Assembly: GCA_049967595.1 (NCBI GenBank)
Contig: JBMFSK010000003.1
Span: 1 to 44,222 of the forward strand
Length of the DNA stretch: 44,222 nucleotides
Source of the DNA: Thermoplasmata archaeon
Lineage (GTDB): Archaea > Thermoplasmatota > Thermoplasmata > Thermoplasmatales > ARK-15
Direction: 5' to 3'
Both the position numbers and the translations under genes were made by a program. The notes below the pieces were generated by a model. The model searched no databases. It was not told where the DNA came from and worked only from the letters and a program-made list of their open reading frames with translations. This document shows positions 1 to 44,222 of this stretch, piece by piece. Numbering within the stretch: the first letter of the stretch is position 1; each line of letters starts with the position of its first letter.

Positions 1-21
1 TCATTAAAAAAGGAAAATTTT

Positions 22-1383
22 TTAAAAAGTTTTTTCGTCATCTTTTTTAAAATTTTTTATAGGAGTATATAGCATAAGTAACATTGAAAATACTATTAAT
101 GCTAAGCCTATTGCCTCTACATACCAGGATAATGTAATAATATATATCAGAACTCCTTCTGCTCCCAAAGCTGTTCCTGACAAGAATAGATAAGAATTAA
201 AATTAACAAACTTTGAATTCTCATTTGCAAAGATCAGAAATGCAAGTAAAAGACCTGCTAAAACTGGCATAAAGAAGAAAGCAAACATTAGATGACCGTT
301 AGTGTATGCCATATCGTACAAATATCCAGGGCCTCCACTTGGAGGCAATCCCGAAGATCCAAAACCGTAGTATGCTTCGTTAAATTCTATTATATATCCA
401 ATACCAAGCATTACAAACATAGTTGCAATCCAGGTAACCAATTCAGAAATTTGTAGAAGCCTGATAGTTTTTTTGTTTGACAATATAAAATATATCCCCA
501 GGATTGAAATTAATGCTCCTATTCCAATCAAACCTGTCTGTGAATCATCAAGTGCAAGGCCATTCATACCATAAGGACCAGATGTAAATATGGCCGGAAT
601 AGAATATGTGCCGAATGAGGAGATCACGTAAAGGTATGTCATACTTATCGTTCCAAATATTGATATTACCATTCCTGCATTTATGATATTCCTTTTCCAC
701 CCGTTTAAGTTTCCGTATCCAAAAGATAGTGCTACAAGTGCGACAATTCCCCCCATCATCGCAGGAAGCATTTCATGTGAATGTGAAGTGATAAGATTTC
801 CAAGGAATGTTTGAAGGCCACCCCAGGAATTTACCATAGAATTGAATATAGGGATGGAACTATAACCATACAGGCTTCCGTATTCATATATCATGCCCAT
901 AATGGCTGCAATTCCTGCGGATATTGTAGCCAGCAATATGAGAAAATAGGCCCCCCATACTTTTTTGAAATTATCTTTGTATTTGAAAGGAAATAATAAA
1001 AGTCCTATAAAGAAAAGCAGAGTCAGAAGAAGCATCCACACATCTCTTAGGCCTTGTATTACATAATCAGCAAGCTGTGTGCTTGATGGATAAAAAAATA
1101 TCAAGCCAAGTATGTTTAAAATTATTAAAGGTATTATGCTTAAGTTTATTGCAACCAGAACCTTTTGGTTTAACTTCATTATATATGTAGCATATAATAT
1201 CAAAAGAAGTGCAAGTGGTATCATTATGGTGTGATAGTAATTAACAACATCCATGGTAAAGTCTCCAAGCTGGAACCATGTTACTCCGGGAATTAGTGGG
1301 CTAATAGCTAGCATAATCGCTGTATATGCAAGTAGAATTATTATACTAAATTTGGTATTTTTCAAAGTCATTGATATTTTCAC
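22..1383 (-). CDS. Polytopic membrane protein with intramembrane His motifs (possible heme/metal-binding; function unknown)
   Basis: About 12 hydrophobic segments; His motifs YYHTIMIP, TSHSHEML, TNGHLMF. Start set at GTG 1383 behind a GGTGAT SD (ORF track 1395; ATG 1371 also possible). Confidence 0.6.
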   Translation of the reverse strand: MKISMTLKNTKFSIIILLAYTAIMLAISPLIPGVTWFQLGDFTMDVVNYYHTIMIPLALLLILYATYIMKLNQKVLVAINLSIIPLIILNILGLIFFYPSSTQLADYVIQGLRDVWMLLLTLLFFIGLLLFPFKYKDNFKKVWGAYFLILLATISAGIAAIMGMIYEYGSLYGYSSIPIFNSMVNSWGGLQTFLGNLITSHSHEMLPAMMGGIVALVALSFGYGNLNGWKRNIINAGMVISIFGTISMTYLYVISSFGTYSIPAIFTSGPYGMNGLALDDSQTGLIGIGALISILGIYFILSNKKTIRLLQISELVTWIATMFVMLGIGYIIEFNEAYYGFGSSGLPPSGGPGYLYDMAYTNGHLMFAFFFMPVLAGLLLAFLIFANENSKFVNFNSYLFLSGTALGAEGVLIYIITLSWYVEAIGLALIVFSMLLMLYTPIKNFKKDDEKTF

Positions 1384-1444
1384 AAATATCACCAATTCTT
1401 TAATAGAATTGCAATATATAAATTTTATTTAACGAAATTCGTAA

Positions 1445-2269
1445 TTAAACTATTAATGAAAAAAGTAATAAAAATGGTATTGGTATATCAAATTTAAATA
1501 AATTGTCAACATTTAATTTATTTATGTATGGTAATCTTACAAATAAGAGAATAATAATAATTAATGAAATAATAAGCCTGATTAAAGACCCATAGGAAAA
1601 AATAATAAGAAATATAGAGGATAAAAAATAAAAGAAAGCGGTAGGCCATATTATTTTCCCATTTAATATCACGGGAATTGATTTTATGTCCATTTCTTTA
1701 TCAAATTCTCTATCCTGGTTTTGATAAATAATATCAAAGCCAGCAATCCAAAAAGAAACAAAGATCATAAGATAATATGTAGCCAGGAAATAAGGGAACA
1801 ATCCTTTGGCTCCTATATATCCACCTAAAACAATGATGCCTATGGAAAAGCCTAAAAAAATATGAGATACGGCCACAAATTTTTTTGTCTTGGGATAAAT
1901 ATAAAATAATAGAAGTATAACCGGTGCAAACAGGCCTGCCAATGTATTCAATAGAAGTGACGAAATCTCAAAAATAACTGCAGATCCAAAAAATATCAAA
2001 TATGCCTGTTTCAGAGAAATTTTTCCAGTAACAAGTTCCCTATCCTTTGTTCTAGGATTTATTTTATCCAAAGGTAAATCCTCTATTCTATTGATCACCA
2101 TACCAGCTATTCTTGCTGCAATAGCTGATATAGTGATTAAAATAAATATCTTCAAGGTGATTACATTAGCCAAAATCATGCCGACATATCCAAAAGGTAA
2201 ATCGAAAAGAGTGTGTTCTATTTTAATAAATTTTAAAAAATCTTTAAGTTTATTGTTTAACTTAATCAT
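1445..2269 (-). CDS. UbiA-family prenyltransferase (MqnP-like)
   Basis: IKIEHTLFDLPF N-terminus, NRIEDLPLDKINPRTKDR Asp-rich motif, FDIIYQNQDREFD second motif, hydrophobic; overlaps ubiD-family gene by 4 nt. Confidence 0.88.
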   Translation of the reverse strand: MIKLNNKLKDFLKFIKIEHTLFDLPFGYVGMILANVITLKIFILITISAIAARIAGMVINRIEDLPLDKINPRTKDRELVTGKISLKQAYLIFFGSAVIFEISSLLLNTLAGLFAPVILLLFYIYPKTKKFVAVSHIFLGFSIGIIVLGGYIGAKGLFPYFLATYYLMIFVSFWIAGFDIIYQNQDREFDKEMDIKSIPVILNGKIIWPTAFFYFLSSIFLIIFSYGSLIRLIISLIIIILLFVRLPYINKLNVDNLFKFDIPIPFLLLFSLIV

Positions 2270-3690
2270 AAGAATCCATATTTTCTAAATTTTTTATTTA
2301 GATTTTCATCGTTAAATTCTATTATCCTATCCGGCCAAGGTCTATCAAAACCTTCATTTTTTTCCTTCCTAGTTGCATCTATGATCATTTTTCCACCAGC
2401 GTTAGGATAGAGAGATGCATGATCAAGTGAATCCGCCACTGAAAGATTAATTAATTCTACATCCCTTATGGGATCCGTTCTAGTGGAAATGGCCCAAAAT
2501 ACTTCCCTTCTGTCCCTTATATTAATATCTTTATCGACAACGATCACATACTTTGTAAACATCATCTGGCCCATTGATAAAATGGACATTCCTACTTTTC
2601 TGCCCTGCCCGGGATATTTTTTATCAATTGAAACAATTGCTAAATTATTGAATATTCCTTCCTCCGGTAGGAATAGATCAACGATCTCAGGATTCTGGAA
2701 TTTTATTATAGGAAGGAAAATTCTTTGTATGGCATCGCCAATAATAACATCCTCATTCCATAATTTACCTACAACAGTTGCGTGGTAAATTGGTTTTTTT
2801 CTGTGAAAAATCTTTTTAACATGGAACACAGGATATTTTTCAACAGGTGTATAATAACCAGTGTGATCTCCAAAAGGCCCCTCATCCCTCATTTCATTAG
2901 GATCAACATAACCTTCTAGGATAAATTCAGCATTTGCAGGATAGTATAGATCTACTGTCTCCCCCTTTACCACTTCTAAGTTTTCCCCCATTAAAAGTCC
3001 AGCAAAAGATAGTTCATTGAAGCCCTCGGGAAGTGGTAAAATGGCGCTAAATAATACGGCTGGATGAACGCCTATCGCAACTGCAACGTCTAGTGTTTTT
3101 CCCATTTCCTTTGCTTTTAATAAGTGCATATTTCCAGTTTTCTGCATTTGCCAGTGCATACCTGTTGTTTCACCATCATACACCTGCATCCTGTATACCC
3201 CTGCATTGTATTCACCTGTTTCTGGGTTTTTTGTTATTACTACTGGCCAGGTAATATATTTACCTCCATCGTTAGGCCATGTTTTTAAAATTGGTATATC
3301 ATTTAAATCCAAATCATCACTCGATTCTTTAACAGGACCATTCCCTTTTTCTTCTAATGATAAATTTTTCAGCTCTTTAAATATTTCATAGCCCTTTAAC
3401 AAAGAAGGTTTTGAAAATATCGTGCCTATAATTCTTTCAAATATACCTACAATGTCATCAATCCTTGTTCCGAGAAGAAGTTCTAATCTTTTCATATTAC
3501 CGAAGGTATTCATAAGCACCGGAATATCTCCATCATCAACATTATTGAAAATTAATGCTGGTCCATTTTTCTTCTGTACAATGTTTGTAAGTGAAGAAAC
3601 TTCCAAATTAGATGAAAAATGATCATCTATCTCAAGAATGTCTCCATTTTTTTTAAGAATATCTATTGATCTTCTTAAGTCATTCATCAA
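2266..3690 (-). CDS. UbiD-family (prFMN-dependent) decarboxylase, menaquinone-biosynthesis MqnL-like
   Basis: WPNDGGKYIT, YNAGVYRMQ, EGPFGDHTGYY, TKYVIVVDKD and DSLDHAS motifs; coupled to UbiA-family gene. Confidence 0.9.
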   Translation of the reverse strand: MMNDLRRSIDILKKNGDILEIDDHFSSNLEVSSLTNIVQKKNGPALIFNNVDDGDIPVLMNTFGNMKRLELLLGTRIDDIVGIFERIIGTIFSKPSLLKGYEIFKELKNLSLEEKGNGPVKESSDDLDLNDIPILKTWPNDGGKYITWPVVITKNPETGEYNAGVYRMQVYDGETTGMHWQMQKTGNMHLLKAKEMGKTLDVAVAIGVHPAVLFSAILPLPEGFNELSFAGLLMGENLEVVKGETVDLYYPANAEFILEGYVDPNEMRDEGPFGDHTGYYTPVEKYPVFHVKKIFHRKKPIYHATVVGKLWNEDVIIGDAIQRIFLPIIKFQNPEIVDLFLPEEGIFNNLAIVSIDKKYPGQGRKVGMSILSMGQMMFTKYVIVVDKDINIRDRREVFWAISTRTDPIRDVELINLSVADSLDHASLYPNAGGKMIIDATRKEKNEGFDRPWPDRIIEFNDENLNKKFRKYGFL

Positions 3691-3771
3691 TTTAGAAAAA
3701 GATTAAGAGTTCATAATTTTTTGCATTAAAAATTTAGCAAATTTAATTAATAAAATAGTCAATTACAACCC

Positions 3772-4830
3772 ATGATCACAATTCTAGGAGCAGGTAATAT
3801 AGGTTATGCAATTGCAGATGATCTTAGTCAAGACTTTGATTTATCTGTTATTGATATATCAAAAAAGTCCCTTAATAGGATACCCGTGACAAAAAAGTAT
3901 CTGGGAGATGTTACCAAGAATAAGGAAATAATAGAAAAATCAGATTTAATAATATCAGCCCTTCCCGGATCAGTATCATTTGATATAATATCCAAATTAA
4001 TAAGAATGAAAAAAAATGTTATTGATGTATCTTACATGCCAGAGGATCCTTTCAGATTTGAAAGATCTGTTAAGGAAAACAAAACACTTCTAATCCCCGA
4101 TGCTGGATTTGCACCAGGGCTTAGTAACGTGATCGCTGGACATTTGTACAAAACGATGAAAAAAATTGAAAAAATAGAGATATATGTGGCAGGTTTGCCA
4201 TTAAAAAAAATACCACCTCTTTACTATACTGTAACATGGAACGTTGAAGGTTTAATTGATGAATATACAAGGCCAGCCAGAATAATAAAAAACAATAAAA
4301 TTGTATCATTGGATCCACTTGAAAACATTGAGCCATTCTGTATCTCAAGCATAGGGAGTTTTGAATCATTTTATTCTGATGGTCTAAGGACCATGCTAAA
4401 AACATTTAAAATAAAAAACATATTTGAGAAAACGCTGAGATATCCCCAACATCTGGAAAAAATTAAACTCTTGAAAGATATGGGTTATTTTTCAGATGAA
4501 AAGATAGATAATTGCGTTCCTAGAGAACTGTCAATAAAACTGTTTAAAAAGCTAGAGATAGAAACAGAGGATCTTTCAATACTTCTAGTGAGAGGTTCTA
4601 ACAAAAATACAAAGGATATATTTGTTTATGACAGATATGATAAAATGAAGCATATGACATCTATGGCTAGGATGACGGGCTACACTGCTGCAATAATTTC
4701 AAGAATAGCAATCGAGGAAGAATTTCAGGGTCTTATTCCTCCAGAAAAATTAGGTTTTAATTTGAAAATTTTTGAAAAAATAAAAAACGAGATGAAGAAA
4801 AGGGGCATTTTTCTCAATGAAACAATTTAA
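3772..4830 (+). CDS. Saccharopine dehydrogenase / lysine 6-dehydrogenase family protein
   Basis: Rossmann ILGAGNIG, DAGFAPGLSN, TWNVEGLIDEY, KTLRYPQH, SMARMTGY. Confidence 0.85.
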   Translation: MITILGAGNIGYAIADDLSQDFDLSVIDISKKSLNRIPVTKKYLGDVTKNKEIIEKSDLIISALPGSVSFDIISKLIRMKKNVIDVSYMPEDPFRFERSVKENKTLLIPDAGFAPGLSNVIAGHLYKTMKKIEKIEIYVAGLPLKKIPPLYYTVTWNVEGLIDEYTRPARIIKNNKIVSLDPLENIEPFCISSIGSFESFYSDGLRTMLKTFKIKNIFEKTLRYPQHLEKIKLLKDMGYFSDEKIDNCVPRELSIKLFKKLEIETEDLSILLVRGSNKNTKDIFVYDRYDKMKHMTSMARMTGYTAAIISRIAIEEEFQGLIPPEKLGFNLKIFEKIKNEMKKRGIFLNETI

Positions 4831-5891
4831 ATTGGGAATCTCTCAACTTCTGTTCTGTCCCAAGATGGATATTCTTCAACAATAAAAGCTGTTCCATTAA
4901 TTTCATTTTTTATTTTTTCTAGAATCCAGGGAGCAATTTCAATCCTTTTTTTGTATTCATCATAATAAATAAGATTCTCAGGAATTTGATATTCATTTCT
5001 CAATATTTGATAAAATTCTTTTGAATCTCCAGATTCTATGATACCTTTTAAAATAGTACCATCCTTCGTGATAACTTCATAATCCTTTACTACATTTTTT
5101 GCTCTCCTAAGTAATCTCCTTCTGAGCTGTATCGCATCCTTGAAGCTTGCTGAACAGTAATGAACAGTTGTTGAAAAATCATTGTTTAAAATTATTTCCC
5201 TTGCAACTTTTTCACTTCCCCATACCGCACTGCTGATATATGATTTCGTTCTGTATTTTCTAATTCTAAGGGACTCATAATTTGTTTCTGAAAATTCAAG
5301 TTCATTAAGATTTATGAAATCTATATCTAGGGATTCAGCATCCCTGATCATTTTTAATAATTCATTACCTTTATCAGGTAATACAGGTACCTCTATGCCA
5401 ACCTTAAGGCCAAAATCTTTTGATATATTTATTTTATTTTTATAGTCCGAAGATATCATATTTGGCCACAATCTAACAGGTACATGGAACCTTATTTCAT
5501 CCAAACCAGATTTTGAAAGTTTTTCTATATCATCCTTTTTGCCTGATGCTGTGTAAAGGTGAATATGATGCTTTTCTCCAAATTCATTTTTTAAAAGTTT
5601 TATGAACTCGACTGTACGATCTATCTTCTTTAATGGATCACCTCCCGTAATCCCTGTTCCCTTAGCGTCAATCAGCCTTGCCTCCTCTATTATATTTTCA
5701 TATTTTAGCACTGGCATTTCATCCGCATAAATGACATCATTATTCTTTTTTTCTTTGCTTAAAGGGCAATAAAAACATTTAAAATTACATAATCCAGTGA
5801 CAAACAAAACAAGCTTTGCACCTTCTCTGCATAAAGTACAACCTTCGGGTAATGAGCCACTGGAAAGTGAATTTCTCTCTAATTTTATCAT
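4827..5891 (-). CDS. Radical SAM protein (uncharacterised archaeal family)
   Basis: CNFKCFYC (CxxxCxxC), preceding GCTLC, GITGGDP, later VHYCS. Confidence 0.88.
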   Translation of the reverse strand: MIKLERNSLSSGSLPEGCTLCREGAKLVLFVTGLCNFKCFYCPLSKEKKNNDVIYADEMPVLKYENIIEEARLIDAKGTGITGGDPLKKIDRTVEFIKLLKNEFGEKHHIHLYTASGKKDDIEKLSKSGLDEIRFHVPVRLWPNMISSDYKNKINISKDFGLKVGIEVPVLPDKGNELLKMIRDAESLDIDFINLNELEFSETNYESLRIRKYRTKSYISSAVWGSEKVAREIILNNDFSTTVHYCSASFKDAIQLRRRLLRRAKNVVKDYEVITKDGTILKGIIESGDSKEFYQILRNEYQIPENLIYYDEYKKRIEIAPWILEKIKNEINGTAFIVEEYPSWDRTEVERFPI

Positions 5892-5991
5892 TGTATTAGC
5901 TAAATTTGCCTATCATTTAAAATTTTTCTTTCAAACAAAAATTAACATGTTAACATTAATTTTAAAATAGTCTTTTAAAATTTACTATCTA

Positions 5992-7170
5992 ATGAAATTA
6001 AAAACTTTAATATTGCCGGTATCGGGTTTTATTACGGCTATGGTGTTACTTTCATCATTATCATCCTTTATGATGTTTATACCTTATTTTTCCCATAGGT
6101 TAAATACCAATCCAGATGAAATAATCTATTTTGGAACACTCTTCTATTTTGCAGGAATGCCTTTGGGTAAAGTACTTGGTAGGTTTTTAAAATTTCATAG
6201 AAATGCAGTTTATTCTACATTAGGCATAATCTTTTTAATTTCCATAACTTTATTTTTTATGCCTTATATAAATTCTATTTCAGAACTAATTTTATTCAGA
6301 ATTTTACAGGGAATGGCAACAATACTTAATGATATATTTTCAATATCATATTCTTACCTGTTTGATGAGAAATCAAGAGTTCTAGCAAATACTATTTCTA
6401 TCTCAGGTGTCCCAAGTGGAATTGCTTTGGGATCTTCATTATCATTCATAGCTGGCATGGATATATATATCGTTTTTACAATGTTGGGCCTAATTTCTCT
6501 TTTGATTTCAATCCCGTTTATTTACCTACTGCATATAAACAGCTCCAATCTCCAGCTTTTAAAATATGATAATGCTGGTACAACAATAAGAAATCCAATT
6601 ACATGGATAATAGGATTTCTTTGGATGAGTATTGCTGGATTCAATCTTGTACTTGCATCAATAATTCCTGCTTATCTGAGCATTTATGATCCTGCTGACA
6701 TAGGAATTACAATGACAATATTTGGTGTATGGGGTGCATTAACAACAATTTTAGGCGGATTGATTGCTTATATGCTTTATCGTGGAAAATTGAGACAGAA
6801 ATCTTTGTTTGTAGTATCAATTGCGGGGTATGCTTTATCCATACCTGGTTTCCTTATTTTTACAACATATCCAAGGGGAAGTATTCTTTATCTTTCTATG
6901 TTCTTAATAATGATGGAGGGATTTGTTATTGCAATAATATTTACACTTCCTAGGCTGGTTTATAGAGAGGGATATGTTGCCAAAGGTACTTGGGAATTTT
7001 CTCTCATAGGATCAACCGGACATATAATAGCACCTTTGACATTAATTCCATTTGCATTTGTGTTCGGTTACGGTTCAGCCATTTCACTTTTAATAATATT
7101 CCCTATATATGGAATTTTAGCGTCATTATATCTAGCAAAATATTTAGAAATTAAAGGAAAACAATTTTAA
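5992..7170 (+). CDS. MFS transporter
   Basis: About 12 TM segments, LILFRILQG motif. Confidence 0.75.
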   Translation: MKLKTLILPVSGFITAMVLLSSLSSFMMFIPYFSHRLNTNPDEIIYFGTLFYFAGMPLGKVLGRFLKFHRNAVYSTLGIIFLISITLFFMPYINSISELILFRILQGMATILNDIFSISYSYLFDEKSRVLANTISISGVPSGIALGSSLSFIAGMDIYIVFTMLGLISLLISIPFIYLLHINSSNLQLLKYDNAGTTIRNPITWIIGFLWMSIAGFNLVLASIIPAYLSIYDPADIGITMTIFGVWGALTTILGGLIAYMLYRGKLRQKSLFVVSIAGYALSIPGFLIFTTYPRGSILYLSMFLIMMEGFVIAIIFTLPRLVYREGYVAKGTWEFSLIGSTGHIIAPLTLIPFAFVFGYGSAISLLIIFPIYGILASLYLAKYLEIKGKQF

Positions 7171-7197
7171 AGGAAATTGGTTTTAAGCTCTTTCAAA

Positions 7198-8373
7198 ATG
7201 GATCTAAAAAGAAAAGTACTACAGACCGTTGCTACTGTCAGTTTCCTAAGATCTTTTGGTTACGGTACACTATGGTCATTCATCGTTCTTTTTTTAACTT
7301 CGTACATGCATCTTTCACTTGCTATTGTTGGGGTTTATCTTCTTGTAGTAGGTGTAGTTGGTGCTCTTCTTCAAATAGTTTTTGGGGCAATATCGGACTC
7401 ATTTGGAAGAAAGAGGCTGATTGTAATGGGACAGGTAAGTCAGGGAGTTTCTTTCATTATATTTGGTGTTGGAATATTTTATATTTCAATTTTTATAGTA
7501 TTGATAGCTCTTTTCTTGCAGAGCATTTTCAGCGGAATGGTTTTCTCCACATTCAATGCAATGATAGCCGATGTTTTTGATGAAAATGAGCGTTTCAGGA
7601 GCTTTGGTATCCAAAGAGCAGTGGCAAATCTTGGCTGGGGTATAGGCCCGGCTATAGGTGGATTTGTTTATGATGCCCATTTTTATTCCCAATCATTCAT
7701 TCTCATGGGAATTCTGTTATCTTTAATATCCATAATATTAATCTCCATTCCTGAAACAAATGCTAAAAGAAAAATGTTCAAAATATCTGATATCCCTAGC
7801 GCTCTAATGGACAGGTCTTTTCTGATATTCAGCATTTCTGGTTTCATTAGTTTTCTTGTGTTCGGGCAATTGACAAGCACATATTCTGTTTACGAGTCTC
7901 AGGTGAATTTTATCCCTGTTTATTTCATTGGGCTCACATGGACTTTAAACGGTTTAATGGTAGGTGTTCTTCAATACCCGGCTGCTAGATTCACGAATGT
8001 AAAAAATTCATATAATTTTCTGATTTTCGGCATAATAATCTATGGATTGGGGTATTTTCTTCTTTCACTGAATTCCAGTGTATTATGGCTATTTACAGTA
8101 ATGTTAGTAATCACTACAGGTGAAATTATTTATTCTTCTAGTGCAACAGCCTCAGCCATTAATTTGGCCAAGCCTGAAGACAGGGGAAAATATTCAGGGA
8201 CATTTGGATTCTTTACTAGCATAGGCAGATCTGCAGGGCCATTCTTCGGTGGTCTTGTTTTTTCATTACAGACGGATTATACCTTTAAATGGCTTCTTAT
8301 ATTTATAAGCGCTTTAATTTCATCATTTCTCTATTTTGTTGTTTTCCGTATGAAAAATCATAAATTAAAATAA
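7198..8373 (+). CDS. MFS transporter
   Basis: MFS motif A GAISDSFGRKR, GWGIGPAIGG, about 12 TM; start moved to ATG 7198 (ORF track 7177 TTG). Confidence 0.88.
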   Translation: MDLKRKVLQTVATVSFLRSFGYGTLWSFIVLFLTSYMHLSLAIVGVYLLVVGVVGALLQIVFGAISDSFGRKRLIVMGQVSQGVSFIIFGVGIFYISIFIVLIALFLQSIFSGMVFSTFNAMIADVFDENERFRSFGIQRAVANLGWGIGPAIGGFVYDAHFYSQSFILMGILLSLISIILISIPETNAKRKMFKISDIPSALMDRSFLIFSISGFISFLVFGQLTSTYSVYESQVNFIPVYFIGLTWTLNGLMVGVLQYPAARFTNVKNSYNFLIFGIIIYGLGYFLLSLNSSVLWLFTVMLVITTGEIIYSSSATASAINLAKPEDRGKYSGTFGFFTSIGRSAGPFFGGLVFSLQTDYTFKWLLIFISALISSFLYFVVFRMKNHKLK

Positions 8374-8762
8374 TCCCTATAAATTTTGATAAGTTCTTCC
8401 GGGATTTCGATAGGATTAAAGTTTCTATCTATTGCTACTACCACTATTTCGCAAACTGCAGAAAGTTTTTTCTGGGAATCATTATAAATCTGGTACTCAT
8501 ATTTTATATGCCTTTTTCCAATTTCTTTTACAGTAATTGTTATATTTGCTGTCTCATTGAACCTCAATGGGAATTTGTAATTGCACTCAGCTTTTACCCT
8601 GGGCAAGGAAATAGTGTTTGTTGAATCAAAAGGCAATTTTATGGAATTCATAAATTCTTCTTCGGCCCTTTCACATATTCTAAAATAGTTTGAGAAATGA
8701 ACAACGCCAAGGTTGTCCGTGTCTACCCAAGCCACACGGTATTTATAGCTAAAACCAGCCAT
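8358..8762 (-). CDS. Acyl-CoA thioesterase, 4HBT/YbgC hotdog family
   Basis: RVAWVDTDNLGVVHFSNYF motif; ATG at 8762 preferred. Confidence 0.88.
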   Translation of the reverse strand: MAGFSYKYRVAWVDTDNLGVVHFSNYFRICERAEEEFMNSIKLPFDSTNTISLPRVKAECNYKFPLRFNETANITITVKEIGKRHIKYEYQIYNDSQKKLSAVCEIVVVAIDRNFNPIEIPEELIKIYRDYFNL

Positions 8763-8847
8763 GGGGAACGATAAACGGGTGGACAAGATAAATTTTTTGA
8801 AAATTGGTAAAGTAAATTTTAATAATGTTAAATAATTTTAATATTGA

Positions 8848-10110
8848 ATGAAGATAGGAAAAAATATTTCATTTTATGAGGGCGTTTTTTCTTCAATAGC
8901 AGGTGCAGGGCCGCTGGTAAATTTCGCCATCCTGATCTCCTATGCTTATATTTATGCAGGGAATTTTATGTTCATAAGCTTTTCTTTTGCTTTTTTGCTG
9001 TACATCTTTTTTATGAATACCATATATCAACTATCTAAAAACAAAGTAGGCAGCGGTGTTTACTATTTGTTTTTGAAGGATCATGGCTTTTTGAAAAATT
9101 TCATCCATATCTATTTTATTTACGTATTTTCATCATTTGTATCAATCCTGCTTTTCCTAAACTTCATATTTGTTCCATTAATATTCAATGTTCCTATTAT
9201 TTTTTCATACTTAACTTTATTTTCAATTATTATTATAATCATGATTTTGATCAGGTACGGTTTTAGGTCATCTTTGTTATATATTTCAATAGGATCTTTA
9301 CTGGAAATATTATTTATTTTGATATTCAGTCTATTCCTGATCTTACACGTTAATTATATAAATTTAAAATATCCTTCATTTTTTGATCCGGAAGGCATTT
9401 TTATAGGTTCGCTTTTTTCTGTTCTTGTTTTTGCAGGGATAGGGTCTACTGTAAGCTTCGGTGACGTAATAAAAAATCCATATGTGAACGTTAAAAAGTC
9501 CATTTTCACTTCCACAATGATAGAGGGTACAGTATTCATATTTGCATCACTTGCCGTTTCTTTGTTTTTGTTATCGGAAAATATTTTTATTCTACCAAAG
9601 ATGAATATACCTATATGGGGCCTTGTTGGCAAATTCAGAATTTTTTTTATTCCATTTTCAATTCTCTTATTGAACAGCTTTTTTTCAATACTGGTTATTT
9701 ATGGAATTTCATTGTCCAGGACATTTCACAGGACTTATGAAAAGAATATTTCATACGAAAAATCATTATACATTTCATTTTTAATAATTTTTTTATTAAT
9801 TTTATTTTTTATATTTTCATTTGGCCCAATAAATGGTTTTCTTCTTGCAACATCTATTGCAACATTCAACTGGCTAATTTTCCATGATTCTTTGAATTTA
9901 ATCTTGATAAAGAGATTTTACCTTGAAAAAAAGAACATTTTGAAAAATCTTTTACTCCCGGCTCTTGCCATTATTTTTTCGGCTTTAATTTTCTATTATA
10001 TGTTAATTTCATTGACATTTCCTTTTTATCTGGCCCCAATATCAACTTTAATATTATTTTTGATCTATTTCTTGTTCAAAATATTTTCAAAAATTTCAAA
10101 AAATTATTAG
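8848..10110 (+). CDS. APC-superfamily amino-acid permease (divergent)
   Basis: SIAGAGP TM1 motif, GSGVYY, FAGIGSTVSFGDVIKNPYVNVKKSI (APC TM6 and E/DxxNP loop), about 12 TM. Confidence 0.65.
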   Translation: MKIGKNISFYEGVFSSIAGAGPLVNFAILISYAYIYAGNFMFISFSFAFLLYIFFMNTIYQLSKNKVGSGVYYLFLKDHGFLKNFIHIYFIYVFSSFVSILLFLNFIFVPLIFNVPIIFSYLTLFSIIIIIMILIRYGFRSSLLYISIGSLLEILFILIFSLFLILHVNYINLKYPSFFDPEGIFIGSLFSVLVFAGIGSTVSFGDVIKNPYVNVKKSIFTSTMIEGTVFIFASLAVSLFLLSENIFILPKMNIPIWGLVGKFRIFFIPFSILLLNSFFSILVIYGISLSRTFHRTYEKNISYEKSLYISFLIIFLLILFFIFSFGPINGFLLATSIATFNWLIFHDSLNLILIKRFYLEKKNILKNLLLPALAIIFSALIFYYMLISLTFPFYLAPISTLILFLIYFLFKIFSKISKNY

Positions 10111-10133
10111 AAATTATCTATATTGTGGAAAGA

Positions 10134-10140
10134 TTTATTA
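10134..10140 (+). promoter_or_regulatory. TATA box of the beta-oxidation operon (probably leaderless transcript)
   Basis: GAAAGA-TTTATTA about 27 nt upstream of ATG 10164; no SD visible. Confidence 0.5.
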
Positions 10141-10163
10141 AATGTATTTCCATTTCGGTTTTT

Positions 10164-10499
10164 ATGAAATCTTTTGATGTTTTAAATGAGTATGTAAACA
10201 AGCTGAATGCAAATTCAGCTGTGAAAAGTGAGCTCAAAGGAACAACAAGTGTATTTCAGTTTAAGAATGATCTCGGGGATTCGTTTTACCTTAGTTTTAA
10301 GGAAGACGGATCTGCAGTCCTTTCTCAGGGTGAGCATGGATCGCCAACTGTTGTATTAACGGCAAAAGAAGAAGATTTGCAAGCCATAATAGATGGAAAA
10401 CTGGATGGAGTTCAGGCATTTTTCTCTGGAAAACTGAAAATAAAAGGAGACCCATTTTTAGCGCAAAAGCTTGTTAACATTATAAAGAAGTTAAAGTGA
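10164..10499 (+). CDS. SCP2 sterol-carrier / lipid-transfer domain protein
   Basis: GKLDGVQAFFSGKLKIKGD signature, about 110 aa; ATG 10164 preferred to GTG 10125. Confidence 0.9.
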   Translation: MKSFDVLNEYVNKLNANSAVKSELKGTTSVFQFKNDLGDSFYLSFKEDGSAVLSQGEHGSPTVVLTAKEEDLQAIIDGKLDGVQAFFSGKLKIKGDPFLAQKLVNIIKKLK

Positions 10500-10505
10500 T
10501 GAAAC

Positions 10506-12500
10506 ATGGAAATCAAGAAGATTGCAGTGATTGGATCTGGGGATATGGGGCATGGTATAGCTGAGGTATTTGCGGTGAATGGCTATGAGGTAAACATGGA
10601 GGACATCTCAAAAGAAATGCTTGATAAAGCAATGAACGAGATCAGGGACAGCCTGGAAAAATTGTCAAAAAAGGGAACACTTGGTCAATCATCATTGAGT
10701 GATGTATTATCTAGGGTTAAGACTTTCACTGAAATAGAACCTGCGGTGAAGGATGTCGATCTTGTGATAGAGGCGGTTCCTGAAATAGAGGAACTTAAGA
10801 AAAAGATATTCCAGGATCTGGAAAAATTTACCAGAAAAGACACCATTCTGACGAGCAATACATCGAATATAAGGATCACAGACATTGCAAAAAACATTAC
10901 AAATAGGGACAGAGTTGCGGGTCTTCATTTCTTCAATCCCCCAGTGGTTATGAAACTGGTAGAGGTAATAAAAGGTGATGAAACATCTGATGAGGTGATT
11001 TCCCAGCTTTACGATCTATCGAAAAAGATAGGCAAAATACCTGTAAAAGTCATGAGGGATTCACCAGGTTTCATAGTGAACAGAATCAATGCACCTGACA
11101 TGTTATTGTTCTGCCTATTGATAGAGAATAAAGTTGCCGAACCGGAGGAAATAGATGCATTTGCAAAATTGCAAGGGATGCCAATGGGCCCCTATGAATT
11201 GATTGATTACGTTGGTATTGATGTTGTTTATCATTCAATGGAATATTATGCCAAGACACTCAGTCCGGATTATGGAAAATGCAAAGTTTATGAAGATCTT
11301 TATAACAAGAAATACCTCGGCAAGAAAACTGGCAGAGGATTTTATGATTGGTCATCTGGAAGACCAGTAATCAATACAAAGAAGGCTACCAACAAAGTGG
11401 ATTTGATGGATATTTTTGCAGTTGAGATAAATGAGTCTGTAAAGCTTATTGAGGAAGGAGTTGCAACACCAGATGATATAGAAACGGGTGTAAAATACGG
11501 ATTAAACCGCGCATTTGGTCCTATATCAGTTGCAAAAAGCTTTACAAATGCGGAAGTAAAAGCAAAACTGGATACACTTGCGAAGAGATTCAGCTGCTCC
11601 GTATTCGAGCCTGCGGAATCAATTAAAAATGGAAAGATGAGAGAAGCAATAGATGGAAGGCTAAAGAAAAAAGAAGAGAAGAAGGAGGAAAAGGTTCAGA
11701 AAGAAGCTGTAAAATCATCATCATCTGAACAATTGAACACCATAATCATTGAAAAATATCCATTCAAGGTGGCAAAAATTGTTTTGAACAGGCCCAAGCA
11801 TAATACCATAAACGATGAACTTTTGGATGATCTTGAGAAAGCAATAAAGATGCTCTGGAATGACAATGAAGTATATGTTGTTATAATTACAGGTCAGGGC
11901 AATACGTTATCATCCGGCGCAGATCTATCCCAATATTTTGCAGGAAGTTATCAGTTCCTGGAATTTTCCAGGAAAGGTGAGAGGACATTCAGGCTTTTAT
12001 CAGAAATGCCAAAATTAACCATTGCCGTGATGAAGGGATACGCACTCGGAGGCGGCTTTGAATTATCTTTAGCTTGTGATCTCAGGGTAGGTACTGAGGA
12101 CGTTCAGGTAGGATTCCCTGAGGTTACGCTTGGCCTTATACCTGCCTGGGGTGGATCGCAAAAGCTTGCAAGAGTGGCGGGCTTAGGTAAAGCTATGGAA
12201 ATGATAGTTACGGGCCAGAGAATTACAGGTAAGGAGGCATTTTCTATGGGTATAGTAAACAAGATTTTCAGAGACCCGGACAATGAGGCAGTTGAGTACG
12301 CAAAGGCGATAGCTGAAACATCTGCGCCAATTTCCATGTATCTTGCAAAAAGACTGCTTAATAAGGGCACAGAGGTACCTATGGACATCGGCTTAGAAAT
12401 GGAATCATTTGCAGCCGGTGTTGCTTATTCAACAGAGGACATTAAGGAAGGTATTTCATCATTTTTGCAGAAGAAAAAACCTGAATACAGAGGTAGATAA
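10506..12500 (+). CDS. 3-hydroxyacyl-CoA dehydrogenase / enoyl-CoA hydratase fusion (archaeal HAD-ECH order)
   Basis: GSGDMGHG, EAVPE, SNTS, GLHFFNPP, PGFIVNR; Lys/Glu linker; C-terminal crotonase with AD, GGGFEL and FPEVTLG (both catalytic Glu present). Confidence 0.95.
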   Translation: MEIKKIAVIGSGDMGHGIAEVFAVNGYEVNMEDISKEMLDKAMNEIRDSLEKLSKKGTLGQSSLSDVLSRVKTFTEIEPAVKDVDLVIEAVPEIEELKKKIFQDLEKFTRKDTILTSNTSNIRITDIAKNITNRDRVAGLHFFNPPVVMKLVEVIKGDETSDEVISQLYDLSKKIGKIPVKVMRDSPGFIVNRINAPDMLLFCLLIENKVAEPEEIDAFAKLQGMPMGPYELIDYVGIDVVYHSMEYYAKTLSPDYGKCKVYEDLYNKKYLGKKTGRGFYDWSSGRPVINTKKATNKVDLMDIFAVEINESVKLIEEGVATPDDIETGVKYGLNRAFGPISVAKSFTNAEVKAKLDTLAKRFSCSVFEPAESIKNGKMREAIDGRLKKKEEKKEEKVQKEAVKSSSSEQLNTIIIEKYPFKVAKIVLNRPKHNTINDELLDDLEKAIKMLWNDNEVYVVIITGQGNTLSSGADLSQYFAGSYQFLEFSRKGERTFRLLSEMPKLTIAVMKGYALGGGFELSLACDLRVGTEDVQVGFPEVTLGLIPAWGGSQKLARVAGLGKAMEMIVTGQRITGKEAFSMGIVNKIFRDPDNEAVEYAKAIAETSAPISMYLAKRLLNKGTEVPMDIGLEMESFAAGVAYSTEDIKEGISSFLQKKKPEYRGR

Positions 12501-12502
12501 AC

Positions 12503-13687
12503 ATGCAGGATGTATATTTAGTTGATTATATAAGAACGCCATTTTCGAGGTCCAGGCCGAATGAACCAGAGAGGGATATTTTCAATTCCCTAAGAATGGA
12601 CGATGCAGTAGCAATGCTGCTCAAGGAGATCATAGGAAGGAATAATATTGATCCCATGAGAATAGGGGATGTAATAACAGGATGTGCATTGCAGGCAGAC
12701 GAAAACTGGCTTTATGGTGGCAGGCATCCTATATTTTTAGCAGGATTGCCCGTTGAAGTACCGGCAATGGCAGTTGACAGGGCATGTTCTTCGTCGATGG
12801 TTGCCATGGCCATCGGGTCTTGGGAAATAATGACAGGGAATTCAGACATAACACTGGCTGGTGGCATGGAGCATATGACACATGTTCCTTTAGGTAATAA
12901 CCCGCATATCGCTGTGAATTACAAATTATTAGTCAGGCCGGAATACATGAAATACCAGATGAATATTGGTTACAGCATGGGTTTAACGGCGGAAAAACTG
13001 GCAGAAGTATCGGGAATATCAAAGGACGAGATGGACCAATTTTCACTGAGGAGCCATAAGCTGGCAGGTGAAGCTATAAAAAATGACTGGTTCAAGGGTG
13101 AGATATTACCCGTTCAGGTTGAATCAAATGGTGAGATGATCACCGTTGACAAGGACCAGAGTGTTAGGCCAGATACTACTTTAGAACAGATTAGAAAACT
13201 TCCACCCGCATTCAAGTCCGATGGGGTAATAACAGCGGGAAATTCATCACCCTTAAATGCAGGTGCATCAATGACGATGTTGATGAATGAAAAGACAATG
13301 GATGAATACGGTCTGAAACCAATGGCCAGGGTTGTATCTTTTGGCTGGGCTGGCGTAGACCCGAGCATCATGGGTGAAGGCCCCGTACCCGCATCCAAAA
13401 AGGCATTGGAAAGAGCCAAAATGAAGGTTGAGGACATAGATTATTGGGAGATAAATGAAGCGTTTGCCGTTGTTCCATTGAATGCAATACATAAACTTGG
13501 AATAGACATAAACAAAGTAAACATACATGGTGGGGGCGTAGCAATAGGCCATCCACTTGGTGCTTCAGGCGCTAGAATAACAGGAACCCTTGCAAGAATT
13601 CTGAATGAAAAGAATGCAAAATATGGTCTTGCCACCTTATGCGTTGGTGGGGGCCAGGGTTATGCAACAATACTAGAGAAGGTGTAA
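12503..13687 (+). CDS. Acetyl-CoA C-acyltransferase (thiolase)
   Basis: DRACSSS, NEAF, GHPLGASG, CVGGG motifs. Confidence 0.96.
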   Translation: MQDVYLVDYIRTPFSRSRPNEPERDIFNSLRMDDAVAMLLKEIIGRNNIDPMRIGDVITGCALQADENWLYGGRHPIFLAGLPVEVPAMAVDRACSSSMVAMAIGSWEIMTGNSDITLAGGMEHMTHVPLGNNPHIAVNYKLLVRPEYMKYQMNIGYSMGLTAEKLAEVSGISKDEMDQFSLRSHKLAGEAIKNDWFKGEILPVQVESNGEMITVDKDQSVRPDTTLEQIRKLPPAFKSDGVITAGNSSPLNAGASMTMLMNEKTMDEYGLKPMARVVSFGWAGVDPSIMGEGPVPASKKALERAKMKVEDIDYWEINEAFAVVPLNAIHKLGIDINKVNIHGGGVAIGHPLGASGARITGTLARILNEKNAKYGLATLCVGGGQGYATILEKV

Positions 13688-13690
13688 AAT

Positions 13691-14812
13691 ATGGACTTTT
13701 CCCTACCGCCAGAGCTGGAAGAAAAAAGGAAAATAGTAAGGGCATTTGCTTTGAAAGAATTCCCTGAAGAAAAGAGAAGATATTATGATGAGAATGAGAA
13801 ATTTCCTTTTGAGATAAGGAAAAAAGCCCAGGAGATAGGCCTGCTGAACTATGGGAATTACTGGGATCTTCTGATTACAATTGAAGAACTGTTCAGAGTG
13901 GACCCGGGACTTGGATTCTCGATCTTTGCACCTTTTTTTGGGAATGAAAACATACTGCTTCTCGGAAACGAAGAACAGAAGAAAAAGTACTTTGAACCGG
14001 TAATTCAGGGAGAAAGGATAATGGGATTTGCGGTAACAGAGCCCGTTGCCGGAAGCGATGTTTCAGGCATAGCATCAAAACTTGAGAAACAACCTGACGG
14101 TTCGTACATACTCAATGGCTCGAAGATGTTCATCACAAATGGTACAATAGCCGATCAACTTGTAGTTGTTGCAAGGTCAGGACCCGTACCCTCTGAGCAA
14201 AAGAGGCACCATAATATGTCAATGGTCATAGTTGAAACAAAATGGCCAGGTGTTTCAACAAACAAGCTCTACGGTAAGATGGGAATGAGGGCCTCCGATA
14301 CGGCAGAAGTTATATTTGATAACGTTAGGGTTCCCAAGGAGAATCTTCTGGGTGAAGAAGGTAAAGGATTTTACTATGCAATGAATTTTTTCAACATATC
14401 AAGGATTTACGTTGCAGCTATGGCAATAGGCATAGCCCAGGGAGCGCTAGATATAATAGTTGAAAAGGCCAAAAGGGACAAGGCATTTTCAACCATGGAA
14501 GGAACTCAGTTCACGATAGCGGAAATTGCAACCAGAATAGAAGCGGCAAGATTGATAACATACAAAGCAGCATCATATCTCTTCCAATTCAACCCTGATC
14601 CCGTACTTACAAGCATGGCAAAGTATTATGCGGCTGAAACTGGCACATATGCTACAGAAAAGGCCTTACTTGCAACTGGTATGGATGGAGCTGTAAATTC
14701 ATTGGAAAGAATGTTTAGGGATGCAAAGATTAACGAAATATGGGAAGGATCTAGTGAAATTGAAGAATTGACAATTTATAGAATGTTAATGAAAAAATTG
14801 GAGGGGGAATGA
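13691..14812 (+). CDS. Acyl-CoA dehydrogenase (catalytic, alpha-like subunit)
   Basis: FAVTEPVAGSD, GSKMFITNG, RDAKINEIWEGSSEI; lacks the RxxFG and QxxGGxG motifs. Confidence 0.9.
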   Translation: MDFSLPPELEEKRKIVRAFALKEFPEEKRRYYDENEKFPFEIRKKAQEIGLLNYGNYWDLLITIEELFRVDPGLGFSIFAPFFGNENILLLGNEEQKKKYFEPVIQGERIMGFAVTEPVAGSDVSGIASKLEKQPDGSYILNGSKMFITNGTIADQLVVVARSGPVPSEQKRHHNMSMVIVETKWPGVSTNKLYGKMGMRASDTAEVIFDNVRVPKENLLGEEGKGFYYAMNFFNISRIYVAAMAIGIAQGALDIIVEKAKRDKAFSTMEGTQFTIAEIATRIEAARLITYKAASYLFQFNPDPVLTSMAKYYAAETGTYATEKALLATGMDGAVNSLERMFRDAKINEIWEGSSEIEELTIYRMLMKKLEGE

Positions 14813-15855
14813 ACATGGACGAAGAACATAGGGTTCTAGAATCCGTATTGAAGGAATTTTCACAGAAGGAAATCGAACCCATAAACAAGAGCATTGAACT
14901 CGAAGGTCTTAGCACGGATTTAAAGAACAAGCTAGCATCACAGGGTTTTCTAGGAGCCTTGGCACCTGTTGAAACAGGTGGAGCATCACTAGACAGGCTT
15001 GGTTACACGATCCTTCTCAGGGAAATTGCGGCAGCAAGTCCTTCAGCTGCATTTTACATTTTCATACAGAATTCTCTTGTAATAAAATCATTAATGAAGG
15101 ACAACGAGCTGGATACTATTTCCAGTATAGCATCAGGAAAAATGTCAGGAACAATGGCATTTTCAACGAGGTTGAACATGCTCGATCCCGGGCACATTCA
15201 AAAAAATGGGGGCAAAGTAGAAGGTATTCTAAACAGTGTATTCAACTCAGCAGGTAACATATTCATAGTAAACATTGAAGAAGAGAATAACCTTTATTTG
15301 TTAAGTTCAGGTTATGAGAAATTACCAAACCATGAGCAGCTTGGTTTCAGGGGTGTAACATTCTCACCGGTGAAATTCAATTCAAGCGATTTCAAGCGCC
15401 TGAGCACAAAAATGGATGATATCATAGAGGACATTCATCTTGCAGTTTCATCAATAGCGATAGGCATAGCCAGCGGAGCAATATCAAAGGCGATATCCTA
15501 TGCAAAAGAGAGGGATGCATTCCTTCACAAGTTGAAGGATTTCCAGCCACTGGCATTTAACATGTCACAGGCATATTCAGAACTGGATGCGCTGAATTCA
15601 TATCTCATAGAAGTTGCAGAAGGAGAAAAAGATCTGAAAAAAGAGCTAATGCTGAAATCTGTATCTCTGGATTTTGCGAGAAGAACAGCCAAACTAGCAT
15701 TGCAGGTCCACGGAGGTTATGGTTACCTCATGGATTTCGGCGTTGAAAAATTCTACAGGGATGCAATGTTTCTCTCGATAGTTGGAGGTCACTCACTAAA
15801 AGATAAAATAAAGTTATCAGAGCTCATATTCGAATCCAAAGCCGGCTGGATATAA
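14809..15855 (+). CDS. Acyl-CoA dehydrogenase-like protein (degenerate, beta-like subunit)
   Basis: Retains YAKERDAF..FQ, LQVHGGYGY and EKFYRDA; lacks TEPxxGSD and the YEG catalytic Glu; ATGA overlap with upstream ACAD. Confidence 0.85.
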   Translation: MNMDEEHRVLESVLKEFSQKEIEPINKSIELEGLSTDLKNKLASQGFLGALAPVETGGASLDRLGYTILLREIAAASPSAAFYIFIQNSLVIKSLMKDNELDTISSIASGKMSGTMAFSTRLNMLDPGHIQKNGGKVEGILNSVFNSAGNIFIVNIEEENNLYLLSSGYEKLPNHEQLGFRGVTFSPVKFNSSDFKRLSTKMDDIIEDIHLAVSSIAIGIASGAISKAISYAKERDAFLHKLKDFQPLAFNMSQAYSELDALNSYLIEVAEGEKDLKKELMLKSVSLDFARRTAKLALQVHGGYGYLMDFGVEKFYRDAMFLSIVGGHSLKDKIKLSELIFESKAGWI

Positions 15856-15856
15856 T

Positions 15857-16261
15857 TTAAAAATCTTTCAGAAAGTAGACGCCCTGCGCATGTGCGCAGA
15901 GCTTTCCTTTTCCATCATAAATGTTTATTGATGCAAAGGCTAAATGTTTTCCTTTTCTTTCTATTTTTCCTTCACCTATTACAGGGCCATTTTCAATAGA
16001 CTCCAGGAATTCTATATTTAATGATATTGTTACTTGATTTTTTCCAGTAAGAAGGGTCGACACTGAAGTGCCACCAGTAGAATCCGCAAGTGTGGCAATT
16101 GCACCACCATTTGCGATACCTCCGAGCCTAGTTATTTCCTCCCGAAAATCCATTGACAGCTTTGCATAACCTTCTTCAAGGGAAAGAATCTTTATTCCGA
16201 CATGTTTTAAAAAAGGGTCCATTTCTATGACAGATTTCAGGAATTCATATTTTTCATCCAT
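15857..16261 (-). CDS. PaaI-family thioesterase
   Basis: GGIANGGAIATLADSTGG motif, hotdog length 134 aa. Confidence 0.88.
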   Translation of the reverse strand: MDEKYEFLKSVIEMDPFLKHVGIKILSLEEGYAKLSMDFREEITRLGGIANGGAIATLADSTGGTSVSTLLTGKNQVTISLNIEFLESIENGPVIGEGKIERKGKHLAFASINIYDGKGKLCAHAQGVYFLKDF

Positions 16262-16275
16262 AGATGCGTAAAAGT

Positions 16276-17625
16276 TTACATATTTTTAAACATTTCAATA
16301 TTAGAGATTTCTTTTAATTCCATTGACCTTTTCATGATTTTTTCTAAATTCTTGCCTCCTGTTAGAAATTCCACTTCCTCATCAGTTAAATTAAGTATGG
16401 CAGTATTCCAGGCTGCGAATTCAATGTTATTTTCAAAAATTTTCATAAATATTTCAAAGAAATCGTAATTTGTAGAATCCACAGATTGATGAGTTATTTT
16501 TGACAATTTTTGCGAAATTATATCCCTGTAATCCTTTGATCTTTTTCTCTGGGACAGGGCTTTGAGAAAATCAGGGCTATTCAATTTTCCATGTATTCCA
16601 TATTTGTGTTTTTTAGCGATAGATACAGCTGCAAGAAAGTCATAAACATAAGATAAAAAGCCATAATATTGTAATCTTCTAATTCTACCTAAATATAGAT
16701 TTGCCTGAAATATGAAATCAAAAGCTCGCGAAAGATCTTCCAAGTCAAGATATTCATGTGCAATATTTTCATCAATCCATTGTATGATGAGAGACGGATC
16801 TTCATCTACAGAATTCAAAGCTTCCCTGGATGTTTTCATAGACATGCTTAAAATTACATCTAAGGTTGCGCTGTAAATATTTTCCACAATGTCCCTAGTT
16901 CCAAGGTTTTCCACATCTTTTTCAGTAACTGTCTTTTTCCCCTGTGCAAGCATCTGTAGATCATTAATCGCTGCTCTTACATCACCACCACTCTTCTGTG
17001 CAATTCTGTCTAGAATAGCTCTGTCAACAATTATATTTTCCATTGCACAAATTACCTTTAAAACAGATGACGAAATCTGCTTATAGTTCAGAGACCTAAA
17101 TTTGATTTCCTCGACTAAATTCCTTAGAATTTGTCCCTGTTCACCTTTAAAAAGTTCGTAAGGATCATTTGCAATTAAAACAACAGGTTGCATGGTAACC
17201 TTTACAGTTTCTATGATGGCCTTTCTCCCTCCTCTATCACCTGCTTCACCTCTACCCTCATATAAATTGTCAGCCTCATCTATTATGATTAATTTTCTTT
17301 TTCCCTCTTTTGAAGACAAGTATTCTCCGGAATTATCAAAAGTCTCGTAAAGAGACCCCCTCATTGCAATTTCTTTTATATGCTCTTCATTTCTTATGTC
17401 TGAAGCATTTAATTCTATGACGCTCCAGCCTAGATCATTAGCAAGAGCTAATGCTGCACTGGTTTTACCTACACCAGGTTTTCCCTCAAAAACAAGTGCT
17501 TTTTTTTTGGGTATATTTCCAGATTTCCATGCTTGACCCCATTCCCTAATCCTCTGTACAGCATCCGGATTTCCAATTATGCCCCTTAAAGATTTGGGTC
17601 TGTATTTTTCAGCCCATTCTATCAT
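16276..17625 (-). CDS. rfcL: Replication factor C large subunit
   Basis: WAEKYRP, Walker A GKPGVGKT, ELNASD, IIIDEAD, GDVRAAINDLQ, WIDEN; ATG 17625 preferred. Confidence 0.95.
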   Translation of the reverse strand: MIEWAEKYRPKSLRGIIGNPDAVQRIREWGQAWKSGNIPKKKALVFEGKPGVGKTSAALALANDLGWSVIELNASDIRNEEHIKEIAMRGSLYETFDNSGEYLSSKEGKRKLIIIDEADNLYEGRGEAGDRGGRKAIIETVKVTMQPVVLIANDPYELFKGEQGQILRNLVEEIKFRSLNYKQISSSVLKVICAMENIIVDRAILDRIAQKSGGDVRAAINDLQMLAQGKKTVTEKDVENLGTRDIVENIYSATLDVILSMSMKTSREALNSVDEDPSLIIQWIDENIAHEYLDLEDLSRAFDFIFQANLYLGRIRRLQYYGFLSYVYDFLAAVSIAKKHKYGIHGKLNSPDFLKALSQRKRSKDYRDIISQKLSKITHQSVDSTNYDFFEIFMKIFENNIEFAAWNTAILNLTDEEVEFLTGGKNLEKIMKRSMELKEISNIEMFKNM

Positions 17626-17760
17626 CAGAACAATATCATTTAAAACATAAATAAACATTTCTAAAGTTAGTTTCTTTACAAAAATGTTTTTTAAATTTAT
17701 ATTCTGTCTTTAAAAATGGTAAAAACTTTATTTCATGATTTTATATCCGTTGAAGATATT

Positions 17761-20700
17761 ATGGAAAAAGAAACATTTAATCCAAAATTAGACTTTGTTA
17801 AAATAGAAAAAGAAATGATGGACTATTGGGAAAAGGAGAATATTTTTTCACAGTTAAGGAAAAAAAATGAAAACAATGAAATTTTCTCATTTTTGGAAGG
17901 TCCTCCAACTGCAAATGGGCACCCTCATTTTGGCCATGCACTTACAAGGGTTACTAAAGATGTTGTTTTGAGGTTTCAGGCAATGAAAGGAAAAAACGTA
18001 TTTCCATGGATAGGTGGCTGGGATTGCCACGGGTTGCCTGTGGAACTTGAAGTAGAAAAAATGTTAAAGATAAACTCAAAAAAGGAAATTGAAAAATATG
18101 GTATCAAAGAATTTAATCTGTTGTGTAAGGAGAGTGTTTTCAAATATAAAAAAGAATGGGAGGATATGACAAAAAGGATTGGTTTCTGGATAGACCTTGA
18201 CAACGCTTATATTACCATGAGCAACAATTACATAGAAAGTGTCTGGTGGGCATTGAGCCAGGTATGGAAGATGGGCTTGCTGGAAAAGAGCTTCAAGATA
18301 GTTCCATACTGTCCAAGATGTGGGACCCCACTATCGAGCCACGAGGTAGCACAGGGATATAAAGAAACAGATGACCCATCTGTATATGTTAAATTTAAAG
18401 TTAAGGAAGAGGACGCATATTTTCTTGTCTGGACTACCACTCCATGGACACTACCATCGAATCTTTTTTTAGCTGTAAATGAAAAATTCGATTATGCTTT
18501 AGTTGAATTTGGAAATGAGAGATTTTATATTTCATTTGATCTGGCCAAAAAATTAATGCCAGATGCAAAAATAATTAAAACTATAAAAGGTAAAGATCTT
18601 ATAGGAAAGAAGTACGATAGAATAATAGATGCCATTCCGTATGAAGGTGATGTATTTTTTGTAGTTCAGGGTGATTTTGTATCATTAGAAGAGGGAACAG
18701 GTATAGTACATATAGCACCAGCATTCGGTTCAGATGATTTTGAAATAGGAAAAAAATTGAATGTAAAAATTTTAAATCCTGTGGATAGAGATGGCAGGTT
18801 CATAGAAGGTCCTTGGAAAGGGAAATTTGTAAAGGATGCGGACAAGGAAATAATCTCATTCCTAAAAAAAGAAAATAAGCTCTTCAAGTATGAAAGAATT
18901 AAACATACATATCCTTTCTGCTGGAGGTGCGGTACACCATTACTTTATTATCCGCTTGACACATGGTATATAAAAGTTTCAAACGTGAGGGAAAGATTAA
19001 TAGAAAATAACGAAAAGATAAACTGGATTCCAGATCATCTAAAATATGGTAGATTTGGAAATTTTCTTTTAGAGGCAAAAGATTGGGCCTTAAGCAGGGA
19101 TAGATACTGGGGAACACCATTACCTGTATGGAAATGCAAAAATGGGCATACATTTGTTCCATCCAGCTTTAAAGAACTTTTTGAATATGCGGATAATGTA
19201 CCGAATGATTTTGAACCTCACAGACCTTGGGTAGACGAAATAAGTATCAGGTGTCCGAAATGCAATGAAAAAATGGAAAGAGAAAATTTTGTAATAGACG
19301 GCTGGTTTGATTCAGGAAGTGCCCCATTCGCCCAGTTCCATTATCCATTTGAAAATGCAGAAAAGTTCCAAAAATTCTTTCCAGTGGATTTTATTACAGA
19401 AGCCATTGACCAGACTAGGGGCTGGTTTTATACCTTACACGTAGTAAATACACTGATAAACAATTCAAATTCTTATAAAAATGTATTAACTCTGGGTTTC
19501 GTACTGAACGAAAAGGGAGAAAAAATGAGTAAGAGCAGGGGTGATGCTGTAGATCCCATGCCTATAATGGACTCTCTCGGTGCAGATGCATTAAGAGTAT
19601 ACATATTCAGTTCACCTCCATGGAAGGACAGGAGAGTATCAAGTACTCTAATAAAGGAATACAGATCAAAAACAATTGAAACGCTTTGGAATTCATATGT
19701 TTTTTTTAAAAATAATGCCATTTTAGACAAGTTTGATTATGATGGTGGTGAAATAACTGAAAGTCTGGATAAATGGATTATTTCAAGGCTTAACAGCACA
19801 ATAAAATGCGTTGAAAATTACATGGAAAAGTATGAAATTCACAGAGCGATGGAGTGCAATGAAATATTCATAAATGAACTAAGCAATTGGTACATTAGAA
19901 GGTCAAGGAGGAGATTTTGGGAGGAAAAGTTAACGCAAGAAAAATTATCAGGATACAGAACATTGTTCCTGGTTTTCAGAGATTTTTCAAAAGTACTGGC
20001 GCCTTTTGCCCCATTCATATCAGAATACATATTCAGAAATTTGACTAAGGAGGTCAGCGTACATCTGCAGGAATTTCCTTCTCACAATGAATTTTTAATA
20101 GATACACACCTTGAAACAGAAATGCAATCTTTAATTAATATCGTGGAGCTAGGAAGAAAAGCAAGACAAATTGCAAATATTCGAACTAGGCAACCATTGG
20201 AAAAATTTTATGTTGTATCAAGAAACACAAATTTAAAAGATATAATAGAAAAATATAAAGAAATAATAACTGAAGAATTGAATGTAAAAGATGTGCTGTT
20301 TGATGAAAATATAAATAAGTATATCAAGCTAGAAGTGAAATTTGATCCGAAGGTTGTTGGTCCCATACTCAAAGCAGGGATAAAAAAATACACAGATAAT
20401 TTAATTAGCATGGATCCATGGTCACTAAAGAAGGTAACAGAAGAAAATGATAAGGTAAAAATTCTGGATATAGATTTTCCTTCAAATGCTTTATTATTTA
20501 ATGAAAAACCTATTGAAGATTTAGTAATGGTAAAAGATAAAGATACCTATGTCCTAATAACAAAAAAGATAGACAGGAATCTTTTACTAGAAGGTCTTGC
20601 AAGAGAACTTGTAAGAAGAATTCAATTAATGAGAAAGGAACTTGACTTAGCTTATGCAGATAGGATTGAACTGAACATAGAATCTCAGGACCCAGATATA

Positions 20701-20841
20701 AAAGAAGTTCTAAAAAATAAATGGCAGTATATAGAGAATGAAACGCTATCCAGAATAAATGAGAATCTAAAAGAAGGATATTCTAGGGATTGGGATATTC
20801 AGGAAAGAGTAGTCAAAATAACGATAAAGAATCTGAATTGA
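17761..20841 (+). CDS. ileS: Isoleucyl-tRNA synthetase (archaeal/eukaryal type)
   Basis: GPPTANG-PHFGH (HIGH), GWDCHGLP, WTTTPWTLP, GTGIVH, DQTRGWF, KMSKS; ATG 17761 has a TATA about 30 nt upstream. Confidence 0.97.
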   Translation: MEKETFNPKLDFVKIEKEMMDYWEKENIFSQLRKKNENNEIFSFLEGPPTANGHPHFGHALTRVTKDVVLRFQAMKGKNVFPWIGGWDCHGLPVELEVEKMLKINSKKEIEKYGIKEFNLLCKESVFKYKKEWEDMTKRIGFWIDLDNAYITMSNNYIESVWWALSQVWKMGLLEKSFKIVPYCPRCGTPLSSHEVAQGYKETDDPSVYVKFKVKEEDAYFLVWTTTPWTLPSNLFLAVNEKFDYALVEFGNERFYISFDLAKKLMPDAKIIKTIKGKDLIGKKYDRIIDAIPYEGDVFFVVQGDFVSLEEGTGIVHIAPAFGSDDFEIGKKLNVKILNPVDRDGRFIEGPWKGKFVKDADKEIISFLKKENKLFKYERIKHTYPFCWRCGTPLLYYPLDTWYIKVSNVRERLIENNEKINWIPDHLKYGRFGNFLLEAKDWALSRDRYWGTPLPVWKCKNGHTFVPSSFKELFEYADNVPNDFEPHRPWVDEISIRCPKCNEKMERENFVIDGWFDSGSAPFAQFHYPFENAEKFQKFFPVDFITEAIDQTRGWFYTLHVVNTLINNSNSYKNVLTLGFVLNEKGEKMSKSRGDAVDPMPIMDSLGADALRVYIFSSPPWKDRRVSSTLIKEYRSKTIETLWNSYVFFKNNAILDKFDYDGGEITESLDKWIISRLNSTIKCVENYMEKYEIHRAMECNEIFINELSNWYIRRSRRRFWEEKLTQEKLSGYRTLFLVFRDFSKVLAPFAPFISEYIFRNLTKEVSVHLQEFPSHNEFLIDTHLETEMQSLINIVELGRKARQIANIRTRQPLEKFYVVSRNTNLKDIIEKYKEIITEELNVKDVLFDENINKYIKLEVKFDPKVVGPILKAGIKKYTDNLISMDPWSLKKVTEENDKVKILDIDFPSNALLFNEKPIEDLVMVKDKDTYVLITKKIDRNLLLEGLARELVRRIQLMRKELDLAYADRIELNIESQDPDIKEVLKNKWQYIENETLSRINENLKEGYSRDWDIQERVVKITIKNLN

Positions 20842-20923
20842 TTTTTATTACAATTCGAGAAGAGCAAGAAAAAATATTAAAATATAAGAAGCAATACCAT
20901 TAAAGAAATAAAGGGTAATTGTT

Positions 20924-21652
20924 ATGGAATCAAAGGATTGGAGAATATTGTTATATTCGATATTAATAGGTATAGTTATTCTGCTGATTGCTTTTATGGT
21001 ATTGGATTCTCTTATACTTATATATCCTATTATTATGTTTTATCTTTTCCATAGAATGAAAATATGGCAAACAAAAAAAAGAGCAAAACTTGGAACAATT
21101 GCGATACTCATTGTTTCATTAGTATCTCTAATTTATTATCCAATAGGAAGTTCAAGTTTGAACCAGTATTATGAAACTTATCATATTTCAGGATCAAATC
21201 AGACTATAGTAAAGAATGTAAGCTTTACCATTTACCCGTCAAACATGTTCTATTTGAATATAACAACGACAAAGACAGTCCATTCACATTTAAGTTTAAG
21301 TTACATAAATGAATCCACTGGAAACACTGTGCCTATAATGAATTTTTCATCGAATTCAACGTTAGAAAATGGAAATTATATTACAACCTTTACCATAAAT
21401 GTTAAAAATTTATCATCAGGTATTTACATTTCAAATGTTTCTATAAACAATGGATCACCATCTGTTATTGTTTTTGCACCGAGGATGCTTTCTTCACAGG
21501 AATTTAATTCTATAGTAAATAGGATTGCGCTTTTTGATACTATTTATCTTTTCATATACGTGTTTTTAATGGCTGAAATATTCTTTTTGGCCATAATATT
21601 TGGTGCACACACTATGCGTAGAGGTAAACAAGTTATTTCAAAACAGACATAA
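20924..21652 (+). CDS. Membrane protein with N-glycosylation-sequon-rich extracellular domain
   Basis: 2-3 N-terminal TM segments, about 120-aa Asn/Ser/Thr-rich loop with 9 N-x-S/T sequons, C-terminal TM. Confidence 0.7.
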   Translation: MESKDWRILLYSILIGIVILLIAFMVLDSLILIYPIIMFYLFHRMKIWQTKKRAKLGTIAILIVSLVSLIYYPIGSSSLNQYYETYHISGSNQTIVKNVSFTIYPSNMFYLNITTTKTVHSHLSLSYINESTGNTVPIMNFSSNSTLENGNYITTFTINVKNLSSGIYISNVSINNGSPSVIVFAPRMLSSQEFNSIVNRIALFDTIYLFIYVFLMAEIFFLAIIFGAHTMRRGKQVISKQT

Positions 21653-21653
21653 A

Positions 21654-23183
21654 CTATTTTTTAATTTCTTCCTTTATGTATTTGACCATTTTATCAGGAT
21701 TCAATATTTCTATTATATATTTTATATCTTCTTTGCTTATTATTCTTAAAAACAAAGAAATTCCGAAAAATATCAAAAATGTTAAAACAAGCCATATAAG
21801 AAGCGACCACCACGGATAAGTTGGGAAATTAAAATATCTTAAATAAAAGATAATTATCCCTGTAATTATACCTGTGCCTATCTGATATAGAATATTTTTG
21901 TTGCCAAATATCCCTTCCTCCCTATATGTGTAGATTCTTATTATAATCATAATTACCAATGCAGATATGAAGTTTGATAAAGCTGCACCGAGAGCTGAGA
22001 AGCCGAATAGTTGTCTGTCCAAAAAATACCTTGGTATAAAAATTATATCAAAGAATATAATAATTGAAAATGATATAAAGCTCATGTACATCAGAAATTT
22101 TGGATTTCCTGAGGCGTTGAAATGTGTGGAATAAGGAGAATTTATTGAATTAACAAAAGCCATTAAGGAAAGAATTATCAATATTGAATTGAATGCAATC
22201 AACTGGGCTGTCCACAAATTAACAATCTGCTTTGAAAAAATGATCATAAATACAATAATTGGCAAAATTGCCATTGATATATATTTTTCAGCCAACAATA
22301 TTAGGTTAGAATATTCTCCCTTTTTATTGTTTGAATGGAGTGATGATAATACTGGATAAAGAAATGCAACCAATGATCCTGCAGTTGAATTCACAAATGC
22401 TACAATGGTTAAAATTCCTGAGTAAGCCCCAACATAATAAGGCCCCCAGAAATATTGCAATATTACATTGCTTACATTAGCGGATACTGCACCTAAAATT
22501 ACTGAAACAGATACGGGAATCGCAAATTGTGAATATTTTCTAAAATGTTCACGTGTTGGTCTTTTAAATTTCCAATTCCTGCCGTAATACATGAACATTA
22601 AAACATAAATTGAATAAGTAATTACCATAATTAAAGCCATTATAAGAGAATATTCATTTTTATTAACTAGGGATGTGGCTATGAAATAGCTTGTAACAAT
22701 GTACATAAAATTCCTGAAAGTAGCTTCAATAATCCTTGGAACGCTGATTATTGCAGCTTTAGTCAAAGCATTAAATATAGATTGATAATAAACTACAAAA
22801 CTTTGCAATATATAATATGGTATTAATATAAAAAAATCATATTCTTCATAAGGCGTCTGAAAGTGTCCTCCAAAAAATAATTCCCAGAATTCTATCGAAG
22901 ATATTACAATAACTACAAATATTATGGCTAAAATAATTTTTATAATAAAGTAAGTTGTAATTGCATATTCAAAATCCATTCCTTCTGATATCCTTTTTAT
23001 ATTCGCAGTTGAAAATCCCAAATCCAAAATAAATGAAAACAATCCTAGAAATGAAAGGGAGAATTGAAGAACGCCATAAGGTTCAAGACCTGCATATCTT
23101 AAAACATATAGAAGACCAATGTATCCGATTAATCCTGTCAATAAATTCTGGGCAACCAAGAGCAAAGATTTTCTCCCTAGCAT
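21654..23183 (-). CDS. Oligosaccharide flippase (Wzx/MOP superfamily)
   Basis: About 14 TM; GLEPYGV...DLGF, YVGAYS, FSALGAALS typical of polysaccharide-biosynthesis flippases. Confidence 0.85.
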   Translation of the reverse strand: MLGRKSLLLVAQNLLTGLIGYIGLLYVLRYAGLEPYGVLQFSLSFLGLFSFILDLGFSTANIKRISEGMDFEYAITTYFIIKIILAIIFVVIVISSIEFWELFFGGHFQTPYEEYDFFILIPYYILQSFVVYYQSIFNALTKAAIISVPRIIEATFRNFMYIVTSYFIATSLVNKNEYSLIMALIMVITYSIYVLMFMYYGRNWKFKRPTREHFRKYSQFAIPVSVSVILGAVSANVSNVILQYFWGPYYVGAYSGILTIVAFVNSTAGSLVAFLYPVLSSLHSNNKKGEYSNLILLAEKYISMAILPIIVFMIIFSKQIVNLWTAQLIAFNSILIILSLMAFVNSINSPYSTHFNASGNPKFLMYMSFISFSIIIFFDIIFIPRYFLDRQLFGFSALGAALSNFISALVIMIIIRIYTYREEGIFGNKNILYQIGTGIITGIIIFYLRYFNFPTYPWWSLLIWLVLTFLIFFGISLFLRIISKEDIKYIIEILNPDKMVKYIKEEIKK

Positions 23184-23717
23184 TGTACCACACTCTAATT
23201 TTCTTTTACATTTATGTAATTCTTTCTTAAATAGTTTTACAGTATTTTAATCAGAAATTATGATCATCAATATGTGTAAAAAACAAATTTCATTTGAACA
23301 AATTATTTTCAAAAAATGCATATAATTGCTCACTATTCAAATATATTGACTACAGCTAACGTAAAATTGGATCTTAAAAAATAGAGATCTTTGCCCTAAA
23401 AATTTGAATCAAAAAAATGAAATAAAGGAAATATAATTAAACATAATCGAAGATGCCATAAAAACGGTTAATAACAAAAAGGTAATATAGACAATAAAAT
23501 TTGAGCATTAATGAAAGCATAGTTGAATGTGAGGGAAAATCAAGCACACTTCAATCATATCTGATATTTGGCACAATTATAACAAATATGTTTAGAAAAA
23601 TTTCGATGAAGTAATAAACAGAAGAGTTCAAGAAGAAATCAGTCTAAGCAAGAATCTCACAGCTAGATAGTTTAAAGCCTTATAAAAAAAGTAAATCAAT
23701 TAATTTAAGGTTAAAAG

Positions 23718-24203
23718 ATGTGGTATACAAAAATTAATCTGAATAAAATAACGATTAGAAGATTTAAGATTGAAGATTTACCTCAGGTAGTGAGAGTTAT
23801 TGATAGAACATTGACTGAAAAATATTCACTAGAAATATATCATAGCATATACAATTCCTGGCCTGAAGGGTTCATTCTGGCTGACGTTGATTCTAAAATT
23901 GTGGGGGTAATTGCCTCAAATAAAAATTCTATTTATGAAGCTAGGATATTGATGTTCTCAGTTGATACTCCCTATCAGAACATGGGTATAGGTACAATGC
24001 TTTTGAAACATTTTGAAGATGTATGTAGGCAAGAAGGTATCAGGGCAATTAGGCTAGAAGTGAGAATTTCAAATGACAGTGCTATTAAATTTTACGAAAA
24101 AAATGGTTTTGTTATTATCAACATGATAAATAGCTATTACAGCAATGGTGAAAGCGCATACATAATGTGGAAAATGTTAGAAAATCCATTTAAAAAAGTT
24201 TAA
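23718..24203 (+). CDS. RimI/Ard1-family N-acetyltransferase
   Basis: QNMGIG acetyl-CoA motif, LEVRISNDSAIKFY, YYSNGESAYIM. Confidence 0.9.
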   Translation: MWYTKINLNKITIRRFKIEDLPQVVRVIDRTLTEKYSLEIYHSIYNSWPEGFILADVDSKIVGVIASNKNSIYEARILMFSVDTPYQNMGIGTMLLKHFEDVCRQEGIRAIRLEVRISNDSAIKFYEKNGFVIINMINSYYSNGESAYIMWKMLENPFKKV

Positions 24204-24221
24204 ATAAAAATAATAAAAATT

Positions 24222-25430
24222 TTAGAATACCTGCACCTTTCCTTCCATGATCTCATCTTTGAGTTTTGTTATAGAAGCTAAGTGCCTGTCGGCAATCTCT
24301 TTGAATTCCTTTTGGTAATTTTCAAGTTTAACTCCTTCTGCTGGTATGACTTGAATATTTGCTACGTGAGGATCATCTATCTTCCTTCCTATCTGGCTTA
24401 CGATTCTTACATGTACTTCTTTTATGTCATTATTTGCGGATTCATAAATCTCATTTGCAATTCTGAAAGCTAAAATGTTATAAAGTTTTCCAACATGTGT
24501 AACAGGATTTTTACCGGCAGCAGCTTCCATGCTCATGGGTCTATATGGTGTAATAAGACCATTTACCCTATTTCCTCTACCAACTGATCCATCATCACCA
24601 TTCTCAAATGAAAGCCCAGTAACTGTCAAGTAAAATAGATCAGCATCAGGATTATCAGCATTGTTAACATAAACATTTACTTTTTTATCAGTTAATTTAC
24701 TTGCATTGTCCAGAATGGCTTGTCTTACCTCTTCTTTTACACTTAAATAATGAGATTTATCAGGTATGTATTTATCTACAAAAGCCTCCGCGACTGTTAG
24801 ATTTATCTTATCCTTCTGTCTGAATCCCATAACTTTAACATCTTCTCCAATTTCTTTGTATTTATCTCTCAATTTTCCATTTATGAATTTTTCTGTTTCC
24901 AATGTTAGCTTTTCAGTTTCAGACATAGGTGCAAAACCCACACCAAAAGAAGTATCGTTTGCAAGCAATTTCGATGGATCATAAAGGCTTCTAAGATCCT
25001 GGGATCCCTGACCTATCTTGCAATCAAGTATTACGTCTTCTTCAACATTAAGATTTCTGAAATTTTTCTTAAGATAGTCTCTAGCTGCCTGAATTGCAAT
25101 AGTACGGTAAGGAATTCTTTCTTCACCTTTATTTATGTTTACCTTTGTTGTTGCCCTACCTACAAGAAGTATGTATATAGGTTCAAGAACAATTCCACCA
25201 CCAAACTTTGGCTGTGCCTGTCCTCCTACCACTTGAGTTTCATCCGTATTATGGTGAAGTATCCTTCCATAATGTTTTACATAATATTTGCTCAACGCTT
25301 CACTTATAGATTCTGCAATGCCATCTGCTACACTGTCTGGATGACCTATTCCTTTCCTTTCGACAATTTCGACATCTCTATCCATCACAGCCAAGCTTTT
25401 TAAGTTTTCTATTACTATGTTTCTTTCCAT
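24222..25430 (-). CDS. mat: S-adenosylmethionine synthetase (archaeal type)
   Basis: [44 protein letters not shown]; ATG 25430 behind a GGTGAT SD. Confidence 0.97.
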
Positions 25431-25609
25431 TAATATCACCGTTTAAGTATGCTCATAAATGTTATTATTTTAATAAAGTTTTTGTAATTTTTAATTACCA
25501 ATAGTAATTATAAACTCCTTTTTAAAATTTTATATTATTTAAAAAATACTTTATTATAAAGCTTGAGAAAATGGTAAATAAGGCAAAAAAATATATATAT
25601 CTGTTTTTT

Positions 25610-25664
25610 ATATCTTAAATATGTCAGACATAATATAAATTAAGGTGTTAAATATGTCAGATAA
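25610..25664. promoter_or_regulatory. Candidate RHH operator: palindrome TATGTC-A-GACATA (25620-25632) and 14-bp direct repeat TTAAATATGTCAGA (25615, 25648)
   Basis: Seen directly; lies between a TATA-like run (about 25590-25600) and the start codon of the RHH gene. Confidence 0.55.
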
Positions 25665-26001
25665 TGAAAATCTCATGAATTCCGTGAGAATTACAATAAG
25701 AATTACTGGTGATGCATATTCAAAATTAGAGGAATTATTAAAAAGCGGAGAATATAAGAATTTATCAGAAATAATTAGAACTGCAATTCAAAGATTTCTT
25801 GAATCTAAGTTCTCTCCACCCAATATTTCAAAAATTCCTGTAGATATTCCAAAAGCAGTTATGGAAAACATAGAAATTTTGATAGAAAACGGTGATGCTG
25901 TAAACAAGGAGGATTTAATTAGGATGGCTGTAAGAGAATATGTGAACAGGAGAGTTAAAGAAATTGTTAGCAAGAGGATAAAGGAGAACAATGAGAGCTG
26001 A
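25654..26001 (+). CDS. cdrS: Tandem ribbon-helix-helix transcription factor, CdrS-like
   Basis: Two RHH units (RITIRI..GEYKNLSEIIRTAI and KIPVDIP..GDAVNKEDLIRMAV); overlaps ftsZ start, matching the archaeal cdrS-ftsZ2 arrangement. Confidence 0.75.
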   Translation: MSDNENLMNSVRITIRITGDAYSKLEELLKSGEYKNLSEIIRTAIQRFLESKFSPPNISKIPVDIPKAVMENIEILIENGDAVNKEDLIRMAVREYVNRRVKEIVSKRIKENNES

Positions 26002-27034
26002 AAATTTTATCTATGAAAATAGCGATAAATTTTCCTATTTAGAAAGAAATGAATTCTGTGTGGTTGGTATAGGTGGAGCTGGAACAAATACAATAAATAG
26101 AATTTATAATTTAGCAAGGAATAAATTTTATACAATATCGATTAATACAGACATGAACCATTTATCCTTTATAAACGCGGACAAAAAAATTCTGTTGAAT
26201 CTACCTAAAGGCTATGGTACAGGTGGGGATCCAGATATAGGATTTAGATCCGCATATTTGGCGAGGGATGAAATATTTAATGCATTAAAAGGTTTCAATG
26301 TGATATTCATAGTTTCGGGATTTGGAGGGGGAACAGGTACGGGCGCAACTCAGGTAATTACGAAAATTGCTCTGGAAACAGGTTCTATGGTAATTAATAT
26401 AGTAACATTGCCTTTCAAAGCGGAAGGATCTAGGTATAGAAAGGCATTAGATGGAATAAAGGATTTGACCAAAGTGGCAAAAACGCTAATTCTTCTCGAT
26501 AATAATAAATTGCTTGAAAACTCACCAAGGTATTTACCCGTTGAAAAAGCGTTTAAGGTTATGGATCAACTCATTTTTATGATCATACATTCTTTCCATG
26601 AAATGCTTTCAAGCACGTCAAATCTGCATATAAGCTATTCAGAAGTTAAAAATTTCTTTGCACAGGGGAAATTATCTACAATATTTTACAATGAAGGTAC
26701 TATAGATAATATTGACAGTATAATAAAAAATATGGTTGAAACCTCTCTTGCTGATATAAACATATCATCATCCACTAGGGCTATTATATTTATAATGTCT
26801 GGTGAAGAACTTGATCTTGATATCCTAATGAGAAAAGTTGTAGGAGGTTTATCATCACAGCTATCTTATAACGAAAACATCACGCCTGGGTACGTTGTAG
26901 ATAAAAGCCTTGACAACAATGTTAGAATACTTGTTCTTGTTACGAATGTTATAATTCCGGCAATAGAAGAGAGACCAGTGTCAGTGGAAAATAAGAAGGA
27001 TATTTTTGCAAAAAACCAAAATTTTTATCTTTAA
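25991..27034 (+). CDS. ftsZ: FtsZ-family protein (FtsZ2-like, divergent)
   Basis: GIGGAG, INTD, GGGTGTG tubulin signature, PFKAEG, DNNKLL; T7 loop degenerate. Confidence 0.85.
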   Translation: MRAENFIYENSDKFSYLERNEFCVVGIGGAGTNTINRIYNLARNKFYTISINTDMNHLSFINADKKILLNLPKGYGTGGDPDIGFRSAYLARDEIFNALKGFNVIFIVSGFGGGTGTGATQVITKIALETGSMVINIVTLPFKAEGSRYRKALDGIKDLTKVAKTLILLDNNKLLENSPRYLPVEKAFKVMDQLIFMIIHSFHEMLSSTSNLHISYSEVKNFFAQGKLSTIFYNEGTIDNIDSIIKNMVETSLADINISSSTRAIIFIMSGEELDLDILMRKVVGGLSSQLSYNENITPGYVVDKSLDNNVRILVLVTNVIIPAIEERPVSVENKKDIFAKNQNFYL

Positions 27035-27051
27035 TCATATTGTAATTTTCA

Positions 27052-28146
27052 ATGGATATTGCTATTGTGGGCGGTGGTCCGGCTGGACTATTTCTAGCTA
27101 AACTATTAAATAGAGAACATAATATAAGCGTGTTTGAAGAACATAAATTTGTTGGCTATCCTGTGCATTGTACAGGTTTAGTAAGCAGAGATGTGCTGCA
27201 ATATTCAGATAAAAATGTTATTCTTAATGAGATTAGAGGTGCAGAAATACATATTTCTGATGAATCTATTACTTTAGAAAAAAAAGGTACTGCTGCTTAT
27301 GTCATAAACAGAGCAGAATTTGACAGAAGTTTTTACGAAAATTCTGATTATCATATTTTAACGAATGAAAGAATAAAAGAAATAGAGAAAAAAGGAAAAA
27401 AATACATGCTTAAATCAAATAAAGAATATATATCAGACATTGTAATAGGTGCAGATGGCGCTAGAAGCATGGTCAGAAATAAAATTGTTAAAAAAAATAT
27501 TATTCTGTTGAATGGTATACAGTACGCAATTAAGAATAAGGAATATCTAGGAGAATATGTACAAGTTTATCTGGATAGAAAATACAGTGAAGGTTTTTTC
27601 TCTTGGATTGTTCCAAGGGAAGATGATATCTTGGTTGGCCTTGCAACATACGATTCACATCCAATGGATAGAATGAAATCATTTCTGAAAAAAAATATAA
27701 AAAATCCAGAAATTATTGAGAAAATGGCGGGGCAGATTCCAATAGGCATTTTGCCTGAACACAATAAAGAAAACATATATCTTACGGGCGATGCAGCACT
27801 TTTTGTAAAAGCGACATCGGGTGGTGGTTTATACTATGGCTTAAAGGGTTCACAAATCCTTGCAGAATGCATAAATAAAGGTGAATCATACAAAAGAAAT
27901 TTAAATAGTATGTTAAGAGAATTGTATAAGGATTTATGGTTGCACAGGATTTTTTCCAAGATGGATGACAAAGAATTACTGAAAATAATATTAAAAATTA
28001 AAGAAAAAGACCTTGTAAATGTTGTGAACGAGTATGGAGATATTGATAACCCTTCAATAGTTTCCAAAAAATTAATCTTCAATAGAAATTTGATTCAATT
28101 TTATCCCATAATACTTTTGAACATAATTAAATCATTTTTATCTTAA
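27052..28146 (+). CDS. Geranylgeranyl reductase family flavoprotein
   Basis: GGGPAG, PVHCTG, RAEFD, GADG, FSWIVP, GDAA..VKATSGGG. Confidence 0.85.
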   Translation: MDIAIVGGGPAGLFLAKLLNREHNISVFEEHKFVGYPVHCTGLVSRDVLQYSDKNVILNEIRGAEIHISDESITLEKKGTAAYVINRAEFDRSFYENSDYHILTNERIKEIEKKGKKYMLKSNKEYISDIVIGADGARSMVRNKIVKKNIILLNGIQYAIKNKEYLGEYVQVYLDRKYSEGFFSWIVPREDDILVGLATYDSHPMDRMKSFLKKNIKNPEIIEKMAGQIPIGILPEHNKENIYLTGDAALFVKATSGGGLYYGLKGSQILAECINKGESYKRNLNSMLRELYKDLWLHRIFSKMDDKELLKIILKIKEKDLVNVVNEYGDIDNPSIVSKKLIFNRNLIQFYPIILLNIIKSFLS

Positions 28147-28158
28147 AAATACTTATAT

Positions 28159-29331
28159 ATGAAATTCATGTTTGAAAAGAAAATGAAAAACAGATTTTTA
28201 TTGCTTGCAATATCCATTGCCTTGCTTACTGTCTCTATGAGAGCAGTTAACAATATGTTAGTTACAACGCTGCCATTATTCGGTAAATACATTTTACATT
28301 TCTCAAATGGTGAAATAGGGCTTCTAACCTCCATTTCTTTTATCTCGACATTTCTAGCAACAAGTTTAATTAATCCAAGATTGGGAACACACGCTAGAAA
28401 AATATTGTTTTCTTTATCAACATTTCTAATAATTCTTATTCTAATTTTAATTTTTTATTCCAATTCTCTTACTGTTTGGATATTTTCTGTAATTGCAGGT
28501 TTTTCATATGGTCTTATATCACCAAATATAATTACTTCAGCATCACTAATTGATGAAAAAAAGCTTGCAGAAAGATTGCTCGCAATTTACTCTGTTTCCT
28601 TAAGCCTGAGTCTTGTTTTTGGGCCTCTGCTTGAAACATTTCTTTTGAATTATTTCAACTATAGGGAAATTTTTCTACTTTTTGTTCCACTGGCACTGCC
28701 ATTATTCATATTATCTTTTAAAACTGAATTTCCAAAGGAAAAAGAGGAAAAATTCAGTCTTAAAGAAATAAACAAAAAGTCATTATTTGCATCTATATTC
28801 AACTTAATGATTTATAACATACCATTTTCAATAATCACAGTCTATGCAGCAATATATTCCATAGAAATCTACCACGTTACAAATACACTAGCATATTTTA
28901 TTTACGTACCATTCTTTACAATTTCACTTTTAACAAGGTTGACAATGGTGATACGACCATTTAAGGATTTGAGGAAACCAATAATAATATCTGCATTGCT
29001 AACTGCAATAGGTGTAATAATGCTAGCAATTCCATCAAACTTTTATTTCGTTATATTTTCCATGGCATTATTAGGAATACCTCATGGCGCCATATTTCCA
29101 ATGTCCACTATAATGATTTCTAGAAGTACAAAAATATATGAAAGAAATGCAGTGAACTCTTATTTAATTGCATCGGGCGATATTACCACCATGATTTTCC
29201 CACCCGTATATGGTTTCCTGATTCCATACTTAGGTTTTAGAATATTAATCGGATCACTTGCTATTCCTGTAGCTATATTTTTTATAATTCTCTATAAAAA
29301 TTATTTCAATGAAAGTTTCATGAAAATTTAA
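28159..29331 (+). CDS. MFS transporter
   Basis: About 12 TM, LSLVFGPLLE, GIPHGAIFP; Thermoplasmata/Sulfolobales-type MFS. Confidence 0.8.
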   Translation: MKFMFEKKMKNRFLLLAISIALLTVSMRAVNNMLVTTLPLFGKYILHFSNGEIGLLTSISFISTFLATSLINPRLGTHARKILFSLSTFLIILILILIFYSNSLTVWIFSVIAGFSYGLISPNIITSASLIDEKKLAERLLAIYSVSLSLSLVFGPLLETFLLNYFNYREIFLLFVPLALPLFILSFKTEFPKEKEEKFSLKEINKKSLFASIFNLMIYNIPFSIITVYAAIYSIEIYHVTNTLAYFIYVPFFTISLLTRLTMVIRPFKDLRKPIIISALLTAIGVIMLAIPSNFYFVIFSMALLGIPHGAIFPMSTIMISRSTKIYERNAVNSYLIASGDITTMIFPPVYGFLIPYLGFRILIGSLAIPVAIFFIILYKNYFNESFMKI

Positions 29332-29357
29332 ATAGTATAATTAAATAGATAAAAAAT

Positions 29358-31211
29358 ATGTTTGGAGTGTTTGGAAAAATCCTGAAAATAGATTTAAGCA
29401 CAGAGAAAATAGAAGAAATTGAAGTTGAAGAAAATATATACAGAAAATTCCTAGGCGGTTACGGTTTGGGAGTATGGTATATCTACAGGAACTTAAAACC
29501 TGGAATAGAACCACTCGGTCCTGAAAACATTCTTGGCTTTATTCCTGGAATGTTCAACAGCGTTAATGTACCTATGGCTGGAAGATTAATGGCTGCAACA
29601 AAATCTCCATTAACAGGAACTTGGAATGATTCAAATGTAGGTGGATTTATAGGTCCGGAGTTAAAAAGGACTGGATACGATGGTATCTTTATCCAAGGTA
29701 TTTCAAAAGAACCTGTTTACATACATATGGAAAATGAAGTAGAAATATTGGATGCAAAAGATTTATGGGGGAAAAGTGCACTTGAAACTGAAAATGTTTT
29801 AAGAAGTAAATATACCGGTTCTCAGGTACTATCCATAGGAAGACCAGGTGAAAATCTTTCTCTTATTTCTGCTATAATCACGGATAGGGGTAGGGCACTC
29901 GGGAGATCAGGCGTGGGTGCAGTAATGGGTTCAAAAAGATTGAAGGCAATAGTTGCAAAAGGTACAAAAAATGTTGAAATCTATGACAAAGAAAAGTTGA
30001 GAAAATTATCAAATGAAATGCTTGAAAGAATGAACCCTAATAAGAGTAAAAGTGCTATGTGGTGGCATAAATATGGCACAATAGGCGGAAATGAATTTTC
30101 ACACCTTTCTGGTGATACTCCCATAAAAAATTGGAAAGGAATAGGTACAATAGATTTTGGCACAGAAAAAGCAAAAGCTATAAGCGGTGAAAATATCATC
30201 AAGGACAATGTGAAAAGTTATGGCTGTGCTCAGTGCCCTGTCGCATGTGGTGCAATAATAAGAAGGGAAACAAGATTCGGTCCGGTTGAAGGCCACAGAC
30301 TTGAGTATGAGGGCGGGGGTATGCTTGGAGGATTATTGCTTAACAGCGACTTAGATTCAATTGTTTACAGTTTTGAACTCGCAAACAGGTATGGATACGA
30401 TGTAATATCTCTTGGTGAGGTAATTGCTTTTTCAATGGAACTTTATGAAAATGGAAAGATCAGAAAGGAAGATCTCGGGTTTGAATTAAAATGGGGTAAT
30501 GGTGAGGCGGTAGTAAAATTTATAGAAATGTTAAACAAAAACGAAGGTATTGCAAAAATATTGAATCAGGGAGTTATGAGAGCATCCAAAATGTTTAAAT
30601 CAGATGAATTTGCTGTTCATGTTCATGGCCAGGAACTACCAGCGCATGATCCTAAATATCTGCCTAGTTTGGCAACAACATATGTTGCTGATCCAACACC
30701 CGGAAGACATACAGCGGGAGGAATAGGTTTCTCAGAAGGTGGTTCAATAAAACCTAGATTTCAAGTAAATTATGAATTTCCAAAGTTTGAAAAATATTCT
30801 TATACTGGGAAAGGTCTAGCTCATGCTATAATCAGCAACCAAACACAGGTAGAAAATTCCCTTGGATTCTGTATATTTTCTGATACATTTTCTCCATTTC
30901 CATATGCGGATTTGACTAATGCATTAACAGGTTGGGACGTAACAAATGATGAATTAATGAAAATAGGTGAGAGAATTCAAGATTTAAGACATTTATTCAA
31001 CTTACGGGAAGGATTAAAGCCTAAGGATTTTGTTCTTCCAGAAAGGGCACAGGGTATACCCCCGCACAGTGATGGACCATTAAAAGGTATTACTATAGAT
31101 GTCGATTCTTTAGTGAATGAATATTATAGAGCAATGGAATGGGATATTGATACAGGTATGCCGAGCAATAAAAAAATCAAAGATCTGGATCTTCAAGAAT
31201 TTATTTTTTAA
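29358..31211 (+). CDS. aor: Tungsten-dependent aldehyde:ferredoxin oxidoreductase family protein
   Basis: KSPLTG, GRSGVGAVMGSKRLKA, CAQCPVAC, LEYE, HDPK, GFCIF. Confidence 0.92.
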   Translation: MFGVFGKILKIDLSTEKIEEIEVEENIYRKFLGGYGLGVWYIYRNLKPGIEPLGPENILGFIPGMFNSVNVPMAGRLMAATKSPLTGTWNDSNVGGFIGPELKRTGYDGIFIQGISKEPVYIHMENEVEILDAKDLWGKSALETENVLRSKYTGSQVLSIGRPGENLSLISAIITDRGRALGRSGVGAVMGSKRLKAIVAKGTKNVEIYDKEKLRKLSNEMLERMNPNKSKSAMWWHKYGTIGGNEFSHLSGDTPIKNWKGIGTIDFGTEKAKAISGENIIKDNVKSYGCAQCPVACGAIIRRETRFGPVEGHRLEYEGGGMLGGLLLNSDLDSIVYSFELANRYGYDVISLGEVIAFSMELYENGKIRKEDLGFELKWGNGEAVVKFIEMLNKNEGIAKILNQGVMRASKMFKSDEFAVHVHGQELPAHDPKYLPSLATTYVADPTPGRHTAGGIGFSEGGSIKPRFQVNYEFPKFEKYSYTGKGLAHAIISNQTQVENSLGFCIFSDTFSPFPYADLTNALTGWDVTNDELMKIGERIQDLRHLFNLREGLKPKDFVLPERAQGIPPHSDGPLKGITIDVDSLVNEYYRAMEWDIDTGMPSNKKIKDLDLQEFIF

Positions 31212-31333
31212 ATTTTTCTTAAAAATTAAAATTAAGTTTTTGTAAAATTTTTTTAAGTAAAAAATATTCTAAATATGTTTACATAAAAGAAAAAAACTTA
31301 TTAGTTATTATTCTATCACTAATCGGTGAGAAA

Positions 31334-32467
31334 GTGATTCTAAAGGAGGATTACCAGCTAATTCGAAATCTTGCTAGAAATTTTGCAGAAAAATATATTG
31401 TACCATTAAACAGAACTATTGAAGAAAAAACTATTCCGAGGACTCTTTACGATGAGTTAGGAAAGATAGGCTTTACGGGAGTAATAATACCCCAAGAATA
31501 TGGCGGTTCAGGTTTTGATACATTAAGTTATGTAATAATTCTTGAGGAACTGGCAAGAATATCCCCCTCTGTATCAGTAGCAATGGACGTACAGAATGGT
31601 CTTGTTGAATACCCTATCTATACATGGGGCTCTGAGAATCTTAAAAGAAAATATTTACCAAAACTCTGTTCAGGTGAGTATATTGGAGGCTATGCATTGA
31701 CTGAACCCCAGGCAGGCTCTGACGCAGCCAATGTTCAACTTAAAGCGGAAAAGCATGGTGATGAATATATCCTTAACGGTAGTAAATTTTTTATTACAAA
31801 TGCGAACCATGCAAGTGTCTTTATCGTATTTGCAAGAACATCAACCGAAAAGAAAAGGCATGAAGGGATCACAGCATTTGTTGTTGAAAAGAATAAAGCC
31901 GGATTTAAGATTGGTGAGGACTATAAAAAATTAGGTGTGAGAGGATCAAGCACTGCTGAGCTAGTATTTGAAAATGTTATCGTCCAGGAGGAGAATATGC
32001 TAGGTGAATTAGGGAAGGGCTTCTACATTGCAATGAATACGCTAAATATGGGAAGAATAGGTATAGGTGCTCAGGCTTTGGGTATTGCTCAGGCATCTGT
32101 AGATAAGAGCATCGATTATATGAAACAGCGTGAGGCATTTGGGGAAAAAATTGCTGAATTTCAGGGTCTCCAATTCACTCTTTCTGAGATAGTAACACAA
32201 CTAGAGGCTGCAAGGTTTTTAGTTTATGATGCTGCAATGCGTGCAGATAATAACCTTCCATTGATAAAAGAGGCAAGCATGGCAAAGTATTATTCTAGCA
32301 AGGTAGCTATGGACGCTTCCAGGTTTGCGGTTCAGGTTCACGGTGGCTATGGCTTCATAGAGGATTTTGATGTTGAAAGATACTATAGGGATGCTAAAAT
32401 TACAGAAATATACGAAGGCACTTCTGAAATACAGAAGCTTGTAATTGCTAGGGAGCTTCTGAAGTGA
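31334..32467 (+). CDS. Short-chain (butyryl/isobutyryl-type) acyl-CoA dehydrogenase
   Basis: Complete motif set: ALTEPQAGSD, KFFITN, REAFG, QVHGGYG, RDAKITEIYEGTSEIQ. Confidence 0.93.
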   Translation: MILKEDYQLIRNLARNFAEKYIVPLNRTIEEKTIPRTLYDELGKIGFTGVIIPQEYGGSGFDTLSYVIILEELARISPSVSVAMDVQNGLVEYPIYTWGSENLKRKYLPKLCSGEYIGGYALTEPQAGSDAANVQLKAEKHGDEYILNGSKFFITNANHASVFIVFARTSTEKKRHEGITAFVVEKNKAGFKIGEDYKKLGVRGSSTAELVFENVIVQEENMLGELGKGFYIAMNTLNMGRIGIGAQALGIAQASVDKSIDYMKQREAFGEKIAEFQGLQFTLSEIVTQLEAARFLVYDAAMRADNNLPLIKEASMAKYYSSKVAMDASRFAVQVHGGYGFIEDFDVERYYRDAKITEIYEGTSEIQKLVIARELLK

Positions 32468-32472
32468 TATTT

Positions 32473-32871
32473 ATGAGAAAAATAAGAATTTTAATAGCAA
32501 AACCAGGATTGGATGGTCATGATAGGGGTGCAAAGGTTCTAGCAAGATCCCTAATGGATGAAGGTTTTGAGGTGATATATACTGGAATACATCAGACTGC
32601 TGAGGACATAGTTAGGACAGCTATTGAAGAAGATGTTGATGTAATCGGATTGAGTGTTCTTTCAGGAGCACACATGTATCATTTCAGAAGGGTGCTTGAG
32701 CTTATGAAAGATGAAGGCATAAATGATGTTTTGTTAATAGGCGGAGGTATAGTTCCAGAAGAGGATAAAAATGTACTTTTAAAATTGGGTGTAGATGCTA
32801 TATTCAATCCTGGAACAAGCATTCAAGAAATATCTGATTTCATTAGAAAGAATCTAAGGAGACCTTTATGA
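32473..32871 (+). CDS. Acyl-CoA mutase small subunit (B12-binding domain)
   Basis: KPGLDGHDRG (DxHxxG), GLSVLSGAH, GGG. Confidence 0.95.
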   Translation: MRKIRILIAKPGLDGHDRGAKVLARSLMDEGFEVIYTGIHQTAEDIVRTAIEEDVDVIGLSVLSGAHMYHFRRVLELMKDEGINDVLLIGGGIVPEEDKNVLLKLGVDAIFNPGTSIQEISDFIRKNLRRPL

Positions 32872-33791
32872 ATTTGAAAGAAATGTTACTTGATAAGAAA
32901 GAAATGTCAAAAATCATGACTAAGATAGAGAATGGTGACGAAGATCTTTCATCAGAGATTTTAAAACATATTAAGGATGCAAGGATCATAGGTGTTACAG
33001 GTGTTCCAGGTAGCGGAAAATCCACGCTGATTGCAAAATTATCTTCAAGATTATTGGAAATAAACCATAAGGTAGGTATATTAGGAATAGATCCATCGAG
33101 CCCATTCAGCGGTGGAGCAGTCTTGGGAGATAGGGTAAGGATGAAGGAACTGAATAAATACGAGAATGTTTTCATAAGGAGCATCTCTACCCGTGGAAAG
33201 ATTGGGGGACTTAGCTATTATACTACAGATTTTGTTAATGTTCTTGATGCTGCTGGTTATGATACCATATTCATAGAAACTGTAGGGACTGGGCAGGATG
33301 AGGTAGATGTTTTCAACATTGCACACACTATTCTTGTTTTACAGGTACCTACTCTTGGTGATGAAGTCCAGGTAATAAAAGCGGGTCAGCTTGAAATTGG
33401 GGATATTTATGTGGTGAACAAGGCTGATCAGGGCCCAGCAGATGAAAAAATAAAAGAATTGAATCTCATACTTAAAAAGAGGGAGAACGGTTGGCAGCCA
33501 AAAGTAATTAAGAGTATAGCAGTAAGAAGCATAGGCATAGATGAAATCATTCAGTCCATAGATGAACACTGGCAATTTGTAAAATCTTCGGGGCTGCTAG
33601 AAAAGAAAATAAATCTAAGAATTAAATATCTTCTTAAGCAGCACGCAATGGAAAAACTTGACAGGATCATGGAATCTGAAGTCATTGATTCATATGCTGA
33701 TGAAATAATAAAAGGTAAAAATATGCGTGAAATTGTTAAGGAAATAATTACAAAGGTAGGTGTTGAATATGGAAAAGGAGGAAATGTATAA
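32868..33791 (+). CDS. meaB: MeaB/ArgK GTPase chaperone of B12 mutase
   Basis: [38 protein letters not shown]. Confidence 0.95.
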   Translation: MNLKEMLLDKKEMSKIMTKIENGDEDLSSEILKHIKDARIIGVTGVPGSGKSTLIAKLSSRLLEINHKVGILGIDPSSPFSGGAVLGDRVRMKELNKYENVFIRSISTRGKIGGLSYYTTDFVNVLDAAGYDTIFIETVGTGQDEVDVFNIAHTILVLQVPTLGDEVQVIKAGQLEIGDIYVVNKADQGPADEKIKELNLILKKRENGWQPKVIKSIAVRSIGIDEIIQSIDEHWQFVKSSGLLEKKINLRIKYLLKQHAMEKLDRIMESEVIDSYADEIIKGKNMREIVKEIITKVGVEYGKGGNV

Positions 33792-35430
33792 AAAAAAGCT
33801 GGAGGAATGGAAAAAGATATACAGGAAATCATTAGAAACTATGCCTGAAAAGGGGGAATTCAGAACATTATCAGGTATAGATTTGAATACGTTTTATTCA
33901 CCTCTTGAACTTAAAAATTTTGATTATTTAGAAGATCTTGGCAATCCTGGTCAGTTTCCCTTTACAAGGGGGATACATCCTACTATGTACAGGTCAAGGC
34001 TATGGACATTCAGGGAATTTTCAGGCTTCGGTGATGCCATAGAGACCAATAGAAGGTTAAAATACCTTATAGAACATGGTGAAACTGGTCTCAGCATAGC
34101 CTTTGACTACCCAACACTTCTGGGTTTTGATTCTGATGATCCACTTACTAAAGGTGAATTTGGTAAAGCAGGTGTTGCAATAAACACTTTAGAGGATATG
34201 CAGTTAATGTTTAAGGATATTCAATTAAGGGATATTTCAACATCAATGACAATAAATGGTCCTGCTGCAATTCTTTGGGCTCTTTACATTCTTGCCGGTG
34301 AATCACAGGGTGCAAAAAGAAGTGTATTGAGGGGGACTATACAAAATGATATTCTTAAAGAATATATGGCACAGAAATCTTTCATATTTCCTCCTGAACC
34401 ATCTTTAAAGCTTGTAATAGACACCATAGAATTTGGATCTCGGGAACTACCGCTTTGGAATCCTATAAGTATAAGTGGATACCACATAAGGGAAGCAGGT
34501 GCAACTGCAGTACAGGAACTTGCATTTACGCTTGCCAACGGCCTTACTTATGTGGAAAAATCCGTTGAAAGGGGTCTGGACGTTGATGATTTTGCTCCTC
34601 GGTTAAGCTTTTTTTTTGATGCACACATAGATTTCTTTGAGGAGATTGCAAAATTCAGGGCTGCCAGACGCATATGGGCAAAAGAGATGAAAAAAAGGTT
34701 CAACCCTAAAAAGGAAAGGTCCCTGTGGTTGAGATTTCATACACAAACTGCTGGCGTGAGTCTAACCGCACAGCAACCAGAAAACAATATAGTAAGAACA
34801 GCAATAGAGGCTATGGCTGCCGTTTTAGGAGGAACGCAAAGTCTGCACACAAACAGTATGGATGAAGCCTGGGCCTTACCAACGGAAAAAGCAGTTATGA
34901 TAGCACTAAGGACACAGCAAATCATTGCAGAAGAATCAGGCATACCAAATGTAGTAGATCCATTGGGAGGAAGCTATTACATAGAATGGCTAACGGACAA
35001 GATTGAAGATGAAGTATACAAATATTTTGACAGAATAGAAGAGATGGGAGGTGTAATTAAGGGTATTAGATCAGGATTTTTCCAGAGGGAGATCGCAGAA
35101 TCCGCATATAAATTCCAGAAAGATCTTGAAGAGAATAAAAGGATTCTTGTTGGAGTGAATAAATATAAAATAGATGAAAAGCTGGAAATACCAATATTAA
35201 GAATTCCTGATGAACTGGAAGAAAGGCATTTGCAAAGATTAAAAAATTATAAATCAAGCAGGGACTCAGGAAAGGTGAATGAGGCACTTAGAAATATGCA
35301 GAATAATGCTGATGAAAAGAATTTAATGCCATATTTAATTGATGCAATAAAGGCAAAAGCTACATTAGGTGAAATAGTAAGTGCGCTCAAGGATGTATGG
35401 GGGGAATATATAGAACCGGTGATATACTGA
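33769..35430 (+). CDS. Acyl-CoA mutase large subunit, isobutyryl-CoA mutase-like
   Basis: FPFTRG, QNDILKE, ISGYHIREAG, RFHTQT, SLHTNS; Phe in WTFREFSGF and Gln in KEYMAQ at the specificity positions. Confidence 0.9.
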   Translation: MEKEEMYKKKLEEWKKIYRKSLETMPEKGEFRTLSGIDLNTFYSPLELKNFDYLEDLGNPGQFPFTRGIHPTMYRSRLWTFREFSGFGDAIETNRRLKYLIEHGETGLSIAFDYPTLLGFDSDDPLTKGEFGKAGVAINTLEDMQLMFKDIQLRDISTSMTINGPAAILWALYILAGESQGAKRSVLRGTIQNDILKEYMAQKSFIFPPEPSLKLVIDTIEFGSRELPLWNPISISGYHIREAGATAVQELAFTLANGLTYVEKSVERGLDVDDFAPRLSFFFDAHIDFFEEIAKFRAARRIWAKEMKKRFNPKKERSLWLRFHTQTAGVSLTAQQPENNIVRTAIEAMAAVLGGTQSLHTNSMDEAWALPTEKAVMIALRTQQIIAEESGIPNVVDPLGGSYYIEWLTDKIEDEVYKYFDRIEEMGGVIKGIRSGFFQREIAESAYKFQKDLEENKRILVGVNKYKIDEKLEIPILRIPDELEERHLQRLKNYKSSRDSGKVNEALRNMQNNADEKNLMPYLIDAIKAKATLGEIVSALKDVWGEYIEPVIY

Positions 35431-36003
35431 ATGAGATTAAAACAAGGTCTTATTGAGATATATACTGGCAATGGTAAAGGTAAAACAACAGCAGCAATTG
35501 GTCTTGCTATCAGGGCCTCTGGTTACGGCCTAAATGTTTACATAATTCACTTCATGAAATCTAAAAAATATGGAGAATCAAGATCAATTAAAAAATTTGA
35601 AAACATTAAAGAGATATATCTTGGTAAGCCATATTTCATTACAAAGGATCCTAAAATAAAGGAAAATTTTAAGGATGTTGTAGTCTTCGAACCCGGGCAT
35701 CCACCGGATGATTACAGGGAATTAATAAAAAAAGGCATTGAAAAAGTGAAAAAAATATTAAGATCTGGAAAATATGATATAATAATTTTAGATGAAATCA
35801 TAACAGCAAATTATTTTGATTTAATATCTATTGAGGAGATTAAATCCATAATAAAAGAAAAGCCAAGCAATGTTGAAATTGTATTGACGGGTAGATATGC
35901 GTCAAAGGAATTAATTGATCTGGCAGATTTAGTTACTGATATGCAGGAAATAAAGCACCCTTACCAAAAGGGTATTCTTGCTAGGAGAGGTATTGAATAT
36001 TAA
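35431..36003 (+). CDS. cobA: Cob(I)alamin adenosyltransferase (CobA/BtuR type)
   Basis: YTGNGKGKTTAAIG, ILDE, LTGR, KHPY..GI.ARRGIEY. Confidence 0.93.
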   Translation: MRLKQGLIEIYTGNGKGKTTAAIGLAIRASGYGLNVYIIHFMKSKKYGESRSIKKFENIKEIYLGKPYFITKDPKIKENFKDVVVFEPGHPPDDYRELIKKGIEKVKKILRSGKYDIIILDEIITANYFDLISIEEIKSIIKEKPSNVEIVLTGRYASKELIDLADLVTDMQEIKHPYQKGILARRGIEY

Positions 36004-36086
36004 AAAATTTCCAATGTTACATCTAAAAAGTCAATTACAAAAAATTCAAATATCATTTTAATCATGGCTTTAATAGGTGGTTTCAC

Positions 36087-36590
36087 ATGAGAAAGATGAC
36101 AGAGAAAAATTTAAGTGATGCTTTTGCTGGGGAGAGCCAGGCACATATGAGATATCTTATTTTCAGTGATGTGGCTGAAAAGGCCGGATATAAAAATGTA
36201 GCCAGATTATTTAGAGCAATTTCTTTTGCAGAACAGGTTCATGCTACAAATCATTACAGAACACTAGGTATGGTAAAGGATACAGAAAACAACCTGCAGG
36301 TTGCTATTGATGGTGAAACATACGAAGTTGAAGAGATGTATCCAGTATTCAACGAGGTGGCAAAATTCCAGGGAGAAAAAGGTGCTGAACAATCAACGCA
36401 CTTTGCTCTTGAGGCAGAGAAGATTCATGCAGAATTATATAAAAAAGCGAAGGAAAGTGTTAAAAATAAAAAGGATCTTGATATAAGTGATATATACATA
36501 TGTACGGTATGTGGCTATACTGCAGTTGGAAAAGTCCCAGAAAAGTGCCCTGTTTGCGGTGCACCTGCATCAGCATTTAGGAGGTTCTAG
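36087..36590 (+). CDS. rbr: Rubrerythrin
   Basis: AFAGESQA, EQVHA, GETYE, EKIH; C-terminal CTVCG..CPVCG. Confidence 0.95.
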   Translation: MRKMTEKNLSDAFAGESQAHMRYLIFSDVAEKAGYKNVARLFRAISFAEQVHATNHYRTLGMVKDTENNLQVAIDGETYEVEEMYPVFNEVAKFQGEKGAEQSTHFALEAEKIHAELYKKAKESVKNKKDLDISDIYICTVCGYTAVGKVPEKCPVCGAPASAFRRF

Positions 36591-36592
36591 AC

Positions 36593-37057
36593 ATGGGCAA
36601 GAAAGGTAAGGAAATTGTTGAAATAAACATCGGAGAAATTCTTAATGACTTGAACAAGGTATATGCTGACCAGTGGTTGGGCATTTACATGTTCTGGTAC
36701 GCATCTAAAAACCTGAAGGATCAGACTAATGCAAAGAAAATTTTTGAAAAAATATATAACAGAGGGATGGAGCATGCAGAAAAGATGGCTTTCAGGATCA
36801 GGACACTAGGGGGAACACCTATATTCAACACTTCTGAAATGGTAAGACTCGGAAATTGCAGGTATCCAGATTCAATTAACTTATCAAACCTTGGTGAAGC
36901 TGTTGAAACTTTGCTAAATTATAAAAGATGCTTGATAGAAGTATACAACAGAATTATAAAGAAAACTCATGGCAAAGATTTTGTCACCTATTCCATGGTT
37001 GAGAGCATTATACTTGATGAGGTAGAAGATGAGGAGGAGCTTGAATCATTACTCTAA
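36593..37057 (+). CDS. DPS-like / bacterioferritin-related ferritin-fold protein (ferroxidase ligands degenerate)
   Basis: MGKKGKEIV..ADQWL..RIRTLGGTP..C.Y..RC.I..Y..T.GKD..T..I..DE pattern of the DpsL family. Confidence 0.75.
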   Translation: MGKKGKEIVEINIGEILNDLNKVYADQWLGIYMFWYASKNLKDQTNAKKIFEKIYNRGMEHAEKMAFRIRTLGGTPIFNTSEMVRLGNCRYPDSINLSNLGEAVETLLNYKRCLIEVYNRIIKKTHGKDFVTYSMVESIILDEVEDEEELESLL

Positions 37058-37070
37058 GAGGTGAATAAAA

Positions 37071-37436
37071 ATGAAAAGATTTGGAGATATGGTATATACA
37101 GGTGAAAAAGAGGGAAAGGAAAAACATGTGCCAGTAATAGAGGCACCGAAGAAGGTGAAGGCAGGTCAGTGGTTTACTGTAACAGTCACTGTGGGCAAGG
37201 ATGTGCCTCATCCCAATCTGGTAGAACATCATATAAAATGGATACAGATATATGCACAGGTAGATGGCAGGCCCTACAACCCTGTTCATGTTGCCACATT
37301 TGACTTTGGACCTACATTTGCGGATCCCAGCGTAACATTCAGGATGAAACTTGACAAGAAAACAACGGTATATGCACTTGGTTATTGCAATGTTCATGGT
37401 GTGTGGGAGAACTCTGTTGAAATAGAGGTAGAATAA
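37071..37436 (+). CDS. sor: Superoxide reductase (neelaredoxin / class II SOR-like)
   Basis: EKHVP, HPNLVEHHIKWI, CNVHG. Confidence 0.92.
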   Translation: MKRFGDMVYTGEKEGKEKHVPVIEAPKKVKAGQWFTVTVTVGKDVPHPNLVEHHIKWIQIYAQVDGRPYNPVHVATFDFGPTFADPSVTFRMKLDKKTTVYALGYCNVHGVWENSVEIEVE

Positions 37437-37459
37437 ATCTTTTTATTTTTTTGATTTTT

Positions 37460-37900
37460 ATGAAGTTTGAAGAATTATTAAAAAAGGCTATTGATGTTGA
37501 AGAAGAGTCCTATAAATTTTACAAGGAAGCAGAAAAGCTAGCAAGGTATCCCAATGTATTAGAAATACTAGAATTGCTTGCAAACGAAGAACTTTCTCAT
37601 AAGAAATTGCTAGAAAACATTGAAAAAGGCAATGAAATAAAAACGGAAGAATATCTTGACCTTAAGCTGAGTGATCATTTAATTCCTAGTGAAAAAATAA
37701 ATGAAAATTCTACATTGCAAGAAGTGATCAGAGTTGCAATGTCCAGAGAAAAAAGCGAATACGAATTCTATATGAAATTAATTAAGGATGTTTCTAACAA
37801 AAATATTCAGGATACAATAAATTTCATAGCTAAGCAGGAACTTAACCACAAAGCAAAGCTTGAAAATATTTATGAAGAATTATTTTACAAGGAATTCTGA
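37460..37900 (+). CDS. Ferritin-like rubrerythrin-family di-iron protein (no rubredoxin domain)
   Basis: AIDVEE..FY..EELSH and AMSREK..FY..QELNH repeats. Confidence 0.85.
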   Translation: MKFEELLKKAIDVEEESYKFYKEAEKLARYPNVLEILELLANEELSHKKLLENIEKGNEIKTEEYLDLKLSDHLIPSEKINENSTLQEVIRVAMSREKSEYEFYMKLIKDVSNKNIQDTINFIAKQELNHKAKLENIYEELFYKEF

Positions 37901-37902
37901 TT

Positions 37903-38439
37903 ATGCTTAAGGAAATTGAGATAAGAAGAAGTGCCAGAGCATTTTCAAGCCGACCAGTTGAAGAATATAAAATAAAGGAAATTCTTGAGGCTGGTAGATG
38001 GGCTCCGTCCTGCTTCAACAGCCAGCCATGGCATTTTATTGTTCTAAAGGGTGAAGAAACAAAAAAAATCCATGGTGCTTTAAACAAGGGAAATTACTGG
38101 GCCAAAAATGCATACCTAATAATTGCCATAGTAGGAAAGAAAGATGCGGATTGCATAAGCGATGGCAGAGAATATTACCTGTTTGATTCTGGGCTAGCTG
38201 TCGAAAATATTCTTCTGGAAAGTTATTATCAGGGCCTGGTTGGGCATTCCATACTGGGCTTTAACGAAGAATTTGTTAAGAAGAGTTTATCAATACCTGA
38301 TGATCTGAGGATAATTGTGTTGGTAATACTTGGTTATCCAGAAGATCTTGAAAAAGTGGATGATCAAGTAAGAAATAGCGAAGTGTCTCCCAGAACAAGA
38401 AAAAATATTGAAGAAATAGTTCATTGGGGTGGTTGGTAA
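37903..38439 (+). CDS. Nitroreductase family protein
   Basis: RRSARAF, APSCFNSQPW, DSG.AVEN, LGYP. Confidence 0.92.
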   Translation: MLKEIEIRRSARAFSSRPVEEYKIKEILEAGRWAPSCFNSQPWHFIVLKGEETKKIHGALNKGNYWAKNAYLIIAIVGKKDADCISDGREYYLFDSGLAVENILLESYYQGLVGHSILGFNEEFVKKSLSIPDDLRIIVLVILGYPEDLEKVDDQVRNSEVSPRTRKNIEEIVHWGGW

Positions 38440-38858
38440 TGTTAAATGAGAATGAAGATGTAAGTTTTTTAGATGATATTTTGCCAGGACATAAGGGTAA
38501 ATGGATAGTGCTTTATTTCTATCCTAAAGATTTTACCTCAGGGTGCACTAAAGAGGCATGTGCATTTAGAGATAACTATGAAACTATAAAGAAAGAGGGT
38601 TTTGATATCGTCGGTGTAAGCGTTGATTCTGATGAGTCACATAAGAAATTCAGAGAAAAGTACAATCTCCCTTTTAATCTGGTAAGCGATTCAGATAAAG
38701 AATTAATAAAAAAATTTGGTGTTGAGAATATGGGGAAAGCAAGGAGGACCACCTTTATCATAGATCCTGAAAGAAAGATAAGAAAAGTATGGGGAAGGGT
38801 AAAGGTGGATAATCACGCTGAAGAAGTTTTAAAAGCAATTATGGAGGTGAAAAAATGA
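38439..38858 (+). CDS. bcp: Peroxiredoxin, BCP/PrxQ type
   Basis: [16 protein letters not shown] (CxxxxC), RRTTFIID; ATG 38439 overlaps the nitroreductase stop. Confidence 0.93.
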
Positions 38859-39016
38859 GTAATAAATATCAATGCACAGTATGTGGATACATTTACGACC
38901 CGGACCAGGGTGATTCCTCAAGGAACATACCACCTGGAACGGAATTTGATGATTTACCAGATGATTGGACCTGCCCTGTTTGCGGTGCTGCCAAGGACAT
39001 GTTTACGAAGGTGTAA
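38855..39016 (+). CDS. rub: Rubredoxin (53 aa; absent from ORF track)
   Basis: Own translation: [53 protein letters not shown]; GGAGGTGA SD; ATGA overlap with bcp. Confidence 0.97.
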
Positions 39017-39020
39017 AAAA

Positions 39021-40745
39021 ATGAAAATAAACGATTTGGCTGTAAGGATTGGTGGCCAAGCTGGTGATGGCTCATTGGCCACAGGAGAAATTCTCTCTAA
39101 ATTTTTTAGAAGGAATGGTTTTTTCGTGGCCACAGACAAAGATTTTCCATCAAGGATAAGGGGTGGACACACTAGTTATGCTATTAGAGGGGCGCAGAAA
39201 GAAATATTTTCCATCGGTGATTATATAGATGTACTCCTTGCATTTGATGAGGATTCGGTTTCACTGCATCTTGATGAAATAGAATCTGGAGGACTGCTAA
39301 TTTACGATAGCAGCAGAACCGATATGGATATAGAAAGAAAAGATATAAGAATGTATAAAATGCCACTTGCAAATATTGCAAAACAGCAGATAGGGCTTGA
39401 ACTTATAAAGAATACCCTGGCACTTGGAGTCTTGGCATATCTGTTTGATTTCAATGAATCTCTTATGAGAGAAACGATAAAGGATTCATACAAAACAAAA
39501 AATGAAAAAATTATTGAAGAGAATATTAGAGCTTTTGAGGTTGGTATAGAGCAGTCTAAAAATTTTGAAAAAATGAATAATTACAAAATTGAGAATGCTG
39601 GAACGGGAGAAAACACTCTTCTTCTAATGGGAAATGAGGCAATTGGTCTCGGTGCAATGGCTGCAGGCTGCAAATTTATTGCTGCATATCCTATAACGCC
39701 AGCTAGTGATGTTTTGGAATTTCTTTCTAAACATTTGCCAGAACGAGGGGGCATATCTATTCAGGCAGAGTCCGAGATATCTGCAATAAACATGGCAATA
39801 GGGGCAGGGTATGCTGGCCTAAGATCAATGGCTGTTACATCCGGTCCAGGCTTTGATCTCAAAACAGAGGCTTTAGGTTTGGCAAGTATGATAGAACAAC
39901 CAGTAGTAGTTCTAGATGCTATGAGGGCAGGCCCAAGTACCGGAATGGCAACTAAAACAGAACAATCTGATATATTTCATGCTATATATGGTGGTCATGG
40001 TGAAAAAGCAAGAATAGTGATAGCCCCGGGTAACGTTGATGAGGCTTTTTATTTCACCTTTCATGCTTTCAATCTTGCAGAAAAGTACCAGTTGCCTGTA
40101 ATAATATTAAGCGATGAACTTATATCGTGGAATAAGCAGGTTGTAAAAAAATTCAATCTTGAAAACCTTAAAATAGACAGGGGTAAGCTATTACTTAATG
40201 TAAATTCAGAAGGCAGAGAATTCAAAAGATATGAGTTTAATGACACTGGCATATCTTTCAGACCTATACCAGGCATCAAAAATGGAATACATTTGGAAAC
40301 AGGTGATGAACATGATGAATATGGTCACATTATGGAAAGAATACCTATTAGAAATAAAATGATGGAAAAAAGAATGAAAAGAATGGAGATAATGAAAAAT
40401 GATCTTTTCCCGGCCATTGTTGAAGGGAAGGGTAATATTGCAGTATTTGGCATGGGTTCCACACATGGACCTATCCTCGAAGCTATTGATCAACTAAAGG
40501 AAAAAAATGTAGAAGTAAAATATATAAGAATAAGAACATTGAATCCATTTCTTGATGATATTAAAGAACATCTAAAAGGTATTGATATTGCATTTTTTGT
40601 TGAGCAGAATTATACGGGTCAGCTTGAAAATCTTGTGAAATTGAACACTGGTTTCAAGAATACTTACGGCATAAGAAAATACGATGGAAGATCCTTCAAA
40701 CCCAGGATGATATCTTCCAGAATATTGGAGGTGATTGGTAGATGA
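39021..40745 (+). CDS. 2-oxoacid:ferredoxin oxidoreductase alpha subunit (gamma-alpha fusion)
   Basis: GGQAGDG, SRIRGG, YPITP, TSGPG, RAGPSTG; true start ATG 39021 (ORF-track start overlaps rubredoxin). Confidence 0.93.
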   Translation: MKINDLAVRIGGQAGDGSLATGEILSKFFRRNGFFVATDKDFPSRIRGGHTSYAIRGAQKEIFSIGDYIDVLLAFDEDSVSLHLDEIESGGLLIYDSSRTDMDIERKDIRMYKMPLANIAKQQIGLELIKNTLALGVLAYLFDFNESLMRETIKDSYKTKNEKIIEENIRAFEVGIEQSKNFEKMNNYKIENAGTGENTLLLMGNEAIGLGAMAAGCKFIAAYPITPASDVLEFLSKHLPERGGISIQAESEISAINMAIGAGYAGLRSMAVTSGPGFDLKTEALGLASMIEQPVVVLDAMRAGPSTGMATKTEQSDIFHAIYGGHGEKARIVIAPGNVDEAFYFTFHAFNLAEKYQLPVIILSDELISWNKQVVKKFNLENLKIDRGKLLLNVNSEGREFKRYEFNDTGISFRPIPGIKNGIHLETGDEHDEYGHIMERIPIRNKMMEKRMKRMEIMKNDLFPAIVEGKGNIAVFGMGSTHGPILEAIDQLKEKNVEVKYIRIRTLNPFLDDIKEHLKGIDIAFFVEQNYTGQLENLVKLNTGFKNTYGIRKYDGRSFKPRMISSRILEVIGR

Positions 40746-41587
40746 ATGATGTTAAATTGTACGATAAGGAAACACCTACCTGGTGCCCCGGTTGTGGTGA
40801 TTATGGTGTTTTAACAGCCTTAAAAAGGGCTGCCACTAGCCTTGAACTTGATCCTTCAAGGACAGTAGTTGTTACGGGCATTGGGTGTTCAAGCAAAATA
40901 AACAGCTATTTCTATTCATACGGCTTACACACACTTCATGGAAGGGCAGCTGCGGTGGCAGAAGGTGTCAAGCTTGCCAATCCGGAACTTGAAGTGATAG
41001 TTTCTGGAGGGGATGGAGATGCTTATGCTATAGGTACAGAGCATTTTGTCCATCTTGCGAGAAGAAATCTTGACATTGCATACATAGTAATGGATAACCA
41101 GATTTACGGTCTGACCAAAGGACAGGTTTCGCCAACAAGCGAAGAAGGATTTGTGACTATCACAACACCCTACGGATCACCAGAGAAGCCTTTAAATGGT
41201 CCTCTTCTTGCTCTTTCAGCTGGAGCCACGTACGTAGCAAGAGGATTTTCTGGAGATATTGTGCAGCTTTCAAAGCTTATTGAAGAAGGAATAAGGCATA
41301 AGGGTTTTGCTTTGATAGACGTCCTCAGTCCATGTGTCACATGGAATAAAATTAATACTTATGATTGGTACAAGCAGCATTCATACCAGCTGAAGGATCA
41401 TGATCCTACAAATAAGGCAAAAGCTTTTGAATTACTATCTGATGAAGATCATTTCGCCCTCGGCATAATTTACAAAAAAGAGGAAAAACCATACGAAGAA
41501 AAGCTCCCCAGAAAACATAGAGTAAATCCATTTCAGCCACTAGAAGTTGATAAATCGATTGAGAACATTTATGAGGAGTTTCTGTGA
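40742..41587 (+). CDS. 2-oxoacid:ferredoxin oxidoreductase beta subunit
   Basis: WCPGCG, GIGCS, HGR, GDGD..DNQIYGLTKGQ TPP motif, SPCV. Confidence 0.95.
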   Translation: MNDVKLYDKETPTWCPGCGDYGVLTALKRAATSLELDPSRTVVVTGIGCSSKINSYFYSYGLHTLHGRAAAVAEGVKLANPELEVIVSGGDGDAYAIGTEHFVHLARRNLDIAYIVMDNQIYGLTKGQVSPTSEEGFVTITTPYGSPEKPLNGPLLALSAGATYVARGFSGDIVQLSKLIEEGIRHKGFALIDVLSPCVTWNKINTYDWYKQHSYQLKDHDPTNKAKAFELLSDEDHFALGIIYKKEEKPYEEKLPRKHRVNPFQPLEVDKSIENIYEEFL

Positions 41588-41593
41588 TTTAAT

Positions 41594-42439
41594 ATGATCA
41601 TTGGCGGTCATATGTCAATAGGTGGAGGATTCAGTGATGCACCTTTGAGAGCAAGAAATATTGGTCTGGATGCGATGCAGGTTTTTACCAAAAACCAGAG
41701 ACAATGGATAGCCAAACCATTGAACATGGATGATGTTCTTGCATATATAGAAAATATCAGAAAATTTAACATAAAAATTACAGTAGCACATGCATCATAT
41801 TTGATAAATCTCGCAGCTCCAGATCAGGAAAAATTTCAAAAATCTGTGGATTCAATGATACATGAACTTCAAAGATGTGATAAACTTCACATACCATACT
41901 TGATATTCCATCCGGGGGCTCACATGGGTGAAGGGGAAAAGGCTGGATTAAAAAAAATTGTTGAAGGCATTGATAAAATAATTGAAAAAATTGATGATAT
42001 AAGAGCTAAAATTACCATTGAGACTACTGCTGGTCAGGGCACAAATCTTGGTTACAAATTTGAACAAATCGGATTCATTCTAGATAATATTTCTGACAAA
42101 TTAAAAGTGAAGATTTGTATGGATACTTGTCATGTTTTTGCTGCAGGTTATGAATTGAGAAGCAAAGAAGGATACGAAAGGACAATGCATGAGTTCGATG
42201 AAAAAATAGGGTTTGAAAATCTTGTTGCAGTTCATTTAAACGATTCAGAAAAAGCACTTGGCAGCAGGGTAGATAGGCATGCACAGATAGGCCAAGGCTA
42301 CATAGGCAGGGAAGGAATAGGAAATATTCTCAAAGATAAAAGATTCCAGAGCCTTCCTTTAATTTTAGAAACGCCTGGAGGAGAAGCTCTTTATTCGGAA
42401 GATTTAAAAGTGATAAAAGAAATAATAGCTGGTGATTAG
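41594..42439 (+). CDS. nfo: Endonuclease IV
   Basis: GGHMS, HASYLINL, HPG, ETTAGQG, DTCH, HLND, DRH, ILETP. Confidence 0.95.
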   Translation: MIIGGHMSIGGGFSDAPLRARNIGLDAMQVFTKNQRQWIAKPLNMDDVLAYIENIRKFNIKITVAHASYLINLAAPDQEKFQKSVDSMIHELQRCDKLHIPYLIFHPGAHMGEGEKAGLKKIVEGIDKIIEKIDDIRAKITIETTAGQGTNLGYKFEQIGFILDNISDKLKVKICMDTCHVFAAGYELRSKEGYERTMHEFDEKIGFENLVAVHLNDSEKALGSRVDRHAQIGQGYIGREGIGNILKDKRFQSLPLILETPGGEALYSEDLKVIKEIIAGD

Positions 42440-42440
42440 T

Positions 42441-43613
42441 ATGAAAATAAAAGATGGAGTTTACTGGGTTGGAGTGAAGGATCCGAAGCTTAGAATATTC
42501 GATGTAATAATGCAAGCAGAGTTTGGTACTACTTATAACAGCTATCTTGTGATTGGCAGCGAGAAAACGGCACTAATAGATACTGTTAAAGAGCCCTTCA
42601 GGGAAGAATTTTTTAAGAAAATTGAGGAGATAGTCCCTATAGAAAAAGTAGATTATATAATAATTAACCACACAGAGCCAGACCATTCCGGTTCATTATC
42701 TTCTATTCTTGAAAAAACAAATGCAAAGGTAATAGCATCCAAAAACGCATCCATGTTCCTGAAAGAAATACTTCACAGGGAAATAAATCCAATGCTCGTT
42801 GGAGACAGCGATAAAATTTCACTTGGAAATAAAACTTTGGAGTTTAATACTGCACCATTTTTGCACTGGCCAGATACAATGATTACTTATCTGCCTGAGG
42901 ATAAGATATTATTCCCCTGCGACTTTCTTGGATGCCATTACTGTGATGAAAAATTATTCAATGATGAAACATTGGATTTTTCGTATGCTTTTGAACATTA
43001 TTTCATGACAATCATGAGACCCTTCAAAGAATATGTGCTTCAGGCAATTAAGAAAATAGAAAATAAAGAAATTGAAATCATTGCCCCTAGCCATGGCCCA
43101 ATACTCAGGAAAGATCCTTGGTATTATATTAACAAATACAGGGAATGGTCAATGCCTAAGCCAAAGAATGGGAAGAGTGCAGTTATATTCTATGCATCAC
43201 CTTATGGAGGCACAGGCAAACTGGGACAAGCTATAGCGGAGGGTCTTTCAAGTGAAGGTATTATAACAGAGATATTCGATTTAGTTGGTACATCGATAAA
43301 CTCAGTTATAGATATAATTGAAAATTCCGATGCCATTATAGTTGGCTCTGCTACAATTAATGGTGATGCAATAAAACCCGTATGGGACCTGCTGTCAAGC
43401 TTGTCTACACTGAATTTAAGAAATAAAATAGGTTTTGCATTTGGCACTTATGCATGGTCAGGGGAAGGTGCAAAGTTTATAGAAAATAGGTTAAAGGATC
43501 TGAAACTTAAGGTACCTGAAACATTTTTCAGGGCACAAATGATTCCAACGGAGGAGGATTACTCAAAGGCAAGGGAAATTGGCAAAAAACTTGCAACAAT
43601 AATCAAGACTTAA
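42441..43613 (+). CDS. fprA: Flavodiiron protein FprA (O2/NO reductase)
   Basis: GTTYNSY, HTEPDH, HWPD, CDFLG, PSHG, C-terminal flavodoxin with FGTYAWSGE; ATG 42441 behind a GGTGAT SD. Confidence 0.93.
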   Translation: MKIKDGVYWVGVKDPKLRIFDVIMQAEFGTTYNSYLVIGSEKTALIDTVKEPFREEFFKKIEEIVPIEKVDYIIINHTEPDHSGSLSSILEKTNAKVIASKNASMFLKEILHREINPMLVGDSDKISLGNKTLEFNTAPFLHWPDTMITYLPEDKILFPCDFLGCHYCDEKLFNDETLDFSYAFEHYFMTIMRPFKEYVLQAIKKIENKEIEIIAPSHGPILRKDPWYYINKYREWSMPKPKNGKSAVIFYASPYGGTGKLGQAIAEGLSSEGIITEIFDLVGTSINSVIDIIENSDAIIVGSATINGDAIKPVWDLLSSLSTLNLRNKIGFAFGTYAWSGEGAKFIENRLKDLKLKVPETFFRAQMIPTEEDYSKAREIGKKLATIIKT

Positions 43614-44085
43614 CATTTTCTTTCATTTTTAGTCTTTGCTTTTTTCTTTCAAGTGCCTGATCATATCTTTGTTTTTGTTCATCATTTAAAATGTTTAACT
43701 TTGGAACAGGCACGGGTTTTCCATACTCGTCTATTGCGACATAAGTTAAATATGCTCTGCATGCCATAACCTTAGAACCGTCAGAGCTTCGTTCATTGTA
43801 AACATCTACCTGTATTTCCATGGATGTTGTTCCAGTATAATTTATCCATGCTCTCAAGATTACTATATCTCCAAGCTTTATTGGCTCAAGAAAACTTAAA
43901 TTATCTATATTTGCAGTAACGACATTCTTTCTAGAGTGTCTGACTGCTACTATACCCGCTGTACGATCTATCCATTCAACAAGCTTTCCGCCAAAGAGAT
44001 TTCCGTACACATTTGTATCCTCAGGAAGAACTGAAAACACAGTATTAACCATTGAATCTTCTACTGTTTTAATCTCATCCATCAT
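43603..44085 (-). CDS. Acyl-CoA thioesterase (YciA-type hotdog)
   Basis: PEDTNVYGNLFGG..WID, GTTSME, TYVAID..G.P.PVP; start set at ATG 44085, with a TATA about 25 nt upstream. Confidence 0.9.
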   Translation of the reverse strand: MMDEIKTVEDSMVNTVFSVLPEDTNVYGNLFGGKLVEWIDRTAGIVAVRHSRKNVVTANIDNLSFLEPIKLGDIVILRAWINYTGTTSMEIQVDVYNERSSDGSKVMACRAYLTYVAIDEYGKPVPVPKLNILNDEQKQRYDQALERKKQRLKMKENVKS

Positions 44086-44139
44086 TTGGTTATTAAAAAT
44101 CTGGTATAATAAAATTTGCCTTATTTTCAGGCTCTCTGC

Positions 44140-44161
44140 ATGTCTGACTAATGTCAGATAT
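44140..44161. promoter_or_regulatory. Inverted repeat ATGTCTGAC-TAAT-GTCAGATAT (two tandem 11-mers resembling the cdrS-upstream motif)
   Basis: Seen directly; immediately followed by TTTATAAATA (TATA-like). Confidence 0.45.
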
Positions 44162-44222
44162 TTATAAATAGGTGTCATGAAAAAGGCTTTTTGACCACGA
44201 TAACATGACGATCTTATCGTGA

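Follow-up and report, generated by a model that had tools for sequence, protein, structure and literature searches.

The locus raises a simple question: do two adjoining acyl-CoA dehydrogenase (ACAD) genes encode two enzymes, an enzyme and a pseudogene, or the two subunits of a single enzyme? It lies in the window, the whole stretch of 44,222 nucleotides that was analysed. The answer reached here is that ACAD-1 and ACAD-2 are very probably the alpha and beta subunits of one heteromeric ACAD in a conserved archaeal beta-oxidation operon. An earlier note on this DNA had placed the two ACAD genes at 13691..15855, and that placement held. The features are as follows.

[quoted passage not shown]
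12503..13687, + strand: thiolase (Pfam Thiolase_N/C), 3 nt 5' of ACAD-1; conserved operon partner
13691..14812, + strand: ACAD-1, 373 aa; proposed alpha (catalytic) subunit, predicted to bind acyl-CoA and the isoalloxazine/ribityl-phosphate part of FAD; catalytic base Glu352
14800..14817, + strand: gene junction; GGAGG at 14800-14804, ATGA stop/start overlap at 14809-14812, alternative ATG at 14815
14809..15855, + strand: ACAD-2, 348 aa; proposed beta (non-catalytic) subunit with Gly326 at the catalytic Glu position; through Arg235, Phe238, Gln299 and Gly302-Gly303 it is predicted to contact the ADP moiety of ACAD-1's FAD
15857..16261, - strand: PaaI/4HBT-type thioesterase (Pfam 4HBT), converging on ACAD-2 with 1 nt between the genes; context only
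31334-32467: intact ACAD of the same window (ACAD-3); reference for motif comparison

Gene junction and division of the FAD-site motifs

The coupling of the two genes claimed in the earlier note was found as described, with GGAGG ahead of the ATGA overlap. Most ACAD-2 orthologues begin at the second methionine (MDEEH), matching the alternative ATG. The genes abut with either start, by the stop/start overlap or with a 2-nt gap.

The motifs of the two proteins were compared with those of ACAD-3, whose FAD site has both of its halves. ACAD-1 has TEPVAGSD at 116, FITNG at 147 and IWEGSSE at 350 (the last containing Glu352), and ATGMDG replaces the VHGGYG of ACAD-3. ACAD-2 is the mirror image. It has ERDAF at 234, DFQP at 244 and QVHGGYGY at 299, with STRLNMLD instead of TEPxxGSD and SIVGGHS (Gly326) instead of the catalytic Glu. 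The motifs kept and lost in each protein were thus as the earlier note had read them, with one correction. It had ACAD-1 deleting the RxxF segment; the segment is indeed altered, with a 4-residue gap, but the deletion is not clean, since a look-alike RDKAF (R262..F266) remains one residue out of register and Asp263 occupies the aligned Arg column. Across the ACAD-1 family this segment is hypervariable, with indels.

Residues were mapped by alignment to human SCAD (chain 2vig_A, offset 28). According to the available text of PMC13027082, S155, G160, S161, T187 and E392 of the SCAD FAD site come from one monomer, while R297, Q365 and G369 are lent by the adjacent monomer. In ACAD-2, R235, Q299 and G303 correspond to R297, Q365 and G369, and the lost positions are G326 (E392), M124 (G160) and L125 (S161). 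In the same text, canonical ACADs carry both FAD-site halves and the Glu in every subunit. Neither archaeal protein does so: ACAD-1 is without the Arg, Gln and Gly, and ACAD-2 is without the T, G, S and T positions and the Glu.

Conservation of the pair and selection on ACAD-2

The tally covered 44 ACAD-1/ACAD-2 pairs from two archaeal classes, Thermoplasmata (the window's own) and a second class, to which a genome with the title Thaumarchaeota belongs. These 44 are not independent: some are closely related, and a genome may have been reached twice through two collections. Among ACAD-1-type proteins, T, G, S and the catalytic Glu were each present in 44/44, and the T187 position was T in 42 and S in 2. 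At the positions lent by a neighbour, these proteins had Arg in 3/44, Gln in 0/44 and Gly in 0/44. The Arg in the aligned column of those three, and the out-of-register R262 kept by ACAD-1 of the window, count against the proposed division. ACAD-2-type proteins had Arg, Phe and Gly in 44/44 each, and Gln in 38 with Asn in the other 6. In their own site, the catalytic Glu was found in 0/44 and Gly at the G160 position in 3/44. Chance origin of the reciprocal pattern is excluded because the same pattern occurs in all 44 pairs. The pair and its reciprocal motif loss, for which the earlier note had proposed a survey of Thermoplasmata, were found there and in the second class.

The arrangement of the genes was equally constant. 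ACAD-1 lay directly 5' of ACAD-2 on the same strand in 25/25 intact loci and, for the second class, in 19/19 loci. In the window's class, ACAD-2 was present in 19 of 151 genomes, all of them within the 22 of 151 that hold ACAD-1. The three remaining ACAD-1 genomes comprised one with a divergent intact ACAD-2, one with a frameshifted ACAD-2 and one in which the contig ended. The frameshift is in a complete genome (G099), next to an intact ACAD-1, and in Thermogymnomonas acidicola (L023) both genes are fragmented; either some lineages can do without the pair, then, or these are assembly errors.

In protein trees, the ACAD-1 and ACAD-2 families each formed one clade (SH-aLRT 100) with matching subclades, the ACAD-2 branches being 2-3 times longer than those of ACAD-1. 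The dN/dS of ACAD-2 was 0.03-0.08 where dS was unsaturated (comparisons against the window itself have saturated dS). The values for ACAD-1 were 0.02-0.085, and those for thiolase were similar. ACAD-2 is under purifying selection.

These data bear on whether ACAD-2 is a decaying duplicate beside a working ACAD-1. The loss of the catalytic Glu, TEPxxGSD and FITNG, the missing Pfam match to a middle domain (ACAD-1 matches the ACAD N, M and C domains, ACAD-2 only N and C) and the long branches are what such a pseudogene might present. Against it, the ACAD-2 frame is intact in 43 relatives across the two classes with Arg, Phe and Gly-Gly invariant, its dN/dS is low, and its predicted fold is confident and complete (see below). 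Neutral decay or absence beside ACAD-1, which the earlier note had named as evidence against its proposal, was looked for, and the dN/dS range and the strict adjacency were the outcome. The pseudogene reading is refuted by the conservation data, and we give it practically no probability.

ACAD-2 could instead be a conserved non-catalytic protein with a role of its own, such as an assembly factor, regulator or scaffold, with ACAD-1 forming a homo-oligomer that holds FAD without a neighbour's Arg, Gln and Gly. Some ACAD homologues lack catalytic activity and serve other purposes, ACAD9 being titled a complex I assembly factor (PDB 8phe/8phf), and the frameshifted ACAD-2 beside an intact ACAD-1 in G099 would fit as well. 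However, the very three residues that contact a neighbour's FAD are preserved in ACAD-2 (44/44, 44/44 and 38+6/44) while its own site is variable, a combination that is difficult to account for unless FAD is bound in trans. The matching positions in ACAD-1 are hypervariable with indels, adjacency is strict, and no ACAD-2 was found without ACAD-1. We regard a separate role for ACAD-2 as very unlikely.

A search of proteins of 610-2000 aa turned up no alpha-beta fusion, which is weak evidence. Two long frames (L153, 678 aa; L142, 496 aa) were considered as fusions and rejected as merely frames overlapping ACAD-1. The contig search for ACAD-2 used patterns from the shared HGGYGY/EKFYRD motifs and returned mostly canonical bacterial ACADs, which were kept as outgroups. 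Among 71 non-archaeal loci from the ACAD-2 alignment search, 69 had an ACAD scoring best against ACAD-3; L058 and L084 had no ACAD ORF of at least 250 aa.

Structure predictions and the proposed shared site

The AF2 model of ACAD-2 (pLDDT 89.9) had the full three-domain ACAD fold, including the beta middle domain. Hence, ACAD-2 is predicted to have a middle domain despite the lack of a Pfam match to it. Foldseek gave TM values of 0.83-0.87 to SCAD, ACADSB and Bcd.

When ACAD-1, ACAD-2 and FAD were predicted as a complex, ipSAE was 0.91 in 3 runs, and the best of 3 controls gave 0.01; the run used custom alignments and a riding ligand, both outside the calibration of the score. In that calibration, 116 of 157 solved complexes attain the mark, as do 2 of 215 mismatched pairs. 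The runs shared at least 93% of contacts, with a partner pLDDT of at least 93. The predicted interface joins residues 119-123, 147 and 349-356 of ACAD-1 to residues 236-239, 245-248 and 298-309 of ACAD-2. The model sets the RxxF, FQP and QVHGGYGY motifs of ACAD-2 opposite the TEPxxGSD/WEG site of ACAD-1. Since the score may derive from solved ACAD dimers already learned by the predictor, it is a measure of likeness and does not distinguish the heterodimer from homodimers.

In an ordinary ACAD dimer, one subunit holds the flavin ring, ribityl chain and phosphates and has the Glu, and the neighbour gives Arg, Gln and Gly to the ADP part. ACAD-1 retains only the first set of contacts and ACAD-2 only the second, so that an alpha-beta dimer could form one complete FAD and active site, and the mirror site would be dead on both sides. 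In the complete site, the ring and the substrate would lie in ACAD-1, and the ADP would be capped by Arg235, Gln299 and Gly303 of ACAD-2. There is good support for an obligate heteromer that holds one FAD for each alpha-beta pair, and the oligomer is probably an alpha2beta2 tetramer. From subunit masses of 42.1 kDa (ACAD-1) and 38.4 kDa (ACAD-2), such a tetramer would weigh about 161 kDa. The earlier note had preferred such a heteromer to a gene plus a pseudogene, and synteny, the reciprocal motifs in 44/44 pairs, purifying selection, congruent subclades and the complex model uphold that preference. ACAD-1 expressed alone, the usual route of characterisation, should then yield an FAD-poor, inactive protein.

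Operon context, substrates and comparison with known systems

The operon runs FadB-like gene, thiolase, ACAD-1, ACAD-2, and the pair would serve as its ACAD. Thiolase lay directly 5' of ACAD-1 in 18/20 relatives' loci examined; the exceptions were one cut by a contig end (L111) and one without a thiolase match in the 1.8 kb upstream (L012). A FadB-like homologue occurred within the examined stretch in 14/20, and the convergent thioesterase was also a neighbour in L009, L112, L116, L123 and L162. Over the window and its relatives, neighbours of the pair included thiolase, FadB-like, AMP-binding acyl-CoA synthetase and EtfAB genes. EtfAB adjoined the cluster in L113, L114 and L117, and the source genome holds two EtfAB pairs. 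L113 and L011 have a membrane HdrD/NarI-like iron-sulfur protein as the ETF-side neighbour, a sign that electrons may pass to a membrane chain. We infer that the enzyme oxidises straight acyl-CoAs of short to medium length and passes the electrons to ETF.

The same heteromer might instead run as an enoyl-CoA reductase with electron-bifurcating EtfAB, of the Bcd/CarC/AcrC type. Among the relatives that score best for both subunits are CarC (6fah_C), Bcd (5ol2_C) and the AcrC model, and the adjoining EtfAB genes would suit that partnership. Scores are, however, far under curated cut-offs: on NCBIfam AcrC (NF042972) ACAD-1 scored 262.7 bits and ACAD-2 104 bits, against 640. The HdrD/NarI-like protein on the ETF side and the thiolase, FadB-like and acyl-CoA synthetase genes of the operon also tell against a reductase, which we consider highly improbable.

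As to substrate, the earlier note had assigned the heteromer to bulky or branched acyl-CoAs, isoprenoid- or steroid-like, in the manner of the mycobacterial ChsE enzymes. Archaea possess isoprenoid lipids, which counts for this assignment, and loss of the second site might, in principle, make room. Moreover, the biochemically characterised alpha2beta2 ACADs in the available text of PMC11153573 and PMC8399759 all act on steroid side chains or rings. The evidence from the locus pointed elsewhere. Neither in the window nor at the 20 loci examined from relatives did a steroid or isoprenoid catabolic gene adjoin the pair; the neighbours are generic beta-oxidation genes. Both subunits scored best against short-chain/butyryl-CoA-type ACADs; the best matches of ACAD-1 were short/medium-chain enzymes (Bcd 5ol2_C, MmgC 5lnx_A, Thermus thermophilus 1ukw_A and the AcrC model). 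Dicarboxylate pairs like PimCD, as far as the available text of 10.1101/2025.02.21.639450 goes, show that the design is not bound to steroids. This part of the earlier note found no support, and a bulky or branched substrate is unlikely.

A tentative reading of the origin is that a short-chain/Bcd-like ancestor may have given rise to the split-site ACAD within archaea, separately from the steroid enzymes of bacteria, and that this ACAD may then have become the housekeeping dehydrogenase of a whole beta-oxidation operon moved between Thermoplasmatota and Nitrososphaeria; we hold this to be possible but rather doubtful. The ACAD-2 family profile gave 184.9 bits for CarC and 69.9 bits for Tcur3481 (rank 54). 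On the IpdE2 model, ACAD-2 scored 22.8 bits against a cut-off of 450, outside that equivalog. No IpdE2 above the cut-off was found in the control genomes; the IpdE-type pairs for the tree came from a 121-genome sample of another phylum, with 2 over the cut-off. The join of ACAD-2 with the bacterial beta/IpdE proteins had low support (SH-aLRT 38), in a tree whose bacterial set held IpdE-type and a few other pairs, without ChsE sequences. If the archaeal origin is independent, halving of the site would be a general, repeatedly evolved ACAD solution and no adaptation to bulky substrates.

In the literature searched, we found no description of an archaeal heteromeric ACAD; preprint supplements with a synteny survey of 2339 archaeal genomes might bear on this. 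The ACAD Saci_1123 of Sulfolobus acidocaldarius is treated as a single protein in the available preprint text. The source text available presents half-site heteromeric ACADs as particular to steroid catabolism in bacteria, with a possible further case in dicarboxylate catabolism. In these acidophilic and thermophilic archaea, that design would be fixed and under selection in the principal beta-oxidation operon, which weakens the link of split architecture to bulky substrates. Genome annotation would count two enzymes where one exists, and the pair would offer a simple thermostable system in which to ask why ACADs repeatedly surrender half their sites.

The bacterial steroid alpha2beta2 ACADs in the available text of PMC11153573 and PMC8399759 are ChsE4-ChsE5 (FadE26-FadE27), ChsE1-ChsE2 (FadE28-FadE29) and IpdE1-IpdE2 of Mycobacterium tuberculosis, Tcur3481-Tcur3483 of Thermomonospora curvata and Scd1AB of Pseudomonas. 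There, in ChsE4-ChsE5 and ChsE1-ChsE2, alpha provides the Glu and the isoalloxazine site, and beta the site for the ADP-ribose; in the steroid enzymes the substrate lies on alpha, with one FAD per alpha-beta dimer. Common to the ChsE/IpdE type and the archaeal pair are two adjacent co-oriented ACAD genes, a Glu in one subunit only and divided FAD contacts (for the archaeal pair, as read from its sequence). The archaeal pair differs in lying in a generic beta-oxidation operon and no steroid cluster. Each of its subunits has all three domains and nearly the full length. The PimC/PimD pimeloyl-CoA dehydrogenase and related proteobacterial dicarboxylyl-CoA pairs, suggested to be heterotetrameric in the available text of 10.1101/2025.02.21.639450, resemble it as two-gene ACADs, theirs with a non-steroid substrate. 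However, ACAD-1 is far below the PimCD cut-offs (TIGR03204, 76.8 bits against 623.85; TIGR03203, 46.3 against 652.7), no match of ACAD-2 to either model was listed, and no dicarboxylate-specific context was seen. CasC of Rhodococcus jostii has two fused ACAD domains, one contributing the catalytic base and the other required to bind FAD (PMC8399759, available text); it is a single fused chain, whereas the archaeal pair is two separate proteins. The canonical homotetrameric SCAD, MCAD, Bcd and MmgC, together with ACAD-3, share the three-domain fold, are nearest by sequence and have the same predicted dimer interface; unlike them, the archaeal pair has one FAD-site half per gene. Most likely, then, what is new is an archaeal heteromeric ACAD in an ordinary fatty-acid pathway, and what is known is its design, from steroid-degrading bacteria.

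Gene layout of the operon

The window is contig C3 of an archaeal genome of 1.13 Mb (completeness 85%), and near relatives of its proteins carry the source label Thermoplasmata. Four genes follow one another closely on the + strand as an operon, and a convergent gene lies directly after ACAD-2:

10506-12500, +, FadB-like fusion of 3-hydroxyacyl-CoA dehydrogenase and enoyl-CoA hydratase
12503-13687, +, thiolase
13691-14812, +, ACAD-1 (373 aa)
14809-15855, +, ACAD-2 (348 aa)
15857-16261, convergent to the operon, PaaI-type thioesterase

The stop codon of ACAD-1 and the first ATG of ACAD-2 overlap as ATGA, and GGAGG is found near this junction (14800-14804). Most orthologues start at the equivalent of a second ATG, at 14815.

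Three ORFs of the window matched no Pfam family at E <= 1e-5: 22-1395 (-, 457 aa), 8848-10110 (+, 420 aa, just 5' of the operon) and 20924-21652 (+, 242 aa). An adjoining UbiA prenyltransferase/UbiD decarboxylase pair occupies 1445-3690 (-). A second acyl-CoA metabolism cluster lies at 29358-36003, where aldehyde:ferredoxin oxidoreductase adjoins the canonical ACAD (31334-32467), followed by MeaB, methylmalonyl-CoA mutase and corrinoid adenosyltransferase.

Division of the FAD site

When ACAD-1 and ACAD-2 were aligned with this canonical ACAD, ACAD-1 was seen to retain TEPVAGSD, FITNG and IWEGSSE, with ATGMDG where the intact protein has VHGGYG. ACAD-2 retains ERDAF, DFQP and QVHGGYGY; where TEPxxGSD would stand it carries STRLNMLD, and the catalytic Glu position is taken by Gly326. 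The RxxF...FQ segment of ACAD-1, earlier described as deleted, is indeed shortened and non-matching (a 4-residue gap), but "deleted" is slightly off, as RDKAF is present one residue out of register.

In human SCAD, according to PMC13027082, FAD is contacted by S155, G160, S161 and T187 of the same monomer and by R297, Q365 and G369 of the adjacent one, and E392 is the catalytic base. ACAD-2 was aligned by HMMER with SCAD chain 2vig_A (chain index + 28 gives the numbering of PMC13027082). R235, Q299 and G303 corresponded to R297, Q365 and G369, while G326, M124 and L125 fell at E392, G160 and S161. These equivalences indicate that ACAD-2 has kept exactly the residues that reach a neighbour's FAD and that its own site is gone; in ACAD-1 the situation is the reverse. 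The same columns were tallied in 44 pairs, some of them from strains that are almost identical and some perhaps from one genome reached through two collections, so the pairs do not stand for 44 independent events.

Residues at FAD-site positions in 44 pairs (human SCAD numbering; ACAD-1 type; ACAD-2 type)
S155; Thr 44/44; variable
G160; Gly 44/44; Gly 3/44
S161; Ser 44/44; Ser 11/44
T187; Thr 42, Ser 2; Thr 4/44
E392 (catalytic base); Glu 44/44; Glu 0/44
R297; Arg 3/44; Arg 44/44
R297+3 (Phe); gap 33/44; Phe 44/44
Q365; Gln 0/44; Gln 38, Asn 6
G369; Gly 0/44; Gly 44/44

The motifs, the SCAD mapping and the tally together confirm the complementary FAD-site halves proposed in the earlier note.

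Conservation and selection

ACAD-2 relatives are numerous (343-361 aa, 37-84% identity), the named sources being Thermoplasmata, Nitrososphaeria, Conexivisphaerales and one Caldisphaera-labelled MAG. ACAD-1 relatives are more conserved (54-92%). An ACAD-1 orthologue stands immediately upstream of ACAD-2 on the same strand in 25/25 intact loci, 19 of which came from a genome search and 6 from a related-locus search with 9 archaeal-titled loci (L008, cut, L023, fragmented, and L036, a canonical ACAD, were left out). In a second class, that of the Thaumarchaeota-titled genome with locus L009, ACAD-2 occurs in 19/201 genomes, with ACAD-1 upstream in 19/19. In the window's class it occurs in 19/151, all among the 22/151 with ACAD-1. 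The other three holders of ACAD-1 comprise G025, with a divergent but intact ACAD-2; G062, whose contig ends inside ACAD-1; and G099, a complete genome in which a frameshift breaks ACAD-2 into pieces of 159 and 169 aa (L162:3250-4259). The pair and its reciprocal motif loss are conserved in these two archaeal classes. In a Thermogymnomonas acidicola draft (L023:4812-7005) both genes are fragmented; this and the G099 frameshift are either real decay or assembly errors. G056, of the window's order, has two copies of the pair on different contigs (L087 on C3, L105 on C42).

Against the window itself dS was saturated; among close metagenomic relatives with usable dS, ACAD-2 gave dN/dS of 0.03-0.08 (e.g., L129 vs L133, dN 0.040, dS 0.532), similar to thiolase and to ACAD-1 (0.02-0.085). 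In trees built after removal of six loci (near-duplicates or fragments), all members of each family grouped in a single clade (SH-aLRT 100), the subclades of the two families matched, and the ACAD-2 branches were ~2-3x longer.

In the trees, pairs of the Thaumarchaeota-titled class (L009, L136, L144) branch within the set from the window's class, and the operon genes (10506-15855) have 0.40-0.44 G+C vs 0.344 for the whole window; the operon may have been transferred between phyla. Compared with window 12503-15855, locus L129 (1115-4460) is a mosaic, with ACAD-1 68% and ACAD-2 87% identical, and L132-L134 show 92-94% and 83-85%, respectively. These identities suggest recombination between lineages inside the operon.

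Complex model, substrate and known heteromers

The AlphaFold2 model of ACAD-2 had a full ACAD fold (pLDDT 89.9, pTM 0.91), including the beta middle domain, for which Pfam gave no hit; its nearest solved folds were the canonical SCAD, ACADSB and Bcd (TM 0.83-0.87). Prediction of ACAD-1 + ACAD-2 + FAD gave ipSAE 0.91 in 3/3 runs (best of three controls, 0.01), with at least 93% of contacts shared and partner pLDDT at least 93. The score mark is attained by 116/157 solved complexes and 2/215 mismatched pairs, a calibration that does not cover self-made alignments and a riding FAD ligand as used here. As ACAD dimers are abundantly solved, the pass shows likeness to them and does not prove mutual chain preference. 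The modelled interface joins ACAD-1 119-123 (TEPxxGSD loop), 147 and 349-356 (WEG) to ACAD-2 236-239 (after Arg235), 245-248 (FQP) and 298-309 (QVHGGYGY), the arrangement expected from the motif split.

The motif split in 44 pairs, strict synteny, low ACAD-2 dN/dS and full fold thus lend good support to the earlier reading of a heteromer rather than a gene plus a pseudogene, and ACAD-1/ACAD-2 is very probably a heteromeric acyl-CoA dehydrogenase, for which a putative alpha2beta2 stoichiometry is plausible.

Of 20 relatives' loci, 18 carry thiolase immediately before ACAD-1 and 14 have a FadB-like gene in the vicinity; 8/14 neighbouring ORFs tested were AMP-binding acyl-CoA synthetases. These neighbours point to fatty-acid beta-oxidation, and the best matches of ACAD-1 are short/medium-chain enzymes. 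Neither the neighbours nor these matches pointed to steroids or other bulky substrates, leaving the earlier suggestion of such substrates unsupported. EtfAB adjoins the cluster in L113, L114 and L117, and an HdrD/NarI-like membrane iron-sulfur protein in L113 and L011; two EtfAB pairs are encoded elsewhere in the window's genome. A role as beta-oxidation dehydrogenase passing electrons to ETF would fit. In L113 (1695-6003) and L011 (558-3989), EtfA/EtfB adjoin the thiolase-ACAD cluster in divergent orientation, accompanied by a protein of ~660-680 aa with CCG, 4Fe-4S and (L011) NarI-like domains, a candidate membrane ETF oxidoreductase.

The archaeal pair lies outside the curated IpdE2 family (22.8 bits vs a cut-off of 450), whose model scores the canonical ACADs of the window's genome higher (48.7 bits). 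The ACAD-2 family profile gave 184.9 bits on CarC and only 69.9 on Tcur3481, a T. curvata heteromer subunit. In a tree with IpdE1/IpdE2 and other bacterial split pairs, ACAD-2 joined the bacterial beta/IpdE clade at SH-aLRT 38, a join that involves two long branches and may or may not reflect common descent. A literature search on the topic found no published description of an archaeal heteromeric ACAD. In bacterial alpha2beta2 ACADs, as described in PMC11153573 and PMC8399759, each heterodimer contains one FAD, whose isoalloxazine is bound by alpha, the subunit with the Glu, and whose ADP-ribose is bound by beta. By its motifs ACAD-1/ACAD-2 has the same architecture, and is a new archaeal case of a known enzyme design.
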